Assembly (NCBI RefSeq): GCF_048403405.1
Contig: NZ_CP183129.1
Strand: one strand, 5' to 3'
Length of the DNA stretch: 64,000 bases
Source: Escherichia coli
GTDB taxonomy: Bacteria; Pseudomonadota; Gammaproteobacteria; Enterobacterales; Enterobacteriaceae
Part shown: positions 1 through 64,000 of the stretch, one piece after another
Layout: the number at the start of each line of letters is the position of its first letter
How positions within the stretch are numbered: the stretch's first letter is position 1
Position numbers and translations under genes: made by a program
Notes under the pieces: model-generated
Told to the model about the DNA's origin: nothing
The model's database searches: none
Seen by the model: only the letters and a program-made list of their open reading frames with translations

Positions 1-12653: not shown

Positions 12654-15206
12654 TTATTTACCTAGCATGAACTGCGATGGTGGGATCAGAAAGTCGTTAC
12701 CCTGCTCACGCTCAACACGGCGCTGATAACGCTCAAGAGAGCCTGGGTCAAGGGCATCTTGTATCCTGTTCAATATTAAACCATTCATCGCCGTACGAAG
12801 CCAGAACACGTTGAGGAATGGCGTATTGTCAAGTGCCGTGCGATACCAGTCACCCAAATCTGCATCCCCTCTCGTGGTCTGCTGGAGCAGCGTGATAATG
12901 CTGTCAGCGTTCGATGCTGCCGGTCCCATTAGCGACGTAACCGGCCCGGCCCCCATGCGGTTGACCTCGCCAAACATGAAGTCACCCAAGATGCCAAGAC
13001 CGCCCCCCTGAGATGCGGCTGCGAGAAACGTCTTGGCATCTGCCGGGCGTGGTGTTTGCCCTTTCAGCATGAGTTTTGACTGCATGGAGATATAACCAAA
13101 CATAGTCGCCCAGACAAAGAGGTTTGCAGCACCAAGGAAAGCCCCCTTCCCGTTACGTAGCAGCGCATTCGTCAGCGATCCGGTTTTCGACTCACCAAGC
13201 CCAGCAGGAATATAACCACGCCCGAATACTTCGCGTCCTAGTACGTTCTGCATGAAGCTTGCAGTGAACGATTTGTATTGACCAGCGAATCGTATTGCTT
13301 CCCCAGCCACCGTTCCTGGCACCGTGCCCATCTTCATAAACGCCTGCGTGCGATCGCCAGGCTCTGACATGGCGATATTCAGGCGGTCAAGGATGTAGCC
13401 GCGCAACTGCCCTTCCAATTGATCGCGTGCGTCAGCGATAGCGCGCTGCGTTGGCTTGATCCCCTTACTCTCTACATAACCGGCAATCACTTCGTCAGGC
13501 ACGCCGCGGATGCCGCTGGTCGTCATGAACTTACGACCTTCGCTATCGGCCATGTCCATGTTGCGAAAAATTTCCCACTCACGTTCGCCAATACCGTGCA
13601 GATCCAGCACGCGTCGCAGGTCTTCCGGTAGCCGCGCATGAGGCTGGTCAGCATTCTTTGCAAGCCAGTTGGTTATCATCATGGCGTTGCTGTTGCGACC
13701 GCTCTCGGTCCAGAAGTTCATGAGGTTGTACTTAAAGAAAAGCTGCTGCGCGCGACCAAGTTTTCCATTCAGCGTGTCATCACCAGATATGCGCCGGATG
13801 ATTTCCTGCGTCATGGAGTCGGAATAAACTCCGATAGAGGAAAGGATCTCTTTCTGCTCCGCGCTGTTGTAACGCGTGAAGCGGCCTCTCATAGCACCAA
13901 GCAACGCCTGCATAAAATTCTGCCCTTGGTAGCGCATCTCGGTAGCGGCGATAGGCACGTCGTTAAACGATGAGATTACCGCGCCACCAAGCTGGCTCAT
14001 ACGCAACCAGCCGCGTACAGCCGCCGACGCATTGGCCCAGCCTACGCTGCCAGGAATATTTAGCGAGCCGTCAACCTGCGGCATTACGGTACGGTTAATG
14101 CGACGCACCTTCGTCATGTAGTCAGCCAACGCTGCCGGTCTTCCGGATTTGCTGATATCTTCAGCAATGGTGTCCGTCAGGTACTTAAACATGTTCTGTG
14201 GGTTAGTGCCCAGTACGCGCATCATGCCCGTTGTGCGGGCAGCGCTGTTTAAGCCACCAAACAGCGCCTCTCGCAGGCTGCCAGTGCCGAATTGCTGGTT
14301 GTACTCGTGCCACGAGATACCATCTTTGAAGTGCAAAATTCGCTCTTGGCTGGCGCGTTTAGCTGCGTTCGCCGATCCCTTAAAGCCATTCATCCAATCT
14401 GGCTTTTCAGATGTAAGATGCACGCCGGAAGCCAGCCCGTTATAAATGTTACGCATGAACTGCTCGCGGTCAGCCACGCCGTCAAAAGTGCGCTCATCAA
14501 GGCGCGGGAGAATAGCATTTCGCCATGCTTCATAACCTGCGGCGCGGATCTTCATGATGTCGTGTGACTGGCGCACTATATAGCCCGGCTCTTTGCGTAT
14601 CCATGCCCCGGCGCGGTTCTCATCAATGCGCGCAGTTTCCTGCCATTTCATGATGATTTGTGCAGCGCTTACGGATTGCTTTGTCATACCGTCAGTTGAC
14701 TGCCCGCGCCCTATGCGCCACATTGCATCGGCAATTTCCCTGTCATTGCTGCCGCTGGCGATGAATTGCACCAGCCCGGCACGGTCAAAATCGTAGTTGA
14801 TACCGGAATGATACTTGCCGTGCAGTTGCGCCACCTCCGAAGATACCGACCGGCGGGCGCCGGTACGCGCATCGTTGCGGCCAACCAGCATTGCTTCAAG
14901 CCCGATATCCGGGCGGTCTTTCCAGATAGTACGAAGCTCTCTAAGTCGTTGTGCGGCAATACGGGTGTTGATTGCCTTATTGCGAGCCTCAATCTGTTTT
15001 GCCAGCATATCGGCATTGCTCAGTTCTTCCGCTGCGCGCATCGCGGCCTCTTCCAGAGACAGCGCCTCATTGGTCGCCAGAATTCGCCTAGTGGTGTCGT
15101 TCATGTCACGCACCAGCGACTCCATCTCATCGGAAGAAAGCTCGCGACCAGCGGCAGCATTTACACTGCGCTCGCACTGCGTCAAAAATTCGTTTGCTGC
15201 CATCAC
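12654..15206 (-). CDS. large hypothetical protein (850 aa), third gene of a tightly packed giant-ORF block; possible phage internal-virion/ejection-type protein
   Basis: Long uninterrupted ORF, 4-nt overlap with upstream gene; no domain recognised by eye. Confidence 0.65.
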   Translation of the reverse strand: MMAANEFLTQCERSVNAAAGRELSSDEMESLVRDMNDTTRRILATNEALSLEEAAMRAAEELSNADMLAKQIEARNKAINTRIAAQRLRELRTIWKDRPDIGLEAMLVGRNDARTGARRSVSSEVAQLHGKYHSGINYDFDRAGLVQFIASGSNDREIADAMWRIGRGQSTDGMTKQSVSAAQIIMKWQETARIDENRAGAWIRKEPGYIVRQSHDIMKIRAAGYEAWRNAILPRLDERTFDGVADREQFMRNIYNGLASGVHLTSEKPDWMNGFKGSANAAKRASQERILHFKDGISWHEYNQQFGTGSLREALFGGLNSAARTTGMMRVLGTNPQNMFKYLTDTIAEDISKSGRPAALADYMTKVRRINRTVMPQVDGSLNIPGSVGWANASAAVRGWLRMSQLGGAVISSFNDVPIAATEMRYQGQNFMQALLGAMRGRFTRYNSAEQKEILSSIGVYSDSMTQEIIRRISGDDTLNGKLGRAQQLFFKYNLMNFWTESGRNSNAMMITNWLAKNADQPHARLPEDLRRVLDLHGIGEREWEIFRNMDMADSEGRKFMTTSGIRGVPDEVIAGYVESKGIKPTQRAIADARDQLEGQLRGYILDRLNIAMSEPGDRTQAFMKMGTVPGTVAGEAIRFAGQYKSFTASFMQNVLGREVFGRGYIPAGLGESKTGSLTNALLRNGKGAFLGAANLFVWATMFGYISMQSKLMLKGQTPRPADAKTFLAAASQGGGLGILGDFMFGEVNRMGAGPVTSLMGPAASNADSIITLLQQTTRGDADLGDWYRTALDNTPFLNVFWLRTAMNGLILNRIQDALDPGSLERYQRRVEREQGNDFLIPPSQFMLGK

Positions 15207-16900
15207 ATCCCCCGGTTAATCATACAGGCGGCAAATGCCCGGAAAGCGTTGCTCATGCTATTGTCGCTGGCGTCGGCACGAATATCATTGAGTTTCTGGC
15301 GCAACGTGGTCGCAAGATCAGGGTTATCGACAGCGATATCGTCAAGCAGGGCGTTACTCAGGTTGAGCTCGTTATCAAGGTCTGCAGCGGCAGCGGTAAT
15401 TTCATGATCTGCCTTTTGCGTTTCTTGATAAACCCGATCGGCTGTTTCGCTTGCTGGGCGAGCCGTTTCATCAACCTGCCGTGCCGGATTCTGTATGCGA
15501 TGGATGGCGCGTTCACGCAGTGCCGGTTTGTGCAGTTCATAGAAGGGCTCAACATCTGGGCTACGTCCTTCCATCATGTGTGCCAGCGCAGCGCGATACG
15601 CCTGCTGGTTCACGCTCCAGTCAGCATCCCTGATGGCGCTTGCGGCAGTGCGAACTGCGCCAGCGACCGGCGACATCTGCATGCCGTCCAGGATCTGCTG
15701 CGCACGCTCGGAAATGGTGACTTTCAGGTCGTCGGGGATCTCGCCGCGGGAAATCTGAGACTGGCGCCAGCGCGCCTGCTCTGCTGTCGCGTTCTGCTCC
15801 AGCGATGTGTTGATCTCCTGATTGCGTGCAGCGATGGCGTCTTTCTCGGCCTGAATCTCTTTCAGTGCCCTAGAGCGCGCATCCTTAAACTTCATCCGCT
15901 TCCCCTGATACTTTTTGGTGCGCTGTTGCAGCGTCGCATCAAGCGAGTCAGCATGACGTTGATTAGCCGCAAGCTCGGCACGCAGGTCGGCAACGTTACC
16001 GATCTGCCCGCTCTGTAACTCCTGCTGGCGCGCCATATAGTCAGGAACCACGTCGTCATAAGCCCGGCTGTATGCGTAGCTCTCCGCTTCACTGGAAATG
16101 GCCGCCGCCAGATCTGCGTTAGCGCCAACCTCAGGGATATTCACGCCCGCCGGAATGTTGTCAGGCGTTATCACCGGGGTTGGCTGCGCATCGCCAGAAA
16201 ACTCCGGGGACTCTCCCGTTGCAGCATCGGGAACGCGACGCGGTCGCACGATATCGGCGATAAGGCCGCCGCCGGCATGCATTAGACCGCCAGCCATCGT
16301 GTTAAAGAAAGTACTTTCCAACGCGTTGCTATAGGTGAAGTCGTCACCTTCCGCCGCCGCTGCCAGCCCGGTAAGCGGCACGGTCACCACCGCCTGCGCT
16401 GCCCCCATGCGTGCACCAGCAACAAATCGCTCGCCAAATCGGCCAAGCACAGAAGCTGCCTTTGCTTCTCCAGCGAACGGAACCAGCGCCAGCGCCACGT
16501 TACCAGGATCTGCCATTGAACCAGCTAGGCTGGCTGCGAAATTAAGCGGCGTGGCTACCCACCCGCTCGGTGCCGACATCGCAATCTGCTGGCGTGCCAG
16601 AGAATCTTTGCGTTCGGCAATAACATGATCGAGAAAAGCCTGCGTAACGCCAGAATCTGGCACGTTTATGCTCTTTACGCCGTACTGCTTCAGGAGCTCA
16701 TCTGCGTCCTGCTTACTGATAACTGTAGAGTTTGGGTCATTCGCCAGCGAGTCGGCCTGCGCAAAGCGGTAGCCGGACATGACCGGCCCCTCTTCAAATC
16801 CCTGCTTAAGGGAAGAAAGCAGCGATTCGCCAAGCCCTGCTGGCGCGTTGCCAATTGGCTGGTTAATGCCCTGTCCCGGATCATCTGTGTAAATTGGCAT
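15203..16900 (-). CDS. large Ala/Gly-rich hypothetical protein (565 aa), second gene of the giant-ORF block
   Basis: Long ORF with hydrophobic Ala/Gly-rich segments and a coiled-coil-like C-terminal half; packed against flanking genes. Confidence 0.65.
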   Translation of the reverse strand: MPIYTDDPGQGINQPIGNAPAGLGESLLSSLKQGFEEGPVMSGYRFAQADSLANDPNSTVISKQDADELLKQYGVKSINVPDSGVTQAFLDHVIAERKDSLARQQIAMSAPSGWVATPLNFAASLAGSMADPGNVALALVPFAGEAKAASVLGRFGERFVAGARMGAAQAVVTVPLTGLAAAAEGDDFTYSNALESTFFNTMAGGLMHAGGGLIADIVRPRRVPDAATGESPEFSGDAQPTPVITPDNIPAGVNIPEVGANADLAAAISSEAESYAYSRAYDDVVPDYMARQQELQSGQIGNVADLRAELAANQRHADSLDATLQQRTKKYQGKRMKFKDARSRALKEIQAEKDAIAARNQEINTSLEQNATAEQARWRQSQISRGEIPDDLKVTISERAQQILDGMQMSPVAGAVRTAASAIRDADWSVNQQAYRAALAHMMEGRSPDVEPFYELHKPALRERAIHRIQNPARQVDETARPASETADRVYQETQKADHEITAAAADLDNELNLSNALLDDIAVDNPDLATTLRQKLNDIRADASDNSMSNAFRAFAACMINRGM

Positions 16901-16901
16901 G

Positions 16902-19523
16902 TTATCGTCCTGATTGCTGGCCGTTCTGGAAAATGTTAATCAGGTTGTCGCGCTGACTTTCTGCGCTGTATTCCTTAGACTGTCCGGGAGTATATTTCAC
17001 CGGAGTATCAATGAACTTGGTAATGCTGTTCCATACTGATCGGTTGGTTGTTCCCAGTTTCGCCAGATCGTTGAACGGCACCGTAATCGGGTTGCCGTCG
17101 GCACCGTTGACGATCAGCCCGTTGAGCATCAGGGTAAGTCCTGTTTCGTCGCTGTTGGTAACCCACTGCGCATTATCACGAATGCGGGAGATACTCTGCT
17201 CACGGTTGACCTCATCAGGTAGCCTTGGGTCACCAATAAGCGGCATAATCTGATCTGCTGACAGGTTTTTCAGATACGCATTGGCACCATCGTTAACGTC
17301 ACGAATATCTATCCCTGCACGCTTAGGTAGCCGCCAAGTGCCATTGGTCTGATACTGCTCGCCGAGGATGTCCTGATACGCCTGTTTTGCTGCATCAGAC
17401 GCCGACATTCCGCGCTGCATGTTGATGTAAGTAAGTCGTTTTCCCTGCTCGTTGAAGTTATTCCACACGGCAGTGCCACCAGGCTGAACAACCATCGTGC
17501 CAGCAAAATCTTTCGATTGGTCATTCCATGACGAGTCGGCGCTATCCGCGTCGGTTTTCTCAAGACTGCCGCGTAAGTCAGCAGTTTTAACGCTACGGTT
17601 TTGCCAGAGCGCATTTGCCGCGCGCGGGTTCTCGGTAGCCATGACAACCTGCAACGCAGGATAAGCGCTCTTCTGAACCTGCTGCATCACCTGATCCGAG
17701 TATTTTCCGAACGACTGCGCCACCGACTGAATGGCCTTTACGCTAGATTCCTGCGTGTTGTCAATACGCTGCAGTACGTCGTTGACCATGGACTCCGGTA
17801 AAACTTTTTTGCTCATTATCCCCAGGCGGTCTTTTTCAGACTGTATGCGGGAAACTAGGTATTCACCAGATGAAGGGTCATTGAGGTACTGCTGGAATGC
17901 AGCCTGCACAACCGGAGAGTTTTGTTGCAGCCATGCCCCCGGATCCGCTTCCCGCGCCTTCAGTACCTGCCCAAGCTTGACCTTTGCCGATGCATAAAGC
18001 TCGGCTTTGTATTTAAAGTCAGGGTCGTTTTCCTGCGGTGCCATTGCCTGCACGGCGGCGGTACCCTGCTGGACGTTGCCCTGCATGATGGTCTGATAAA
18101 CAGGTTGTAGCGTCATTGCCTGCTGGTATTGCTGGAAGGTTTTTTCCATCTGCAGGCGCTCGGCAGGCGCTGCCTGAAGCGGCATAACGGCGGCCCATTC
18201 GTGCGCTGAAATAGGCGTCACCTGCTTACCGGCCTCAATTTTGGATAGGTCGTCCTGCATTCGACTCTGTAGCGCAACGCGACCGGCTGAAGCCTGCATG
18301 TCGTACATGCCAGCAACCTTGCTCATCATCTGCGACTTTTTGTCCGGACTCATGGCGTTCCAGAATGGCTGTGCGATGAGGTTTTCCATCGTCGCAGATC
18401 CAGGAATAGCTCCAGCACTGCCAGTTACTTTTGCCACATAATTGCGCGTCTCGTCGTATGGGATAGCTGCGGCAAACTGGGCGTTACTGACTTCGCCTGT
18501 GCGCGGATCGCCAATCTGTTTAATCCAGCCGTCAACCTTTCCTGGGCCAGCGTTATAGGCAGCTACTGCCAGAACCGGGTTATTGTCGTATTTCTTCATC
18601 TGCGCGCCGAAATAAGCTTGCCCCAAGCGGGCATTATAGCGCGGGTCATTCAACCATTTATCTCGGTCCCACGGCACACCAGCAAGGCGGGCAGCTTCGG
18701 GGCCAGTATCTTCCGTCACCTGCGCTACGCCAACAGCGCCTTTTGGCGACACCAGAGGTGTTCCGTCCTTTCCGTACTGATTTCCGCCACTCTCCTGCCA
18801 GATTATTGCAGAGAATAACTGCGCCTCACTCGGTGTATCGGTTACCTCAATCTTGCCGTTCGGCCCCATCATCTGTTGATACATCGGCACATACCACGCC
18901 TCCGCCGCACCGTTCGCGGCATTCTCGCGCCACGAAACCCAGTTCTGTTCGATCTCTTCCTGACTCTGGCCGTGTGCTTCGCCGTAAGCGATGATGCTAT
19001 GATATGCCTTCAATCCTGCCTGGTTTGCCATTGTCGGGTTACGGAACTGCATCGATAGGTTTTTTAGTGTCGCATCCTGCATATCCGCCTCATACTGGCG
19101 AACCTGTCCTATTTCGTACCTCCCAGCCTGCGTAGTGAACTGAATGCGCTGCTGCTGCGCCTGCTGCATGAAAGCATTACGAGCCTGTTCATCCGGCAGC
19201 GACATAGCCAGTTGTTCGACCTGAGCATCAAACTGCTGCGTATACTCCTGACCTTTTCCAATAGCATTTTTCCCTTTCAGGTTAAGCAAACCTGTTTCAG
19301 GGTTATTCAGCAGATCGCTGCCTGTCTGACTGAGTTTAAGGGATGCCTCCTGAACCAAGGCAATATTGGCACGCTGTTTTGCCTGACCCAGAACATCAAT
19401 TGCCTCTGCTCCTGCACGAACAAAAGCATCACTAATACCTGGCTGAGAAAACGTCTGCAAGCCTGCTGACTGAACTCCACGGCTCTCAACCTGACGTCCG
19501 GATACTGTTGGTACGACTGGCAT
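16902..19523 (-). CDS. large protein (873 aa) with internal soluble lytic transglycosylase (SLT) domain
   Basis: SLT catalytic motifs in the translation: ...IIWQESGGNQYG...VGVAQV...AYNAGPGKVDGW; remainder Gln-rich. Confidence 0.75.
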   Translation of the reverse strand: MPVVPTVSGRQVESRGVQSAGLQTFSQPGISDAFVRAGAEAIDVLGQAKQRANIALVQEASLKLSQTGSDLLNNPETGLLNLKGKNAIGKGQEYTQQFDAQVEQLAMSLPDEQARNAFMQQAQQQRIQFTTQAGRYEIGQVRQYEADMQDATLKNLSMQFRNPTMANQAGLKAYHSIIAYGEAHGQSQEEIEQNWVSWRENAANGAAEAWYVPMYQQMMGPNGKIEVTDTPSEAQLFSAIIWQESGGNQYGKDGTPLVSPKGAVGVAQVTEDTGPEAARLAGVPWDRDKWLNDPRYNARLGQAYFGAQMKKYDNNPVLAVAAYNAGPGKVDGWIKQIGDPRTGEVSNAQFAAAIPYDETRNYVAKVTGSAGAIPGSATMENLIAQPFWNAMSPDKKSQMMSKVAGMYDMQASAGRVALQSRMQDDLSKIEAGKQVTPISAHEWAAVMPLQAAPAERLQMEKTFQQYQQAMTLQPVYQTIMQGNVQQGTAAVQAMAPQENDPDFKYKAELYASAKVKLGQVLKAREADPGAWLQQNSPVVQAAFQQYLNDPSSGEYLVSRIQSEKDRLGIMSKKVLPESMVNDVLQRIDNTQESSVKAIQSVAQSFGKYSDQVMQQVQKSAYPALQVVMATENPRAANALWQNRSVKTADLRGSLEKTDADSADSSWNDQSKDFAGTMVVQPGGTAVWNNFNEQGKRLTYINMQRGMSASDAAKQAYQDILGEQYQTNGTWRLPKRAGIDIRDVNDGANAYLKNLSADQIMPLIGDPRLPDEVNREQSISRIRDNAQWVTNSDETGLTLMLNGLIVNGADGNPITVPFNDLAKLGTTNRSVWNSITKFIDTPVKYTPGQSKEYSAESQRDNLINIFQNGQQSGR

Positions 19524-19619
19524 TAGTAACCTCCTATTTTGAATCGGGAGTCAGAATTCATAAAACCTGAGTTAGATAACATTGGCGTCCCTCTGCTTTG
19601 ATGCTGTACCAGCGATTCA

Positions 19620-19826
19620 TTACTCACCCCCCGATGCAAAACCATTCTGATTAAGCCAGGCGTTTACGGCATGTCTGACAATCTGCGCCACGCCTGGTAA
19701 TGGCTGATCAGGGTGATTGTTCACATGGTCGATTCTGTACTGCTTAATGCGCATCACGGTCTGTGCATCCAGATGAACGGAACCACCTCTGACATCGCCT
19801 GTGTTCAGGTCGTTAATACAATTCAC
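19620..19826 (-). CDS. small hypothetical protein (68 aa)
   Basis: ORF directly upstream of the giant-ORF block on the same strand; no recognisable motif. Confidence 0.4.
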   Translation of the reverse strand: MNCINDLNTGDVRGGSVHLDAQTVMRIKQYRIDHVNNHPDQPLPGVAQIVRHAVNAWLNQNGFASGGE

Positions 19827-20192
19827 AGCAATTTCCTCTTACTGACTAAACTATGCACATTATTGATCTGAAAAAGTGGTAGATAAACATATTTCTATCA
19901 CAAAAACAGATTGATTGATTTCAGCCCCAAAAAAAGCCGGATTGCTCCGGCTCTGTGCTTACTTCTGGTAGTTACGCCATACTGATTTCCCGATCCCATC
20001 TATCCCCATTTCTTTTTCAGTGCGTTTAAGCGACCGTTTCAGGTCTTCTAAATTATCCGGTTGCTTCGGTGGCCTCTGTGCCTTCCTGGAACATTCCAGT
20101 CGTCGCATTGATATGTAATACCGTTCCTTATCAGTTTCCCAACTGCATTACTTCACCCCATCGCGCCGCCGCTCTTCGGTACAGGGTTTTAG

Positions 20193-20609
20193 TTAGCCTC
20201 CGACTCTTCCGTAGCGCTGTTCTGGTGGATTCACATAGCCCCTTTCTTGCAGGTATTCGCGAATATCAGACATCAGGAGACGGTTAACCGTGCTCTTGTC
20301 TTTTCTCCGGTAAAGGCGTCTGGTGATCATGAAGTAGTTAGCAATGACCTCCGGTATATCCCTGACGCTGATACATGCTGTATGCTGGTCAATAGCTTCA
20401 ATCATCTCTTCACGAGTTACAAAAGTCTGGCGTAAACGAGTGATCACACCATGTACATCTGAACGATCATTTATACGCTTATTTTGGCGCTTCGCGCTCT
20501 CGACTGTGACACTGACAATAATGTCAACTCTTTGTTTTTCCGCCATTTCATCCACAATGTGATCACCTGCACGGCGACCATGTGCGTGATCATTTCTTAC
20601 TATTTCCAT
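20193..20609 (-). CDS. hypothetical protein (138 aa)
   Basis: ORF overlapping the end of the FinO/ProQ-like gene by 20 nt on the same strand; basic, possibly nucleic-acid binding. Confidence 0.5.
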
Positions 20610-21087
20610 TCATCTCCTCCAGTAGTTTTCCTGCGTGCGTCTGTTGTAGTGGTGTTACCTCGCCGCACGGCTGGCCTTTCAGGTCGTAACGCGCGCCACC
20701 AGCTACCAGGGCGCGGTAATAGCGCGGAGTCTGCACATAACGCGCCAGCGTTGCGCGTAGTGTTCCCTGTCCGAGTGAAATACCTCTCGCGGCAATATCC
20801 TGTATCAGGTCGTCAAATATCCCCACCTTAAGCGGCTTAGGTGATTCCGGGCTGAATAATTCAGGCCATAGCTCAATAAGACGGTTAACGCGTCTGCGGT
20901 TTTTACGCTGCTGTTTGGTCATACGCCGCCGCGGTGTTGCTCCTGTGAGCTTCTGCTGTGTGTTCTGGTTATCTGGCATCACTTTATGCGCCGATGTGGT
21001 TTTATTCTGCTGCTGCGCCGCCTGTGCTGTTTTCTGCGGCGTGCCGTAAATGCCCTTCGGTTTTCTGTTTATGGTCAGCTTTGTCAT
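20590..21087 (-). CDS. FinO/ProQ-domain RNA-binding protein
   Basis: Central region ...[76 protein letters not shown]... resembles the ProQ/FinO N-terminal domain; basic N-terminal tail. Confidence 0.75.
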
Positions 21088-21123
21088 GCCTTCCCCTGTA
21101 ATTACTCTGTTCGCTGTTGTGAA

Positions 21124-21546
21124 TTAAAACGGTATCCCGTCCCCGTACGGATCGTCGTTACCCGCCTGTTGTTTTGCCCTGTTCAGTGCGTCAGTAGCCT
21201 GCCCTTGCTGGCCTTTTTTGCCGCCCGGTCGCGCCGTTCTCGCACTGATTACGCTGTCTGCGATAACCTGCCAGCCCTGCCGCGTTTCGCCGTTCTGGCC
21301 TGTCCACTGGCTTACCTGCATGTTACCCGCCACGCTCACCAGTTCGCCTTTGTGGTGTTTTGCCAGTGCGTCGGCCTGTCTGCCAAACGCCAGGACGGAT
21401 AACCACATCGTCGCCGTTCCGTCATCTGCCTGATTGCATGGAAGGGGGACCGCCATACTCGCCATCGCCATTTGTGTGCCCTTGCTGGTGGTCTTTAACT
21501 GCGGGTCAGCCACCAGCCGCCCGTAAGCTGATATTTGCGCCGTCAT
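21124..21546 (-). CDS. single-stranded DNA-binding protein (SSB-like OB fold)
   Basis: OB-fold pattern (AYGRLVADPQL...W...FGRQAD...KGELVSVAGNMQVSQW) and acidic C-terminal tail ending DGIPF, as in the SSB DIPF tip. Confidence 0.7.
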   Translation of the reverse strand: MTAQISAYGRLVADPQLKTTSKGTQMAMASMAVPLPCNQADDGTATMWLSVLAFGRQADALAKHHKGELVSVAGNMQVSQWTGQNGETRQGWQVIADSVISARTARPGGKKGQQGQATDALNRAKQQAGNDDPYGDGIPF

Positions 21547-21589
21547 GCTGTTTGTTCTCCGGTTTTAACGTGATAGTTACGCTTGTTTA

Positions 21590-21740
21590 CACTCTTACAG
21601 TGAAATTTTGCGGGTTACAATCGCACATTTGCGGGTTATAACTGCCGTTTTGCGGGTTACGTGCGGGTTATTGATTTCCTTTTTAATCATGCAGTTAATT
21701 AACTTATGCACAGGATAACCCGCATAACCCGCAACTTTTT
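21590..21740. repeat. iteron-type candidate origin of replication, directly 3' of the primase/helicase gene
   Basis: ttgcgggtta x4 (21603-21670), AT-rich spacer, then inverted taacccgca x2 (21715-21735). Confidence 0.6.
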
Positions 21741-21756
21741 ACCTCACACAGGGAAG

Positions 21757-23883
21757 TTAATCTTCTGCTTCAGGCTGGAACATCAGCACGTAAAAAATAT
21801 GCTGCTTCCCGCCAATCCTGCCGAGCGCCTTTTTCTTGTAACGGCGGTCGCCTCCCGCTTCCAGCATTCCGGCAGCACTCAACGCGCGGGCAAAGTGAGA
21901 CGGATTAAATCCCTGTGCTATCTCACCCTCAAACACATGCGGGAACGTGTAAAAACGGAACTCGTCATCTTCGTTTCTGATACTCCCCTTTCTGTATCCG
22001 GCAAGGTCTTTAATCGGTAAATCACGCTCGTCGCTGTTTGGATAGGGAAGGTATCGACTGAACCCGAACGACGACAAAAACGCCTCAGCCTGTTCAACCA
22101 TCTGTTTAAATTCCCTGTTGCCCGTGCCGAATTCCTTCACCCAGGCATTAAAGTTATGCTGAACTGCATCACGGCACGCCTGAACATCCCAGCCTGTAAC
22201 ATGACCGGAAAGCACAAGCGCGGCCTCCAGTACGGCGAATCTTTCCCCCACACGGTGAACCTGCTCGCCGTAGCTCTCCGGTATCAGGTTGCGCCACCGC
22301 TCGCGACATGCCCTTACCGCGTCCTTTGCCTCCTGCTGGTGACCTGCCAGCCATTTAACCCACTCACGACCTGCCGCCCCGTGATTTTCTGTCCAGGCAT
22401 CTTTTAACGCGTCTGCGTGCGCCTTTCCGGTGCTGTATTCGTGAAACTGCGATGCCTTTTCCATCGGCACGTTAAGCAGACGGACAAGCTGCCCCGCTTT
22501 AATTTTTATCCCTTCCGTTTTGAGGAATGTTTCAACGTCCATTTCTCCGGTGCTGATTGCCACCGTGCGCCAGTGTTTTATCTCCCTGTTGCCGCCGTCC
22601 TTCGCCCCCTGTAATTTCCCGGAACCGTTAAACAGCGTATAGGCTGACGTGGACACCTCCCGCGCGTTTCCGGCCTGGCCTATTTCATCCAGGGGTAACA
22701 GCCCGTCATTATGTGCTTCGGCCTCGTTGGCGATACCTAACGCCGTTCCGTACCAGGTCAGCCGTTGCGCGTCCGGCTCTCCCCATAAACTTGATGCAAT
22801 GTTCTGTGTGGTGGTTTTACCTGCTGATGATTGCTCAAAAAGATGAACCCCGAAGCCGTCAGCACCCACCAGCCCGATTAATGGTGCGGATAGCGATACC
22901 GCCACACCCAGCATCATGGACGGATTACCACCAGCCAGCCGTGCCACGGTATCGCGCCAGCCCTCCGCTGTTCCCGCCACGGAATAGCCATTAACAGCGG
23001 CAGTTTTTCCGGTAAACAGGATGGGTTTCTCTGATTCACCAATGACCGAACCATCCGGCATGATGTACGCACCAAAATGCCACCCCGTTGTTGTGCTTAA
23101 CTGCCATTCCTCATGGTTTCCGCTTAACTGCATCCAGTCAGCCAGGATAGCCCTGTATTTGCCGTTGGTCGTCACGTTAAGGCCGTGGTCTTTCAGCAAC
23201 CGCCAGCCGTCACGGTCACCAATGCCTCCGCACGGGACCGCCATTGTAATGACCTCATGGTTTGCTGGTTTTTTCCAGCGCATCACGCGGTAATGCTCTT
23301 TGCCGATTGTTCCTGTTCCCAGTAGTTCAAGCGGAGAACATAACCACGTCTCAGGCCGGATAATTTCGCCTGACTGCTTGTCCACTTTGGGCGTTACCCA
23401 GAAAACACCATCGACGCGACTTTCAACACGAGGCTTTAATTCGTCATCATAATTTCCGGTGAAATTTGTCTTCGCCGGAAGGTTGATCACCAGACTGTTA
23501 CCGCGTTCCGCATCATCCTTCAGTCCAGCCATGCGCGGTGTCCAGTCCTCCGGCTGCTGATCAACAAAGCTGCGGTAGCAACGCGCCTCCTTCACACCCG
23601 CCACTGCAAGCAGTGTCGCTATCTGTGTAAGGTGCTGCTCTGATATTTCACCAGCACGATAAACGCGCACGTAATAGCGCCCTTTGTCGATGATTTGCGT
23701 GTCTGCCAGACTCGCCAGTTGTTCCGGTCCAAGAATAACTGGATGTGTATCATCTGCCGCAATATGCTTTCCGGCCCATTCGCTCCACTCTTTCGCATGT
23801 GCCCAGGCATCACTACCCGCAAAGATAATCACCTCCGTCATTTTGTCTTTCGGCTGGTGCTTTAAATTCGGTGCGCGTTTCAT
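21757..23883 (-). CDS. primase/helicase-type replication initiator (P-loop NTPase, P4-alpha/DUF927-like)
   Basis: 708-aa ORF with Walker A-like FEQSSAGKTTT; followed by iteron ori as in satellite rep genes. Confidence 0.7.
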   Translation of the reverse strand: MKRAPNLKHQPKDKMTEVIIFAGSDAWAHAKEWSEWAGKHIAADDTHPVILGPEQLASLADTQIIDKGRYYVRVYRAGEISEQHLTQIATLLAVAGVKEARCYRSFVDQQPEDWTPRMAGLKDDAERGNSLVINLPAKTNFTGNYDDELKPRVESRVDGVFWVTPKVDKQSGEIIRPETWLCSPLELLGTGTIGKEHYRVMRWKKPANHEVITMAVPCGGIGDRDGWRLLKDHGLNVTTNGKYRAILADWMQLSGNHEEWQLSTTTGWHFGAYIMPDGSVIGESEKPILFTGKTAAVNGYSVAGTAEGWRDTVARLAGGNPSMMLGVAVSLSAPLIGLVGADGFGVHLFEQSSAGKTTTQNIASSLWGEPDAQRLTWYGTALGIANEAEAHNDGLLPLDEIGQAGNAREVSTSAYTLFNGSGKLQGAKDGGNREIKHWRTVAISTGEMDVETFLKTEGIKIKAGQLVRLLNVPMEKASQFHEYSTGKAHADALKDAWTENHGAAGREWVKWLAGHQQEAKDAVRACRERWRNLIPESYGEQVHRVGERFAVLEAALVLSGHVTGWDVQACRDAVQHNFNAWVKEFGTGNREFKQMVEQAEAFLSSFGFSRYLPYPNSDERDLPIKDLAGYRKGSIRNEDDEFRFYTFPHVFEGEIAQGFNPSHFARALSAAGMLEAGGDRRYKKKALGRIGGKQHIFYVLMFQPEAED

Positions 23884-24182
23884 TTCTTGCCCCTGAATGC
23901 GTTAATCATGTTCTTTATTACCTGAATATTTGCCCGTGCTTTCTCTTTACTGGTGGGCTTACTGCGTGGTACTGCACATACCAGTGAAAAATCACGCCGG
24001 AACTGATGAACGGGCATCACACAGTCATAGTCGTACCCTGCGCGGCGGTATGTAATGTGCCGTTCATACACGGAATTAATAACCACGCTGTCACCATATT
24101 TATCCCGGAAAATATCCCCGATCCTGATTTTCGGGTGAGTCTGTCCGCTGGCATTTAAGCCAGTAAATTTAATCTTCTTCAT
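23880..24182 (-). CDS. hypothetical protein (100 aa)
   Basis: ORF overlapping primase/helicase start by 4 nt. Confidence 0.5.
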   Translation of the reverse strand: MKKIKFTGLNASGQTHPKIRIGDIFRDKYGDSVVINSVYERHITYRRAGYDYDCVMPVHQFRRDFSLVCAVPRSKPTSKEKARANIQVIKNMINAFRGKK

Positions 24183-24184
24183 GT

Positions 24185-24442
24185 TTATTTCCCGGTGTGA
24201 GGTTCTTCTTTATATTTATGGGCTAACAAATCTGGTAATTGCCTGTATTTATCCTCGGCAATATATTCAGAATAATCGACAGCACTGTTCAGTATATCTA
24301 ACGCCGTTTCATGCTCCAGATTCGAAACTATAAGGAACGTTGCTACTTTTAGCATATTCGCGATATGCAAAAGAGCATCAATTTCATTTTTTGGCGCTTC
24401 ACTGAATTTTTGCTCCAGAAGAATAAATCGTTCATCACGCAT
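24185..24442 (-). CDS. hypothetical protein (85 aa)
   Basis: ORF in the same operon orientation, 2 bp from downstream gene. Confidence 0.5.
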   Translation of the reverse strand: MRDERFILLEQKFSEAPKNEIDALLHIANMLKVATFLIVSNLEHETALDILNSAVDYSEYIAEDKYRQLPDLLAHKYKEEPHTGK

Positions 24443-24638
24443 AGTATTCCCCCTGACGGATGCGGGCAGTAAATACCATCACGCAGCCAGCCGGGGATTG
24501 CTGACGGGCTTCCTGTTCGCTGGCGGCCTCGATGTGTATTACGCGTGGTTGTGCGGTGCTCAGGGCGATAAAACGCCAGATGTATTTATTCAGGTTGTGC
24601 GAGTCCCGCCCTTGCGGGTGTGTGGTATGATTTAACAT
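24435..24638 (-). CDS. small protein (67 aa); possibly an Icd-like cell-division-inhibitor type protein
   Basis: C-terminal 67 codons of the 345-aa ORF have normal composition and overlap the next gene by 8 nt; the rest of that ORF looks like antisense artefact. Confidence 0.35.
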   Translation of the reverse strand: MLNHTTHPQGRDSHNLNKYIWRFIALSTAQPRVIHIEAASEQEARQQSPAGCVMVFTARIRQGEYYA

Positions 24639-24699
24639 AGCTACCTCGATACGCTTTCTATCGTTGGTGGTTAGACGCCCTGCATGTGTTGCGAGCACT

Positions 24700-24795
24700 G
24701 CGGGGCGTTGCTTAATTTGAGCAATGCAACCCAAACTGTGCGCACAGATTAAAATCATGTGTGCGCACATGTCAATACTTAACTTCTCACTTTTT
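24700..24795. promoter_or_regulatory. candidate operator/promoter region with TGTGCGCACA-type palindromes
   Basis: ctgtgcgcacag, tgtgtgcgcacatg and tgtgtgcgcccatc within ~90 bp, upstream of the + strand small gene at 24844. Confidence 0.4.
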
Positions 24796-24843
24796 TTGCT
24801 GTATTGTGTGCGCCCATCAAATCCATTTAAGTGAGGTGTACCA

Positions 24844-25041
24844 ATGTCTAGCGGAAACACAAACAACAAATCAGCAAAGAAAAATATTCGATTCCCGCAC
24901 GAGCTTATAGATGGGATTGATGCCAGTGTTGAACAAGAAAAATTAACTAATCCTAGTGCTAATTTTTCCGCATGGGTCTTAGATGCCTGTGGACGCAAAT
25001 TAAAATATGAACAGCGCCGGAAGGCCAAAGAGCAGGAGTAA
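24844..25041 (+). CDS. small DNA-binding protein, possibly ribbon-helix-helix
   Basis: 65-aa ORF with RHH-like segment IRFPHELIDGIDASV; C-terminus ...RRKAKEQE. Confidence 0.45.
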   Translation: MSSGNTNNKSAKKNIRFPHELIDGIDASVEQEKLTNPSANFSAWVLDACGRKLKYEQRRKAKEQE

Positions 25042-25098
25042 CCATCACCAGCGCCGTGGTGCGGTGAACTGTGGCGCACAGGGTTACAGGTATCTACG

Positions 25099-25296
25099 AT
25101 GACTGACAAATCATTAAAGAAATTATCCTCATCCAGGAAAAAACAACGCAAAAATGCGGTAAGCGAACAAGAACAGGAAAGATTTGCGCCATGTGCGTTT
25201 GTCCTTGAGAAGTTCTTAAAAGAGTACAGGCGCACAAAAATGGGATCGCATACCTGGAAAACATCGCAGTATGGCGATGCTAAAGAGCAGGAATAG
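25099..25296 (+). CDS. small basic protein (65 aa), shares C-terminal motif with upstream gene
   Basis: C-terminus ...YGDAKEQE repeats the AKEQE ending of the 24844 gene. Confidence 0.4.
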   Translation: MTDKSLKKLSSSRKKQRKNAVSEQEQERFAPCAFVLEKFLKEYRRTKMGSHTWKTSQYGDAKEQE

Positions 25297-25464
25297 CCCA
25301 CCAGCAAGCCAGCACACTGATCACATTGCCCACCAGCCGCAAATCTGGCATTGTTGGCGATGCGTTTGATTTCCTTTGTTCCCACTGGCGACCTATCCCG
25401 GTCGCCTTTGTTTTGCCTGTTATCCAGCAACGGGGCGCTTTTTCTTTCTGTAACGTTCGGATCG

Positions 25465-26208
25465 TTACGCATGGCTGCTCACCTCCATGCGGCGGGCTAA
25501 CCAGCGTTGCGAAAGACGAATTAATTCAGCTTTCCGCTGGTGGTAGTCCTGGCCTAACTCAATCAGCGTGATATTGCTCTGCTCAAGGTAAGAAAGGTGC
25601 TCAAGCTGCAGCGTGCTCATGTGGTCGCGTGGTTCGCCTGTGATGCCGTTCGCCTGCGCCCACTGTTTTGCAGTCATGCCACCCAGCACGATACGCGCCA
25701 GCATATTGGCTTCCGTGGTGTAGTGGTGCTGGAGCGTGTTTTTACCCAGTTCAGCGCGGTACGCCTCCAGCGCGGCACACATCGGCTTAAAGTAGCTGGC
25801 AACGGTGATACGGGCTTTCAGTTCACGGCGTAACGCTGCGGAACGCACTGGCGCTACTTTGTGTAGCTCCTCCTCGCATTTGATGAAGTACTGACGAATA
25901 GCGCGGCCCTGTTCGGTACGCTCGACCATCGCAAGTTCTTTCGCCATGTTGATGGTACTCAGGTAGTCGTGCTCTACACGTTGGCGAGATTTTGCGCTCA
26001 CCGGATTGGGGGAGGTCAAATTTTCTACAAACTCAAAATCCACGCCATTTTTAAATCCGTACTGATCAATACGCCCTTTAATCCATGTAGTGAAATCACG
26101 CTTCACACCAAGCGCCTTATGTAACGCTCTGGCGCTGACAATGGCTGTTTCATGTCCGCCAATAATGCCAGGTGATACCGGAATAAGTGCGGCGAAATCC
26201 TTAAGCAT
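25465..26208 (-). CDS. phage antirepressor-like protein (KilAC/Ant-type)
   Basis: 247-aa ORF whose C-terminal half resembles KilA-C antirepressor domains; position between Rha-like and replication genes. Confidence 0.6.
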   Translation of the reverse strand: MLKDFAALIPVSPGIIGGHETAIVSARALHKALGVKRDFTTWIKGRIDQYGFKNGVDFEFVENLTSPNPVSAKSRQRVEHDYLSTINMAKELAMVERTEQGRAIRQYFIKCEEELHKVAPVRSAALRRELKARITVASYFKPMCAALEAYRAELGKNTLQHHYTTEANMLARIVLGGMTAKQWAQANGITGEPRDHMSTLQLEHLSYLEQSNITLIELGQDYHQRKAELIRLSQRWLARRMEVSSHA

Positions 26209-26899
26209 GATTTACCCCCAGATACGGCTCAGATGTCATCAGGCTGGCGAATGTCTCCATGCGTCGGGCAACCTCCCGCACTGCTTCGGTAGGTGTCATG
26301 CCGTTCTGTATCGCCTCCTCAAATGCGGCCTGTTCGATTTTCTGCATGACAATCAGCAAGCCTAACTGCTGCTCGCTGGCTGTGCCTCGTTCGCCAGTTA
26401 CCAGACCTGTAACACGGTTCTCTGCGCGTGCCAGATTGATGTAATGGTGACGTTCTGCGCCCAGTGCTTTAAGCCCGTCACGGCTTTCGTGATAGCCTGG
26501 CAGATATTCACGGCGTACAGGCTCGGTAGCGCGATGTTTTGCGAATGCCTTCGTAACATCCAGCTTGAAGCGGTTCATGCGTTCATCATCACGACCGCGC
26601 ACAATGCGACACATGTAATCAAACTGATCGCTATTCAGGAGGGCAAACTTATGTTCACGCTCCCCGTTTTGACGGGTTTTTAATCGCTCCGTTTGAAACG
26701 GAAGGATGCCCAGTTCACGCAATCCGGTTTTGTGCTTCTGAATGAGCGAATAAAGGTTTTTGTGCTTTATGCCAATACGCTCAGCAAATAAGCGGGAATC
26801 AATGCGCGACTCCGCTTTGTGGCGAACCAGAATATCGCTCATGCTGGTTTCAGGCCGAACGAAGCCCTGCCCCTGTACGGGCGTTTTTCGCAGTTTCAT
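26201..26899 (-). CDS. phage regulatory protein, Rha-like
   Basis: N-terminal segment ...RIDSRLFAERIGIKHKNLYSLIQKH... resembles Rha/ORF6N regulators. Confidence 0.55.
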   Translation of the reverse strand: MKLRKTPVQGQGFVRPETSMSDILVRHKAESRIDSRLFAERIGIKHKNLYSLIQKHKTGLRELGILPFQTERLKTRQNGEREHKFALLNSDQFDYMCRIVRGRDDERMNRFKLDVTKAFAKHRATEPVRREYLPGYHESRDGLKALGAERHHYINLARAENRVTGLVTGERGTASEQQLGLLIVMQKIEQAAFEEAIQNGMTPTEAVREVARRMETFASLMTSEPYLGVNHA

Positions 26900-26973
26900 A
26901 AAAACACCTGCTATTAAATTAAGTTACTTTTGTTTGCTGGTGGGGTTGAACGTCATCCCCCGTAGTCATTTAA

Positions 26974-27192
26974 TCAGGCTGATGTGTTTCGGCGTTCTGC
27001 CAGCCAGTTATTAATTTCCACCGCATCAAACGCAGTCACGTTATCTGTTAGCTTCACTGGGCGTGGAAGAGTGCCATTTTTAACCCATCTATCAATAGTA
27101 GGCAGTGAAACACCTAGCAATTCCGGCATGCGAAAGCGACGGATGTATCCAGTTGTTGGGATAGCTGATGATGCTGGCTTGTGTGCTGTCAT
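26974..27192 (-). CDS. alpA: AlpA-family transcriptional regulator (excisionase-like)
   Basis: 72-aa product with HTH ...MPELLGVSLPTIDRWVKNGTLPRPVKL...EINNWL; next to integrase as in P4-like islands. Confidence 0.75.
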   Translation of the reverse strand: MTAHKPASSAIPTTGYIRRFRMPELLGVSLPTIDRWVKNGTLPRPVKLTDNVTAFDAVEINNWLAERRNTSA

Positions 27193-27663
27193 ATCTCTAG
27201 TAACCTCTCTGATAGCTCATGAAGTTACTTAAAGTTTAGTGGTTGCCCATACAGTATTTCTATTAAGACTAGAATCTATTGAAAGAAATTATAAATCTAT
27301 TGAAAAAATACCGATCCACTGAAAGATTGCAAATGCAAGTGGGATAATTATTTTCTTTATTTTCAATTAGTTACCAGTTTAAAAAATCATTGTTTTATCA
27401 AAGAGTTATATCTTTCATCGTCATTCATCATGTTTTTACATTTCCTTTTATCTTTTATTATTCAATTGGTTGAGTCGGTTTATAATGGCTCATGATGGCT
27501 TAAAATGGCTAATGATAGCTGGCGTATCTTTTAGAGATGGGGTGATTACAGATGAACTAAGCCGAACAGATATAGCAATGGCTAGGCATAGAATTATCTA
27601 TGCTGGTGGAGATGGGTAAACAGGTAATGCCCCGCCATTGCTTTGGAGGGGCGTGAAAAGTGA

Positions 27664-28314
27664 TTAGTCGAGATCGTGGACAGCTAATAAAGCCCGTGAG
27701 ATTTTTTCTAGGAATGTGGCTTTTGCTATTCCTTTATGGGATATCCCTTCATCCTTGATTAAGGTTTCTATGTCACGGTATATAGCTGTGCGATTAGGTT
27801 TCCCATTTTGGATGTAGGAAGATGAGCCTGATTTTTTTATCAGCAGATGTACTATCAACCCCATCATTTTCATTGTCCCGTTTTCCTCATCCTGCTTTCT
27901 ATGCTGCCCACGTCCGCTGCGGTTGGTTTCTTTGATGTAGTTTACTAACTGGAGTCCTCCAAGGTTTCGGGCTTTTTCTTCCCAGCCCTTGGTGCCACGC
28001 AAATCATCAATCGCTTCTGATATTTTCTGAACAATTATTTCTGGTGTATTTGTGTCAATAAATGGGTAAGAAGCTAAGAAAATATCAAGGGCATGGCAAG
28101 GCTCGTCTTTACTAGTTTTTTCACCTCTGTACACCTTGATAGCTCTGGCAAGATGAGTTCTGACAAAATCGACATATTCGAAATTTTCCTCAGGCACATC
28201 GCTAATGCGCATAGATGGGTTTAGGCCAGCCAAGGCCACAGCCATTTCATGAGGGGTAATCGATACAGATGAACAAAGCCGTTCGATTGGCGATTTTCTC
28301 AAGATGTTGTTCAC
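27664..28314 (-). CDS. hypothetical protein (216 aa) in the int-alpA variable slot
   Basis: ORF overlapping int stop by 4 nt; AT-rich; no recognisable motif. Confidence 0.6.
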   Translation of the reverse strand: MNNILRKSPIERLCSSVSITPHEMAVALAGLNPSMRISDVPEENFEYVDFVRTHLARAIKVYRGEKTSKDEPCHALDIFLASYPFIDTNTPEIIVQKISEAIDDLRGTKGWEEKARNLGGLQLVNYIKETNRSGRGQHRKQDEENGTMKMMGLIVHLLIKKSGSSSYIQNGKPNRTAIYRDIETLIKDEGISHKGIAKATFLEKISRALLAVHDLD

Positions 28315-29579
28315 ATTTGCCTCCGGGCTTTATCGAATGGCGTTACGTTGTAGTCTTTCCCGCTTTCCAGTGCCACCAGCAGATCAGCCCACTGTGCCAG
28401 CGCAGCTTTACGCTCATCAAAATACTGATGGCGGTTATAAATCCCCTCCACACCCTTAATGCGATGATTGAGGCATCGTTCCGCTACGACAGGATCAACA
28501 CCCAATGCTGCTAAATGAGTACGTGCGGTACGCCGGAAGTCGTGAATCGTGAAATTAGGCACATCCGGCATTTCGGCGCGAACCTTAGCCAGTGCTACGG
28601 GTAAAGTGCTTTCCTGAATATGTGGGATCATTCTGTTTTGCATCTTCCTGGCTGGAAGCACCCATGCGCTATTACATGAAAAGGTGTGTAGCTCTCTCAA
28701 CCATTCAACGGCAGGAGAAGGTAGAGGTATATCAATAGGGTCTCCGTTTTTGCTGCGTTCTTCCGGCAAATGCCATACCGCACCATCTAAATCAAACTCT
28801 TCCCATCGTGCGGCGCATAACTCCATCTTACGAACGCATAGTGCCAGCAATAGCTTAAATGTCAGTTCGTTCTGGCGGCTGAATCCTTTTGCGGTGCGCA
28901 TAGCCTCGAATAGCCTGATAAGCTCATCGCGAGTTAGCCAACGGTCGCGGGAAACCTCTTTACCACCAGCATCAGATACTTCAAACGCTGAACAAGGGTT
29001 TATCTCCAGAGCGTGGCGTTTTATCCCATAGTCAAAGATACGGCGTGTCCAGCGTAATACATCTGTTGCTATCGTTGGTGCTCCTCGGTCAACGATACCT
29101 TTCAACATGTCGTCAATGTGGCGTGGCTTAACGTCCTCTACCTTCATATGCCCAATGCAGGGGTTAATATCCTTATCAATTCTCCGGCGAAGGATATCGG
29201 GATGTTTCCATCTCGGAAGTATCTGTCGCTCGAAGTATTCGGCGGCCAGATCTGAAACGCGCATGGCGTTTTTCTCAGCCTCCATTTTTGCCAGTGCTTC
29301 AGCTTTTCGTTCCTGTTTTTCTGCTGCTACGTCATAGCCAAGAGCAACTCTGGCTGACAGCTCTTTTGCTATTTCTCTGGCTTTTGATAGTGACAGTTCG
29401 GAGTAAGAGCCGATAACCATAGCCCGCTGTTTTCCTGCGAGCTTATATCGGAATCGCCAGAACGGGACTGTGTAGTTTTTGGGGTAGCAAATATAAAGGC
29501 CGTTGCCGTCTGCCTTGCCATCAAATCTGTCTCCCGCCTTTATCCATGCGCGGATCTGCATATCTGTGAGTTTTGGCAT
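28311..29579 (-). CDS. int: tyrosine recombinase/integrase, P4-type
   Basis: C-terminal catalytic region ...HDFRRTARTHL...NHRIKGVEGIYNRHQYFDERK...; start taken at MPKLTDMQIRAWIKAG (ORF track extends to 29663). Confidence 0.9.
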   Translation of the reverse strand: MPKLTDMQIRAWIKAGDRFDGKADGNGLYICYPKNYTVPFWRFRYKLAGKQRAMVIGSYSELSLSKAREIAKELSARVALGYDVAAEKQERKAEALAKMEAEKNAMRVSDLAAEYFERQILPRWKHPDILRRRIDKDINPCIGHMKVEDVKPRHIDDMLKGIVDRGAPTIATDVLRWTRRIFDYGIKRHALEINPCSAFEVSDAGGKEVSRDRWLTRDELIRLFEAMRTAKGFSRQNELTFKLLLALCVRKMELCAARWEEFDLDGAVWHLPEERSKNGDPIDIPLPSPAVEWLRELHTFSCNSAWVLPARKMQNRMIPHIQESTLPVALAKVRAEMPDVPNFTIHDFRRTARTHLAALGVDPVVAERCLNHRIKGVEGIYNRHQYFDERKAALAQWADLLVALESGKDYNVTPFDKARRQM

Positions 29580-29635
29580 TGCGAATACCTGAATATCGAA
29601 TATGGGTGTGTACATAAAGCAATGTACATGAAAGT

Positions 29636-29660
29636 CATTATGTACACCTCTATGTACACG
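29636..29660. repeat. 25-bp repeat with TGTACA(C/T) motifs (right copy), upstream of int
   Basis: Four TGTACA(C/T) motifs between 29608 and 29660; 22/25 match to 10823-10847. Confidence 0.5.
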
Positions 29661-29704
29661 CATATTGTGCGCTTTGTTGCGTCGTTATGATAGCTCATGA
29701 TAAC

Positions 29705-29732
29705 AAAAAAGCCCGACATTTCGCGGGCTTTA
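29705..29732. terminator. GC-stem hairpin with flanking T-runs, possibly a bidirectional terminator
   Basis: aaaaaagcccgacatttcgcgggcttta followed by tggttttttg. Confidence 0.45.
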
Positions 29733-30038
29733 TGGTTTTTTGCTGCTTGGTGATTTTTGCTGATAGCTTATTCGATATTCTGAACATGAACCCGAATCTG
29801 CATCAAGGGTGAAGCGTGATTTATCTGAAGTCGAGTTCGAGTCAACAATGAAACGTAAGCGTTTTATGTAGAACGCCTGTGCGGTGAACTCAGGTTCCGG
29901 GGAAATAGTGTCCATCATTTTAATGGACACTATCATGGGAAATGGCTCTGTCACATCAACAACTACAGTTGCTGACCAGCCGGATGGATGATTTTTTCGC
30001 AACCAGAAGACGTTGCCTCCGATCCGGCTTACAACAAG

Positions 30039-31109
30039 TTACACCGTCACAACTGGGACACGTAACGCCAGCGCGCACATCAACTCATAGCCCACCGTTC
30101 CGGCAGCGGCGGCGACATCATCAATTTTGATCTCCTTGCCCCACAGCTCAACCGGCGTACCAATCCCCGCCTGCGGGCAAGGCGTTAAATCAACCGCCAG
30201 CATATCCATCGAGACGGTCCCCACCGTCATGGTGCGCACGCCGTCCACTAAAACAGGAGTACCGGTAGGCGCATGGCGCGGATAACCGTCGGCGTATCCT
30301 GCGGCGACAATGCCGATTCGCTGTTCATCGCGCGCAGTATAGCGACCGCCGTAGCCCACACGCTCGCCCGCTTTTAGCGTCTGGACACCAATAATCTCAC
30401 TGCTTAGCGTCATCACCGGACGTAATCCGGTATTGGCGATATCACGCCACTGACCGGACGGCGAAGCGCCATACAAAATAATGCCAGGCCGAACCCAGTC
30501 AAAATGCGCTTCCGAGTGCCACAGAGTCGCCGCCGAATTGGACAACGAACGCCGACACTCCAGCCCTTCCGCCGCCTGCTCAATACGCGTCATCGCGCCG
30601 GAAATTCCATCAGGATGTTCCGCCTCGGCAAAATGCGACATCAGGGTCATTTCGCCAACATTCGCCATTGCCCGCAACTGCTGCCAGACGGTAAGCACGC
30701 GATCGGGCTGGAAGCCCAACCGATTCATCCCACTGTTCACTTTAAGATAAATATCCAACGGGGCTTTTAGCCGCGCATTTTGCAGTGCTTTGAGCTGCCA
30801 GTTGCTGTGTACGCAGGTGGTCAGGCGGTGCTGGTCATAAATCTCCAGATCCTGAGCATGGAAAAATCCTTCCAGCATCAGGATCGGTCCTTTCCAGCCG
30901 CGCTCACGTAACGTTATTGCCTCTTCCAGGTTAAGTAATGCAAAGCCATCGGTGGCCCCAAGCGCGCTCCAGATACGCTCAATACCGTGCCCGTAAGCGT
31001 TCGCTTTTACCACCGACCAGACGCGCGCGTGCGGCGCGGCCTGGCGGACAATGGACAGATTCTGTTTTAATGCCTGCAGATCGAGGCTGGCCTGTATCGG
31101 ACGGGTCAT
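30039..31109 (-). CDS. dadX: catabolic alanine racemase DadX
   Basis: 356-aa product MTRPIQASLDLQALKQNLSIVRQAAPHARVWSVVKANAYGHG... (PLP-lysine motif). Confidence 0.95.
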   Translation of the reverse strand: MTRPIQASLDLQALKQNLSIVRQAAPHARVWSVVKANAYGHGIERIWSALGATDGFALLNLEEAITLRERGWKGPILMLEGFFHAQDLEIYDQHRLTTCVHSNWQLKALQNARLKAPLDIYLKVNSGMNRLGFQPDRVLTVWQQLRAMANVGEMTLMSHFAEAEHPDGISGAMTRIEQAAEGLECRRSLSNSAATLWHSEAHFDWVRPGIILYGASPSGQWRDIANTGLRPVMTLSSEIIGVQTLKAGERVGYGGRYTARDEQRIGIVAAGYADGYPRHAPTGTPVLVDGVRTMTVGTVSMDMLAVDLTPCPQAGIGTPVELWGKEIKIDDVAAAAGTVGYELMCALALRVPVVTV

Positions 31110-31118
31110 CTCGTTTCC

Positions 31119-32462
<1,344 letters not shown>

Positions 32463-32746
32463 TTACATCTTGATAACTCAGCTGAAAATATTATTCAACA
32501 TACGGCTTTTTTATGGTGAGCTGGCTCACATCTCCCTGACTCTGCGGCAATATGGCGTCTTTAGTATCTCCTGCTGAACGCCCTTTTTATCCAGCATAAA
32601 ATTCCGTTCAGAAGCGGATTAGTGGCTCTCTGATAATAAGAAATCGCAAAGAAAAAAATTCTCCGGCGACGCGGTTTTTAACAGGTGTTCTATGCTTGAA
32701 ATGAGGTGCTCCACACAGAGAGCGCCGACAACAATGAGGTGCGCGT

Positions 32747-34279
32747 ATGGCGACGATCGATTCTATGAATAAGGACACCACACGTTTGAGCGATGGACCC
32801 GACTGGACGTTCGACCTGCTGGATGTTTATCTGGCAGAGATAGACCGGGTGGCGAAACTCTACCGGCTGGATACCTACCCGCACCAGATTGAAGTGATAA
32901 CCTCAGAACAGATGATGGATGCCTACTCCAGCGTCGGCATGCCAATTAACTATCCGCACTGGTCATTCGGTAAAAAGTTTATCGAGACTGAACGGCTGTA
33001 TAAGCACGGTCAGCAAGGACTGGCCTATGAAATCGTCATTAACTCTAACCCGTGTATCGCTTACCTGATGGAAGAAAACACCATTACCATGCAAGCGCTG
33101 GTGATGGCACACGCCTGCTATGGGCATAACTCTTTCTTCAAAAACAATTACTTATTCCGTAGCTGGACCGACGCCAGTTCGATTGTCGATTATCTGATTT
33201 TTGCCCGTAAATATATTACCGAGTGCGAAGAACGTTATGGCGTTGATGAAGTAGAACGGCTTCTGGACTCGTGCCACGCGCTGATGAACTACGGCGTGGA
33301 CCGGTACAAACGCCCGCAAAAAATCTCGCTGCAAGAAGAGAAAGCCCGGCAGAAAAGTCGCGAAGAGTATCTGCAAAGTCAGGTCAATATGCTCTGGCGT
33401 ACCCTGCCGAAGCGCGAGGAAGAGAAAACGGTTGCTGAAGCGCGCCGCTATCCGTCCGAGCCACAAGAAAACCTGCTCTATTTTATGGAGAAAAATGCGC
33501 CACTGCTGGAATCATGGCAGCGTGAAATCCTGCGTATTGTGCGTAAGGTGAGCCAGTATTTTTATCCGCAAAAACAGACTCAGGTGATGAACGAAGGCTG
33601 GGCGACCTTCTGGCACTATACCATCCTTAACCATCTGTATGATGAAGGGAAAGTAACGGAACGTTTTATGCTGGAGTTTTTGCACAGCCACACCAATGTG
33701 GTCTTCCAGCCGCCCTATAACAGCCCGTGGTACAGCGGCATCAACCCGTATGCCCTCGGGTTCGCCATGTTCCAGGATATTAAACGGATTTGTCAGTCGC
33801 CAACGGAAGAAGACAAATACTGGTTCCCGGATATCGCCGGTTCCGACTGGCTGGAAACGCTGCATTTCGCGATGCGTGATTTCAAAGATGAGAGTTTTAT
33901 CAGCCAGTTCCTGTCACCGAAAGTGATGCGTGATTTCCGCTTCTTCACCGTGCTGGATGACGATCGGCATAATTATCTGGAGATTTCCGCTATTCATAAT
34001 GAAGAAGGTTATCGGGAGATCCGTAACCGGTTATCGTCTCAATATAATTTAAGTAATCTGGAGCCGAATATTCAGATCTGGAACGTGGATTTGCGCGGCG
34101 ACCGTTCGCTGACGCTGCGTTACATTCCACATAATCGCGCACCGCTGGATCGGGGGCGCAAAGAAGTACTGAAGCATGTGCATCGCCTGTGGGGATTTGA
34201 TGTAATGCTGGAACAGCAAAACGAAGACGGCAGCGTCGAGTTGCTGGAACGTTGCCCGCCGAGAATGGGAAATCTGTAA
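32747..34279 (+). CDS. ycgB: SpoVR-family protein YcgB
   Basis: 510-aa product; conserved synteny between dadA and fadR. Confidence 0.93.
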   Translation: MATIDSMNKDTTRLSDGPDWTFDLLDVYLAEIDRVAKLYRLDTYPHQIEVITSEQMMDAYSSVGMPINYPHWSFGKKFIETERLYKHGQQGLAYEIVINSNPCIAYLMEENTITMQALVMAHACYGHNSFFKNNYLFRSWTDASSIVDYLIFARKYITECEERYGVDEVERLLDSCHALMNYGVDRYKRPQKISLQEEKARQKSREEYLQSQVNMLWRTLPKREEEKTVAEARRYPSEPQENLLYFMEKNAPLLESWQREILRIVRKVSQYFYPQKQTQVMNEGWATFWHYTILNHLYDEGKVTERFMLEFLHSHTNVVFQPPYNSPWYSGINPYALGFAMFQDIKRICQSPTEEDKYWFPDIAGSDWLETLHFAMRDFKDESFISQFLSPKVMRDFRFFTVLDDDRHNYLEISAIHNEEGYREIRNRLSSQYNLSNLEPNIQIWNVDLRGDRSLTLRYIPHNRAPLDRGRKEVLKHVHRLWGFDVMLEQQNEDGSVELLERCPPRMGNL

Positions 34280-34329
34280 AAACAACAAAAACCCCTCGTT
34301 TGAGGGGTTTGCTTTTTAAACGGAAGGGA

Positions 34330-35049
34330 TTATCGCCCCTGAATGGCTAAATCACCCGGCAGATTTTTCTGCATCCGGTGCCAAATCTCGCCACTCTCAT
34401 GCCCATAGCGACGCACTGTTTCGTACACCTGATCGTGCGCGCCTTCACTGCACAACGCCGACAGTTTGTGGTAGAAGCCCAGCGCCAGACTGCGCGCTTC
34501 CGGATTGGCGAAATAGTGACGACCAATGCGCGTATACAGCCCTTTCATCCCGTTAAGGATCAGACCGTAAATCGGGTTGCCGGAAGCAAACGCCAGACCG
34601 CGGAATATGTTGTAATCCAGCTCGGCAAAGGCATCGGCGTGATCGGCCACTTCATTAGCGGTTGCCAGTACTTCCTGCGCTTTATCAGGATGCTGACGAA
34701 ACGCGGTGCGAATAAAAATCGTTGAAATATTAGTACGCACCGACAGCAAATTATCAATAAGCTGCGGCACACTTTCGTGATCCAGTCGTGCCAGTGTTTC
34801 AAGGATATTTAAACCGGAGGTTTCCCAGAAATTATTCACCTTCGTCGGCTTGCCGTGTTGAATGGTCAACCAGCCATCTCGTGCCAGACGCTGTAACACT
34901 TCACGTAACGTAGTACGCGTTACGCCAATTAATTCTGAAAGTTCACGTTCTGCGGGCAAAATAGTCCCGGGAGGGAAGCGGTTATTCCAGATACTTTCAA
35001 TAATGTACTCTTCCGCGAAACCCGCCGGGCTTTGCGCCTTAATGACCAT
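34330..35049 (-). CDS. fadR: fatty-acid metabolism regulator FadR (GntR family)
   Basis: 239-aa product [61 protein letters not shown]... Confidence 0.96.
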
Positions 35050-35270
35050 AGTGAGATTTCCATAACACAGCAAAACAAAGTTGGACTCATCATACCAGAG
35101 GGCTAACTACGCTGATAGCAGACAAAAAGAAGAAAAAAGGGATCAAGGCTTCATTTTCCGCATCTCTTTCCCCTTGACTATCAAGACTTGCCTCACTCCT
35201 GCCTGACCGTTAAGCTTTGCGTTTAAACATAAAAACATCATTGATTATTTGTAAGGTAAGGGAAACCATC

Positions 35271-36812
35271 ATGGAGATCTCCTGGGGCCGCGCGCTATGG
35301 CGCAATTTTTTGGGCCAGTCCCCCGACTGGTACAAACTCGCCCTCATCATTTTCTTAATCGTAAATCCGTTAATTTTCCTCATCAGCCCTTTCGTCGCGG
35401 GCTGGTTGCTGGTAGCGGAATTTATTTTCACTCTGGCGATGGCCCTGAAATGCTACCCGCTGCTCCCCGGTGGTCTGTTGGCTATCGAAGCGGTATTCAT
35501 CGGCATGACCAGCGCGGAACACGTCCGTGAAGAGGTGGCGGCAAATCTTGAAGTCTTGCTGTTACTGATGTTTATGGTGGCGGGTATCTATTTTATGAAA
35601 CAGCTGTTGCTGTTCATATTTACCCGTTTGCTGTTAAGCATTCGCTCCAAAATGCTGCTGTCGCTCTCTTTTTGCGTGGCGGCGGCGTTCCTCTCCGCGT
35701 TCCTCGATGCCTTAACCGTCGTGGCGGTGGTGATCAGCGTTGCTGTCGGTTTTTATGGTATTTATCACCGCGTAGCCTCTTCCCGTACCGAAGATACCGA
35801 CCTGCAAGACGATAGTCATATCGACAAGCATTACAAAGTGGTTCTGGAACAGTTCCGTGGCTTTCTGCGTAGCCTGATGATGCATGCCGGTGTCGGCACC
35901 GCATTAGGCGGCGTAATGACCATGGTGGGCGAACCACAGAACCTGATCATCGCTAAAGCGGCTGGCTGGCATTTTGGCGATTTCTTCCTGCGCATGTCGC
36001 CGGTGACCGTCCCGGTTCTGATTTGTGGCCTGTTAACCTGCCTGCTGGTAGAGAAGCTGCGTTGGTTTGGCTACGGTGAAACGCTGCCGGAGAAAGTCCG
36101 CGAAGTCCTGCAGCAGTTTGATGATCAAAGCCGCCACCAGCGTACCCGTCAGGATAAAATCCGTCTGATTGTCCAGGCGATTATTGGCGTCTGGCTGGTG
36201 ACTGCGCTGGCGTTGCATCTGGCGGAAGTTGGCTTGATTGGTTTGTCGGTCATTATTCTGGCGACATCATTGACCGGTGTCACCGATGAACATGCTATCG
36301 GTAAAGCCTTCACCGAATCTCTGCCATTCACCGCACTGTTGACGGTGTTTTTCTCGGTAGTCGCGGTGATTATCGACCAACAACTGTTTTCGCCGATTAT
36401 TCAGTTTGTGTTGCAGGCATCGGAACATGCTCAGCTGTCGCTGTTCTATATTTTCAACGGTCTGCTGTCATCCATTTCGGATAACGTCTTCGTGGGGACG
36501 ATTTATATCAACGAAGCGAAAGCGGCAATGGAAAGTGGCGCTATCACGTTGAAGCAATACGAGCTGCTGGCGGTCGCCATTAATACCGGTACCAATCTGC
36601 CCTCTGTCGCTACGCCGAACGGTCAGGCTGCGTTCCTGTTCCTGCTGACCTCTGCACTCGCGCCATTGATTCGCCTCTCTTATGGGCGCATGGTGTGGAT
36701 GGCCCTGCCTTACACCCTCGTCCTGACACTCGTCGGACTACTTTGCGTCGAGTTTACGCTTGCCCCTGTAACCGAATGGTTTATGCAAATGGGCTGGATA
36801 GCAACGCTTTGA
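35271..36812 (+). CDS. nhaB: Na+/H+ antiporter NhaB
   Basis: 513-aa polytopic membrane protein starting [22 protein letters not shown]... Confidence 0.95.
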
Positions 36813-36957
36813 TAACAACTTACCGGGCATATAAATGCCCGGTTTGCCTTTTCGCCCGATAATTGTCCAATTGCGTCCTATTTTTGCTGCCTCCTGGTGG
36901 CGCAGCGAATGAATTGGTTTAAACTGCGCACTCTATGCATATTGCAGGGAAATGATT

Positions 36958-37488
36958 ATGTTGCGATTTTTGAACCAATGTTCACAAGGCCGGGGCGCGT
37001 GGCTGTTGATGGCGTTTACCGCTCTGGCACTGGAACTGACGGCACTGTGGTTCCAGCATGTGATGTTACTGAAACCTTGCGTGCTCTGTATTTATGAACG
37101 CTGCGCATTATTCGGCGTTCTGGGTGCTGCGCTGATTGGCGCGATCGCCCCGAAAACTCCGCTGCGTTATGTAGCGATGGTTATCTGGTTGTATAGTGCG
37201 TTCCGCGGTGTGCAGTTAACTTACGAGCACACCATGCTTCAGCTCTATCCTTCGCCGTTTGCGACCTGTGATTTTATGGTTCGTTTCCCGGAATGGCTGC
37301 CGCTGGATAAATGGGTACCGCAAGTGTTTGTCGCCTCTGGCGATTGCGCCGAGCGTCAGTGGGATTTTTTAGGTCTGGAAATGCCGCAGTGGTTGCTCGG
37401 TATTTTTATCGCTTACCTGATTGTCGCGGTGCTGGTGGTGATTTCCCAGCCGTTTAAAGCGAAAAAACGTGACCTGTTCGGTCGCTAA
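36958..37488 (+). CDS. dsbB: disulfide bond formation protein DsbB
   Basis: 176-aa product [20 protein letters not shown]... with Cys pairs (CVLC, CDF...C). Confidence 0.95.
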
Positions 37489-37533
37489 TCCATTCAGCGC
37501 TCCTGCGGGAGCGCTTTTTTCCTGCCACTATGT

Positions 37534-38802
37534 TTATTTGACCCGCAGTAAATCAGAACTTCGCGTTGTATAACGTGGTGAAAGCATGGCACGCTTCATC
37601 TGCCATTGTTGCTGGATCCCCTGCCCGGCAAAATAGAGTGTTCCTCTGCCCTCTTTAGCATTTAGCGTATCCATTACCGCCATCAATTGCTCACTCCCGG
37701 GGCGCGGTGCGTTGTCATCGAATAAATTGAGCTGCGCGACTCCCTGACTGAAGAAATCTCCCAGCATCACGCCCGCTTTTTGGTAGCGATGGCCCGCTTG
37801 CCAGATGGCATCCAGAGATCGCGTAGCGGCGTTAATGATATCCCTGCTGTCCTGAGTGGGCGTCAGCAGTTTTACCGACGCGCTATTGCCGTAATAAGGT
37901 TCATTGAGTGCAAATGGTGACGTCTTAATAAACGTGGAAATAAACCGACAATATTGATGCTCACTGCGAAGTTTTTCCGCCGCCCGGGCAGCGTAACTAC
38001 AAATGGCCTGCCGCATCGACGGATAATCCGTGATGCGTTCACCAAACGAGCGGGAACAGATAATTTCCTGCTTCGTCGGTGCAAACTCTTCCAGTTGCAA
38101 ACAGGGTTCGCCGCGCAGTTCACGCACCGTTCTTTCGAGCACGACATTAAAATGTTTACGGATAAACCGGATATCTGTACCCGCCAAATCGAGAACGGTT
38201 TTGATCCCCATCGCGTCCAGTTTTTTGCTGATCCGCCGTCCAATCCCCCAGACTTCATCCACGGGGAGAGCAGACATTAATTTACGCTGGCGTTCCAGAT
38301 TTGATAAATCCACCACCCCACCCGTCTGCCGCTGCCATTTTTTTGCCGCATGATTGGCAAGCTTAGCCAGCGTTTTGGTCTGGGCGATCCCCACGCCAAC
38401 AGTAAGATGGGTACGTTGTAGCACCGTTGCGCGAATTTCTCTGCCAAGATCAGTCAGATCGCGACAATTACGCACACCTGTCAGATCGCAGAATGCCTCA
38501 TCAATACTGTAAATCTCGACGCGGGGCGATAATTCTTCCAGCGTCGACATCACCCGATTGCTCATGTCTGCGTAAAGCTCATAATTGCTGCTAAAGCAAA
38601 CCACGCCACAGCGACGAAACAGATCTTTTTGTTTGAACCAGGGATCGCCCATTTTAACACCCAGCGCCTTTGCCTCAGCGTTTCGGGCGATAACGCAACC
38701 GTCATTATTCGATAGCACAACCACTGGTTTACCCCATAAATCAGGGCGAAACACCGTCTCACAGCTGGCATAAAACGCGTTTACATCACAGAGGGCAAAC
38801 AT
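37534..38802 (-). CDS. umuC: DNA polymerase V catalytic subunit UmuC
   Basis: 422-aa product [22 protein letters not shown]... (Y-family polymerase). Confidence 0.96.
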   Translation of the reverse strand: MFALCDVNAFYASCETVFRPDLWGKPVVVLSNNDGCVIARNAEAKALGVKMGDPWFKQKDLFRRCGVVCFSSNYELYADMSNRVMSTLEELSPRVEIYSIDEAFCDLTGVRNCRDLTDLGREIRATVLQRTHLTVGVGIAQTKTLAKLANHAAKKWQRQTGGVVDLSNLERQRKLMSALPVDEVWGIGRRISKKLDAMGIKTVLDLAGTDIRFIRKHFNVVLERTVRELRGEPCLQLEEFAPTKQEIICSRSFGERITDYPSMRQAICSYAARAAEKLRSEHQYCRFISTFIKTSPFALNEPYYGNSASVKLLTPTQDSRDIINAATRSLDAIWQAGHRYQKAGVMLGDFFSQGVAQLNLFDDNAPRPGSEQLMAVMDTLNAKEGRGTLYFAGQGIQQQWQMKRAMLSPRYTTRSSDLLRVK

Positions 38803-39221
38803 CAGCGCATCGCCTTAACGACGTGGATCACCACACCAAAGACATCCAGCGTATCTTCGCTACTGATGGTAATGGGCGAGTACGCACTGTTCATGGGAAT
38901 AAGTTGTACAGTCGGGCGTAGTTGCAATTTTTTCACCGTAAACTCGCCGTCAACAGCAGCGATGACAATATCACCATGGCTGGCGGTAATAGCGCTATCG
39001 ACAATCAGTAAATCACCGTCACTAATCCCACCGTCAATCATAGAATCACCACTTGCTTTGACGAAGTAAGTCGCGCTGGGATGCTGGATCAACAGTTGAT
39101 TCAGATCGATGCGCTGTTCAACGTAATCTGCGGCCGGTGAAGGAAAGCCACACTGAACAAGATCGCTAAATAGCGGAAAAGTCACAATTTCGCGGAGATC
39201 CGCAGGCTTGATAAACAACAT
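38802..39221 (-). CDS. umuD: DNA polymerase V accessory subunit UmuD
   Basis: 139-aa product [18 protein letters not shown]...; 1-nt overlap with umuC. Confidence 0.96.
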
Positions 39222-39240
39222 AATAATCTGCCTGAAGTTA

Positions 39241-39260
39241 TACTGTTTTTATATACAGTA
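39241..39260. promoter_or_regulatory. LexA (SOS) box of the umuDC operon
   Basis: tactgtttttatatacagta fits CTGT-N8-ACAG, 20 bp upstream of umuD start. Confidence 0.85.
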
Positions 39261-39592
39261 GTCTGTTCTTGCCAGCAGATCAATACTGATTCAGGCTATC
39301 AATATTTGTCGCTGCATAGACTGCTGATTTTTCGTTCTCTTATCCTGTGCTCACGCGGCCTTCTGGCGACGACGCTCATCCAGCAGAAATGAAAAATATC
39401 ACCCGGCTAAAAATAGAATAGAAGCATTCGCCATAATGACATTAAACATTGTTTGATATTTATCATATTAATAGAAATAAAGACATTGACGCATCTCGCC
39501 CGCCTAACTATGAATTAGATGAAGTAAAATTCATTAATAGTTGTAAAACAGGAGTTTCATTACAATTTATATATTTAAAGAGGCGAATGATT

Positions 39593-40504
39593 ATGACTGA
39601 AATCGTTGCAGATAAAACGGTAGAGGTAGTTAAAAACGCAATCGAAACCGCAGATGGAGCATTAGACCTTTATAATAAATATCTCGATCAGGTCATCCCC
39701 TGGCAGACCTTCGATGAAACCATAAAAGAGTTAAGTCGCTTTAAACAGGAGTATTCACAGGCAGCCTCCGTTTTAGTTGGCGATATTAAAACCTTACTTA
39801 TGGATAGCCAGGATAAGTATTTTGAAGCAACCCAAACAGTGTATGAATGGTGTGGTGTTGCGACGCAATTGCTCGCAGCGTATATTTTGCTATTTGATGA
39901 GTACAATGAGAAGAAAGCATCCGCCCAGAAAGACATTCTCATTAAGGTACTGGATGACGGCATCACGAAGCTGAATGAAGCGCAAAAATCCCTGCTGGTA
40001 AGCTCACAAAGTTTTAACAACGCTTCCGGAAAACTGCTGGCGTTAGATAGCCAGTTAACTAATGATTTTTCAGAAAAAAGCAGCTATTTCCAGTCACAGG
40101 TAGATAAAATCAGGAAGGAAGCGTATGCCGGTGCCGCAGCCGGTGTCGTCGCCGGTCCATTTGGATTAATCATTTCCTATTCTATTGCTGCGGGCGTAGT
40201 TGAAGGGAAACTGATTCCAGAATTGAAGAACAAGTTAAAATCTGTGCAGAGTTTCTTTACCACCCTGTCTAACACGGTTAAACAAGCGAATAAAGATATC
40301 GATGCCGCCAAATTGAAATTAACCACCGAAATAGTCGCCATCGGGGAGATAAAAACGGAAACTGAAACAACCAGATTCTACGTTGATTATGATGATTTAA
40401 TGCTTTCTTTGCTAAAAGAAGCGGCAAAAAAAATGATTAACACCTGTAATGAGTATCAGAAAAGACACGGTAAGAAGACACTCTTTGAGGTACCTGAAGT
40501 CTGA
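39593..40504 (+). CDS. hlyE: pore-forming hemolysin E (ClyA/SheA)
   Basis: 303-aa product MTEIVADKTVEVVKNAIETADGALDLYNKYLDQVIPWQTF...; start at internal ATG of the longer ORF. Confidence 0.95.
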   Translation: MTEIVADKTVEVVKNAIETADGALDLYNKYLDQVIPWQTFDETIKELSRFKQEYSQAASVLVGDIKTLLMDSQDKYFEATQTVYEWCGVATQLLAAYILLFDEYNEKKASAQKDILIKVLDDGITKLNEAQKSLLVSSQSFNNASGKLLALDSQLTNDFSEKSSYFQSQVDKIRKEAYAGAAAGVVAGPFGLIISYSIAAGVVEGKLIPELKNKLKSVQSFFTTLSNTVKQANKDIDAAKLKLTTEIVAIGEIKTETETTRFYVDYDDLMLSLLKEAAKKMINTCNEYQKRHGKKTLFEVPEV

Positions 40505-40710
40505 TAAGCGATTATTCTCTCCATGTACTCAAGGTATAAAGTTTATCACATTTAAAAATACAGCCGTTTTTTAAAGATTGAGAGTTACCTGTTGATAATA
40601 AGGTATCGGGTAACTCTCATTATGACAGAGCGCTTTCAAAAACAGGGCTACGAAATGGCGAGTATCCAGACGTATATTAAGAAAGCCCCCATCAACATCT
40701 ATTAAATTTA

Positions 40711-41172
40711 TCACTGCGCCCAGTCAGGTTTATTTAAGATATGATCCTGCCAGTCAATCACTTCTGATTCTTTCACTGCGATATGACGCACAGAGATACG
40801 TTCGCCATGCATTGCCGCTTTCGAACCAGTAAGTAGCGGATGCCACGCAGGTAAATCTTTACCTTCCGCCAGCAAGCGATAAGCGCAGGTCATTGGCAGC
40901 CATTCGAATGTTGGCAGATTTTCACGGGTTAATTTAATGCAGTCGGGTTCAAACTCGAAACGACGTTCGTAATTCCGACATTGACAGGTTTTAATATTGA
41001 GCTGGCGACAGGCGACGTTAGTGAAGTAGATTTCGTCGGTGTCTTCATCCATCAGTTTATGCAGGCAACACTGACCGCAACCATCACACAACGACTCCCA
41101 TTCCGCATCGCTCATTTCATCCAGGGTTTTACTTTGCCAGAAAGGTACATCGCTCATCAGGTGTTCCGCCAT
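40711..41172 (-). CDS. ycgN: UPF0260-family protein YcgN
   Basis: Cys-rich motifs (CDGCGQCC) in the translation; conserved synteny; start chosen for 153 aa. Confidence 0.88.
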
Positions 41173-41248
41173 TACGTTAAAACGCACCTTATAACCAGTC
41201 TGGCACAGCGATGCAAGTTTTGCCGCCGCTTTCAGGCGGCAAAAAGTA

Positions 41249-41908
41249 TTACAAAACGCGAGTTGTCAAAGAATGCCCATCGAAAGTGACTGTCAGCTCA
41301 TCACCACTTTGCAACGGGCCGACGCCATCAGGCGTGCCTGTCAGCACAACGTCACCGGCCTTGAGGGTAAAGAACTTGCTCATATAAGCGATCAGCGGAA
41401 CGATTTTATGGATCATGTCCGCAGTCGTACCTTGCTGGCGTTGTTCGCCGTTTACGCTCAGGCCCAGCGTTGTATTTTGCGGATCGCCGGTGAATTCCGC
41501 CGCGGGAATAAACCCGGAAAGCGGACAAGAGTTATCAAACGCTTTGGCCTTTTCCCACGGCTGCCCGGCTTTCTTCATTTTTCCCTGAACATCACGCAAT
41601 GTCAGATCGAGCGCCACGCCGTAACCGGCAATGGCTTTACGGACATGCTCTTCCGTAGCCTGACGCAGCGTCGCGCCAATCAATACCGCCAGTTCGACTT
41701 CATGATGAACTGAACCGAAATCGGATGGGATCGCCAATGGCTGCCGCAGATCGCACAGTGCCGTTTCTGGTTTAATAAACAGCACTGGCTCTTCGGGCAC
41801 TGCGCTACCCATCTCTTTAATATGTTTGGCATAGTTACTGCCAACACAGACTACTTTACTCACCGGATAATCCAGCAGCGCACCTTGCCAGTTGTGATGT
41901 TGATACAT
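41249..41908 (-). CDS. ycgM: fumarylacetoacetate hydrolase-family protein YcgM
   Basis: 219-aa product; conserved synteny. Confidence 0.9.
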
Positions 41909-41979
41909 AACGTTCCCCTCACCTTATCGTGGATATGAAAACCCGCGCCGACAAAGATAATGCCACCGCCGGATATCGG

Positions 41980-42306
41980 TTATTTGTTCGTGTCGTCTGT
42001 TTTCTGCCCCATGACGGAAAGATGTTGCTTCAGCAAATCTTCGGGTGGTGGCGGTAACTGCAAATAGTAACCTTGCTCGGTTAATGCCTGTTTAACCTTT
42101 TCAATATCGGCATTGACCAGTTTCTTCCGCCCATCCAGCGGCAGAATCATCGCTAACTGAGGCTGACCAAAACCTTTCATCAGTTCCTCAGGAACACGCG
42201 AAAAATCGTCTTTTTTTTCGACATATAAATAGGTCTGGTCACGCTTGCTGCTTCGATAAATCACACAAAACATACTTTTACTCTTTAAGATGCCAGGTTT
42301 TGGCAT
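41980..42306 (-). CDS. ycgL: protein YcgL
   Basis: 108-aa product; conserved synteny. Confidence 0.88.
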
Positions 42307-42514
42307 AAGCTAACATCAATGAAACCCGCGCCACAAGCCAGCCAGCTGTAGATTTCTACGGTTTGTTGAGTCCATGCCCCCTTTATAAGTAATCCCCCCG
42401 GCAAAAATGCCGCGACGGGATTTTACCGAACGCAGGAAAGCCACTGGAATTCTCCCGTAAGGGATTGTTATATTATAACAGTTCATCGTACTCATTCTGA
42501 ACAGGAGACTACCA

Positions 42515-42916
42515 ATGAAAATCAAGAGCATCAGTAAGGCTGTATTGCTGCTTGCACTGCTAACCTCCACGAGCTTTGCTGCGGGTAAGAATGTCAATGT
42601 TGAGTTCAGAAAAGGCCATAGCAGCGCTCAGTACTCCGGCGAAATAAAGGGATACGATTACGATACATATACCTTCTATGCCAAAAAAGGTCAGAAAGTG
42701 CATGTGAGTATCTCTAATGAAGGCGCTGATACTTACCTCTTCGGGCCAGGAATCGATGATTCTGTTGATTTATCCAGATATTCCCCAGAACTCGATAGTC
42801 ACGGACAATACTCACTCCCTGCTTCTGGCAAATATGAGCTGCGAGTGCTGCAAACCCGAAACGACGCCCGTAAAAACAAAACTAAAAAATATAACGTCGA
42901 TATTCAAATTAAGTAA
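42515..42916 (+). CDS. pliG: periplasmic inhibitor of g-type lysozyme PliG (YcgK)
   Basis: 133-aa product with signal peptide [22 protein letters not shown]; synteny. Confidence 0.88.
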
Positions 42917-43018
42917 ATGTCAACCGACGGGGACTCTCCCCGTCATAAACGTTAACGCCCCACTCCTCTCTGTCGCTCAAGAGGTTAATGACGAATAGAA
43001 CATAATGTAAACAAGACA

Positions 43019-43387
43019 TCACTCACGACACATAAATAACATCTTTGTGGTGGTTTGATTGATTTTTCCACTCCGCTTACCATCCACACCAAAATAACGA
43101 TCATCACGACATAATTTTTCTTTAACATCGCAAAATACACCGTTAGCGAATGTAAATTCGCTGGGATCGTAGCCTTGTACTGATTGTAAGTTTTCAGCGG
43201 CTTTTTCGCCGAGATATTTCCTTGTTAACTCTGGGGAAATGCCATCTGAGTTAACACAAATATACGGGTCGCAAACAACGCCACACGCAGGAGATTGAAG
43301 TCCGCCAGCGTCATGTCCAGACGCCATTGATGAGAACATCATCCCCACACCTGACAATCCGATATAAATAATACGCATCATATTCAT
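43019..43387 (-). CDS. ycgJ: protein YcgJ (secreted)
   Basis: 122-aa product with signal peptide; synteny beside minC. Confidence 0.88.
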   Translation of the reverse strand: MNMMRIIYIGLSGVGMMFSSMASGHDAGGLQSPACGVVCDPYICVNSDGISPELTRKYLGEKAAENLQSVQGYDPSEFTFANGVFCDVKEKLCRDDRYFGVDGKRSGKINQTTTKMLFMCRE

Positions 43388-43906
43388 AGCACATCCTGAT
43401 AATCCAACCGTGCAACACTTATGCTCATTTCGTCATCAATCCGTAATCAAAACCGCTGACCTGGACGAGTTACGATGACCTGACAGAAGTATCAGACGTC
43501 TTCTGCGGTTTCTATGATAGAGCAATTCTGTGGCGGATATTAAGATAACGGGTATCTGTTCTTTAATGATGCCGCAAAAAATGGAAAGTTAAGAAAGCCT
43601 GGCGTGGTGAAAAAATACACTTGCCTCAATACTGGATATTTAAACAGGTTTGGAGATGCTGTCACGATTAGGGTGCGGAAAAAGGAAGCGTAAATAAGAA
43701 GAATCAAAAGTACGACGGCAATGGGTTGATTGACAAGGGTATTTTTTAAGCTATGAATCAGCGCCATTTATCACAGAATAGACTTTTACTCTGAATAAAT
43801 GGGAGGGTGACTTGCCTCAATATAATCCAGACTATAACATGCCTTATAGTCTTCGGAACATCATCGCGCGCTGGCGATGATTAATAGCTAATTGAGTAAG
43901 GCCAGG

Positions 43907-44602
43907 ATGTCAAACACGCCAATCGAGCTTAAAGGCAGTAGCTTCACTTTATCTGTGGTTCATCTGCATGAGGCAGAACCTAAGGTTATCCATCAGGCGC
44001 TGGAAGACAAAATCGCTCAGGCCCCCGCATTTTTAAAACATGCCCCCGTTGTACTCAACGTCAGTGCACTGGAAGACCCGGTAAACTGGTCAGCGATGCA
44101 TAAGGCGGTTTCGGCAACCGGTTTGCGGGTTATTGGCGTAAGTGGCTGCAAAGATGCGCAACTTAAAGCCGAAATTGAAAAAATGGGGCTGCCTATCCTG
44201 ACGGAAGGAAAGGAAAAAGCGCCGCGTCCAGCTCCCGCACCGCAGGCTCCAGCGCAAAATACAACGCCGGTCACAAAAACGCGTTTAATAGATACCCCGG
44301 TGCGTTCCGGTCAGCGTATTTATGCTCCACAATGTGATCTGATTGTTACAAGCCACGTTAGCGCTGGGGCCGAATTGATTGCCGATGGGAACATTCATGT
44401 CTATGGCATGATGCGCGGTCGTGCGCTGGCAGGGGCAAGTGGTGACCGGGAAACGCAAATATTTTGTACGAACCTGATGGCGGAATTGGTGTCCATCGCA
44501 GGTGAATACTGGCTGAGTGATCAAATCCCAGCAGAATTTTATGGCAAAGCGGCGCGACTGCAGTTAGTCGAAAACGCTTTGACCGTTCAACCGTTAAATT
44601 GA
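43907..44602 (+). CDS. minC: septum site-determining protein MinC
   Basis: 231-aa product [44 protein letters not shown]... Confidence 0.96.
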
Positions 44603-44625
44603 TCCCTTTTTAACAAGGAATTTCT

Positions 44626-45438
44626 ATGGCACGCATTATTGTTGTTACTTCGGGCAAAGGGGGTGTTGGTAAGACAACCTCCAGCGCGGCCATCGCCACT
44701 GGTTTGGCCCAGAAGGGAAAGAAAACTGTCGTGATAGATTTTGATATCGGCCTGCGTAATCTCGACCTGATTATGGGTTGTGAACGTCGGGTCGTTTACG
44801 ATTTCGTCAACGTCATTCAGGGCGATGCAACGCTAAATCAGGCGTTAATTAAAGATAAGCGTACTGAAAATCTCTATATTCTTCCGGCATCGCAAACTCG
44901 CGATAAAGATGCCCTCACCCGTGAAGGGGTCGCCAAAGTTCTTGATGATCTGAAAGCGATGGACTTTGAATTTATTGTTTGCGACTCCCCGGCAGGGATT
45001 GAGACCGGTGCGCTAATGGCACTCTATTTTGCAGACGAAGCCATTATTACCACCAACCCGGAAGTCTCCTCAGTACGCGACTCTGACCGTATTTTAGGCA
45101 TTCTGGCGTCGAAATCACGCCGCGCAGAAAATGGCGAAGAGCCTATTAAAGAGCACCTGCTGTTAACGCGCTATAACCCAGGCCGCGTAAGCAGAGGTGA
45201 CATGCTGAGCATGGAAGATGTGCTGGAGATCCTGCGCATCAAACTCGTCGGCGTGATCCCAGAGGATCAATCAGTATTGCGCGCCTCTAACCAGGGTGAA
45301 CCGGTCATTCTCGACATTAACGCCGATGCGGGTAAAGCCTACGCAGATACCGTAGAACGTCTGTTGGGAGAAGAACGTCCTTTCCGCTTCATTGAAGAAG
45401 AGAAGAAAGGCTTCCTCAAACGCTTGTTCGGAGGATAA
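44626..45438 (+). CDS. minD: septum site-determining ATPase MinD
   Basis: 270-aa product MARIIVVTSGKGGVGKTTSSAAIATGLA... (deviant Walker A). Confidence 0.97.
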   Translation: MARIIVVTSGKGGVGKTTSSAAIATGLAQKGKKTVVIDFDIGLRNLDLIMGCERRVVYDFVNVIQGDATLNQALIKDKRTENLYILPASQTRDKDALTREGVAKVLDDLKAMDFEFIVCDSPAGIETGALMALYFADEAIITTNPEVSSVRDSDRILGILASKSRRAENGEEPIKEHLLLTRYNPGRVSRGDMLSMEDVLEILRIKLVGVIPEDQSVLRASNQGEPVILDINADAGKAYADTVERLLGEERPFRFIEEEKKGFLKRLFGG

Positions 45439-45441
45439 GTT

Positions 45442-45708
45442 ATGGCATTACTCGATTTCTTTCTCTCGCGGAAGAAAAACACGGCCAACATTGCAAAAGA
45501 ACGGCTGCAGATTATTGTTGCTGAACGCCGTCGCAGCGATGCAGAACCGCATTATCTGCCGCAGTTGCGTAAAGATATTCTTGAGGTCATTTGTAAATAC
45601 GTACAAATTGATCCTGAGATGGTAACCGTACAGCTTGAGCAAAAAGATGGCGATATTTCTATTCTTGAGCTGAACGTGACCTTGCCGGAAGCAGAAGAGC
45701 TGAAATAG
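45442..45708 (+). CDS. minE: cell division topological specificity factor MinE
   Basis: 88-aa product [31 protein letters not shown]... Confidence 0.97.
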
Positions 45709-45735
45709 GCCCGCTGTAAAAGCGCATTTCTCTTC

Positions 45736-45765
45736 AAGGCAGAGTCATCTCTGCCTTGCGTTTTT
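45736..45765 (+). terminator. rho-independent terminator after minCDE
   Basis: aaggcagag-tcatc-tctgcctt hairpin followed by gcgttttt. Confidence 0.6.
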
Positions 45766-46039
45766 CATCCCCCTCATCCACGTTTGATAAGAGCGGCGAG
45801 TATTCTTGCTGATGCTACTCATTGCTTCCCCCCTTTACACCTTAATGCCGTTCCCCCCACACAGATCAAATTGTTTATACCTGGCTGAGTAAATAACCTT
45901 ATTGTTAGTATGGGTATACTGGGTGATGATAACCCCGCAATTTCATTATTCATTGTTCTCCCATAGGATGAGGTTTCCCGCCGTAACTGGCGGGCTTTTT
46001 TTGCCGCAGAATTTTTCCTTTTAACACCCTGTAAACGAA

Positions 46040-46060
46040 AACTGCGCCGAAGCGCAGTTT
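46040..46060 (-). terminator. hairpin terminator downstream of the autotransporter gene
   Basis: actgcgccgaagcgcagt stem-loop with T-run on the minus strand. Confidence 0.5.
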
Positions 46061-46072
46061 AATCGTTGATGG

Positions 46073-49000
46073 TCAGAACGACCAGTTCGCACCAGCCACC
46101 GCGTTCCACGGGGATTCCACACCGGCACCATGGCTATACCCCACCCCGAGATGCCCGCTTAACGAACTGCTGAATGAGGCTTTAATACCTGCCTGATATA
46201 TTCCACGTCTGCCCGACAAATCATTGACAAAATTACCGTCATTATTCACTTTCACCCGGTTATCATCGACAAATTCTTTGCGCACAGCCGCCTTCAGCCA
46301 CGGCTCAACTTCCATGCCGTTCCCCAGACGCATGTTGTAACTCAGCGTTGCGCCCAGTTCACGATATATACTGCGGGTATCGACTGATTTCGATTCCATG
46401 CCATTGGATAAATGATATTCGGGGTTATCAGCGGTGAACCCCGTTAACGATGCATACGGCGTCAGGTTCCAGTTACCATCGGTAAATCGCATCCCGGTTT
46501 CAATGTGCCCCCCCAGCCCGTTGCTATGATAACTGCCGTTGGCGGCTCCACCGCTGCTCATTTTACCGGCTACGTTACTTTCAAAGCGGTTCAGCTTCAC
46601 GATACCGTCCAGATAGAAACCACTTTCATGTTCCCAGCTGGCATAGCCCCCCAGAGAATAACTGCCCACACTGCCATGTCCTCCACGATCAAAACCGATA
46701 TGTGAATGGGAATAACCCATAAAAGCGCCCAGCGTCGCAATCCCCTCAGGAATATCATTACGACTGTCGATCCCCACTGTCATTCCGGTCAGCGTCTGCT
46801 CAAACCCGGCACCCGCATCGGTGGTGACATTATTACGGGTGTTATACGTCGTCCCCCAGACATTATTGTTGTGTGGACTCGCTTTCATTATGTTCAACCG
46901 CTCGCGAATACTGTTTAGCTCAGCATCAAAGACCAACGGTAATGTTGCTGCCATATTGAGTACGGCAGCCGTAGAAGGCGTGATGCGTTTCTCCGGAACG
47001 GGTGTCGGCGTTGGCTCGGGAGTCGGGTCTGGATTTGGATTTGGATTTGGATTTGGATTTGGATTTGGGTTCGGATTTGGATTTGGATTTGGATTTGGGT
47101 TCGGATTTGGGTTCGGATTTGGGTTCGGGTTCGGGTTCGGATTTGGATTTGGGTTGACATTATTAGTCAGGTTCCAGTTGCTGTTGCCGTCGCTTTTCAG
47201 GACATACTCATAGGTCCCAAGATCAACGAAACCGCCGGTATTGCCCAGCGTAAACGACGCATCCCCTCCCCCTGTTTTCACCAGCGTCATCGCATCGTCA
47301 GACTGAGGGCTGACGCCGGTATCCTGAACAAAGATTTTAAAATTACCAGTGGCGTTGTTGTTGACGATCAGTTGATCGCCCCGGGAGCCTGCAACGTTGG
47401 TATGCAGGTAGAAATTACCGCTGCCGGAAAGTTCACTGGTGGTCAGCGTATTGTAGATATCGTTAGTTGTGGCAGGCGCTGATAAATAAACATCACCGTC
47501 GTTGAGTAGCAAACTGTTTACTCTATATTCGCAGTTGCTGGTGCCTGCACAGGAATTATTGCTGTTAAGCCAGACACTGCCCCGGCTGGCAGCCGTCAGG
47601 TCGGCAAGCGTCGTATCAACGCCATTGCCGATAGTGAATGTCGCGCTATCGGTAATCCGGATCGCCCCTTCGAGTTTAACTGGCGTAACATTATCCCGTG
47701 GCGTCATTAACGACAGGCTTCCTGTCGCGCCACTGACCGATGCATCCGCCAGCGTACCTGCGTAGACGATTGCCGTCCCACCAGAGACCTGTAGATCTTC
47801 TGCCCGGGCCAGAGCCTGAAACTCATCTTTTGACCGCCCAAGGGTATATTGCCCACCAGAGTTAACCTTTGTGGCGGAGTCCTGACCCAGGTTTTGCATT
47901 GCACCACCCTTGTCAACCGTGGAGTCACGGGCTTCGGTACCTGCTAATACCAATAAATTACCGCCATTTTCCAGCAACATATTGGTCGCTAAATTGCTGG
48001 CAATGGAAAAGGTGCCGTACTGGTGCGTACCGCTGATTTCAATACCGTTAGCCGTGCTCGTCTGGAGAGCGGCACCGCTGTTCTGGACGATATCTGTCGC
48101 TTTGCCATTATCGTTGACTGTCAGCGTTCCGCCTTCATTGATCGTTGTTTTTATTGCCTCTCCGTTAGCTGAAACTGTTTGTATTCCGCCGTCGTTAATT
48201 GTTGTCTCATTTGCCACACCCTCGATGATTTGTTCACCGCCAGTGAGCGTCGTGCCTGTCGCAGTGGCTTTTGTTTTGACGATCTCCCGACCGCCCGCAT
48301 TAACCTGTGTTTTGGCGGAAGTGGTGTCTGACTCCACGGTTAACACGCCGCCATTTGTCAGCAGGATATTGTTCGCCGCACCCTGCTCGATGCTGAACGC
48401 GACGCCATCAGCGCGTGTCCCTGTGACCCGCGTCGCCCTGGTGGTTGCAACCAACGCGCCCTGACTACTCTGCTGTATCCCCGTTGCGCTGCCTTTCTCC
48501 CGCACATCGAGTATGCCGCCATTGTTAAGTCTGGTGGTATATGCTACGGCCTCCTCGTGGACAATCAGCTTACCGCCAGCATCAACGATGGTATCTACCG
48601 CCGAGGTTTGAGCTACGACCGTCAGTTGGCCGGTATTTTCCAGCACAACATGCTCAGCCCTGCCTCCGGTAATAGTGAAGTGAGATGACCTCTGGTATCC
48701 ATCAATATCAGTCCCCGCGCCCGTATTGGCAACTAAAGCGCTCCCCGTGTCCAGGTAAACCCCATGTGCGATACCGCCGGTATCGACAATCAGCGTGCCT
48801 CCGGCGCGAATATTGCTGCCAGTTGCCGTACCTCCTTTCTCAACAACCTGCTTGCTCCCGGAAGAGATATTTGTTGTGTCAGCTTTCCCGCCGCTCTTGA
48901 TATTTTGCGTGCCACTGTTGATATTGGTTCCCGTAGCAATACCATGATTATAAATATTCTGTGTACCGCCATTAATTATGGTATTAGTCGCGTTCCCGGC

Positions 49001-49450
49001 AACATCCATGGCCCCGCCGTTATCTATTCGGGTCGCATCAGCTTTAGCATTCGTTAAAACTGACATTGTTCCTTTATCGTTAATTATCGTCCCTGTAGAA
49101 ATTCCTCCCTCACTAATTGTCTGGCTGCCACCGTTAATGACTGTATTATTAGCCTGCCCCTGATAAGAGCCATGACCAGATACCTCTTGATGTCCACCAG
49201 TATCAATAACACTTCCATTAGAAATCCCGCCATATACCTCCTGATTGCCGTGATTGATGATATGAGCATTATTTGTTGTACCTCGTTCATCTACTCTTTG
49301 GCTGCCGTCTACAGTCTCATCATTTACAACGCCAATAACATTAGAAGTGAAGGCCGTCATCCCAGGCGGGGCATATATCATGGCAGCTATCAATAAGGAA
49401 AGTACTGAGCGGTGAAAATAATAGCGACTGATTCTGTTCATAAATTTCAT
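46073..49450 (-). CDS. AIDA-I/pertactin-type autotransporter adhesin with (Asn-Pro)n linker
   Basis: Signal peptide, Gly/Thr-rich repetitive passenger, (NP)n tract, C-terminal beta-barrel ending ...GANWSF; start taken at internal Met (ORF track extends to 49570). Confidence 0.85.
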   Translation of the reverse strand: MKFMNRISRYYFHRSVLSLLIAAMIYAPPGMTAFTSNVIGVVNDETVDGSQRVDERGTTNNAHIINHGNQEVYGGISNGSVIDTGGHQEVSGHGSYQGQANNTVINGGSQTISEGGISTGTIINDKGTMSVLTNAKADATRIDNGGAMDVAGNATNTIINGGTQNIYNHGIATGTNINSGTQNIKSGGKADTTNISSGSKQVVEKGGTATGSNIRAGGTLIVDTGGIAHGVYLDTGSALVANTGAGTDIDGYQRSSHFTITGGRAEHVVLENTGQLTVVAQTSAVDTIVDAGGKLIVHEEAVAYTTRLNNGGILDVREKGSATGIQQSSQGALVATTRATRVTGTRADGVAFSIEQGAANNILLTNGGVLTVESDTTSAKTQVNAGGREIVKTKATATGTTLTGGEQIIEGVANETTINDGGIQTVSANGEAIKTTINEGGTLTVNDNGKATDIVQNSGAALQTSTANGIEISGTHQYGTFSIASNLATNMLLENGGNLLVLAGTEARDSTVDKGGAMQNLGQDSATKVNSGGQYTLGRSKDEFQALARAEDLQVSGGTAIVYAGTLADASVSGATGSLSLMTPRDNVTPVKLEGAIRITDSATFTIGNGVDTTLADLTAASRGSVWLNSNNSCAGTSNCEYRVNSLLLNDGDVYLSAPATTNDIYNTLTTSELSGSGNFYLHTNVAGSRGDQLIVNNNATGNFKIFVQDTGVSPQSDDAMTLVKTGGGDASFTLGNTGGFVDLGTYEYVLKSDGNSNWNLTNNVNPNPNPNPNPNPNPNPNPNPNPNPNPNPNPNPNPNPNPNPNPDPTPEPTPTPVPEKRITPSTAAVLNMAATLPLVFDAELNSIRERLNIMKASPHNNNVWGTTYNTRNNVTTDAGAGFEQTLTGMTVGIDSRNDIPEGIATLGAFMGYSHSHIGFDRGGHGSVGSYSLGGYASWEHESGFYLDGIVKLNRFESNVAGKMSSGGAANGSYHSNGLGGHIETGMRFTDGNWNLTPYASLTGFTADNPEYHLSNGMESKSVDTRSIYRELGATLSYNMRLGNGMEVEPWLKAAVRKEFVDDNRVKVNNDGNFVNDLSGRRGIYQAGIKASFSSSLSGHLGVGYSHGAGVESPWNAVAGANWSF
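47031..47153. repeat. hexanucleotide tandem repeat (GGATTT/GGGTTC)n, ~20 units, encoding (Asn-Pro)n
   Basis: Directly visible run ggatttggatttggattt...gggttcggatttgggttc; in-frame inside the autotransporter. Confidence 0.9.
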
Positions 49451-50046
49451 CCTCTGAAAAATGAATACTGAGTAGCGTCTAAGTAACCTAAGCTCGGCTG
49501 CAACATCAGCCCGCAGGCACCAGACCAGGGGATTCATCCTGAAGAGACAGCGCAGGTGTATTGTGTTCACCGCTCACCAAAGACATCATGATGAAATGAT
49601 GATATCCCGCATAAGAAAGAGGCATTTTTTAAACGCAGTGCGCTGAAGTGTAGTTGGATAAAAAATCACTCTTTTCAGATAATACTGTCGTACGCTTATC
49701 TTTCGACAATGAGGCCGTCGGCAAAATAAAATGACTAATGTAATCGTTGCTGATGAATATCTTCTGCTCACATAAAAATCACACAATAATATTGATAAAT
49801 CAGATTATCTTACCTTTACAACATTGCGTTAACAGTCAATGACACTTCTTGAATAAAAATATTGTCAATCAATGAGTTATTTCTCATTTGAGATTATTCT
49901 CATTCCCGTAAAAAACATAATTCCTATCATCACCGTCACGCTCATTTTGAATTATCTGAATAATAGCGAGCGTTCTTTAGTTAAGCAGATCTTAATTGAA
50001 GACGAAATTATTGTGTGTGCAACTTACTTAATACCGGACATCTAAG

Positions 50047-50391
50047 TTGAAGAAAAAAATACTTGCCTTCGGGCTTATCTCAGCATTGTTCTGCTCCACG
50101 CCAGCGATGGCGGATATGAATCGCACCACGAAAGGTGCATTGCTAGGCGCAGGCGTTGGTTTACTTACTGGCAATGGTGTTAATGGCGTACTGAAAGGTG
50201 CAGCTGTTGGCGCTGGTGTTGGTGCAGTAACAGAAAAAGGCCGCGACGGTAAAAATGCGCGTAAAGGTGCAAAAGTGGGTGCCGCCGTTGGTGCTGTCAC
50301 TGGCGTTCTGACCGGCAATGGCCTCGAAGGGGCGATTAAAGGTGCCGTGATTGGCGGTACGGGTGGTGCAATTCTGGGTAAAATGAAATAA
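50047..50391 (+). CDS. ymgG: Gly-rich small protein YmgG
   Basis: 114-aa product with signal peptide and GxxGxG-rich repeats. Confidence 0.85.
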
Positions 50392-50400
50392 GGAATGATG

Positions 50401-50730
50401 ATGAAAAAATTTGCTTTACTGGCGGGTCTGTTTGTTTTCGCACCAATGACCTGGGCGCAGGACTACAATATTAAAAACGGTTTGCCGTCAGAAACCTATA
50501 TTACTTGCGCAGAAGCCAACGAAATGGCAAAAACTGACAGCGCACAGGTTGCAGAAATTGTTGCGGTAATGGGTAATGCCAGCGTTGCCAGCCGTGATTT
50601 AAAAATTGAGCAATCTCCGGAACTGAGCGCCAAAGTGGTAGAAAAACTGAATCAGGTTTGCGCTAAAGACCCGCAAATGCTGTTGATCACGGCAATTGAT
50701 GACACCATGCGTGCTATCGGCAAAAAATAA
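50401..50730 (+). CDS. ymgD: periplasmic protein YmgD
   Basis: 109-aa product MKKFALLAGLFVFAPMTWAQDYN... Confidence 0.85.
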   Translation: MKKFALLAGLFVFAPMTWAQDYNIKNGLPSETYITCAEANEMAKTDSAQVAEIVAVMGNASVASRDLKIEQSPELSAKVVEKLNQVCAKDPQMLLITAIDDTMRAIGKK

Positions 50731-50743
50731 TATTTAATATGTT

Positions 50744-50773
50744 ACCGCGTCGATGAATTCGACGCGGTATTTT
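50744..50773. terminator. hairpin terminator between convergent ymgD and ycgH
   Basis: accgcgtcg-atgaatt-cgacgcggt followed by atttta. Confidence 0.6.
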
Positions 50774-50785
50774 AGCTAACGGGGA

Positions 50786-53434
50786 TCAGAACTTATATTT
50801 CAGGCCCACCATCACTGCGGTGTCATTGTAGCCATTATCACCCAGCTGCACGCCCACATTACCCCAGACGCTGGCCGCCGGATTCAGATTGCCATTTACG
50901 CCAAGTTTAATTTCCCCCAGATTACGCGCCCCGTCTTGTTCAACTTTCACACCGTTCATTGAGACAGCAAAATCTTTACTGTTATGGATCCAGTTCATTT
51001 CAACAAAAGGTTCAAAGTCGTCACCGTGCGGACCGCTGTTTTTCTCCTGAGTACGAATAAAGGTACGGAAGCCGAGTCGGGTCTGGATGTTGTTATTTGC
51101 GTCATTCTCAATACGTGAGCCATTGGCTTCCGTGTGCGCATTATGATCGACGCCCATCCAGATAGCCTGTGCCTGTGGCTGGAAGATCCACGTATATTTC
51201 GCCGCTTCCAGACCAAAGGATTTATTCAGGGCAAAACCGTAACCCGCTTCCAGCGAGACGGTTGCACCTTTCGCGCTATAGGATTCATAGGCTAACTCAT
51301 CCCCTTTCACCGAGTTTTTAAACCAGCTATATTGCGCCCAGGCGTCAATGTATGCGCCTTTTTTACTGATGTCATCGGCAAACCAGGTGGCATACAGCCC
51401 TGCGCTATAGCCTCTGACACTCCCTTTCGAACGATAATCCGACACGCTGGAATGAGTTGAGTTGTAGTCGCGGGCATAACCAGCCATCACTCCCAAACGC
51501 CAACTGTCACTGTCGGTAAAACCACCGGTTAACAGATCCGCCCCTAACTGCGAGACGTAGCGATGCGAGGTCGTTCTCAACTGTCCGTTGCTGTCACGCC
51601 AGGCATTATGCCCGCCAATTTGACGTAGCCAAAGTCGGCTTGAACGCTCCTGTTCAGTTACAGGATCGATGTAGCGCGTTTCACCTGCACGATCGTTCAG
51701 ACGCATAACAAAAAGAGTGTTAGCGGCTGCCAGATTGGCGACGTAACTTCCAGCTTCGGGGCGCAGGACGGGGGTAGGCGCAACAGTAGGCGCTGAACTT
51801 CCTCCGGAGTTTGTTTCACCGCCGCTCGTTGCCTGGAAGTTAGTCAGATACCAGTTTTTATTGGTCGCTTCGGTATTACCTCGGGTTAATGAATATTCGT
51901 AGGCACCGGCGAAAATCCTCGAATCCTTAATAAATTCCCCATTTGATTCCCCCTCAACGCTGATAATCTCTATCCCATTTAACGTGTAAGCCCCGCTGCC
52001 CCCAGCATTGGTAACTTTTACTCGGGTTGTTCCGGAGGTATTTCCATTAATAACAACTTTATCAGTAGCTGAATTATCATCACCCAATTCAGTTCTGAGA
52101 TGCAATACGCCATTATTACCAACGTAATTTTCAGTTATTGTTAACCTTGTTGGTTCGAAATCCTTTCCATCTGCCCGGGAAATATAGACCGTACTATTGT
52201 CAACCGTGAGCTTGCTCACCGTTGAGTCAGTTTTAATATCCCAGGTACTATTATCTGAAAGCGACAGATAGGTATGAGTGCTATCATCTGTTGAAAGATT
52301 GGCTGAACCCGTTATTTTTGAATTAGATGCATCGATGGCCAAATGACCTTTAATATTATTAATAAAAACATCTGCAGCCGATGATACCTCACTATCCGTA
52401 ATGGTCACGTTACTCGTCTCATTTTTATTGTAGAGGATTTCATTTGCTGACCGTAGTGAGCTACCAGATAAAATATCTACCGTTGCTTCCTGACCATTTA
52501 TGGAAGACTCCAGCACAATTCCAGCCCCCTGATGCGCGACTGCAGATGTATTTTTCAGCGTCACCTTGCCGCCATTATAAATTTTAGCAATCGCGGCGTC
52601 AGGACCCGTTGTATGAATTTCTCCCTGGTTAAATGAAACAGTCCCCTGGCGAGCAGCGATGGCATGAGCATTGTCCCCATACGTGGTAATATCAACATCG
52701 GTTAATGTAACGCTGGCATTGGTATAATCAAGCTTGCTACCCGCCTTGACGACAGTGCCATTAGCGTAAGCGGCATAACTTTCTGTTCCGAGGGTTGTTA
52801 TCTCCCCTTTTGCCATATCCAGTTTTGCTTTGGCGTTATTTTCATTACTTCCTGTATCGGCAGTACTTTCTTCATCAAGAGAAGATACACACGCACGCGC
52901 GCTTCCGGGAGATGCACAAGCAAGAACGCCGACTGCGTGATTACCCGCAGTAACAATAAAAGTATTACCTTCGTCAGATAAATGGGGGTTAACCGAACCG
53001 TCAGTGTTGACTCTTATTATGGTATCAGTATTCAGGTTTCCATTCGTTTGACTTAGCAAACCAATTGAGTAATCCCCCGTTGTGACAATCGTATTATTAC
53101 CCTGCAAAATAACTGCACCGCCATATTCACTTACGACTGCGCTAGCTGTATATACTGTGCTTAGAGGATTATTGCCAGAAGGATATAAACCACCCGTTGT
53201 TACAATGACGCCTTTGTTAATGGTTAAATTGCTACCCTCTCCTGCAACAGATACCCCGTAACTTCCATTACCCGTTGTTATAACTAGCGCATTATCAATA
53301 TCTTTTACTTCTCCATCTTTTATTGCCACAGCATGTTTATATTCATCGTACTGAATAAACTGTTCAGCATATGCATTACCCACCGCCAGAGCAATAAGTC
53401 CTAAACTAAACCCGGGGAGTTTTTTCAGTTTCAT
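50786..53434 (-). CDS. ycgH: autotransporter adhesin YcgH, apparently full-length here
   Basis: 882-aa ORF with signal peptide MKLKKLPGFSLGLIALAVGNAYA, repetitive passenger and barrel ending ...VGLKYKF; positioned between ymgD and ymgF. Confidence 0.8.
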   Translation of the reverse strand: MKLKKLPGFSLGLIALAVGNAYAEQFIQYDEYKHAVAIKDGEVKDIDNALVITTGNGSYGVSVAGEGSNLTINKGVIVTTGGLYPSGNNPLSTVYTASAVVSEYGGAVILQGNNTIVTTGDYSIGLLSQTNGNLNTDTIIRVNTDGSVNPHLSDEGNTFIVTAGNHAVGVLACASPGSARACVSSLDEESTADTGSNENNAKAKLDMAKGEITTLGTESYAAYANGTVVKAGSKLDYTNASVTLTDVDITTYGDNAHAIAARQGTVSFNQGEIHTTGPDAAIAKIYNGGKVTLKNTSAVAHQGAGIVLESSINGQEATVDILSGSSLRSANEILYNKNETSNVTITDSEVSSAADVFINNIKGHLAIDASNSKITGSANLSTDDSTHTYLSLSDNSTWDIKTDSTVSKLTVDNSTVYISRADGKDFEPTRLTITENYVGNNGVLHLRTELGDDNSATDKVVINGNTSGTTRVKVTNAGGSGAYTLNGIEIISVEGESNGEFIKDSRIFAGAYEYSLTRGNTEATNKNWYLTNFQATSGGETNSGGSSAPTVAPTPVLRPEAGSYVANLAAANTLFVMRLNDRAGETRYIDPVTEQERSSRLWLRQIGGHNAWRDSNGQLRTTSHRYVSQLGADLLTGGFTDSDSWRLGVMAGYARDYNSTHSSVSDYRSKGSVRGYSAGLYATWFADDISKKGAYIDAWAQYSWFKNSVKGDELAYESYSAKGATVSLEAGYGFALNKSFGLEAAKYTWIFQPQAQAIWMGVDHNAHTEANGSRIENDANNNIQTRLGFRTFIRTQEKNSGPHGDDFEPFVEMNWIHNSKDFAVSMNGVKVEQDGARNLGEIKLGVNGNLNPAASVWGNVGVQLGDNGYNDTAVMVGLKYKF

Positions 53435-53833
53435 AGATTAACCATCCATTCATTGGATTAACAAACATTCCTGGTCAAATAACCTATGAGTTCAGATTAC
53501 CAAAACGGAGGGTAAAGACAAAAACAAAAGCACAAGAAATTTAAATAGATAAACAGCGACAATACATAAATGATAAATAAGTCAGCATTATCATTTTTCA
53601 CCTTATTTTCATGACATTGATCACTTTGGAGTGACGATTTTGTTTAACAAATAACTCTTCGACATCAAAATTATTAATAGTTGCCATGGGAATTATTTCG
53701 ATGATATATAAAAACAACTGTGATAACACCAGGGTTGGCAACTATTTGCGCAATAATACCTTTCCTTCAATGATCCAGGCGTTCACTGCCAGCAACCCAT
53801 TCAGCCGCATACTGACAGTGAGAAACTGAAAGA

Positions 53834-54052
53834 TTAGTGCTGATCCCTGTGGCTGACGAGTCTTTCCCTTAATCGATTAACCAGATTGATCGCCAGCCAA
53901 ACAAGGGCATTAAGCAAATTTATCGTCACAAGCACTTCTCCCAGCCCGGTACTGGGTTTTGCAATAAGGATGACCAGGAGAGTGATCAGCATAAATGCAA
54001 TGGAAAAGATGATATAGAGAGTGAAATAATCCAGATTATTACTATTGTTCAT
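53834..54052 (-). CDS. ymgF: small inner-membrane division-associated protein YmgF
   Basis: 72-aa product MNNSNNLDYFTLYIIFSIAFMLITLLVIL... Confidence 0.8.
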   Translation of the reverse strand: MNNSNNLDYFTLYIIFSIAFMLITLLVILIAKPSTGLGEVLVTINLLNALVWLAINLVNRLRERLVSHRDQH

Positions 54053-54183
54053 GCTACTAATGGCAATCCTGTCAAAACTTTCAAACAATTATAGCAAACA
54101 AAATAATGAACAATAGTAACAAGAGGCAACGAGCTAATTAGCTGTCTATAATTACACCGCACTATGGCCTTACTGATCGATTT

Positions 54184-64000: not shown

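Follow-up and report, generated by a model that had tools for sequence, protein, structure and literature searches.

On its minus strand, the stretch of Escherichia coli DNA analysed here (GCF_048403405.1, NZ_CP183129.1; the whole 64,000-nt stretch is referred to as the window) contains ORFs of 873, 565 and 850 aa, followed by one of 186 aa, all co-oriented in the ORF listing. These four ORFs and the terminator behind them are termed the cassette, and the integrative element in which they lie is termed the island (Table 1). The original prediction, made from the sequence of the window, emphasized the tight packing of the three large ORFs, and this is confirmed by the intergenic spacing, which is, in order, a 1-nt gap, a 4-nt overlap (1 nt with the RefSeq start) and a 2-nt gap. 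In RefSeq, the 850-aa ORF starts at the ATG at 15203 and hence has 849 aa. Each of the three large ORFs corresponds to one PHROG family over its full length (E values of 1e-271 to 1e-282), and RefSeq annotates the same ORFs in identical copies of the sequence. On these two grounds, we regard the ORFs as real genes.

Table 1. Features of the island and its junctions, in window coordinates
Feature	Position	Strand	Evidence or remark
Left junction (att), TTAATCAACATT followed by GAATCTG; 3' end of truncated LRR-protein gene	10745-10763		Empty site comparison
Distal iteron array: 2-3x TGCGGGTTA, AT-rich spacer, 3x TAACCCGCA at 21-bp spacing	11229-11382		
48-bp motif	11700-11747		83-92% conserved in many related islands
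Intrinsic terminator, GGCCGC-TTTC-GCGGCC then TTGTTTTT	12060-12077	-	Closes cassette
Fourth cassette gene, 186 aa	12091-12651	-	phrog_11983 end to end
Ejection/core protein 3, 850 aa, GTG start	12654-15206	-	gp16 'internal virion protein D' class
Ejection/core protein 2, 565 aa, ATG start, Ala/Gly-rich	15203-16900	-	phrog_3003 end to end, E 8e-282
Ejection/core protein 1, 873 aa, ATG start	16902-19523	-	phrog_1044 end to end
68-aa backbone gene	19620-19826	-	phrog_4934; precedes virion-module slot
PerC-family regulator gene	19959-20184	-	Annotated as frameshifted in every copy examined
138-aa protein, ProQ/FinO (20590-21087) and SSB (21124-21546)	20193-21546	-	
Primase-proximal iteron array: 4x TGCGGGTTA, AT-rich spacer, 2x TAACCCGCA	21609-21733		
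DUF927 primase/helicase, 708 aa	21757-23883	-	phrog_1139 'DNA primase', E 2e-174; RefSeq 'DUF927 domain-containing protein'
Regulatory block	23880-26899	-	Includes DUF4222, 85-aa ORF and Icd-like gene (24437-24772)
YlcI/YnfO	24844-25041	+	Plus 65-aa ORF, also + strand
AntA/AntB anti-repressor-like gene	25465-26208	-	
Rha-like gene	26201-26899	-	
AlpA-family regulator, 72 aa	26974-27192	-	Pfam Phage_AlpA, E 6.9e-6; phrog_66
216-aa protein and P4-type tyrosine integrase (28311-29579)	27664-29579	-	
Right junction (att), TTATTCGATATTCTGAACATG	29768-29788		

The 873-aa protein includes the sequence ...QESGGNQYG...AVAAYNAGPG..., in which an SLT catalytic core had been noted. Residues 257–371 (nt 18411–18755) indeed form an SLT lytic transglycosylase domain, with similarity to SLT70-type lytic transglycosylases (PDB, E 2e-13) and a further match in NCBIfam. 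The first ∼235 residues of this protein are kept across the cassette alleles described below, with 66–70% identity to the other alleles and to phiV10 p18. The 565-aa protein is, as described originally, rich in Ala and Gly and has hydrophobic segments, which correspond to moderately hydrophobic stretches at residues 134–183. It shows a weak secondary match to phrog_342 ('internal virion protein'), and its gene occupies the position of epsilon15 gp16 and phiV10 p19. Neither the 565- nor the 850-aa protein gave a match among PDB sequences, whether by sequence or by profile search. Structure prediction had been proposed as a check, and the predicted fold of the 850-aa protein matches models of the gp16 class: a Foldseek search against predicted structures returned proteins annotated as 'internal virion protein D' and phiKMV-like internal virion proteins (probability 1.0, E values of 1e-6 to 1e-8, TM scores of 0.4–0.5), while the search against the PDB returned none. 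The 186-aa protein begins with a hydrophobic, signal-peptide-like segment (residues 1–19), and its gene is allele-specific and occupies the position of phiV10 p21. A Pfam search with this protein and the 138-aa protein gave no match.

The cassette block shares 99.5% DNA identity with the ejection module of a complete prophage of the Uetakevirus (phiV10/epsilon15) type, in ECONIH2. The head, portal and TerL proteins of this prophage are 97–100% identical to those of phiV10. Within its structural operon, the near-identical module is preceded by a gene annotated as 'T7 gp14 family virion core protein' and followed by the tailspike gene, and the gene order is the same in phiV10 and in the EP91B prophage. 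The cassette terminator falls within a 76-bp stretch (12016–12092) that is common to prophage and island. The island genes have the same order and position as epsilon15 gp15–gp17 and phiV10 p18–p20, which come after gp13/gp14-like proteins and end at the operon terminator. However, those of the island lack neighbouring gp13/gp14-like genes as well as any head or tail gene, and reside on a non-phage replicon. Epsilon15 gp15 and gp16/17 have been assigned to the packaging/injection apparatus (PMC12391199; PMC8954989). The gp14/gp15/gp16 ejectosome of T7 and gp35–37 of phiKMV are similarly composed of internal virion proteins, including a lytic transglycosylase and a large helical protein.

These comparisons support the assignment of the three large genes as predicted DNA-ejection (internal core) proteins of an epsilon15/phiV10-type podovirus. 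That the cassette corresponds to the end of a Uetakevirus late operon, with its final four genes and terminator, is, on the basis of sequence, well supported. The podovirus internal-virion or ejection identity suggested in the original prediction is therefore supported by both DNA identity and the gp16-class fold of the 850-aa protein, and the alternative offered there, a previously unrecognised envelope-penetrating delivery module, is not needed. Homology to non-virion proteins, for example those of conjugation, had been named as evidence that would count against this identity. The full-length matches are instead to phage virion PHROGs, and these, together with the near identity to a prophage module, rule out a conjugative (T4SS) source of the SLT protein.

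The carrier of the cassette is a sharply bounded integrative element of 19,023 bp (10757–29779). In strain 4621, the empty site reads TTAATCAACATTCTGAACATG, which fixes the limits of the element at 10757 and 29779, and in all copies the element sequence begins at the position corresponding to 10757. An imperfect 21-bp repeat flanks the element, and near-identical copies were found at a second chromosomal locus in other strains, which is an indirect sign of transfer. The window contains no tRNA genes, and no Rfam family was detected within the element at E ≤ 0.1.

The backbone encodes an integrase (phrog_1, E 2e-64; NF007246 integrase domain) and an AlpA-family regulator, whose match score is modest but whose position, downstream of the integrase gene, is canonical. 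The phrog_4934 gene that borders the cassette precedes a ClpP-MCP fusion gene in relatives of the island. For YlcI/YnfO, the 65-aa ORF and the Icd-like gene, the names come from RefSeq annotation only. Of 13 copies of the iteron 9-mer in the window, 11 lie inside the element, where ∼0.5 would be expected by chance in 64 kb. The primase-proximal array, with its AT-rich spacer, lies directly 3' of the primase gene and is likely the replication origin. The distal array, which is also kept in cfPICI relatives, resembles the crr/second origin of P4, a replicon with two separated iteron sites, ori and crr.

Searches of PHROGs and NCBIfam matched no ORF searched within 10757–29779 to capsid, portal, terminase, tail or lysis families. 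The initial observation that neither capsid nor terminase genes accompany the three large genes therefore holds throughout the att-bounded element. No TerS gene, pac or cos signal was found in the island, and a blastn comparison (word size 9) of the backbone with the Uetakevirus prophage showed nothing shared outside the cassette, pac/cos included. The genes that adjoin the module in a Uetakevirus prophage (head, portal, terminase, tailspike, lysis and phage-type replication) are lacking inside the att limits. Because its att boundaries are exact, an empty site is known, a second locus is occupied and the backbone is not that of a phage, the element is not an ordinary prophage fragment. It is likewise highly improbable that the three genes are what deletions have left of a Uetakevirus prophage. 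Their origin in a Uetakevirus would fit such a history, but the DUF927 primase, SSB, ProQ, AlpA and integrase genes have no DNA match to the Uetakevirus-type prophage region compared, and the replication genes differ from those annotated in phiV10. Decay also sits poorly with exact att limits, an empty site, an intact copy at a second locus and a backbone of the cfPICI type.

Several features place the island among the PICIs: a terminal tyrosine integrase gene, with insertion at a specific site between att repeats; AlpA downstream of the integrase; its own primase with an adjacent predicted origin; and a size of 19,023 bp with no match to tail or holin/lysis families among the ORFs searched. 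The packaging-hijack genes of PICIs (TerS, Ppi/Rpp, capsid morphogenesis) were not found in the island. Also absent is the cfPICI gene set (MCP, portal, protease, head-tail connectors, TerS and TerL), and the island ORFs searched in PHROGs and NCBIfam gave no match to the Psu, Delta and Sid families of P4-like satellites. Definitions of the PICI core and of cfPICIs are those of SatelliteFinder (PMC10085698). With int, AlpA and primase alone, the island would rank in the published scheme no higher than a 'Type C' PICI, the class also given to EcCIMP1 (discussed below).

Comparison with known satellites refines this placement. cfPICIs of the EcCIEDL933 type, the nearest relatives in backbone, have primases 85–89% identical to that of the island, TGCGGGTTA iterons at the same two positions and SSB, and some of them share ProQ as well. 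They also carry a virion-related module in the slot between the two iteron arrays. In the cfPICI relatives, however, the slot holds MCP-protease-portal-head closure/Hc1-HNH-TerS-TerL, and only tails are taken from the helper. The island is without these capsid genes and must therefore obtain whole heads and tails from its helper. P4 resembles the island in its P4-family integrase, AlpA-type regulator and primase-helicase replicon, and in having all virion parts supplied by the helper. It differs in that the likely helper of the island is a podovirus rather than a P2-like myovirus, and in that the island is without Psu, Delta and Sid. It is well supported that 10757–29779 is an integrated 19.0-kb PICI-type phage satellite, belonging to a sister lineage of the capsid-forming PICIs (cfPICIs). 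A satellite, as opposed to a prophage fragment, had been one of the possibilities raised at the outset, and the int-AlpA-primase core, the cfPICI relatives and the two occupied sites plus the empty site support it.

A further relative is EcCIMP1, a 19,963-bp element of E. coli MP1 described by Pick, Stadel & Raivio (2025, ISME J, PMC11773190). EcCIMP1 excised only when the podovirus vB_EcoP_Kapi1 was present and was transduced by Kapi1, albeit very inefficiently, and deletion of the island left the helper titre unchanged (PMC11773190). EcCIMP1 also adds superinfection immunity against its helper, with no known defence systems detected (PMC11773190). At ∼20 kb, EcCIMP1, like the island studied here, amounts to about half of a podovirus helper genome, which is ∼39 kb long. 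The two share the order int - AlpA - AntA/AntB - DUF4222 - Icd-like - DUF927 primase, a PerC-family gene, and the lack of capsid, terminase and lysis genes. Both have, downstream of the primase, a block of podovirus ejection genes that includes one bearing an SLT domain. Sequence identity is 62% for the primase (over the C-terminal 560 aa), 59% for AntA/B and 29% for the integrase. EcCIMP1 has its att in tRNA-Thr and an extra TOPRIM N-terminus on its primase, whereas the island has SSB, ProQ/FinO and cfPICI-type iterons, which EcCIMP1 does not. The modules themselves are of different kinds. That of EcCIMP1 is of the P22/Lederbergvirus type (phrog_651, 598, 917 and 770; analogues of gp14/7/20/16), and its proteins are 24–83% identical to those of the helper Kapi1, in contrast to the 99.5% DNA identity between the island module and prophage copies.

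The authors of that study did not interpret these ejection-like genes as such (PMC11773190), and our literature search found no direct description of satellites with ejection or internal-virion proteins, or of Uetakevirus satellites. To regard the arrangement as unprecedented would nevertheless be too strong, as a published element already contains a P22-type ejection module. The occurrence of ejection modules from different podovirus genera in two distantly related PICI lineages points to a solution reached repeatedly by satellites of short-tailed phages.

To describe the distribution of the cassette, we turn to 5,426 complete E. coli genomes, 44 of which contain the junction between backbone and cassette; two more contain a C-type junction. 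The backbone occurs in ∼45 of the complete genomes, and in every one of them the same slot holds an ejection cassette. Three unrelated cassette alleles (W, M and C) share this slot on backbones at least 98% identical, and the cassette-bearing islands have two integrase modules and three integration sites. The allele in the window is W, 99.5% identical to prophage copies; for W and C together, the range is 99.5–100%. The commonest allele, M, was found at ≥96.8% identity only in islands (45 genomes), compared to a single prophage at 78%. Past its first ∼1.5 kb, M has no near-identical prophage partner in the 5,426 genomes, and its DNA identity to epsilon15 gp15–17 is 78%. Among Uetakevirus prophages of E. 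coli, the heads are nearly identical but the ejection modules are unrelated, and the islands exchange these same cassettes. All ORFs examined are intact, with dN/dS of 0.02–0.30 among four island copies and, for proteins 2 and 3 of M-allele copies, 0.02–0.22. Judged from these genomes, the M allele is essentially island-specific and under purifying selection.

The cassette is carried only by islands whose primases are ≥98.7% identical, and hence by a narrow lineage. The related islands of seven other enterobacterial species (six other genera), at seven GTDB loci with 60–79% identical primases, lack it, as do 77 of 80 relatives in IMG/VR. Contigs of 18–20 kb from Klebsiella and similar sources, considered as islands on account of their 850-aa homologues, turned out to be ordinary prophage fragments.

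One explanation for such a distribution is that a prophage segment was captured once, by an illegitimate event, and that its alleles were then replaced passively through homologous recombination, leaving genes that are young and undecayed but of no benefit. This is compatible with a lineage that is narrow and recent (backbone divergence ≤2.5%), with the absence of the cassette from related islands elsewhere, and with the near identity of W to prophage copies. Indeed, because of this identity, the W cassette could have come by recent passive recombination. As an account of the cassette in general, however, a neutral origin is quite improbable. Intact ORFs of 1.7–2.8 kb are retained in all of ∼45 genomes, across three integration sites and two integrase modules; dN/dS is low for proteins 2 and 3 of the M allele, for which E. 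coli prophage donors are lacking; and a P22-type module is arranged likewise in EcCIMP1, whose backbone is a distant relative.

Another explanation is that the cassette is useful as DNA rather than for its proteins. Its 7.5 kb of phage-identical sequence might allow recombination into helper concatemers (e.g. via the RecE/RecT of the helper) and headful packaging of an island that itself lacks a pac site. Nothing outside the cassette is shared with the helper-type prophage at the DNA level, no TerS or pac signal is found in the island, and phiV10 encodes a RecE/RecT fusion. W and C are near-identical to prophage copies, and the cassette edges (the protein 1 N-terminus and the terminator region) are conserved in all alleles. 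Yet any phage segment would do for this purpose, and two distantly related PICI lineages carry ejection modules, from two podovirus genera. Moreover, the prophages of the 5,426 genomes offer M no near-identical partner past its first ∼1.5 kb, the proteins of the EcCIMP1 module are as little as 24% (and at most 83%) identical to those of Kapi1, and the cassette ORFs are intact with low dN/dS. We consider a role as a packaging homology handle unlikely.

A third explanation holds that the cassette serves interference or immunity, with variant core proteins or the small, secreted product of the fourth gene poisoning helper assembly or blocking DNA entry by superinfecting Uetakeviruses. Host and island would gain from this, and not from delivery. 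Satellite slots often hold defence genes, as in the P4 hotspots. The fourth gene is allele-specific and encodes a signal-peptide-like N-terminus, and a related Klebsiella-type prophage has a Rap1a-like periplasmic immunity protein at this position. However, PADLOC gave no defence-system match for the cassette or for the ORFs of unknown function. The cassette proteins are neither truncated nor decoy-like: they have the full length of functional phage versions and are almost identical to them. Relatives also fill the same slot with virion-building modules. As for EcCIMP1, its superinfection immunity with no known defence system detected fits a protective role, but it does not lower the helper titre on induction (PMC11773190). 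Taken together, these observations make interference or immunity an improbable main function.

The explanation that we favor, to which we would give an even chance of being right as a whole, is that the island, a PICI-type satellite, has its ejectosome cassette from a helper and that the cassette proteins serve its transducing particles. A Uetakevirus helper, by induction or infection, would turn on AlpA, and the island would excise, replicate from its own origin and enter helper-built heads. Because the island is about half the size of the helper genome, two copies would fill one head. The conserved N-terminus of protein 1 may allow the cassette proteins to assemble on the gp13/gp14-portal core of the helper. 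Once loaded in particles, these proteins would, at the next infection, digest peptidoglycan and form a trans-envelope channel, so that in particles carrying the satellite it would be the satellite, and not the helper, that determines the allele of the ejection apparatus. As the helper already provides ejection proteins, what the island gains from its cassette is not evident. One potential benefit is that the satellite allele could complement helpers with defective or mismatched modules; another is that it could bypass entry blocks. From the genomic evidence, we regard it as plausible that the satellite arms its own transducing particles with its own ejection proteins.

Known satellite strategies involve capsid size, packaging specificity, capsid formation and tail theft, and we know of none that acts on the DNA-ejection machinery. 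A broader and decidedly more tentative proposal is that podovirus-parasitising PICIs form a hitherto unrecognised class of 'ejectosome-carrying' satellites, which would steal complete heads and tails and load their own interchangeable ejection cassette, so that the satellite decides the delivery mode and the target cells. Lysogens or strains closed to the ejection allele of the helper itself could, for instance, be open to such a particle. An arms race at the DNA-entry step would then underlie both the extreme diversity of module alleles among near-identical Uetakeviruses and the existence of an island-specific allele. Recurrent ejection cassettes would account for part of the large unclassified 'Type C' PICI pool, and they represent a natural system for probing the purpose of ejection-protein alleles. 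The proposal predicts that entry could differ from that of the helper in satellite-mediated gene transfer and with engineered transducing particles. Were the cassette instead passive cargo or a homology handle for packaging, it would still represent a new route of satellite mobilisation.

Strain GN02461 has a chromosome 100% identical to the window flanks, with the integration site empty, and harbors a Uetakevirus prophage with a C-type module.

In the window, three giant, tightly packed ORFs lie on the minus strand with the lengths and spacing that the original prediction gave them (1 nt between genes 1 and 2, a 4-nt overlap between genes 2 and 3), and a smaller fourth gene follows after 2 nt. 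The SLT catalytic core claimed for the 873-aa protein is also there, residues 257-371 matching SLT70-type transglycosylases. Judged from sequence, these ORFs are genuine genes, and chance ORFs are ruled out. The 186-aa product of gene 4 has a signal-peptide-like N-terminus, is allele-specific and has no Pfam match; it may be an allele-specific periplasmic factor. In a related prophage (L105, a Logan contig of SRR20799046), the small gene after the ejection trio (12550-12906) encodes a Rap1a-like periplasmic immunity protein (PF18602).

Coordinates of features in the window
Feature	Position	Strand	Description
Inserted element	10757-29779		19,023 bp
Cassette gene 1	16902-19523	minus	873 aa; phrog_1044 end to end, E 3e-281
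Cassette gene 2	15203-16900	minus	565 aa; phrog_3003 end to end, E 8e-282
Cassette gene 3	12654-15206	minus	850 aa; phrog_684 'virion structural protein' end to end, E 6e-271
Cassette gene 4	12091-12651	minus	186 aa; phrog_11983 end to end
Intrinsic terminator	12060-12077		closes the cassette
Block shared with ECONIH2 prophage	12016-19535		
Swap region, window versus M21170 island	12092-19105		
Iteron array, primase-proximal	21609-21733		directly 3' of the primase gene
Iteron array, distal	11229-11382		inside a 1.3-kb non-coding stretch at the element's far end
48-bp motif	11700-11747		non-coding
PerC-family gene	19959-20184	minus	annotated as frameshifted
LRR-protein gene	9412-10758	plus	

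The 850-aa protein was aligned with 88 diverse homologues, picked from the 4,440 clusters (50% identity) of its family, and its AlphaFold2 model is all-helical and confident (pLDDT 87.8, pTM 0.89). Among predicted structures, the model matches the internal virion protein of Vibrio phage VP2 (E 2.5e-28), those of LKA1 and LIMElight, both phiKMV-like, and, in several Autographiviridae, 'internal virion protein D', as T7 gp16 is called (probability 1.0). Structure prediction, a check proposed at the outset, thus gives a fold that agrees with annotated internal virion proteins. This gp16-class family is very large, and in many members the gp16-class region forms the C-terminal third of proteins of 2,000-2,700 aa, which may be fusions of a whole ejection trio.

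The cassette has a 99.5% identical counterpart in the complete ECONIH2 prophage (NZ_CP014667.1). Upstream, this prophage encodes terminase, portal, protease, capsid, Bbp16 cement, gp10 staple and two tail proteins, and then a pair of internal virion proteins, of which the latter bears the annotation 'virion core protein, T7 gp14 family'; the 873/565/850/186 block comes after the gp14-family gene and is followed by tailspike and lysis genes. Compared with phiV10, type Uetakevirus, it has head, portal, TerL and gp14-like proteins of 97-100% identity. From the block match, therefore, what the island contains is exactly the final four genes of a Uetakevirus late operon plus its terminator; the gp13/gp14-like genes of that operon are absent. 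Together with the PHROG matches and the model fold, this block bears out the predicted likeness to podovirus internal virion proteins. In epsilon15, the proteins homologous to the cassette are gp15 and gp16/17, which have been placed in the packaging/injection apparatus; bioinformatic analysis has also mapped gp14-16-like ejection genes (PMC12391199, PMC8954989).

The trio shared by ECONIH2 and the window is, by sequence comparison, an allele distinct from phiV10 p18-p20. Similarity of ECONIH2 protein 1 to p18-p20 is confined to the first ~235 residues (66%), beyond which the trios of the two phages are unrelated; the 565-aa protein has no match to p18-p20 at E ≤1e-5, and the 850-aa protein shares 23% identity with its phiV10 match. 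At least four Uetakevirus alleles can be told apart (phiV10; W, that of the window; M/epsilon15-like; and C), so the ejection module is hypervariable.

The window is E. coli chromosome. In strain 4621 and several others, window positions 1-10756 and 29768-64000 are contiguous at 100% identity. The empty site of strain 4621 is TTAATCAACATTCTGAACATG; in the window it is split, reading TTAATCAACATT|GAATCTG at the left junction and TTATTCGATATTCTGAACATG at the right one, and the limits of the inserted element follow from this split. Two more assemblies contain the 19,023-bp element. It is thus a discrete, mobile unit inserted by site-specific recombination at at least two sites. The window island sits in the 3' end of the leucine-rich-repeat (LRR) protein gene, where the junction makes a new stop (448 aa, compared to 478 aa in strain 4621); as an attB the site is secondary and similar to that at yicC-dinD, and 2 bp are missing at the left junction.

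All genes of the element except two small ones are on the minus strand, and its backbone is of satellite type. In order, it encodes a P4-type tyrosine integrase, a 216-aa ORF, AlpA (Pfam E 6.9e-6), Rha-like, AntA/AntB anti-repressor-like, YlcI/YnfO, Icd-like and DUF4222 proteins, a 708-aa DUF927 primase-helicase, SSB, a ProQ/FinO protein and a 138-aa ORF; a PerC-family gene and a 68-aa protein (phrog_4934) are last before the four-gene block. The names YlcI/YnfO, Icd-like and PerC were taken from the RefSeq annotation of identical copies. Searched ORFs of the element gave no match to capsid, portal, terminase, tail, holin or lysin families, and the claim that neither capsid nor terminase accompanies the ejection genes thus holds. 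A 9-bp iteron (TGCGGGTTA/TAACCCGCA) forms two arrays, each around an AT-rich spacer, in opposite orientation and 10 kb apart, with the cargo slot between them. In relatives of the capsid-forming type of phage-inducible chromosomal island (cfPICI), the paired arrays are kept, either 8 kb apart or adjacent. P4 has an ori/crr pair, which the island's arrays resemble, and they mark a putative autonomous replicon. The 48-bp motif, 83-92% conserved near the integrase-distal end of many related islands, might serve in packaging, in regulation or as an arm-type site. The PerC-family gene carries its frameshift annotation in all copies examined (L001, L003, L004, L005 and L014), which could reflect a conserved pseudogene, programmed frameshifting or an error of annotation; the PerC-like protein of EcCIMP1, a published PICI, represses LEE (PMC11773190).

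Among 80 IMG/VR loci with related primases, an ejection trio occurs in only three, those with primases ≥99% identical. Loci with 85-89% identical primases share SSB and have iterons in the same two positions, but between the arrays they encode MCP, prohead protease, portal, head-closure, HNH, TerS and TerL, the capsid-forming module of cfPICIs, where the window island has its ejection cassette instead. Further relatives carry a ClpP-MCP fusion straight after the 68-aa gene, and in two there is a 'tape-measure'-like protein with an SLT domain, accompanied by hub-like and fibre-like proteins. It is thus the virion-module slot of a cfPICI-type backbone that the ejection cassette fills. No trio was found in related islands of Escherichia albertii and six other enterobacterial genera, and on this distribution the cassette-bearing islands are one narrow, recent E. 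coli lineage. In the related int-primase islands L084 (12640-15775) and L089 (12245-16210), the slot encodes a 670-aa SLT protein (phrog_2276/7694 'tape measure') and a hub-like protein (phrog_196), to which L089 adds a fibre-like protein (phrog_817); these genes may be another envelope-penetration module on a satellite backbone.

The backbone segment adjoining the cassette is present at ≥98.7% identity in 44 of 5,426 complete E. coli genomes; 44 genomes likewise have the backbone-cassette junction. Most have the slot filled by an M-type trio (843/686/918 aa plus a 113-aa membrane protein; phrog_992/1044, phrog_1145 and phrog_684), the DNA of which is 78% identical to epsilon15 gp15-17, and two genomes have a C-type cassette (915-aa SLT protein and 1129-aa 'internal virion protein', phrog_342/16310). 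Either side of the cassette, the window backbone is 99.7-99.98% identical to that of the M-type island of strain M21170. The exchanged region stops on one side at the conserved N-terminus of protein 1 and on the other at the terminator stretch; prophages share these two sequences as well. Two or more integrase modules occur in the lineage, with insertions at three or more sites: yicC-dinD, tRNA-Gly and the LRR-gene site. One chicken E. coli (NZ_CM163382.1) has two islands with different alleles, at ~4.955 Mb and ~5.112 Mb, with one W/M-type and one C-type junction.

The M allele (≥96.8% identity, 45 genomes) is island-borne in every copy examined or listed. EP91B is the only E. coli prophage with an M-like version (78% similar), and other Uetakevirus prophages have the first ~1.5 kb alone in common with it. 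Every ORF is intact in four island copies, with pairwise dN/dS of 0.02-0.30 over three genes and 0.02-0.22 for the two without prophage counterparts. These values argue for purifying selection on the island-borne ejection genes. Because it is island-borne, intact and low in dN/dS, the M allele is hard to see as having been copied from a resident prophage in a purely passive way, and we think it quite improbable that the cassette is a neutral passenger.

EcCIMP1 is a 19,963-bp PICI (Pick, Stadel & Raivio 2025, PMC11773190). Its excision was detected in Kapi1 lysogens only and was higher on Kapi1 induction; Kapi1, a podovirus in the genus Lederbergvirus with a 39,436-bp genome, also transduces EcCIMP1, at low frequency; and the authors of the study reported no structural genes, describing EcCIMP1_017-019 as hypothetical, 'DNA transfer'-like packaging candidates (PMC11773190). 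Downstream of its TOPRIM-DUF927 primase, we find four genes matching phrog_651 (P22 gp14-like), phrog_598 'DNA ejection', phrog_917/2534 'released from the phage upon host infection' and, in a 906-aa protein with an SLT domain, phrog_770 'DNA transfer protein'. By homology, they are a complete P22-type ejection module, with proteins 24-83% identical to Kapi1's and in the same position as that of the window island, to which EcCIMP1 is related in primase (62% over 560 aa) and AntA/B (59%). The comparison of module and backbone therefore indicates two distantly related PICI lineages with ejection modules of two podovirus genera. Both are about half the size of a helper-type genome: 19.96 versus 39.4 kb for EcCIMP1, 19.0-20.1 kb versus a helper-type 39.1-39.7 kb for the window lineage. 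Our literature search found no description of satellites carrying ejection proteins as such. However, EcCIMP1 is a sequence-level precedent, and PICIs are a known kind of element; the arrangement is less unusual than first supposed. Three things appear to be new: the pairing of a cfPICI-type backbone with a Uetakevirus-type cassette, the existence of three swappable alleles of that cassette, and an allele specific to islands that is under purifying selection.

The finding is real and yields a clear, testable hypothesis, in which the function of the cassette is proposed only. The helper would be a Uetakevirus. The island would be induced via AlpA and packaged into helper heads, and its own core proteins, loaded through the conserved N-terminus of protein 1, would be used at the next infection. 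Against this proposal, searches of the island turned up neither a TerS gene nor a pac or cos signal, nor any backbone homology to the Uetakevirus prophage. No sigma-70-like promoter was found between primase and cassette, so co-transcription of the cassette with the island operon is assumed. Two further points count against the use of island-encoded ejection proteins: the helper makes such proteins itself, and EcCIMP1 transfer is inefficient (PMC11773190). Among rival readings, the cassette might itself be a DNA homology handle for co-packaging, which seems unlikely to us. It might otherwise act in interference or superinfection immunity, to which EcCIMP1 contributes (PMC11773190); the product of the fourth cassette gene looks secreted, the gene is allele-specific, and a Rap1a-like gene has that position in the related prophage, yet we would give this reading a low probability. 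As for a helper, the chromosome of GN02461 (NZ_CP095533.1) is 100% identical to the window flanks, has an empty island site and carries a Uetakevirus prophage with a C-type ejection module at ~3.903 Mb. The window's host lineage may therefore be lysogenic for a potential helper, whose ejection allele differs from that of the island.

Follow-up and report, generated by a model that had tools for sequence, protein, structure and literature searches.

Among the RNA chaperones of bacteria, the FinO/ProQ proteins form a major class, and the mobile-element members FinO and FopA each control a decisive antisense circuit. The closest described relatives of the protein considered here are FinO of F-like plasmids (PF04352; PDB 1DVO), the chromosomal global RNA chaperone ProQ (PDB 5NB9), FopA, which chaperones the Inc antisense RNA onto repZ mRNA, and RocC of Legionella (PDB 7RGU, terminator-bound), a chromosomal competence regulator that works with the small RNA RocR. 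The name FopA refers to "on plasmid/phage", and the presence of FinO-domain genes on plasmids and phages is recognised (review PMC9977716). Such genes are annotated, and uncharacterised, in the records of the phages Sodalis phiSG1, Aeromonas BUCT695, Shewanella KASIA and Cronobacter JK004, and a ProQ/FinO-like gene is carried by vibrio satellite-plasmids (PMC13230959). These phage and satellite-plasmid genes sit on other kinds of elements and share 31-45% identity with the gene described here over half the protein.

PICIs are phage satellites with an integrase, a master regulator, and a primase/initiator followed by an origin in which two iteron sets flank an AT-rich stretch; they are without phage structural and lysis genes and are about 15 kb in size (PMC6092414). 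EcCIMP1 is an experimentally proven example (PMC11773190). The PICI literature searched, including both of these papers, holds no mention of a FinO/ProQ gene. The satellite FinO protein is an uncharacterised addition to the known FinO-domain proteins of mobile elements.

The window, a stretch of 64,000 nt from an Escherichia coli chromosome (RefSeq assembly GCF_048403405.1, contig NZ_CP183129.1), contains a 19-kb element whose features are listed in Table 1. The whole segment is absent from strains in which the junction of the LRR-protein gene and dadX is an empty site, and these strains give an 8-bp core at the integration site, ATTCTGAA. In other strains, a copy of the element with 99.9% identity lies between dinD and yicC. 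The presence of the same element at two integration sites indicates that it has moved recently by integrase action. The two occupied att sites and the carriage of a P1 pac homologue are indirect signs of a putative helper-dependent excision, replication and packaging.

Table 1. Features of the satellite and of its early operon, with positions in the window
Feature	Position	Strand	Evidence
Whole 19-kb PICI-type phage satellite	10756-29785	.	Between LRR-protein gene and dadX; empty site in other strains
Intrinsic terminator, end of the icd-primase-ssb-finO operon	19929-19951	-	Hairpin GCCGGAGCAATCCGGC + U7; sequence, terminator scan
PerC-family regulator pseudogene, frameshifted	~19959-20184	-	RefSeq annotation of identical sequence; tblastn with intact PerC
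138-aa basic ORF, pI 9.45	20193-20609	-	Overlaps finO stop codon; tblastn against phages; phrog_1711, phrog_63
P1 pac site region homologue	20436-20596	-	81% identity, alignment with 5' part of P1 pacA
FinO/ProQ-domain RNA-binding protein (predicted binding), 165 aa, pI 10.65	20590-21087	-	Pfam PF04352, PDB matches, model, Foldseek
SSB, 140 aa	21124-21546	-	TIGR00621, phrog_44; divergent satellite-associated clade
Replication origin	21607-21733	.	Four phased and two inverted TGCGGGTTA iterons flanking AT-rich stretch
DUF927 primase-helicase (replication initiator), 708 aa	21757-23883	-	phrog_1139 2e-174; RefSeq annotation
DUF4222 protein, 100 aa, pI 10.2, probably RgdR family	23880-24182	-	Annotation, pI
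Icd-like gene, first of operon	24435-24638	-	RefSeq annotation; phrog_6196
Conserved structured 5' leader of icd, 74 nt	24639-24712	-	Hairpin 1 (24675-24708), TCTAACCACCAA, hairpin 2 (24647-24663)
Divergent control region	24737-24816	.	TGTGCGCACA-type palindromic operators over near-consensus leftward promoter
Divergent YlcI/YnfO-family gene and 65-aa gene, tandem terminators 25387-25437	24844-25437	+	Annotation; phrog_949, phrog_21027

Besides the operon, the element encodes a tyrosine integrase, an HTH protein of AlpA/excisionase type, antirepressor-type genes (Rha and AntA/B) and a divergent YlcI/YnfO-family unit. The other cargo consists of a 68-aa gene, three large internal-virion/ejection proteins, and a secreted 186-aa protein. 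An SLT domain is present in the first ejection protein, whose N-terminus shares 66% identity with that of phiV10/epsilon15-type phages. The 19-kb element contains no capsid, portal, terminase, tail or lysis genes and no conjugation genes, and PADLOC gave no matches to defence systems in it. It thus has the integrase, regulator, primase/initiator and origin by which PICIs are recognised (PMC6092414); relative to the size of about 15 kb it is larger, with the three ejection proteins aboard. Judged by this gene content, the host element is a mobile PICI-type phage satellite and not a generic prophage, with a putative dependence on a helper phage. The chromosomal phage-like element named in the initial annotation is indeed chromosomal, phage-related and mobile, and can be described more specifically as a satellite of this type. 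Its likeness to EcCIMP1 extends to podovirus DNA-ejection proteins, which lie downstream of the DUF927 primase in both. EcCIMP1 and the capsid-forming PICIs also share with it the integrase, AlpA-type regulator, antirepressor, Icd, DUF4222, primase, iteron origin and PerC. In contrast, EcCIMP1 has neither SSB nor FinO and has a C4-like leader, and the element described here is the opposite on each count.

The minus-strand genes between 24.7 and 19.5 kb follow one another in the order icd, an 85-aa ORF, the DUF4222 gene, the DUF927 primase-helicase gene, a 210-nt gap, ssb, finO, the 138-aa ORF and perC, and the run ends at a single strong sense-strand terminator. The region of 19.5-21.6 kb is best explained as the tail of the early (replication) operon of the satellite. 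The origin sits in the gap between the primase-helicase gene and ssb. It consists of four plus-strand copies of the iteron at 21-nt phasing, the AT-rich stretch and two inverted copies, which is the layout of PICI origins (Fillol-Salom et al., PMC6092414). Exact copies of the iteron number 13 in the window versus 0.55 expected by chance. A second, inverted iteron array is found at 11229-11382. The initial annotation had placed the SSB and FinO/ProQ genes directly downstream of the origin in the same direction, followed by two small basic ORFs. This arrangement stands, with all genes on the minus strand, and the two ORFs are the 138-aa ORF and the frameshifted PerC gene (49-aa fragment, pI 10.2). 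RgdR is a protein of 99 aa and pI 10 (PMC3378721), and by size, pI and position the DUF4222 gene probably belongs to the RgdR family described there. An equation of RgdR with the FinO protein was rejected, since these properties suit the DUF4222 gene.

The assignment of the FinO domain, also made at the outset, was upheld by the profile search. Pfam PF04352 matches residues 64-162 of the protein on model positions 5-102 of 109 (E=1.6e-23), and sequence matches in the PDB include the N-terminal domain of ProQ (2e-14) and FinO (4e-11), as well as NMB1681 and RocC. An AlphaFold model built with 18 homologues shows a FinO domain at residues 58-164 with pLDDT 65-86, within a whole model of moderate confidence (mean pLDDT 62). 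All 27 Foldseek matches against the PDB at E<0.1 are FinO-domain structures (FinO, NMB1681, RocC and ProQ), with a probability of 0.94-1.00. Residues 1-57 are basic and predicted to be disordered, and the N-terminal 62 residues have a pI of 11.9; no C-terminal domain follows the FinO domain. K35, R58, R69, Y70 and R80 of ProQ align with K87, R111, R122, Y123 and R133 of the satellite protein. The family alignment of 18 diverse homologues shows no variation at K87, Y123, R133 and D135 (the equivalent of ProQ D82), and conservation of at least 90% at R122. Residues of this type make up the RNA 3'-end pocket and the basic face in the ProQ and RocC literature. The curated NCBIfam models for FinO (NF010317; 55.7 bits vs a cut-off of 136) and ProQ (NF003434; 57.5 vs 127) are both missed. 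By sequence comparison, the satellite FinO proteins are a clade separate from FinO proper and from ProQ.

Each of the described relatives resembles the satellite protein in part. With FinO of F-like plasmids it shares the domain, the fold, a basic N-terminal extension and the location on a mobile element. However, identity is about 29%, and the host is a satellite, not a conjugative plasmid, without tra genes and without the FinP/traJ pair. ProQ is the best FinO-domain sequence match, at about 40% identity and with the pocket residues kept. Unlike ProQ, the satellite protein has no linker and no Tudor-like C-terminal domain, because it stops right after the FinO domain, and it has a basic N-terminal tail instead. 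FopA is likewise a small FinO-domain protein with an N-terminal region of its own, borne by mobile elements near replication functions, whereas an Inc/repZ-type system was not found in the satellite. RocC is a structural match, and its recognition of terminator hairpins and 3' ends is the basis of the mechanism proposed below; no counterpart of RocR was found for the satellite protein.

At the DNA level, at least 1077 of 5426 complete E. coli genomes have homologues of finO. These are all chromosomal, number up to 9 in one genome and already bear the RefSeq name "ProQ/FINO family protein". Protein relatives reach Salmonella, Citrobacter and Shigella. Among 83 loci retrieved by their FinO gene, finO invariably lies within 360-1757 nt downstream of a replicase gene, which belongs to one of three unrelated families (D5_N/DUF5906, DUF927 or AAA_25), and what comes after finO is either PerC or, in capsid-forming PICIs, the capsid-portal-terminase block. 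This sample is selected for FinO and is hence biased, and a second sample was drawn through a 17-nt motif of the operon leader, which gave 96 loci, 94 of them distinct. FinO is present in 23 of the 94 distinct loci (24%; 23/96 overall), and SSB in 74 (79%). Since only 24% of these related satellites carry it, FinO is an accessory gene in a variable slot after the origin, and not a core gene. An earlier reading of finO as a core backbone gene came from the FinO-selected loci and was rejected on the leader-motif count.

The neighbouring SSB passes the bacterial SSB profile (TIGR00621; 61 bits, cut-off 53.95) and matches phrog_44 at 1e-39. Its C-terminus, DDPYGDGIPF, has the acidic character and the IPF tip of SSB proteins. 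The IPF-type tip is the site through which E. coli SSB recruits partner proteins. The SSB would coat single-stranded DNA of the satellite in replication, and its tip may bring in host SSB partners. The initial annotation had called it plasmid-style, and this description has to be given up. The protein scores 24.8 bits against the E. coli/F-plasmid-type model (NF006533, PRK09010; cut-off 260), the E. coli SSB structure (1EQQ) matches at only E=4.8e-5, and close relatives occur in only about 10 plasmid records, at 50-70% identity. Identity to SSBs in phage records is at most 31%. These comparisons place the SSB in a divergent clade that is particular to satellites of this kind.

The linkage of finO to replication genes could suggest that the FinO protein is a replication accessory factor that works alongside SSB at the origin, with primer RNA or R-loops as possible targets. 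The gene is co-transcribed with the primase and SSB genes and stays within the stated range downstream of the replicase gene across three unrelated families. However, SSB is present in 12 of 23 FinO-positive loci (52%) vs 62 of 71 FinO-negative loci (87%), a negative association (odds ratio 0.16, p=9e-4, kinship uncorrected), and 76% of sister replicons do without FinO. The FinO domains known so far are binders of structured 3' ends of RNA rather than replication factors. A replication role is accordingly very unlikely, and the idea of SSB and FinO as a functional pair or unit was rejected on the negative association.

Expression of the operon appears to be governed by the divergent control region. 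The promoter upstream of icd consists of TTGACA, a 16-nt spacer and TTTAAT. The operator repeats vary between element lineages, and the position of the promoter is kept. Because palindromic operators overlap this strong promoter, we infer that the operon, including finO, is repressed while the element is integrated and expressed on induction. This bears on the view of the FinO protein as a host-directed accessory regulator, a satellite-borne ProQ paralogue whose ligands would be small RNAs and mRNA 3' ends of the host, and which would either rewire the ProQ regulon or compete with it. Such a role would suit its resemblance to the N-terminal domain of ProQ and its retained pocket, and also a gene that is optional yet common in E. 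coli genomes. Two flanking families alter host gene expression, PerC (PMC11773190) and RgdR/DUF4222 (PMC3378721). However, the operon is apparently silent in the integrated state, and no promoter-like site was found on the coding strand between the origin and finO. Host-directed regulation is a doubtful explanation.

The 138-aa ORF has no Pfam match and is found only in this element's own lineage. By tblastn it is a chimera, in which aa 7-68 derive from an internal fragment of P1 PacA (PacA ~68-129) and aa 59-138 are an Ant1-specific N-terminus. The pac homologue that it overlaps keeps 4 of 7 TGATCA/G hexamers and has a DNA match to "Pac1" of a punavirus; in P1, pac lies inside pacA. The FinO protein could in this setting target helper-phage RNAs, such as antisense or immunity RNAs or terminator-ended late transcripts, either as interference with the helper or as a way to exploit it. 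In PICIs, the slot after the origin houses interference and packaging genes (PMC6092414), finO is optional and variable as interference genes are, its adjoining ORF is made of phage P1 sequences, and FinO/ProQ proteins bind phage-derived RNAs (review PMC9977716). The gene is found, however, in satellites with differing morphogenesis modules, both PICIs and capsid-forming PICIs, which argues against one specific helper target. A helper-directed role is improbable on balance.

RNA partners were sought within the satellite itself. Rfam searches gave chance-level matches only, both across the element (E<=1) and, with the threshold relaxed to E<=10, in 19.4-21.8 and 24.3-25.6 kb. C4 and IsrK RNAs occur in some sister elements and not in this one. 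Antisense promoters and terminators in the region of 19.5-21.6 kb, for which the initial annotation had suggested a search, did not emerge in any convincing form. A promoter scan for antisense RNA inside ssb and finO gave 2 sites vs 6.8 in shuffled sequence, and plus-strand terminator-like sites in the ssb/finO region are weak and not conserved. Synonymous diversity along finO ranges from 0.085 to 0.27 and shows no trough. These searches gave no evidence of the small RNA through which, in the initial annotation, the FinO protein may regulate copy number or lysis-lysogeny-type decisions. The literature on IsrK/ProQ and the TRAPP paper yielded nothing relevant.

The satellite has three candidate RNAs of its own. 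One is the operon terminator; most related loci have, after the FinO unit, a short GC hairpin with U6-8 whose stem shows compensatory changes. Another candidate ligand is the 3' end of the divergent YlcI/YnfO unit, which is presumed to be the repressor unit and is conserved in 56/84 loci. The minus strand shows no terminator from the antA/B stop codon up to the icd promoter, and transcripts of the antirepressor operon could therefore read through and run antisense to the YlcI-family unit. The last is the icd leader, a candidate RNA partner whose second hairpin adjoins the icd ribosome-binding site. In the leader alignment (A3), 89% of cells are paired vs 26-42% in slid controls, 9 pairs are changed on both sides, and 0/500 shuffles reach the observed values. 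Its identification as a C4 RNA was rejected, as it has no Rfam match and the P1 c4 region is unrelated. None of the three candidates needs FinO, since all are also present in satellites without it.

We tentatively propose that the FinO protein is a binder of hairpins with 3' tails that acts on transcripts of the satellite. The strong operator-overlapped promoter would drive the operon from icd through the perC pseudogene, and transcription would stop at the one terminator. The FinO protein most likely works like FinO, FopA, RocC and ProQ. The pocket of Tyr123 and Arg133 would hold a terminator-type hairpin at its base, together with the 3' U-tail. The N-terminus, which is very basic and disordered, would shield the RNA and accelerate RNA-RNA pairing. 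The preferred clients would be the 3' end of its own operon and that of the divergent repressor unit. Made only after derepression, the protein may reinforce the switch or stabilise early mRNA. Several points weigh against an action on satellite transcripts. Terminator hairpins are generic, and any intrinsic terminator would suit equally. The same leader, repressor unit and operon are found in sister satellites of which 76% lack FinO. Its expression only after induction is read from the promoter/operator layout, and the structure model is of moderate confidence.

A more specific and less probable version is that PICI-borne FinO proteins form a satellite-specific RNA-chaperone layer, in which the protein is made on derepression, the read-through antisense RNA is paired with the repressor mRNA, or helper or host ProQ-type RNAs are captured, and the lytic commitment of the satellite is locked. 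If true, phage satellites would have their first described post-transcriptional chaperone circuit, which would also explain the extra ProQ-like genes in a fifth of E. coli genomes. The early operons of PICI and capsid-forming-PICI satellites contain a distinct FinO clade, and at least 20% of complete E. coli genomes have it. If the protein binds satellite, helper or host RNAs, the conflict of satellites with their helper phages would gain a post-transcriptional layer, and the ProQ regulon of pathogenic strains could be perturbed. Two easy misreadings are corrected as well: the SSB is not plasmid-like, and finO is accessory and not core.

The decay of the neighbouring perC raises the question of whether finO is itself a decaying or functionless passenger. 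It is dispensable in most sister elements, as a passenger would be. However, its reading frame and ribosome-binding site are intact, and this makes a passenger gene hardly credible, as do the 55 distinct intact alleles of finO, in which synonymous sites vary and 30 residues, concentrated in the FinO domain, are invariant.

The early operon of the satellite is preceded by a conserved leader of two hairpins (see table below). Of the satellite loci fetched, at least 65 have this leader, as do at least 120 IMG/VR contigs. It is neither C4 nor a member of any Rfam family. The operators of the adjacent divergent control region have repeat sequences that vary from one element lineage to another, in the manner of immunity types. 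The divergent YlcI/YnfO-family gene and the 65-aa gene look like the repressor unit of the satellite, and the unit is kept in 56 of 84 loci. In some sister satellites, the 'Ash' region contains genes for the antisense RNAs IsrK and C4, and an int-alpA RNA occurs in one sister; none of these three RNAs is present in the window's element.

Downstream of finO, the FinO/ProQ-domain gene, a chimeric ORF joins two parts of phage P1-like origin. Residues 7-68 share 61-69% identity with an internal fragment of P1 PacA, and residues 59-138 share 50-74% identity with the Ant1-specific N-terminus. Since pacAB adjoins icd-ant in one punavirus, a single deletion could have created the chimera. The pac-like DNA within the ORF retains four of the seven TGATCA/G hexamers of the P1 pac set. 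This likeness to pac and PacA suggests that a P1-like helper may package the satellite, or that the satellite may interfere with such a helper. The ORF is confined to the lineage of the window's element.

Features of the satellite and of sister loci (L004, L006 and L048 are related satellite loci with their own internal coordinates)
Feature	Position	Strand	Description
Second array of the origin iteron	11229-11382		In the 1.3-kb non-coding left end of the element
Three large internal-virion/ejection proteins	12654-19523		873 aa (SLT domain), 565 aa and 850 aa
Chimeric 138-aa ORF	20193-20609		Downstream of finO; P1 PacA part and Ant1 part
pac-like DNA	20436-20596		Within the 138-aa ORF; 81% identity to the P1 pac site region
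DUF4222 gene	23880-24182		Upstream of primase
Two-hairpin leader, unannotated	24639-24712	minus	Directly 5' of the icd start codon; strong covariation
Divergent control region	24737-24816		TGTGCGCACA-type palindromic operators overlying a near-consensus promoter
YlcI/YnfO-family gene and 65-aa gene	24844-25437	divergent	Putative repressor unit
IsrK, C4 and int-alpA RNA sites	L004 956-1141; L006 4083-4310, 1374-1441; L048 2185-2370		

The satellite encodes three ejection proteins, yet genes for capsid, tail and terminase are all absent. At its N-terminus, the first of the three shows 66% identity to phiV10/epsilon15-type phages. Upstream of the ejection genes, a 73-bp stretch corresponds to the 3' end of a phage EC.W1-9 structural gene. 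The same theme of ejection-protein genes in a satellite is seen in EcCIMP1, a proven PICI (PMC11773190).

The second iteron array consists of two adjoining copies, an AT-rich stretch, and three copies at 21-nt phasing. Its orientation is the reverse of that of the origin at 21.6 kb, and on the circular form it would lie roughly opposite that origin. It could be a second origin, a handcuffing site or a remnant.

This element and its integrase are found again in other strains, there at the 3' end of yicC with a 21-bp att repeat (comparison loci L003 and L090). In the window, it occupies a secondary site beside dadX (junctions at 10740-10770 and 29770-29790) that has only the 8-bp core ATTCTGAA in common with the yicC site, and attL has lost 2 bp.

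RgdR, a 99-aa protein with a pI of 10 that regulates type III secretion as well as motility, is reportedly encoded by all E. coli PICIs analysed (PMC3378721), and the DUF4222 gene fits its published description in size, pI and position. The PerC-family regulator gene at 19959-20184 is frameshifted in the window's element and intact in most sister elements.

Follow-up and report, generated by a model that had tools for sequence, protein, structure and literature searches.

A probable split, two-module iteron origin in a phage-inducible chromosomal island of Escherichia coli

The window analysed here, a stretch of 64 kb of Escherichia coli DNA, harbors an element that is, judged by its gene content and order, an E. 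coli phage-inducible chromosomal island (PICI) of 19 kb, and positions 21609-21733 are probably the first module (M1, or site B) of its Rep-dependent, bipartite replication origin. The origin is of a known kind in a variant split, bipartite arrangement: M1 adjoins the rep gene, and a second, mirror-image module (M2, or site A) is located about 10.2 kb away, adjoining a cos-like site. The initial annotation had placed repeats, an AT-rich spacer and an inverted pair directly after the rep stop codon at 21590-21740, and direct reading of the sequence bears out both the elements and the coordinates. It had also recognized the arrangement of a PICI-type origin, in agreement with the published layout of SaPI and Gram-negative PICI origins, with the ori of EcCICFT073, and with the co-variation of the iterons and the C-terminal domain of Rep. 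Binding by Rep, melting, helicase loading, replication, and a cooperation between M1 and M2 are what we infer, as is the autonomous replication after excision that had been proposed.

M1 consists of six copies of the 9-bp iteron TGCGGGTTA, arranged as a tandem pair, a 45-bp spacer, and four opposed copies. According to sequence reading and a 9-mer search, the tandem set (21716..21733, minus strand) is formed by two head-to-tail iterons on the strand of rep, which appear as two tandem inverted copies (TAACCCGCA) at 21716-21724 and 21725-21733. The spaced set (21609..21670, plus strand) opposes the tandem set and comprises four copies, three of them starting at 21609, 21630, and 21651 with a spacing of 21 bp, followed by a copy starting at 21662; in the orientation of rep this set reads TAACCCGCA. 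Four direct repeats had been described as TTGCGGGTTA, which holds for three copies that are preceded by TT, whereas the fourth reads GTGCGGGTTA. The AT-rich spacer between both sets (21671..21715) is the presumed melting region. With 25% GC in a 40-nt window it has the lowest GC content of the region, and few duplex segments anywhere in the window are less stable; the 20-mer with the lowest stability in M1 is located within it (-20.0 kcal/mol, compared to a window mean of -26.7). The tandem pair starts 23 nt past the stop codon of the minus-strand rep ORF, and the start of ssb (21124..21546, minus strand; assigned by gene annotation and relatives), located directly downstream of M1, is found 62 nt beyond the last iteron. 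Where the identical sequence has been annotated by RefSeq in other E. coli, no feature is called in the rep-ssb spacer, and there are no Rfam matches between positions 10000 and 30500 at E-values up to 0.1. In the entire window, exact copies of TGCGGGTTA occur 13 times, compared to 0.55 expected from 100 dinucleotide-preserving shuffles (sd 0.74, with at most 3 copies in any shuffle); two clusters of at most 155 bp each account for 11 of the 13 copies.

The second of these clusters, M2, consists of five exact copies at 11229-11382, was identified by a pattern search of the window, and is not part of the initial annotation. Its spaced set (11332..11382, minus strand) holds three iterons at 21-bp spacing, followed by an AT-rich spacer of about 75 bp (11256..11331, from sequence reading), whose least stable 20-mer has -19.7 kcal/mol, and by a tandem set (11229..11255, plus strand) that mirrors the tandem set of M1 and consists of two exact iterons and a degenerate third copy (ACCGGGTTA). 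Read in the direction of rep, M1 presents a tandem pair, the spacer, and copies at offsets 0, +11, +32, and +53; M2 presents three copies 21 bp apart, the spacer, and a tandem pair. Because of these layouts, site A corresponds to site B rotated by 180 degrees. The tandem set of M2 is followed by a T-run and a (TA)n tail (11204..11228) that reads TGTTTTGTATATATAC in rep orientation and is kept in different genera and with different iteron types. The tail motif TGTTTTGTATATATATAC is always found after the tandem set of the second module, for example in loci L090 (12478-12500), L009, L021, L062, and others. No duplex in either site is less stable (-19.6 kcal/mol); the motif is kept in the window although no gene comes after it, and it could serve as an unwinding element or a host-factor site. 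The spacers of M1 and M2 are unrelated and the tail is found in M2 only, observations that favour two non-equivalent modules. M2 clearly appears to be under selection and read by the same Rep as M1. Adjacent to M2 is a cos-like packaging site (11115..11196); its 82 bp share 85.9% identity with the cos-site annotated in phage phiP27, and the segment is conserved in the sister island L003. The resemblance to the cos of this Stx phage hints at a phiP27-like helper phage.

The gene rep (21757..23883, minus strand) encodes a 708-aa initiator/helicase (Pfam DUF927) that is assigned to the SaPI Rep/Cch family by sequence and fold matches. The sequence matches SaPIbov1 Rep (8tch, 1.7e-14) and the SCCmec helicase Cch (5dgk), and it weakly matches the NCBIfam Cch model. 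The AlphaFold model of full-length Rep is poor (pLDDT 48.6), yet it retrieves Cch and SaPI Rep. The last ~106 codons (~21760-22077) encode a variable, predicted winged-helix C-terminal domain that tracks the iteron sequence; compared to the PDB by sequence, this domain alone returns noise only, and its kinship to SaPI Rep/Cch was obtained by fold search. Both characteristics of a PICI/SaPI initiator, a self-loading Rep-type helicase and a C-terminal winged helix, are found in this protein. The gene had been labeled a primase/helicase. Its identity as a helicase and initiator has support, but no recognizable primase domain of the Toprim, Prim-Pol, or zinc-ribbon type emerged from Pfam, the PDB, or the model: the N-terminal 210 aa have no PDB match, Pfam reports DUF927 as the only domain, and a generic alpha/beta domain at residues 20-125 of the model (pLDDT 48.6) has no primase match. 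The label 'DNA primase' derives solely from the name of a PHROG family. Residues 1-160 share 42% identity with the Pri-Rep of EcCICFT073, while the remainder, with the helicase and DNA-binding parts, is unrelated to that protein; Rep appears to be a mosaic protein.

The association between Rep and its iterons was assessed in 80 loci, sampled from one genome per species across the Enterobacterales, and additionally in E. coli contigs with chosen Rep variants. In nearly every locus with enough sequence (~70 loci), an iteron cluster starts ~21-30 nt past the rep stop codon, and the iteron sequence tracks the C-terminal ~45 aa of Rep, not the helicase core (~70 loci, with co-variation in 69 loci). 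The C-terminal motif of the window, GDRRYKKKALGRIGGKQ, is paired with iteron TGCGGGTTA. Likewise, motif GRHKKKALRRMGGKQ is paired with iteron GTGGGTTA, motif GRGYQRKSPRIDGRQ with TGAACCAAC (more than 30 loci from many genera), motif GRGYQRKTPRIDGRQ with TGAACCGAC, motif GRGYQGRVREDGRQ with TGAGACAAC, and motif GEGWQIRTPRLKH with TGGGACAA; additional Rep variants beyond these six conform to this scheme. Among 2,346 locus pairs, a number to be read descriptively since the loci are related, no pair with more than 75% identity of the C-terminal domain differs in its iteron. Conversely, 11 of these pairs have helicase cores that are more than 90% identical and iterons that differ, with an identity of the C-terminal domains of 33-73%. 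Because of this co-variation, a recognition of the iterons by the C-terminal domain of Rep is supported.

The decisive cases are recombinants, which indicate that the C-terminal domain and the iterons move as one cassette. The rep genes of the window and of L003 are 96.6% identical over nt 1-1806, followed by ~510 nt that cannot be aligned (the last ~106 codons and M1), and sequence identity resumes at 88.8% from just before ssb. The distal module near cos is likewise switched to the new iteron in islands of the L003 type, while its cos-side flank is clearly conserved. Both the 69-locus co-variation and the natural cassette swap indicate iterons that are cognate to the Rep allele. As an observation on a finer scale, locus L041 differs from the TGAACCAAC group (e.g. 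L012 and L021) by a Ser-to-Thr exchange in the wing motif, from GRGYQRKSPRIDGRQ to ...KTPRIDGRQ, and this exchange goes along with a single A-to-G change in the iteron, from TGAACCAAC to TGAACCGAC. The Ser/Thr and A/G pair is a candidate residue-base contact. Taken as a natural specificity table, the data set ~15 variants of the Rep winged-helix "wing" against 9-bp iterons, with single-residue/single-base pairs and a ready-made domain swap; such a table could guide work on satellite incompatibility and the engineering of orthogonal replicons. Locus L026 (Yersinia pekkanenii) harbors three iteron clusters of the same type within ~6 kb, at about -4.6 kb, 0, and +1.2 kb from the rep stop codon, which points to tandem or duplicated islands, or else to an artefact of the assembly.

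The relation between both modules is apparent from relatives in which they are contiguous. The E. coli PICIs L090, L092, and L093 encode the same C-terminal domain as the window and use TGCGGGTTA; here M1 and M2 lie side by side in a spacer of ~370 bp between rep and orfX. This spacer includes CTGTTTTGTATATATATACGAAAAATTG, which trails site A in the window. Since M1 and M2 are contiguous in sister PICIs with the same C-terminal domain, the site after rep in the window is one half of a split composite origin. Sister islands with a contiguous origin harbor ssb after M2, and a capsid-forming PICI at roxA in O157:H7 has the same contiguous M1-M2 arrangement. Within the sampled family, 33 loci have the second module next to the first, and ~10 loci have it 0.6-10.5 kb away, invariably as a mirror image; in ~12 loci it was not found within the available flank (10 kb), and 7 loci, mostly Xenorhabdus, have a single symmetric module instead of two. 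In view of the latter two groups, the second module may not be universally required. A third module or an extra distal cluster was found in none of L090, L092, L093, L094, EcCICFT073, and the window. The junction of cos and M2 as found in the window is present at a query coverage of at least 80% in 159 of 5,426 complete E. coli genomes, and the split state is therefore common and stable. We note two contigs of E. coli (L094 and L095, both encoding P0027) in which a capsid-forming PICI with this Rep family is inserted into the late region of a prophage of the Stx type, where the lysis genes and the gene for the small terminase subunit lie upstream of it. The setting resembles helper-embedded PICIs that have been published (PMC10111431).

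The architecture can be compared to several known systems. The origins of SaPIs and Gram-negative PICIs are located immediately 3' of rep and consist of two opposed iteron sets around an AT-rich region (PMC6092414, PMC9371898). Binding of Rep to its iterons and replication of rep-ori plasmids have been shown for EcCICFT073 and for SaPI alleles (PMC6092414, PMC9371898), and the ori of EcCICFT073 has been validated by experiment (PMC6092414). The window matches this layout, with a position 23 nt after the stop codon of rep and with two and four opposed copies that flank 45 bp of AT-rich sequence at 25% GC; all features of PICI/SaPI Rep-iteron origins and of Gram-negative PICIs that are accessible from sequence were found. 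As read from its sequence, EcCICFT073 shares the gene order int, AlpA-like, Icd-like, DUF4222, rep, ori, ssb, PerC, late genes, and cos. Its ori, a few nt after the rep stop codon, resembles that of the window in that an AT-rich spacer separates a tandem 9-bp pair from opposed copies, and since its spacer begins and ends with inverted tandem pairs it is a double module too. EcCICFT073 differs in the helicase and DNA-binding body of the initiator and in its iteron (GTCTACC), and all its iterons are located in one 288-bp spacer with no distal copies, whereas the second module of the window is 10.2 kb off at cos. The islands SaPI1, SaPI5, and SaPIbov1 have in common with the window a self-loading helicase whose C-terminal winged helix reads short iterons (PMC9371898; PDB 8tch), an ori just downstream of rep with opposed iterons around an AT-rich centre, and allele-matched specificity (PMC9371898). 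The kinship of SaPI Rep and the window Rep is seen by sequence and fold, although the N-terminal domain differs. SaPIs use iterons of 5-6 nt in one module, whereas the window, from a Gram-negative host, uses 9-bp units in two mirror-image modules. The Cch protein of SCCmec (PDB 5dgk) has a homologous helicase core and C-terminal domain fold, but its element type and host differ from those of the window PICI.

A separate comparison concerns P4, like the window element an integrative satellite-type element of E. coli. In P4, both ori and crr are required and the alpha protein mediates looping. As read from the annotated P4 record (NC_001609) and from the window, both elements harbor two clusters of the same repeat that are kilobases apart, one of them directly after the initiator gene (alpha in P4), and the clusters of the window (sites A and B, 10.2 kb apart) are built from the same 9-mer. 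The crr unit also resembles one window module, with opposed copies, an AT-rich spacer, and a tandem pair; crr consists of two direct repeats of 120 bp, whereas the window modules are inverted. A homology of Rep to P4 alpha was considered and rejected, as similarity is undetectable (BLASTP best E-value 0.11). Because the initiators are unrelated, the window origin is not a member of the P4 ori/crr family.

On the basis of these similarities, Rep, as a member of the SaPI Rep/Cch family, would act as a hexameric helicase that loads itself and reads the 9-bp TGCGGGTTA via its C-terminal winged-helix domain. Bound to the two opposed iteron sets, it would distort and melt the 45-bp AT-rich spacer, where the helicase would load, and the host replisome would then copy the excised circle and provide the DNA for cos packaging by a helper phage. 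The origin would be bipartite: M2 would be bound by the same Rep and would probably cooperate with M1, either by looping as for ori and crr of P4, or as a second loading site (e.g. one per fork direction). As M1 is only one of two modules, cloning of the segment 21.5-21.8 kb alone may under-report origin activity.

We tentatively consider a stronger version, in which a long-range two-part origin arose independently of P4, the cos-side module with its conserved and easily unwound tail being the start site or an obligatory partner, with looping by Rep over 8.5-10 kb. If so, replication initiation would be physically linked to the packaging site, and the C-terminal domain of Rep would have to co-evolve with two unlinked DNA sites. 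In a limited literature collection, the papers that mention both PICIs and iterons (PMC6092414 among them) describe the rep-proximal origin only, and neither a displaced second module nor a co-variation of such a module was found described there. The composite origin is evidently splittable, with one half that looks functional and matches in specificity up to 10 kb away beside cos, and the split makes it testable whether self-loading helicases need two mirror-image modules and can act at a distance.

Several alternatives have to be weighed against a bipartite origin. M1 could be a self-sufficient origin, with M2 being either an independent second origin or a site for copy-number control by titration or handcuffing. 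Each module has the full SaPI-type layout of opposed sets around an AT-rich spacer, and some relatives show one module in the sequence at hand. However, adjacency and displacement are mutually exclusive in the islands checked, such that the count stays at two; the modules are not duplicates, given their unrelated spacers and the tail of M2; and M2 is kept intact and switches its specificity together with Rep at a distance. We regard a self-sufficient M1 as possible but rather improbable.

A reversal of roles, as in P4, is unlikely, and slightly more so. In such a scenario replication would start at M2, and M1 would be a crr-like cis enhancer that recruits or concentrates Rep. In the P4 record, the site directly after the stop codon of alpha is crr; the actual ori, which contains the same repeat, is found at a distance of 4.7 kb. 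As the rep-proximal cluster of P4 is crr, a rep-proximal position alone does not identify the start site. The tail that is conserved across genera and iteron types, with the least stable duplex, is likewise a property of M2 only. Against this reversal, M1 has the full structure of two sets and an AT-rich spacer, P4 alpha and the window Rep are not detectably similar in sequence, and the SaPI ori is a single, sufficient module right after rep (PMC9371898).

The iterons could also function mainly as transcriptional operators, by which Rep regulates read-through into ssb or, in sister islands, into an operon of orfX, ssb, and late genes. M1 does lie between rep and ssb, and in sister islands the tail of M2, which includes a TATATA stretch, precedes the next start codon by 25-40 nt. 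The (TA)n sequence, however, is not a canonical -10 hexamer, as the conserved T at position 6 is absent, and the tail of the window is retained with no gene to follow. Neither a sigma-70-like promoter nor a terminator was found on the coding (minus) strand of the rep-ssb spacer, and this architecture has been proven to act as an origin in EcCICFT073 and SaPIs, so that a mainly regulatory role is very improbable. That the repeats are due to chance, or are neutral simple-sequence repeats with no function, is suggested by nothing beyond the short length of the unit and has a negligible probability, as it is refuted by the shuffle statistics (none of the 100 shuffles reached 13 copies, against 0.55 expected) and by a position and architecture that are kept in many genera with a sequence that co-varies with the C-terminal domain of Rep.

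The proposed bipartite origin belongs to an island whose setting, already proposed in the initial annotation, is that of a PICI of the E. coli type with respect to gene content and order. The island spans 19,023 bp (10757..29779), with nearly all genes on the minus strand, as delimited by an empty-site comparison to E. coli strain 4621: in this strain, which lacks the island, window position 10756 joins 29780 directly, with a 3-bp overlap. Island genes comprise the integrase gene int (28311-29663, minus strand, from gene annotation), an AlpA-like regulator (72 aa, phrog_66), Rha, AntA/B, a Bro-type gene, Icd-like, DUF4222, rep, ssb, ProQ/FinO, a frameshifted PerC, and four virion internal or structural proteins, in addition to cos. 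The size of 19.0 kb, which falls within the 10-20 kb of Gram-negative PICIs, int, the alpA-type regulator, pri-rep, and the nearly uniform gene direction are as expected for this class, with four virion genes only in place of a complete structural and lysis set, and a matching attachment site and helper-type cos are found in the form of the dinD-yicC copies and the phiP27-like cos. The former are copies of the island, 99.9% identical, located between dinD and yicC in other E. coli; this locus is among the PICI attachment sites listed by Fillol-Salom et al. 2018 (PMC6092414). The copy in the window occupies a secondary site at the 3' end of a gene for a leucine-rich-repeat (LRR) protein, between cvrA and dadX, and its junctions (10740-10770 and 29765-29800) have only a 3-bp (ATT) overlap. 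This location suggests a recent move of the island to a secondary attachment site, truncating the LRR gene, and the occurrence of 99.9%-identical copies at two chromosomal sites can be read as an indirect hint of helper-dependent transfer. A search for long direct repeats at the island ends returned only uninformative matches of 12-14 bp, and the published 12-bp att core is statistically indistinguishable from background in the window. A tRNA gene as integration target was rejected, as no tRNA gene is found anywhere in the 64-kb window.

Some further observations concern the island and its flanks. The cargo between M1 and M2 (12091-19523, minus strand) consists of the four phage virion genes, which encode a protein of 873 aa with a lytic transglycosylase domain (phrog_1044), a protein of 565 aa (phrog_3003), an 850-aa virion structural protein (phrog_684), and a protein of 186 aa; in sister islands, other cargo is found at this position. 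The 12-bp motif TTATGTACAC(C/G) occurs in tandem at 10825-10848 near the left end and again at 29637-29648 just upstream of int, and these motifs may be arm-type binding sites of the integrase. A segment of 71 bp inside the left end (10916-10986) has 83% identity to part of rlfB/rapB of phages P1/P7, annotated as a replication protein. Outside the island, the flanking LRR-protein gene contains a 12-nt periodic repeat with 11 overlapping copies at 9725-9907.

Follow-up and report, generated by a model that had tools for sequence, protein, structure and literature searches.

Genes and features of the locus

The window, a 64,000-nucleotide (64-kb) stretch of Escherichia coli DNA, carries an island with the gene order int, alpA, rha, antA, ylcI/icd module, icd, orf85, DUF4222, DUF927 primase, and SSB. 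Its gene content was read from Pfam matches (integrase, Phage_AlpA, Phage_pRha, AntA, DUF927, and SSB) and, beside these, from a 99.9%-identical record annotated by PGAP; int, alpA, the Bro-network genes, and the primase gene are co-oriented. Capsid or packaging genes were not recognized in the island cargo, nor were tRNA genes found in the 64-kb window. When positions 24100-25600 were used as a query, partial matches were obtained in 1431 of 5426 complete E. coli genomes, most often to the stretch containing icd and the predicted antisense RNA described below, with up to six matching places per genome, and the ylcI module is present across Enterobacterales. Searches of a phage collection with the DNA and protein of the module returned one weak record only, and the module is therefore essentially absent from deposited phage genomes. 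The comparison set comprised 70 loci, with stop codons counted in 27 lineages and the RNA searched for in 72 sources; promoters, RNA ends, Rho dependence, and DNA binding were all deduced from sequence.

The minus strand contains an eta-like read-through ORF of 345 codons (24435-25472), with an icd/kil-like gene (24435-24638, 67 aa; Shine–Dalgarno GAGG at 24644-24647) nested in-frame at its 3' end. The Icd-like product matches the NCBIfam model NF033153 (phage_ICD_like) at E=3.5e-19 over residues 19 to 62, the same model that P4 Kil matches at 1.6e-21, and its homology to P4 Kil is solely that of this shared profile. This agrees with the proposal of an earlier sequence-only reading that the long ORF is probably coding only in its last 67 codons, insofar as these alone correspond to a recognizable protein family. 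PGAP calls icd as a protein of 111 aa (start at 24770), which adds 44 residues outside the domain. The icd stop overlaps the start of orf85 (ATGCGTGA, 24435-24442), and the icd RNA is C-rich and G-poor (C/G 1.4–1.8 at 24640-24481, minus strand).

On the plus strand, a ylcI-like gene (24844-25041) and a second gene, orf2 (25099-25296), lie in the same frame and each encode 65 residues ending in AKEQE. Both small genes are real. YlcI matches NF041551 (E=3.5e-16; 59 bits against a cut-off of 30) and PF13132 (DUF3950; 28.3 bits against 25), above both curated cut-offs, and orf2, a small mosaic protein, matches phrog_21027 at 6e-46; the orf2 family comprises 44 protein clusters, found in Escherichia only, with lengths of 58 to 74 aa, identities down to 64%, and a conserved core ERFAPCAFxLExFLKE. 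Most non-Escherichia lineages lack orf2. A terminator scan placed an intrinsic terminator of the ylcI-orf2 transcript at 25387-25416 (GGCGACC-N6-GGTCGCC, then TTTGTTTTGC), and in other lineages this terminator is kept beside the start of the eta frame with compensatory stems (GGCGGCC/GGCCGCC and GGCAGC/GCTGCC). With its predicted promoter, the plus strand carries a self-contained unit of promoter, ylcI, orf2, and terminator.

All elements described in the sequence-only reading, including the shared ending of the two plus-strand proteins and the accompanying nucleotide repeat, were found where it had placed them. The 64-kb window has just two copies of the 11-mer AAAGAGCAGGA, at 25027-25037 and 25282-25292 (0.03 matches expected by chance; two copies in 0 of 100 shuffles), within a similarity that reaches 17 of 20 nt. 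In most related loci, YlcI ends in AKESE and orf2 in RTKSD or RTEPD, and “...GDAKEQE” is one reassorting C-terminal module of the mosaic orf2 family. The repeat is real but lineage-specific and bears no sign of function. AKEQE was rejected as a functional motif or as a trace of gene duplication, being confined to the sub-lineage of the window while orf2 C termini reassort as modules; a small gene conversion is a possible source of the sharing. Nor can the repeat account for the long minus-strand ORF, as had been proposed, because the repeat is lineage-specific and the open frame general.

YlcI is very likely an operator-binding repressor

Searches of the available literature returned no function for YlcI, YnfO, DUF3950, or Icd-like proteins. 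The predicted fold of YlcI, an N-terminal strand followed by two helices, would resemble a ribbon-helix-helix protein, weak matches to the HicB ribbon-helix-helix are present, and a repressor of this class is predicted. Upstream of ylcI, the palindrome TGTGCGCACA occurs exactly at 24737-24746 and 24760-24769 and TGTGCGCCCA at 24807-24816, giving three sites within 80 bp; across the whole 64-kb window, TGTGCGCACA has only two further matches with one mismatch. The predicted operators O1 (24736-24747, CTGTGCGCACAG), O2 (24759-24770, GTGTGCGCACAT), and O3 (24806-24817, GTGTGCGCCCAT) lie between two back-to-back predicted promoters. O1 covers the predicted icd transcription start and is conserved across lineages at −108/−99 from the ylcI ATG. 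O2 falls in the spacer of the icd promoter and always adjoins a conserved GTCAA, the reverse complement of a TTGAC −35 element. O3, conserved at −38/−29 from the ylcI ATG, overlaps the −10/+1 region of the ylcI promoter. The predicted internal icd promoter, P(icd), is on the minus strand at 24748-24775 (TTGACA at 24775-24770, a 16-nt spacer, and TTTAAT at 24753-24748), a consensus-level reading in which the −35 element is conserved in all lineages; the promoter scan did not call it, as its rule demands A at position 2 of the −10 element. The predicted ylcI promoter, on the plus strand at 24779-24807 (TTAACT, a 17-nt spacer, and TATTGT), is a weak consensus match whose TAnnGT box, immediately before O3, is conserved.

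The three operators are of the type GTG-N6-CAC, and in ∼20 lineages across two clades their inner bases co-vary with YlcI residues 11 to 14, which directly precede an invariant IRF(P/E) motif. In the first clade, AKKN is paired with TGCGCA, A/T/G-YKG with TTTAAA/GTAAAC, and TTKG with CAnAnA; in the second, KKN, SKI, MKH, and RRT are paired with ACGT, ATAA, AGTT, and TCGM, respectively. Because the predicted DNA-reading residues co-vary with the operator sequence, YlcI is very likely the repressor that binds these sites. The palindromes might instead be bound by another protein (AlpA, Rha, orf2, or a helper-phage factor) or serve as recombination sites, and a 23-bp operator unit that is duplicated in one lineage (L010) and deleted in another (L017) indicates that the repeats do recombine. 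Against these alternatives, however, stands the change of the operator core along with YlcI residues 11 to 14; orf2 is missing in most lineages that keep the operators, and even islands without alpA or Bro genes retain ylcI together with the operators. The sites also occupy the spacer, start site, and −10 element of two divergent predicted promoters, and we consider these alternatives very unlikely. Downstream of what appears to be a divergent-promoter switch, with the palindromes (taken for an operator in the sequence-only reading) as its operators, lie the icd, DUF4222, DUF927-primase, and SSB genes.

A structured element opposite the icd translation start

A predicted cis-antisense RNA of ∼85 nt (24634-24719, plus strand) lies opposite the 5' UTR, Shine–Dalgarno sequence, and start codon of icd. 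It comprises a lower stem (24640-43/24668-71), hairpin 1 (24647-24663) with a 7-nt loop (24652-24658), and hairpin 2 (24674-24709) followed by a T-rich tail (24710-24719). A putative promoter for this RNA, an extended −10 element TGgTATGAT at 24623-24631 on the plus strand, lies inside icd codons 3 to 6 and is likewise assigned at consensus level. A search with nhmmer detected the element in 68 of 72 sources, in each case in the orientation of ylcI. Across 44 unique sequences, the structure is paired in 98.9% of cells and has compensatory change at 14 pairs, a result matched by 0 of 500 shuffles. The TAnnnT positions of the promoter box are kept in 42, 42, and 43 of the 44 sequences, from many genera, though the icd codons that they overlap vary, and 43 of 44 retain the G at −9. 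The hairpin-1 loop is hypervariable: in ten close relatives, five of its seven columns vary as compared to one of 76 in the rest of the RNA (Fisher p=4e-6), with five alleles, and it is a candidate specificity determinant. In the window, hairpin 2 is followed by an imperfect T-tract (TTGCTTAATTTG), which went uncalled in the terminator scan. A search of Rfam (release 15) over 24100-25600 gave no match at the gathering threshold and no C4, isrK, or c4-a1b1 match up to E 10; the best hits were at chance level (DLG2-AS1_2, E=0.022; R1162 antisense, E=3.3, on the wrong strand). A GTG...CAC motif atop hairpin 2 was considered as a fourth operator and rejected, as it does not co-vary with the operators. 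The element at 24634-24719 had escaped the sequence-only reading.

The same DNA also forms hairpins when read from the minus strand (−25.4 kcal/mol, z −2.28), and the conserved structure could act in the icd leader itself as an attenuator, RNase site, or protein-binding site, with no antisense RNA involved. In one class of loci the Shine–Dalgarno sequence would indeed lie within the loop of mRNA hairpin 1, and both P4 and P1 use RNAs derived from the sense strand. Folding of the plus strand is stronger, however (−41.4 kcal/mol, z −4.96), and the pairs distinguish the strands, with 129 G·U cells and no A·C cells on the plus strand; because all non-Watson–Crick pairs are G·U in this orientation, pairing drops from 98.9% to 85.5% on the minus strand. 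The plus strand also has a nearly invariant, properly spaced TAnnnT box upstream, and a T-rich tail after hairpin 2 is found on this strand only. Action in the leader is accordingly given a low probability. The conserved ∼85-nt element, as judged from covariation, pairs only on the plus strand and exactly opposite the icd ribosome-binding site, and its interpretation as a new cis-antisense RNA family is well supported by these predicted features.

The long minus-strand frame is kept open

The ATG of the 345-codon ORF at 25472 overlaps the antA stop codon (ATGA, ATGCGTAA) behind the Shine–Dalgarno sequence GGAGG. Overlaps of this kind between start and upstream stop (ATGA, GTGA, or ATGCGTAA, behind GGAGG) were found in at least 10 lineages with differing upstream genes; in two lineages (L003 and L005), the first in-frame start follows ∼136 nt after the upstream stop, and coupling is thus not universal. 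Between icd and ylcI lie 157 to 232 nt of non-coding DNA, over which the eta frame is free of stops in 22 of 27 lineages, as compared to one and none for the other two minus-strand frames (means of 4.4 and 6.0 stops); the eta frame is closed in the remaining 5 of 27. In most of 70 loci examined, the frame spans 165 to 500 codons, and it remains open for 110 to 1193 nt beyond ylcI even in loci without orf2. The relative phase of icd and ylcI changes only at indels of the 23-bp operator unit (±23 bp), which are the frame-breaking cases. Loci in which ylcI adjoins the integrase gene, with no alpA/Bro operon upstream, provide a natural control, and there the frame is closed (24–116 codons). Codon-position periodicity was rejected as a test of strand coding in the overlap: it has no power because ylcI/orf2 and the long frame share their third positions.

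The K/E-rich composition of YlcI and orf2 provides part of this openness at no cost, and the long ORF might be no more than a chance shadow of the plus-strand genes, untranslated upstream of the icd start, with the repressor/operator switch as the only functional system. In synonymous-codon simulations, the amino acid sequences of YlcI and orf2 left the antisense frame open in 85% and 49% of cases, respectively (control proteins from the window, 0 of 3000), the coincidence of third codon positions on both strands makes the overlap cost little, no domain is recognized outside the Icd part, and PGAP does not annotate the ORF. Against a shadow, however, the frame is also stop-free where neither strand codes, in the 22 of 27 lineages, with averages of 4.4 and 6.0 stops in its two sister frames; it is open past ylcI when orf2 is absent, its phase is conserved bar the 23-bp indels, and its starts overlap upstream stops. 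A chance origin seems distinctly improbable. The verdict of the sequence-only reading, that the 345-aa ORF is probably artefactual, is not supported, in view of its openness across non-coding DNA in diverged lineages, an architecture like that of P4 eta/kil, and translational-coupling starts at whatever gene lies upstream.

A frame conserved in length and translationally coupled could alternatively encode a functional Eta-like “Bro network” protein, active through its N-terminal 278 residues, with the plus-strand genes as true antisense overlapping genes. Residues 37 to 161 of P4 Eta match Pfam Phage_ASH at 4.5e-23, eta is called a Bro-network gene in PMC10111431, and of the possible phases the wobble-matched one suits dual coding best. 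Outside the Icd part, however, the ORF of the window has no match to Phage_ASH or to any other Pfam or PHROG family; its N-terminal sequence is Cys/Ser/Leu-rich low-complexity text, conserved between lineages only where it mirrors plus-strand features (ylcI, terminator, and RNA hairpins), and its length varies from 165 to 500 codons. Moreover, icd is not nested in-frame in every locus: in three (L023, L038, and L040) the Icd-like gene does not share the frame antisense to ylcI, and in another (L028) this antisense frame stops just upstream of the icd start. We regard a functional N-terminal protein as unlikely. As indicated by sequence comparison, the long frame is kept open by evolution; by analogy with P4, it is probably kept open so that ribosomes carry read-through transcription into the cell-division-inhibitor and replication genes. 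The product upstream of the Icd domain is probably irrelevant, and being translated would be what matters.

Proposed control of the module

On balance, the region is likely to be a module for immunity and early control in a PICI/P4-like phage-satellite island of Gram-negative bacteria, working by an eta-like read-through model. In the quiescent island, YlcI dimers on O1 and O2 would shut the internal icd promoter, while YlcI on O3 would provide autoregulation. The antisense RNA would pair with any icd leader that is made and block icd translation, and the untranslated icd RNA would be terminated by Rho ahead of the replication genes, by analogy with P4 kil/timm and P1 c4/icd. Upon switching on of the alpA operon by a helper phage, transcripts would enter from upstream, and ribosomes would move from antA into the 345-codon frame and continue across the operators, the target of the antisense RNA, and icd. 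With no further need for initiation at the icd ribosome site, transcription would stay coupled to translation and extend into the primase genes, as has been shown of eta in P4. The sequence-only reading had proposed a compact switch governing replication genes; its repressor/operator switch upstream of the primase and SSB genes is supported, but it lacked the predicted antisense RNA and the proposed part of the long frame.

A more far-reaching reading is tentative, and we hold it to be somewhat less probable than its converse. DUF3950/YlcI proteins may be the resident repressors that have long been sought for a large class of Gram-negative satellites, acting in a lock of three layers: a ribbon-helix-helix repressor and its operators, a cis-antisense RNA family not described before, and polarity dependent on Rho. 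Translation of the long ORF would override this lock. On the same reading, the long ORF would exist only to be translated, with the repressor gene, its partner, and the terminator of both lying wholly within it on the opposite strand, and the fast-diversifying pairs of operators and recognition residues, together with the alleles of the antisense loop, would define satellite immunity groups.

The module offers a concrete, testable candidate repressor for Gram-negative PICIs and a candidate function for DUF3950/YlcI, and would add a new antisense RNA family that is well supported by sequence. It suggests that the P4 logic of translating a long frame to escape immunity is general, regardless of the immunity effector inside the frame. 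The locus would also give a clean example from nature of a reading frame in which openness, rather than the product, is conserved, fully overlapping real antisense genes in wobble-matched phase, with relevance to how annotation and studies of overlapping genes handle long “shadow” ORFs.

Comparison with known systems

The immI region of phage P22 combines the ribbon-helix-helix repressors Arc and Mnt with divergent promoters, Pant and Pmnt, and the sar antisense RNA. P22 immI is not known to have a long read-through ORF over it, and the controlled gene there is ant; here, in contrast, icd and the replication genes would be controlled, and no sequence homology between the two systems is detectable. 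The immI operon of P1 and P7 (c4 antisense RNA, icd, and ant), described by Heinrich, Citron, Schuster and co-workers, has a C4 RNA that arises by processing of the sense transcript and targets repeated sites. Shared with the module, as predicted here, are an Icd-family gene whose translation initiation is targeted by RNA, antirepressor-family genes in the same operon, and control of downstream transcription through translation. In contrast to P1 and P7, the gene order is reversed here (antA upstream of icd), a ribbon-helix-helix gene is embedded, and the Rfam C4 model has no match.

The nested layout is that of the P4 immunity region, with its PLE and PLL promoters, CI RNA, and kil and eta genes. 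There, translation of eta lets read-through transcripts escape immunity-dependent termination, as stated in PMC10111431, citing Forti et al. 1999 (PMID 10464191). In P4, kil lies within the eta ORF (8168-8812), the stop of which shares 8 nt with the epsilon start. Both systems have a Kil/Icd-family gene (NF033153) in-frame within the 3' end of a longer ORF. The longer ORF spans an internal early promoter, here a predicted one, and the immunity determinant, is coupled to an upstream gene on the alpA side, overlaps the next gene's start by 8 nt at its stop, and is followed by a replication primase; P(icd) would be the analog of P4 PLE. The determinant differs, being here a protein repressor gene with operators and a predicted cis-antisense RNA, on the opposite strand inside the long ORF. 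P4 has the CI/C4, isrK, and seqA RNAs, none of which is found here; matches of the C4/isrK type were obtained for P4 and for three of the compared loci (L004, L008, and L017) but not for the window. The Phage_ASH region of Eta (4.5e-23 in P4) has no match in the window ORF. BLASTP gave no significant alignment of the 345-aa ORF to P4 Eta (E ∼1) or of orf85 to P4 epsilon, and the primase is of the DUF927 type rather than P4 alpha.

The island as a whole follows the plan of Gram-negative PICIs, whose “Bro zone” is treated by Mageeney et al. 2023 (PMC10111431) and Fillol-Salom et al. 2018 (PMC6092414): an integration zone (int and alpA), a Bro zone (Rha and AntA), a replication zone (primase and SSB), and cargo appear here in the same order, with a proposed immunity function inside the Bro zone. 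As far as the searched text of these two papers extends, only immunity RNAs of the C4/isrK type are reported, the genes are described as unidirectional, and an oppositely oriented module of ylcI, operators, and antisense RNA is not described. Whether Gram-negative PICIs have any repressor was left open by Fillol-Salom et al. 2018 (PMC6092414). The product of the gene at 24844 is a member of the YlcI/YnfO family (DUF3950, PF13132; NF041551), which here gains, from its context, a predicted assignment as an operator-binding repressor.

Island setting and + strand genes

The region in question lies in an island integrated in the E. coli chromosome. On the − strand the order is integrase (28311-29663), AlpA (26974-27192), Rha (26201-26899), AntA (25465-26208), the region itself, an Icd-like gene, an 85-aa ORF (orf85), DUF4222, a DUF927 primase (21757-23883), SSB, a ProQ/FinO protein and cargo genes, in agreement with the integration, "Bro", replication and late zones of Gram-negative phage-inducible chromosomal islands (PICIs; Mageeney et al. 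2023, PMC10111431). PGAP annotation of a 99.9%-identical copy in NZ_CP148435 matches. The cargo (12091-19523, −) opens with an SLT transglycosylase-domain protein of 873 aa, followed by proteins of 565, 850 and 186 aa that have no Pfam match; no capsid or packaging genes were recognised in it. The 165-aa ProQ/FinO-domain protein is directly downstream of SSB (20590-21546, −), and such an RNA chaperone may be relevant beside an antisense-RNA-controlled replication module.

As the sequence-only reading had described, two 65-aa + strand ORFs (ylcI, 24844-25041; orf2, 25099-25296) both end in AKEQE, and the underlying 11-mer AAAGAGCAGGA is found in 64 kb only at the two gene ends (0.03 expected). 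The first ORF belongs to the YlcI/YnfO family (NF041551, 3.5e-16; DUF3950, 1.6e-6), and an AlphaFold2 model (pLDDT 74, 16 homologues as input) shows two helices preceded by an extended N-terminus. The second matches phrog_21027 (6e-46), a family of 44 protein clusters exclusive to Escherichia (58-74 aa, identity down to 64%) with a common core, ERFAPCAFxLExFLKE, and reassorting N- and C-terminal modules, of which "...GDAKEQE" is one. In most relatives YlcI finishes with AKESE and its orf2 partner with RTKSD or RTEPD, so comparison indicates that the shared AKEQE ending is a peculiarity of the window's sub-lineage, not a design feature. The + strand unit ends in a terminator hairpin followed by TTTGTTTT (25387-25416), kept in other lineages with compensatory stem changes. 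In two lineages lacking orf2 (L026:3330-3600; L028:3230-3500), ∼100 nt of + strand between ylcI and the terminator are conserved between distant loci; the stretch translates as "...FEIVGFAQRLKIRAP..." and gave no Rfam match at gathering threshold in either locus.

Predicted operators and divergent promoters

The TGTGCGCACA palindromes, previously proposed as an operator, lie at 24737 and 24760; a third copy, at 24807, differs by one base. Related loci for comparison came from viral contigs (31) and from other Enterobacterales genomes (38), among the latter Serratia, Rahnella, Klebsiella, Pectobacterium, Xenorhabdus, Photorhabdus, Proteus, Arsenophonus and Gilliamella. There are three palindromes in the window's clade and two in a second clade, at positions upstream of ylcI that do not shift: one lies within the spacer of a predicted − strand promoter (TTGACA-16-TTTAAT, 24775-24748; −35 TTGAC conserved everywhere), one over its start site, and another overlaps the ylcI −10 box.

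The outer operator bases are constant (GTG/CAC, or TGGT/ACCA in the second clade), while the inner bases differ by lineage and covary with YlcI residues 11-14, just N-terminal to the invariant IRF(P/E) strand motif. AKKN is paired with the core TGCGCA, A/T/G-YKG with TTTAAA or GTAAAC, TTKG with CA(C/T)A(A/T)A, and ATKK with CGGCCA; in the second clade, KKN accompanies ACGT, SKI accompanies ATAA, MKH accompanies AGTT, and RRT accompanies TCG(C/A). Such covariation would be expected if YlcI reads the operators through a ribbon-helix-helix strand. Both the covariation and the absence of orf2 from most lineages argue against orf2 as the operator-binding protein. Operator plus spacer form a 23-bp unit, duplicated (+23 bp) in one related locus (L010:2767-4400) and deleted (−23 bp) in another (L017:2800-3000), each change breaking icd/long-ORF phase. 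L010 also has a second ylcI-like and orf2-like pair, with an antisense frame open for 500 codons.

A predicted antisense RNA opposite icd

An ∼85-nt element (24634-24719) is found in 68 of 72 sources, always in ylcI orientation. Across 44 unique sequences its three helices are paired at 98.9%, and 14 of the 22 pairs show compensatory change; neither any of 500 shuffles nor any slid register comes near this. All 129 non-Watson-Crick pairs on the + strand are G·U, with no A·C, while a − strand RNA would be only 85.5% paired; folding of the window sequence gives −41.4 kcal/mol (z −4.96) for the + strand versus −25.4 (z −2.28) for the − strand. Just upstream, a TAnnnT box (TGgTATGAT in the window, an extended −10) is kept in 42-43 of 44 sequences despite variability of the overlapped icd codons, and many lineages have a clean T-rich tail after the 3′ hairpin (TTGCTTTTTT), the window an imperfect one. 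The predicted RNA would begin near the icd start codon and cover the icd Shine-Dalgarno and leader. Among ten close relatives (five alleles), 5 of 7 bases vary in the hairpin 1 loop versus 1 of 76 elsewhere in the RNA (p = 4e-6), the pattern that specificity loops show in antisense control.

Rfam has no C4, isrK or other family over the region. The sole gathering-level match in the window is C0299 sRNA (RF00119; 39281-39359, −; 111.9 bits), and int-alpA RNA (RF02996), present in three related loci (L020, L025 and L026), was not detected in the window.

The long − strand frame

The 345-aa − strand ORF noted earlier is present (24435-25472), and its last 67 codons (ATG at 24638, GAGG 5 nt upstream) match phage_ICD_like (3.5e-19), the model that phage P4 Kil matches at 1.6e-21. 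PGAP calls a 111-aa Icd-like protein starting at an ATG inside operator O2 (24435-24770, −), with the Icd domain beginning at residue 63; the canonical Shine-Dalgarno and ATG give 67 aa, close in size to P4 Kil (65 aa), and the open frame probably led PGAP to place the start too far upstream.

Over ylcI and orf2 the frame is cheap to keep open, since the opposite frame stays open in 85% of synonymous-codon simulations for YlcI and 49% for orf2 (0/3000 for four control proteins). Wobble positions are common to both strands, which ruled out a periodicity test. Between the − gene start and the ylcI start (157-232 nt), where coding is annotated on neither strand, 22 of 27 sequence-distinct lineages have no stop in the long frame, compared with 1 and 0 for the two other − frames, which average 4.4 and 6.0 stops. 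The long frame runs 110-1193 nt past ylcI, giving 165-500 open codons in most loci, and in most loci with an Icd-like domain detected beside ylcI that domain is C-terminal in a frame measuring 200 codons or more from stop to stop. The long frame starts, in at least 10 lineages, in an ATGA, GTGA or ATGnnTAA overlap with an upstream stop, each behind a Shine-Dalgarno, and the upstream genes vary (AntA, Bro-N or others). On comparative grounds we conclude that the long frame is maintained by selection; the sequence-only description of the ORF as probably artefactual is not borne out.

It is possible that the ORF encodes a functional long protein. Upstream of Icd, however, it is conserved solely where it mirrors + strand features, and outside the Icd part it has no family match, Phage_ASH included; the simplest reading of both observations would be that being translated is what matters. 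In L028, one of the lineages lacking orf2, the ylcI-antisense frame ends just short of the icd start, a layout that suggests termination and then re-initiation. In one YlcI subclade (L042, L045 and L052; Brenneria, Pectobacterium and Symbiopectobacterium), ylcI adjoins the integrase and no alpA/Bro operon is available as a source of read-through; the − gene is something other than icd, and the antisense frame closes after 24-116 codons. Operators and RNA element are kept there, with the non-Icd gene divergent from ylcI, so the module can, as far as gene arrangement indicates, control early genes other than icd.

Proposed mechanism and relation to P4

We infer the following steps. In the resident state, YlcI would shut the internal icd promoter and autoregulate, the antisense RNA would block icd translation, and the untranslated icd RNA (C-rich and G-poor, C/G up to 1.8) would be terminated by Rho ahead of the primase genes, as at P4 timm. 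Upon induction, alpA-side transcripts would be translated without a break from antA through the 345-codon frame, regardless of the icd ribosome site and of the antisense RNA, and would reach the replication genes.

Whether Gram-negative PICIs have a repressor has been stated to be unclear (Fillol-Salom et al. 2018, PMC6092414), and C4-type RNAs have been noted in PICI Bro zones (Mageeney et al. 2023, PMC10111431). In the literature searched there was no description of a ribbon-helix-helix/DUF3950 repressor module in Gram-negative PICIs, of an ∼85-nt antisense RNA opposite icd, or of an eta-like frame wholly containing opposite-strand genes. The module, as read from comparative sequence evidence, should interest satellite and RNA biologists.

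The kil/eta principle is itself already known. In P4, kil is the 3′ end of the 214-codon ORF eta (8168-8812). The CI/C4 RNA gene and the seqA region both lie within eta, and the eta stop shares an 8-nt overlap with the start of the following gene. As summarised in PMC10111431, Forti et al. (1999) found eta to be translated solely from the upstream late promoter, coupled to an alpA homologue, its translation preventing immunity-dependent termination of internal-promoter transcripts. P4 Eta matches Phage_ASH, unlike the window ORF; this Pfam family covers Eta residues 37-161 (P4 8329-8701), exactly the stretch encoding the CI/C4 RNA and isrK-like/seqA elements, and may largely model translated RNA genes inside a read-through frame. 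Three related E. coli islands (L004:2184-3497, L008:2259-3638 and L017:1821-2935) carry a P4-type module (isrK, C4 RNA and a second kil) after the ylcI/operator module, and a single − strand frame, open for up to 460 codons, encloses both; two different immunity systems thus stand in tandem. The window geometry is that of P4: the start codon at 25472 (ATG, behind GGAGG) and the antA stop overlap (ATGCGTAA) and, as for eta, the long ORF ends, at 24435, in an overlap with the orf85 start (ATGCGTGA), with the predicted antisense RNA in place of the P4 CI RNA.

Follow-up and report, generated by a model that had tools for sequence, protein, structure and literature searches.

The autotransporter gene found between minE and ymgG in the window (the whole 64,000-nt stretch of Escherichia coli DNA analyzed here) probably represents a YpjA/EhaD-lineage, type Va autotransporter at its ancestral chromosomal slot, with an X-Pro spacer whose length is varied by slippage in a frame-neutral manner. 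The initial annotation had proposed both the ORF at this position and a repeat within it, and both proved real. Combining the ORF list, PGAP, Pfam, and comparison with K-12, we placed the gene at 46073..49441 on the minus strand (1122 aa plus stop), flanked by ymgJ and minE and given the product name YpjA/EhaD by PGAP. The longest ORF at the locus uses a GTG start (46073..49570, minus strand, 1165 aa), and the start chosen initially was ATG 49450 (MKFMNRIS), giving 1125 aa. In NZ_CP103479, a 100% identical genome, PGAP starts the gene at ATG 49441 (MNRISRYY; 1122 aa). GAGGA lies 8 nt upstream of ATG 49441 whereas GAGG abuts ATG 49450, hence the former start is preferred and the initial start codon was not retained. 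A conserved 5' leader (49442..49640, minus strand) contains a 39-codon ORF (49506-49625) and a small hairpin that displays the Shine-Dalgarno sequence in its loop. This leader was nearly unchanged both in E. albertii, whose protein shares only 53% identity, and at the ypjA locus, and an Rfam scan of 45700-50100, leader included, returned no match.

Pfam and NCBIfam models, sequence matches in the PDB, and AF2 modeling were mutually consistent on the architecture of the protein, in agreement with the AIDA/pertactin-like adhesin suggested initially (all features are on the minus strand; Pfam residue numbers count from ATG 49450, so that 3 must be subtracted to obtain positions in the 1122-aa protein). 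The N-terminus, MNRISRYYFHRSVLSLLIAAMIYAPPGMTAF (aa 1 to ~31, 49349..49441), has a basic start followed by a hydrophobic run and, read by eye, is probably a signal peptide; residues 1-29 of the AF2 model had pLDDT <50. The passenger, an AIDA-type repeat beta-helix (aa ~33-760, 47162..49345), contained nine Pfam AIDA repeat matches at E <= 0.001 within 97-533, was modeled as an uninterrupted series of short beta-strands over 38-759, and matched the solved structures of Ag43 and TibA in the PDB sequence search. Its C-terminal part is a pertactin-type domain (autochaperone region, aa 644-762, 47156..47512; PF03212 at 644-762, E 1.1e-45) that matched residues 390-534 of P.69 pertactin (1dab). A spacer at 760-820, modeled with pLDDT <50 and without secondary structure, is followed by an alpha-helical segment (aa 822-854, 46880..46978; pLDDT about 85) that aligned to the translocator units of BrkA and Vag8 and is expected to lie inside the barrel pore. 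The outer-membrane beta-barrel translocator (aa 859-1122, 46076..46867) was recognized by PF03797 (864-1103, E 2.6e-46) and TIGR01414 (311 bits against a cut-off of 16), and AF2 modeled a barrel of the 12-strand type over 859-1121. With this barrel, the preceding alpha-helix, and a beta-helical passenger, the protein is a classical (type Va) monomeric autotransporter. PDB matches to CSP, internalin, and AcfD were rejected as compositional likeness only.

Codon parsing resolved the repeat as an in-frame hexanucleotide tract at 47030..47155 (minus strand), comprising 21 x AAY-CCR and encoding (Asn-Pro)21 at aa 763-804. Its in-frame position in the linker had been recognized initially, and the bounds and count given then (47031-47153, ~20 Asn-Pro) are corrected here. 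Tandem Repeats Finder reported 47030-47152 with period 6, 20.5 copies, 86% matches, and a score of 162, while (AAYCCR)4 had 19 overlapping matches here versus 0 in 100 shuffles of the window. At the DNA level the tract is imperfect, being built from four synonymous unit types (a, AACCCA; b, AATCCA; c, AATCCG; d, AACCCG) in the order abcddacacabbbcabbbbbb, and AATCCA units make up its longest perfect run, of 39 bp. The non-repetitive rest of the X-Pro spacer, DPTPEPTPTPVP (aa 805-816, 46994..47029, minus strand), was also found in ypjA and did not differ among 18 of the 20 NP-tract alleles sequenced; L022 and L023 read DPTPDPTPTPVP instead. Terminator-like matches within the tract on the plus strand were rejected as G-T-pair artefacts of the repeat itself.

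As the initial annotation had anticipated, copy number varied among isolates. The 20 sequenced alleles had 17 different tract lengths ranging from 19 to 38 units, which excludes an invariant repeat, and the X-Pro run spanned 50-88 residues across the alleles seen. All 20 tracts consisted of a whole number of 6-bp units and the reading frame was open in each of the 15 alleles checked by translation; hence the tract alters length, not expression state, as had been predicted from its unit size. Pairs of genomes without a single SNP across about 6.6 kb of flank nonetheless differed in tract length (21 v 22, 28 v 19, and 27 v 33 units), and among porcine ETEC, six genomes separated by 0-1 SNP over 6.1 kb carried 27, 32, 33, 35, 37, and 38 units, such that the difference reached 11 units between genomes with 0-1 SNP over about 6 kb of flank. 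Length changes were restricted to internally perfect sub-arrays, consistent with the slipped-strand substrate proposed initially, and the heterogeneous 5' part, abcdd, was constant within allele family 1. Near-identical isolates (ETEC4070/4071, ETEC6333/6334, and three PRO_A isolates) had the same tract length, so the tract is not unstable on the shortest time scales. Only synonymous variants of Asn-Pro occurred among all units of all alleles, which suggests that purifying selection acts on the peptide. The flanks of the tract were 97-98% identical to ypjA compared with 98-100% among alleles, and an E-value threshold to isolate the ~424 carriers for an unbiased histogram of lengths was therefore rejected. 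Instead, alleles were sampled by two allele queries and one spread listing, with ranking biased towards query length, so that the length distribution is a sample of the carriers. Slippage-driven length variation without on/off switching is well supported by these sequence comparisons.

The minE-locus gene is a paralog of ypjA/EhaD, its closest relative. The EhaA, Ag43, and AIDA families had been the initial candidates for the passenger; however, scores against the NCBIfam models of all three fell far below the cut-offs (Ag43, 184 bits versus 1200; AIDA-I, 160 bits versus 1200), membership was rejected, and likeness to the self-associating autotransporters Ag43, AIDA-I, and TibA was confined to the repeat level. 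YpjA (K-12 b2647)/EhaD (O157:H7) has the same domain order and 81% amino acid identity over residues 115-1122 of the minE-locus protein (the C-terminal ~1000), while the N-terminal region is divergent (about 38% identity). At the DNA level, ypjA is 95-97% identical in the 3' half, and homology also spans -348 to +10 of the minE-locus gene, including the conserved leader. No YpjA-specific model matched in the NCBIfam scan of the minE-locus protein. The minE-locus passenger is about 400 aa shorter than that of YpjA, lacking blocks of 636 and 583 bp. Whereas ypjA sits at the ssrA/CP4-57 region, the present gene sits at minE-ymgG; strain 4621 has the two genes in two places and many genomes carry both. 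This distinct locus and co-occurrence with ypjA establish the paralogous relationship. The linkers also differ, that of ypjA reading KPNPDPNPNP(KPDP)4... versus the hypervariable (NP)19-38 of the minE-locus gene. In ypjA, linker codons are heterogeneous, with a longest 6-bp-period run of 11 bp, and an evenly spread sample (60 of about 2500 genomes) contained three lengths only (801, 807, and 813 bp), apart from one O157:H7 row with a span of 805 bp. YpjA/EhaD is an AIDA-I-type autotransporter whose over-expression promotes biofilm, as cited in PMC12547504 and PMC9289746, and an adhesin/biofilm function of the minE-locus protein may be extrapolated from this likeness.

The initial annotation had regarded the gene as an extra autotransporter. 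Comparative genomics contradicts this and indicates that the minE-adjacent slot is ancestral and that most E. coli, including K-12, lost the gene by deletion. E. albertii carries a syntenic ortholog between ymgI/ymgG/ymgD and minE, which was the useful match in a large protein search that otherwise returned mostly fragments and low-complexity word matches. K-12 was initially thought to have only ymgI and ymgJ here; both are indeed present there, as in the window, but so is a remnant of the autotransporter gene itself. A clean 3053-bp deletion, which begins 30 bp ahead of the start codon and ends within the barrel, left K-12 with the last 344 bp of beta-barrel coding region, annotated as the pseudogene ycgI (b4521), and therefore without the whole passenger and the NP tract. 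Hence, the expectation that the gene is not intact in K-12 held. The minE-proximal 1.3 kb of the gene was kept in 424 of 5426 complete E. coli genomes and the gene was lost in >90% of genomes, a point against any strong general benefit. Remnants fell into classes with breakpoints common to many lineages, and IS-disrupted alleles and one linker-deleted allele were also on record. A literature search found no report of the gene in intact form at minE or of its tract, though publication elsewhere is possible.

We propose that a spacer lacking fixed structure, in which every second residue is proline, would connect the pertactin-type domain to the barrel-threading alpha-helix, and that in this allele family an Asn-Pro run made of 6-bp units would constitute most of it. 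Replication slippage would add or remove whole units in perfect sub-arrays (two AATCCA runs and one AACCCA-AATCCG run), outpacing point mutation by far. With a unit of two codons, the reading frame would be preserved and spacer length alone would change, in turn altering the stand-off distance of the beta-helix passenger from the outer membrane. (Asn-Pro)n might be extended and polyproline-II-like or more compact via Asx-Pro turns, making the extension in nm per unit uncertain. Tuning of passenger display, as the initial annotation had it, is a reasonable inference from the position of the spacer that is also compatible with neutral drift of a variable-number tandem repeat (VNTR). That spacer length adaptively tunes adhesin display is plausible; selection might, for instance, match spacer length to O-antigen or capsule thickness, and we consider it doubtful that the tract is a selected "mini-periscope", a slippage-driven, frame-neutral length dial in the disordered tether of a monomeric autotransporter by which E. 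coli clones would quickly re-match adhesin reach to changes in the thickness of these layers.

Comparison with other length-variable or X-Pro systems places the tract apart from each. Periscope proteins (SasG, Rib, Aap, and others) and trimeric autotransporters of variable length (Cha peptide repeats, YadA stalk) are surface proteins whose stalks differ in length between close relatives because identical tandem DNA repeats are gained and lost, a change proposed to affect how well the distal functional domain is exposed (PMC9704523). While the number of repeats is likewise variable among close strains here, each periscope repeat is a complete folded domain, successive repeats forming a rigid rod, and repeat number changes by homologous recombination between long repeats, whereas the minE-locus unit is a 6-bp dipeptide in a disordered region (pLDDT <50) changed by slippage; the protein therefore falls outside the periscope definition of PMC9704523. 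The Asn-Pro tract and the TonB spacer may both serve as extended spacers of alternating X-Pro sequence, although the latter is periplasmic, charged, and without homology to the tract. In TonB, a (Glu-Pro)n-(Lys-Pro)m spacer spans a cell-envelope compartment and is not known to be hypervariable in length.

A neutral VNTR is a serious alternative that may quite possibly be correct. Because the spacer would tolerate almost any length, slippage would yield an unselected length polymorphism without phenotype, a fast clock in a dispensable gene. Consistent with this, most E. coli have lost the gene or carry a degraded copy, IS-disrupted alleles and a linker-deleted allele occur, the sampled alleles show broad, near-continuous lengths with no obvious preferred value, and spacers quite unlike this one serve in the paralog ypjA (18 X-Pro units) and in the E. 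albertii ortholog (27). However, retention of Asn-Pro in every unit despite third-position changes points to constraint on the peptide, and in a ranking-biased sample of about 120 table rows plus 20 sequences, all NP-type alleles that had a full-length passenger carried at least 19 units, which makes a lower bound possible.

Antigenic variation is improbable. As an immune decoy, the repetitive, surface-proximal Asn-Pro array would act as an immunodominant epitope whose copy number alters antibody recognition, with parallels in the proline-rich repeat regions of pertactin and the NANP repeats of Plasmodium CSP. Bordetella pertactin has polymorphic repeat regions of GGxxP and PQP repeats that vary in copy number among isolates. 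Like the minE-locus protein, whose pertactin-type domain is homologous to it, pertactin is a classical autotransporter with in-frame, proline-containing short repeats of variable number. Unlike the minE-locus repeat, which lies in an unstructured spacer between passenger and translocator and has a much wider range, the repeats of pertactin form loops at or close to its folded beta-helix, with few length variants. The composition match to CSP repeat sequences in the PDB search would also favor a decoy, but these matches reflect low complexity only, and altering the number of identical dipeptide units makes no new epitopes.

It is very improbable that the length differences arose as assembly or sequencing artefacts of a low-complexity region. 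Short-read assemblies do seem to break here, with many truncated proteins on 2.5-3.7 kb Logan contigs, and paralogy with ypjA complicates assembly. Nevertheless, the differences were exact multiples of 6 bp located solely in perfect sub-arrays, the assemblies were at RefSeq "complete genome" level, and lengths were reproducible among related isolates, including identical pairs and triplets and 15 genomes sharing a 1978 bp span. On/off phase variation, in which this long simple-sequence repeat within a surface-protein gene would frameshift it like a classical contingency locus and whose hypermutable tandem repeat is indeed present, is refuted by the 6-bp unit, the whole-unit tracts of the 20 sequenced alleles, and the open frames of the 15 translated, 18 of the 19 NP-tract loci fetched being annotated as intact and the sole broken one (L016) having an IS66 insertion at the 5' end of the gene and a frameshift known from annotation only.

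Recognition of the slippage-varied YpjA/EhaD-lineage autotransporter at minE bears on how E. coli adhesins are cataloged. PGAP, and probably also similarity-based adhesin-typing tools, label the minE-locus gene "ypjA/EhaD", thus merging two paralogs with different loci, passengers, and linkers, and prevalence or association studies of "ypjA" may mix both. The K-12 pseudogene ycgI gains a full-length parent and a mapped deletion. The tract tells apart isolates whose flanks show no difference for about 6 kb and so is a possible VNTR marker in carrier lineages. E. coli is usually considered poor in simple-sequence contingency loci; if the mini-periscope reading were true, the species would possess a contingency locus that acts by graded changes in length and not as an on/off switch. 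The natural series of 19-38 dipeptide units offers a means to relate tether length both to secretion of the autotransporter and to how an adhesin functions behind LPS or capsule.

On the minus strand, the longest ORF at the minE locus spans 46073..49570. The initial annotation had proposed an 1125-aa autotransporter starting at ATG 49450; the ORF stands, although ATG 49441 (1122 aa) is the preferred start. PGAP selected ATG 49441, three codons downstream, in strain 4621 (region 100% identical), and GAGGA lies 8 nt upstream of this codon, while GAGG directly adjoins ATG 49450. Based on the PGAP start and GAGGA spacing, the gene was taken as 46073-49441. Its proposed AIDA/pertactin-like autotransporter character was borne out by Pfam, whose residue numbers count from ATG 49450 and thus lie 3 above the 1122-aa numbering used otherwise. 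AIDA repeats (aa 97-533; nine matches, E <= 0.001), a Pertactin domain (aa 644-762; E 1e-45), and an autotransporter beta-domain (aa 864-1103; E 3e-46) were detected. Sequence comparison with solved structures also matched the passenger to Ag43 and TibA, residues 616-760 to pertactin, and the C-terminus to the BrkA and Vag8 translocators. The sole NCBIfam model above its cut-off was the generic autotransporter-barrel, with Ag43, AIDA-I, and BafA models scoring far under theirs. An AlphaFold2 model from 40 homologs (mean pLDDT 76.8) predicted a continuous beta-helix (aa ~33-760), a segment lacking secondary structure (aa 760-820; pLDDT <50 over most of 764-816), a long helix (aa 822-854), and a barrel (aa 859-1121). 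The Asn-Pro repeat therefore encodes the greater part of an unstructured tether in which every other residue is proline and which connects the last folded passenger domain to the pore helix.

PGAP labels the gene 'ypjA: adhesin-like autotransporter YpjA/EhaD'. However, true ypjA, found in about 2500 genomes, adjoins ssrA, and many strains carry both genes together. Homology between the two loci begins 348 bp ahead of the gene and continues to 10 bp past its end; at the DNA level, identity is 87-88% over the 5' portion and 95-97% over the 3' portion. Unlike the minE-locus gene, ypjA has two additional passenger blocks (636 and 583 bp), and the proteins share 81% identity across the C-terminal ~1000 residues. 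Given the separate locus and the co-occurrence, the minE-locus gene is a paralog of ypjA. YpjA/EhaD, which is without a published structure, reportedly enhances biofilm formation and is classed with biofilm-forming autotransporter adhesins near the self-associating autotransporters (PMC12547504; PMC9289746). Dog isolate Z0117EC0005 (NZ_CP098223.1; locus L024), whose genome holds a single copy of the family, carries a long allele in the minE slot (4677-bp CDS, about 1558 aa), whose linker is of the ypjA KPDP type rather than an Asn-Pro tract. This allele represents either the ancestral minE-locus form or gene conversion/exchange with ypjA. The ~200 nt preceding the autotransporter start (window 49442-49640, minus strand; 4931-5132 and 4801-5003 in fetched loci L002 and L020, respectively) form a leader that is nearly the same in the minE and ypjA loci and in E. 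albertii, despite only 53% protein identity in the latter. This leader contains a 34-39-codon ORF (window 49506-49625), called 'hypothetical protein' or 'ATPase' by PGAP, and a UUUCA-GAGGA-UGAAA hairpin with the Shine-Dalgarno in its loop, the three sequences being too few for covariation; it had no Rfam match.

The autotransporter was initially considered extra relative to K-12, described as having only small ymgI and ymgJ ORFs at this position. Both are indeed there, and in the window as well, but the K-12 slot additionally holds pseudogene ycgI (b4521). Alignment of K-12 with the window revealed one clean 3053-bp deletion that begins 30 bp before the start codon and ends within the barrel; therefore, ycgI is the final 344 bp of the minE-locus autotransporter gene. 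E. albertii encodes a homolog (1475 aa, 53% identity) between ymgI/ymgG/ymgD and minE. Rather than being extra, the gene occupies an ancestral slot; it is therefore older than the E. coli/E. albertii split and has undergone repeated loss. Using as query minE, the intergenic region, and 1.3 kb from the gene's 3' end (at least 80% covered), 424 of 5426 complete genomes were carriers. Noncarriers fell into three classes: a K-12-type remnant whose breakpoint is identical in many lineages, B2 strain NU14 among them; an O157-type remnant keeping the last 754 bp; and a few genomes with nothing left. Further decayed forms resulted from IS insertions or in-frame deletion of the linker and helix. Independent IS insertions break the gene in porcine strains EC556 (locus L016, 1-452; IS66-family ISCro1 at the 5' end, plus a frameshift) and O139:H1 W13-16 (H89; IS1203 within the gene). 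Database protein P0001 (ENA, 1012 aa) has lost, in frame, the whole X-Pro spacer and pore alpha-helix (window aa 763-863) between two 'NNV' microhomologies (…NLTNNV/TTDAG…) and is probably non-functional, whereas the 883- and 812-aa variants P0002 and P0004 retain only 4 Asn-Pro units, with the pertactin domain deleted. Many family entries, some in clusters with thousands of members, represent truncated proteins from Logan contigs only 2.5-3.7 kb long; P0005 and P0007 are examples. Short-read assemblies probably break in the gene, through ypjA paralogy or the repeat, in which case presence/absence surveys would be biased. A second intact autotransporter (window 50786-53434, minus strand; 882 aa), 'ECIAI39_1904 family autotransporter adhesin' in PGAP, corresponds to ycgH (b4491), a pseudogene in K-12. 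The two autotransporters that K-12 keeps in this neighbourhood as cryptic remnants are thus both full-length in this strain.

Tandem Repeats Finder reported a period of 6 at 47030-47152 (20.5 copies, 86% matches, score 162), and the degenerate pattern (AAYCCR)4 occurred 19 times versus 0 in 100 shuffles. The in-frame tract had been recognized initially at 47031-47153 with ~20 Asn-Pro repeats; codon parsing corrected its extent to 47030-47155, exactly 21 units (aa 763-804), followed by DPTPEPTPTPVP. The DNA is imperfect, built from four unit types, all synonymous (a=AACCCA, b=AATCCA, c=AATCCG, d=AACCCG) in the order abcddacacabbbcabbbbbb, with a longest perfect run of 39 bp. Across 20 tracts (19 fetched minE-locus alleles plus the window), we found 17 distinct lengths of 19-38 units, and match spans in two 60-row tables were consistent with this range. 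Copy number is therefore variable across isolates, and, as predicted, length rather than frame changed: all 20 were multiples of 6 bp, with no tract-derived frameshift. Eighteen of the 19 fetched genes, encoding 1118-1154 aa, were annotated as intact; only L016 was not, being disrupted by the IS66 element and annotated as frameshifted. Several 1-3-bp indels separate alleles in the convergent minE-autotransporter intergenic region (window 45785-46002), accounting for +/-1 offsets in BLAST match spans; two terminator-like hairpins lie on the plus strand at 45735-45758 and 45977-45994.

In the window's allele family, the heterogeneous 5' part 'abcdd' was constant and length changes were confined to three internally perfect sub-arrays, (AACCCA-AATCCG)x, where x = 2-8, and two AATCCA runs, one with 2-5 units and the other with 5-15. 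A second family, about 3% divergent, had a pure Asn-Pro array in another order (acaabacbbdddddddaddab6-8; 26 and 28 units), again varying in the terminal perfect run. Tracts differed between genomes with 0 flank SNPs, namely the window and TUM14771 (21 versus 22 units; about 6.6 kb flank), EcPF15 and SCU-105 (28 versus 19), and ETEC1748 and ETEC4070 (27 versus 33), while six porcine ETEC genomes separated by 0-1 SNP in 6.1 kb had 27, 32, 33, 35, 37, and 38 units. The tract thus evolves much faster than its flanks, with a high rate of change over clonal time scales. Near-identical pairs or triplets of isolates shared the same length, and the assemblies gave no sign of culture-scale instability.

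For comparison, the ypjA linker, KPNPDPNPNP(KPDP)4TPDPTPTPVP, has heterogeneous codons and a longest 6-bp-period run of 11 bp. Among 60 evenly spread genomes of about 2500, the linker region had three lengths (801, 807, and 813 bp) following sequence lineage, plus one O157:H7 row of 805 bp. The E. albertii linker is (NPDPKPDPDPKP)4. Across the family, the X-Pro spacer is therefore the ancestral state, whereas the pure hypervariable array is derived, by expansion of the short NPNP seed. In all alleles, each unit was a synonymous Asn-Pro variant (at least 3 third-position changes, 0 replacement changes), a weak hint of constraint on the peptide since blocks can spread by duplication.

Copy-number change is in-frame and slippage-type. 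If extended in a polyproline II-like manner, each unit would add up to about 0.6 nm of tether, and the observed 19-unit range would correspond to a stand-off change of about 12 nm at most, although a more compact (Asn-Pro)n is quite likely. Estimated from general beta-helix geometry (rungs of about 20 residues, 0.48 nm each), about 730 passenger residues would span roughly 16-18 nm, the same order as the stand-off change. Capsule reportedly shields short adhesins (Schembri et al. 2004, listed in PMC4076661). For Periscope proteins and certain trimeric autotransporters, variation in stalk length has been proposed to tune exposure (PMC9704523). By analogy with these precedents, tuning of adhesin display by tract length is plausible. 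The leading alternative is neutral VNTR drift, the spacer being tolerant and the gene often lost. Antigenic variation and assembly artefact are much less likely, as is on/off phase variation, since the tract produces no frameshift and so drives no switching.

The gene class, paralog family, K-12 remnant, and in-frame repeat polymorphism of surface proteins are already known. In the searchable literature, we found no description of the gene as the intact ycgI parent distinct from ypjA, of the 6-bp Asn-Pro VNTR, or of its contrast with the stable ypjA linker. Both gene and tract are of practical use in annotation and typing, and the alleles provide a natural series for tether-length experiments.

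What the first reader, a model, noticed from the sequence alone, without database searches (positions are those of the whole stretch)
50786..53434. ycgH autotransporter appears full-length, whereas it is recalled as a split pseudogene in K-12
An uninterrupted 882-aa ORF with signal peptide and C-terminal barrel suggests this strain keeps a functional adhesin that the laboratory strain has lost.
Basis: partly seen in the sequence, partly recalled or inferred. Interest (0 to 1): 0.35.

Follow-up and report, generated by a model that had tools for sequence, protein, structure and literature searches.

The report
Intact autotransporter at ycgH locus
This E. coli strain carries an unbroken copy of a surface-protein (autotransporter) gene at the site where K-12 has the ycgH pseudogene, but it is a different, already catalogued version of the gene (ECIAI39_1904 family), so the finding is real but ordinary.

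Summary
Window 50786-53434, on the minus strand, is one uninterrupted 882-codon ORF. It has a Sec-type signal peptide, a predicted beta-helix passenger, an autochaperone domain, a linker helix and a 12-strand autotransporter barrel. It lies between ymgF and ymgD, the K-12 ycgH position.

K-12 ycgH is a pseudogene, with Q507* (CAA>TAA) and a 1-base deletion at codon 857. However, the window gene is not its intact counterpart. The signal peptide (23/23) and the C-terminal 331 aa (98.5%) are shared, but the 528-aa passenger is only about 40% identical (dS 1.8 versus 0.07).

RefSeq names the two forms differently: "ECIAI39_1904 family autotransporter adhesin" (window, exact protein on 192 public contigs) and "autotransporter YcgH". 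Intact K-12-type alleles exist elsewhere.

The window-type passenger occurs in 1,786 of 5,426 complete E. coli genomes. In an even 60-record sample only 6 were intact; 46 shared one frameshift. The ORF is not truncated, since homologues are 880-892 aa.

Adhesin function and expression remain untested. Novelty: already known. Interest is low.

The parts
50786..53434 (-). Complete autotransporter gene, 882 codons plus stop (ECIAI39_1904 family; occupies the ycgH locus)
   Evidence: ORF list. 100% identical to the annotated CDS WP_000768532.1 in TUM14771. The exact protein is on 192 public contigs.
53366..53434 (-). Signal peptide, aa 1-23 (MKLKKLPGFSLGLIALAVGNAYA); shared with K-12-type ycgH
   Evidence: Read from the sequence. 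23/23 aa identical to the K-12-type allele. AF2 pLDDT below 50 for residues 1-19.
51782..53365 (-). Passenger domain, aa 24-551: predicted right-handed beta-helix; the allele-specific (divergent) part of the gene
   Evidence: About 40-42% aa identity and dS 1.8 against the K-12-type passenger. All-beta AF2 model; pertactin 1DAB match. GC 43% versus 51% for the C-terminal part.
52889..52918 (-). Cys173...Cys182 pair (LACASPGSARAC), the only cysteines; conserved in the K-12-type allele and P0121; possible disulfide loop
   Evidence: The disulfide is inferred, not tested.
51887..52225 (-). Autochaperone domain type 1 (aa 404-516) at the C-terminal end of the passenger
   Evidence: Pfam PF18883, E 6e-30. 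IcsA autochaperone 3ML3/5KE1 sequence and fold matches.
51716..51760 (-). Linker alpha-helix (aa 559-573), predicted to sit in the barrel pore
   Evidence: AF2 secondary structure. Aligns to the AIDA-I transport unit 4MEE.
50789..51637 (-). 12-strand outer-membrane beta-barrel (aa 600-882), ending in ...KYKF
   Evidence: Pfam PF03797, E 6e-41. Foldseek 4MEE TM 0.95, rmsd 1.7 A. dN/dS 0.02-0.14.
53254..53257 (-). G4 run (gene nt 178-181), intact here; loss of one G here is the frameshift shared by about 77% of genomes carrying this passenger type
53360..53362 (-). Codon 25, CAG here; TAG in the O145 RM12367 and O1:H42 CLSC36 alleles
50862..50865 (-). G4 run followed by T (gene nt 2570-2574), the counterpart of the G5 run in K-12-type alleles; K-12 has lost one G there (frameshift at codon 857)
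53435..53833 (-). AT-rich (34% GC) ymgF-to-gene intergenic region; presumed promoter/regulatory region, about 96-98% conserved with K-12 and the other alleles
   Evidence: For the K-12 orthologous region, an RpoD SELEX site with an H-NS flag (PMC3946193) and a sigma-S ChIP-seq peak (PMC4447067). No promoter was mapped here.
50743..50769 (.). GC-rich hairpin between the convergent ymgD and autotransporter genes; candidate shared terminator
   Evidence: Terminator-like scan and sequence. The T-run is adjacent only on the + (ymgD) side.

Best explanation
The gene is an intact allele of the classical (type Va, AIDA-I-type) autotransporter that occupies the ymgF-ymgD (ycgH) locus of E. coli. Specifically it is the 'ECIAI39_1904 family' passenger variant.

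Proposed mechanism:
- The 23-aa signal peptide directs Sec export.
- The C-terminal 12-strand barrel is inserted into the outer membrane (by BAM, from family knowledge), with the aa 559-573 helix in its pore.
- The roughly 530-aa passenger is threaded out and folds from its C-terminal autochaperone into a beta-helix displayed on the cell surface.
- There it most likely acts as an adhesin or aggregation/biofilm factor.

Shown: ORF integrity, domain architecture, predicted fold, locus identity, allele relationships and population state. Inferred: secretion route, surface display, adhesin activity and regulation (probably H-NS-silenced and sigma-S-associated, by analogy with the conserved K-12 upstream region).

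At the population level the locus carries at least two deeply diverged passenger types on a shared signal peptide and translocator. Most lineages have inactivated either type independently. This strain is one of a minority, about 10% of carriers of this type and about 3% of complete genomes, with an intact copy.
For: - ORF and domains.
- AF2 model: pLDDT 86.4, pTM 0.80, with beta-helix, helix and barrel.
- Structure matches: 4MEE AIDA-I transport unit (TM 0.95), pertactin and IcsA autochaperone.
- Synteny with K-12 ycgH.
- RefSeq name and exact-sequence recurrence.
- Mosaic allele structure: identity 0.98 for nt 1-60, 0.3-0.7 for nt 61-1634, 0.92-1.0 from nt 1695 to the 3' end. dS is 1.81 in the passenger versus 0.07 in the C-terminal part.
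- Barrel under purifying selection (dN/dS 0.02-0.14); passenger about 0.5 within types.
- Population: 1,786 genomes carry this passenger and 2,106 carry the K-12 type at >=80% coverage; about 20% of sampled rows are short B2-strain remnants.
- Fully classified 60-row sample: 46 frameshifted, 7 other pseudogenes, 1 fragment, 6 intact (searches cover two further records, H11 and H2).
- Literature: ECIAI39_1904 is listed among autotransporter genes in an analysis of VFDB virulence genes, present in ST38/405/648 and missing from ST131 (PMC5654935).
Against: - There is no experimental evidence that this protein is expressed, exported or adhesive. It is absent from the functionally reviewed autotransporters (PMC9289746), and searchable papers mention ycgH mainly as a neutral integration site.
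- The simple sigma-70 scan found no good minus-strand promoter in the intergenic region.
- Widespread independent inactivation suggests the gene is dispensable or costly, so an intact ORF need not mean current use.
- Passenger dN/dS of about 0.5 is compatible with relaxed constraint.
Confidence: 0.85

Rival explanations
1. One reading: this is simply the undamaged version of the K-12 ycgH gene, i.e. the same adhesin that K-12 lost.
For: Same locus. Identical signal peptide and a 98.5% identical linker plus barrel. K-12 ycgH is indeed broken by a nonsense codon and a frameshift.
Against: The passenger is only about 40-42% identical with several indels, and dS is saturated at 1.8. RefSeq gives the two forms different names. 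The real intact counterpart of K-12 ycgH exists in ABWA45 and ECONIH4 and differs from K-12 by 3 nucleotides.
Confidence: 0.1
2. The ORF is intact but cryptic: transcriptionally silent (H-NS) or under relaxed selection and on its way to decay, so the strain gains no adhesin in practice.
For: About 90% of sampled carriers of this allele type are inactivated, by at least five different lesions: loss of a G at nt 178-181, G12*, Q25*, a 98-nt deletion, and other stops or frameshifts. The AT-rich upstream region (34% GC) and passenger (43% GC) fit H-NS targets. An H-NS flag is reported for the K-12 orthologous spacer (PMC3946193). Passenger dN/dS is about 0.5.
Against: The barrel shows strong purifying selection (dN/dS 0.02-0.14). 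The exact 882-aa protein recurs on 192 contigs, and related intact 882-892-aa forms have hundreds to more than 1,000 database members. A sigma-S RNA polymerase peak at the K-12 promoter region suggests the promoter can be engaged.
Confidence: 0.3
3. The passenger is not an adhesin but has another role (enzyme, toxin, or phage/immune decoy).
For: Function is untested. 'Adhesin' comes only from a database family name.
Against: No protease, lipase or other catalytic domain matched in Pfam or NCBIfam. The passenger is a plain beta-helix resembling pertactin. The nearest named families by profile are adhesins (MisL, AIDA-I, ShdA, YfaL), though all score below their curated cut-offs.
Confidence: 0.1

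Closest known systems
ECIAI39_1904 family autotransporter adhesin (RefSeq name; the gene is listed among autotransporter genes in an analysis of VFDB virulence genes)
   Same: The protein is identical to WP_000768532.1 and recurs exactly on 192 public contigs. Same locus and same length. Reported present in ST38, ST405 and ST648 and missing from ST131 (PMC5654935), which fits the deletion remnants seen in B2 strains.
   Different: Nothing differs; it is a member. The family has no experimental characterisation in the searchable literature.
E. coli YcgH (K-12 pseudogene b4491; intact as WP_000768545.1 or WP_001563811.1 in other strains)
   Same: Same chromosomal slot. Identical signal peptide, 98.5% identical linker and barrel, colinear homologous passenger with a conserved Cys pair and autochaperone, and similar length of 882-887 aa.
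   Different: Passenger is about 40-42% identical with a 30-aa N-terminal indel and other gaps, and dS is saturated. RefSeq gives it a different name.
AIDA-I (E. coli diffuse adherence adhesin; transport unit structure 4MEE)
   Same: Autochaperone, linker and barrel align at E 4e-84. The fold matches at TM 0.95 and rmsd 1.7 A. Same type Va architecture.
   Different: 35% identity in the transport unit. The passenger lacks the AIDA 19-aa repeats and is much shorter. The NCBIfam AIDA-I model scores 322 bits against a cut-off of 1200.
Salmonella MisL (fibronectin-binding intestinal colonisation autotransporter)
   Same: Among characterised adhesin models in NCBIfam, MisL scores best (403 bits); its best-scoring stretch is aa 545-882. 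Similar overall size, 955 aa. The 2022 review places MisL in a group of extracellular-matrix-binding adhesins (PMC9289746).
   Different: Score far below the equivalog cut-off (1297). The match is carried mainly by the C-terminal third; a second matched stretch was not located.
Pertactin (Bordetella P.69, 1DAB)
   Same: The beta-helix passenger fold plus the Pfam Pertactin match at the passenger C-terminus.
   Different: 13% identity and TM about 0.5. No RGD-type motif was examined.

Membership tests
Classical (type Va) autotransporter, AIDA-I type | N-terminal Sec signal peptide | tested here: met
   MKLKK n-region, hydrophobic core and AYA|E site read from the sequence. Low-confidence N-terminal 19 residues in the AF2 model. 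No dedicated predictor was available.
Classical (type Va) autotransporter, AIDA-I type | C-terminal 12-strand beta-barrel translocator (PF03797) with a terminal aromatic residue | tested here: met
   PF03797 E 6e-41. TIGR01414 373 bits. Foldseek 4MEE TM 0.95. The sequence ends in KYKF.
Classical (type Va) autotransporter, AIDA-I type | Alpha-helical linker through the barrel, and an autochaperone at the passenger C-terminus | tested here: met
   Helix at 559-573 in the AF2 model. PF18883 AC_1 E 6e-30. IcsA autochaperone matches.
Classical (type Va) autotransporter, AIDA-I type | Beta-helical passenger | tested here: met
   All-beta AF2 model with pLDDT mostly above 90. Pertactin 1DAB hit at E 3e-10. 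This is a prediction, not a solved structure.
Classical (type Va) autotransporter, AIDA-I type | Actual surface display or secretion of the passenger | not testable with these tools
   Needs expression, protease shaving or immunofluorescence.
ECIAI39_1904 family autotransporter adhesin | Near-identity to the RefSeq family exemplar across the full length | tested here: met
   100% nucleotide identity to the CDS named so in TUM14771. The exact protein carries this name in NCBI and UniRef. No HMM for this family was in the NCBIfam copy searched.
Autotransporter YcgH (K-12 type) | Same chromosomal locus between ymgF and ymgD | tested here: met
Autotransporter YcgH (K-12 type) | Full-length sequence similarity, including the passenger | tested here: not met
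   62% identity overall but about 40-42% in the passenger. RefSeq names the two forms differently.
MisL / AIDA-I / ShdA / YfaL / ECSE_1600 equivalogs | Score above the NCBIfam curated cut-off | tested here: not met
   458/2335, 403/1297, 322/1200, 178/2249 and 163/1459 bits. The best-scoring stretches lie in the C-terminal part of the protein.
Functional adhesin | Demonstrated binding or aggregation phenotype | not testable with these tools
   No experimental paper found.

The most novel reading that the evidence does not exclude
The ycgH locus may behave as a passenger-swapping site. A conserved 'chassis' (promoter region, signal peptide, linker and barrel; dS about 0.07) carries at least three deeply diverged passenger types: the window type, the K-12 type, and the variant P0121, recorded under 'unclassified ...' (name cut off), which is itself mosaic with a K-12-like autochaperone. 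Between the first two types the passenger dS is about 1.8. These types would be maintained by diversifying or balancing selection on a surface-exposed antigen or receptor. Repeated independent inactivation in most lineages would then reflect a cost of display, for example from immunity or phage. The break-points fall at the signal-peptide cleavage site and at the start of the linker.
Probability: 0.3. Interest if true: 0.35.

Novelty: already known. Interest (0 to 1): 0.15.

Why it matters
There is little direct consequence. The gene and its exact protein are already in RefSeq and UniRef, and it is listed among autotransporter genes in an analysis of VFDB virulence genes.

The useful outcomes are corrective:
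- 'ycgH' in genome comparisons hides two non-equivalent passenger alleles.
- Presence/absence calls by nucleotide similarity overstate function, because about 90% of sampled carriers of this allele are inactivated.
- The K-12 lesions are now pinned to two specific mutations, only 3 nucleotides away from an intact natural allele. That makes restoring the K-12-type protein easy for anyone who wants to test function.

If the protein does act as an adhesin, its patchy intactness could contribute to lineage differences in colonisation.

Tried and rejected
- Looked for the published K-12 promoter motif (TTGACA-19-TATAAG, PMC3946193) in the K-12 locus. The only match, with one mismatch, lay inside the ycgH ORF, not in the intergenic region, so no promoter position is claimed.
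- The sigma-70 consensus scan gave no convincing minus-strand promoter upstream of the gene.
- Considered that the ORF might be truncated relative to relatives. Rejected: homologues at this locus are 880-892 aa. Longer proteins (MisL, AIDA-I, ECSE_1600) match through the C-terminal autochaperone and transport unit (AIDA-I aa 428-882, ECSE_1600 aa 343-881; MisL best stretch aa 545-882) and score below family cut-offs.
- Considered import of the passenger from another genus. The search of 1.8 billion representatives found no closer relative than the K-12-type/P0121 cluster (44%). The next hits are Providencia and Enterobacter proteins at 35-36%, so no donor was identified.
- Considered phase variation at the G runs. 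They are only 4-5 bases long, too short to argue for it; they look like ordinary mutational hot spots.
- run_python could not see loci fetched as the 2nd to 5th call of a parallel batch. Sequences were brought in through alignments instead.
- Genome contigs and metagenome scans were not run, because their cost was not justified for this question.
Full report
OBSERVATION

Window 50786-53434 holds a single uninterrupted ORF of 882 codons on the minus strand: ATG at 53434, stop at 50786-50788. RefSeq annotates the identical sequence with the same ends in E. coli TUM14771, as WP_000768532.1, 'ECIAI39_1904 family autotransporter adhesin'.

The N-terminus, MKLKKLPGFSLGLIALAVGNAYA|EQ, has the form of a Sec signal peptide. 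This was read from the sequence. Pfam finds an autochaperone (AC_1, aa 404-516, E 6e-30), a Pertactin match (406-531) and the autotransporter beta-domain (601-860, E 6e-41).

LOCUS

The neighbours are pdeG, ymgF, [gene], ymgD, ymgG, ymgJ and, further on, minE. This is the K-12 ycgH position, with the window inverted relative to K-12.

K-12 LESIONS

K-12 ycgH (b4491, 2,648 nt) splits into a 506-aa and a 344-aa ORF in the same frame. I compared it with an intact allele of the same type from strain ABWA45 (WP_000768545.1, also 882 aa). K-12 differs at only three positions:
- T1042A, a missense change (F348I).
- C1519T, which gives Q507* (NC_000913.3 position 1221119).
- Loss of one G from a G5 run at nt 2566-2570 (codon 857). 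This replaces the last 25 residues, including the terminal Phe of the barrel.

The window gene and K-12-type ycgH are mosaically related:
- Nucleotides 1-68 (signal peptide) are about 98% identical, 23/23 at the protein level.
- Nucleotides from about 1655 to the end (linker and barrel) are also about 98% identical, 98.5% over 331 aa.
- The passenger in between (aa 24-551) is only about 40-42% identical at the protein level, with a 30-aa N-terminal indel and several others.

Nei-Gojobori estimates give dS 1.81 and dN 0.52 for the passenger, against dS 0.07 for the C-terminal part.

The two passengers are colinear and clearly homologous. They share a Cys pair (LACASPGSARAC versus LACSSPGESRTC) and a more conserved autochaperone. 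But they are old, distinct alleles, and RefSeq names them differently. So the strain has not kept the adhesin that K-12 lost. It carries a different passenger on the same chassis.

The 880-aa variant P0121, whose NCBI and UniRef names place it under 'unclassified ...' (names cut off in the output), has yet another N-terminal passenger joined to a K-12-like autochaperone. In a search of 1.8 billion cluster representatives, nothing was closer to the window passenger than that cluster (44%). The next hits are Providencia and Enterobacter proteins at 35-36%.

NOT TRUNCATED

Full-length proteins at this locus are 882-892 aa (ECIAI39_1904 family), 882-888 aa (YcgH) and 880 aa (P0121).

STRUCTURE AND MECHANISM

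An AlphaFold2 model built on a 48-sequence alignment has mean pLDDT 86.4 and pTM 0.80. It shows an all-beta passenger, a helix at 559-573 and a 12-strand barrel.

Foldseek matches the AIDA-I transport unit 4MEE (TM 0.95, rmsd 1.7 A, 35% identity), other autotransporter barrels, pertactin 1DAB and the IcsA autochaperone. Sequence search of the PDB agrees: 4MEE at E 4e-84 and IcsA at about 1e-20.

NCBIfam profiles for ECSE_1600, MisL, AIDA-I, ShdA and YfaL all match, with best-scoring stretches in the C-terminal part, and all score far below their cut-offs.

The architecture is that of a classical type Va, AIDA-I-type autotransporter. The secretion route follows from established knowledge of that family: Sec export, BAM-assisted barrel insertion, and passenger extrusion with autochaperone-nucleated folding. 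Adhesin activity is inferred from family resemblance only.

No paper in the searchable library characterises YcgH or ECIAI39_1904. ycgH appears mainly as a neutral integration site in K-12 engineering. ECIAI39_1904 is listed among autotransporter genes in an analysis of VFDB virulence genes, present in ST38, ST405 and ST648 and missing from ST131 (PMC5654935).

REGULATION (INFERRED)

The 399-bp upstream spacer is 34% GC and about 96-98% conserved across all allele types, including K-12. For the K-12 spacer, genomic SELEX lists an RpoD site with an H-NS flag (PMC3946193), and ChIP-seq lists a sigma-S RNA polymerase peak (PMC4447067). No promoter could be placed by consensus scanning.

POPULATION STATE

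Among 5,426 complete E. coli genomes:
- 1,786 carry the window-type passenger.
- 2,106 carry the K-12 type at 80% coverage or more.
- About one fifth of sampled rows carry short remnants of a K-12-type gene with stops, indels and two large deletions. CFT073, UTI89 and ST131 are examples.
- About 6% have no match.

I classified every row of an evenly spaced 60-record sample of window-type carriers:
- 46 are split by loss of one G in the G4 run at nt 178-181.
- 7 are flagged as pseudogenes with internal stops or frameshifts. For example, CLSC36 has G12* and Q25*. Outside the sample, O145 RM12367 has Q25* plus a 98-nt deletion.
- 1 is a fragment.
- 6 are intact.

That puts intact copies at about 10% of carriers and about 3% of genomes. 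A further record from the first search (CS5L, 98.5% identical) is also frameshifted.

The barrel shows strong purifying selection (dN/dS 0.02-0.14). The passenger shows about 0.5 within types. This is compatible with either diversifying pressure or relaxed constraint.

VERDICT

The ORF is real and intact, and it belongs to a known, named family. K-12 is indeed defective at this locus, but in a different passenger allele. Function and expression are unproven, and the prevailing trend at the locus is decay. Novelty is 'already known' and interest is low. The most novel reading not excluded is a conserved export chassis carrying ancient, exchangeable passenger types under diversifying selection, with recurrent loss. 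It is plausible but untested.

Noticed in passing
window 46073-49570 (-): An intact AIDA-type autotransporter sits at the site where K-12 has only the 344-bp ycgI pseudogene remnant. The ORF is 1,165 aa from GTG, and RefSeq annotates 1,124 aa as 'YpjA/EhaD'. It is a paralogue of the real ypjA (about 92% nt identity to ypjA at 2.77 Mb in BW25113) and has a long (NP)n / PT-rich linker. Only about 3 of 30 evenly sampled genomes have a full-length copy at >=96% identity; roughly half of the sampled rows (13 of 30) show only a ~440-bp remnant (13% of the query). So both autotransporter pseudogenes flanking ymgD-ymgJ in K-12 are intact in this strain.
   Followed up: partly
P0121 (WP_130236523.1; NCBI/UniRef names read 'MULTISPECIES ...' and 'unclassified ...', cut off), compared: A third passenger variant of the ycgH-locus protein (880 aa). 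The N-terminal ~390 aa differ from both E. coli types, the autochaperone region is nearly identical to the K-12 type, and the barrel is roughly 90% identical by eye. This suggests recombination break-points inside the passenger as well.
   Followed up: partly
window 50743-50769: An 11-bp-stem GC-rich hairpin lies between the convergent ymgD (+) and autotransporter (-) genes, 17 nt after the autotransporter stop codon. The T-run is adjacent only on the ymgD side. It may be a shared terminator.
   Followed up: no
window 50028-50318 (-), antisense to ymgG (50047-50391 +): A 96-aa Pro/Ala/Thr-rich ORF lies on the strand opposite the glycine-zipper gene ymgG. It is most likely a mirror-frame artefact of the Gly/Ala-rich coding sequence, not a gene.
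   Followed up: no
L006 (CFT073) 3767-4519, versus window 54184-55749: pdeG (EAL-domain c-di-GMP phosphodiesterase) is intact in the window (521-aa ORF; RefSeq annotates 507 aa) but is annotated as an N-terminally truncated pseudogene in CFT073. The decay in B2 strains thus extends beyond the autotransporter to the neighbouring gene.
   Followed up: no
window 53254-53257 and 50862-50865 (gene nt 178-181 and 2570-2573): The two most widespread frameshifts at this locus are the common window-type split and the K-12 lesion. Both are single-G losses in short G4/G5 runs, so these are mutational hot spots. The gene contains 15 runs of four or more G.
   Followed up: partly
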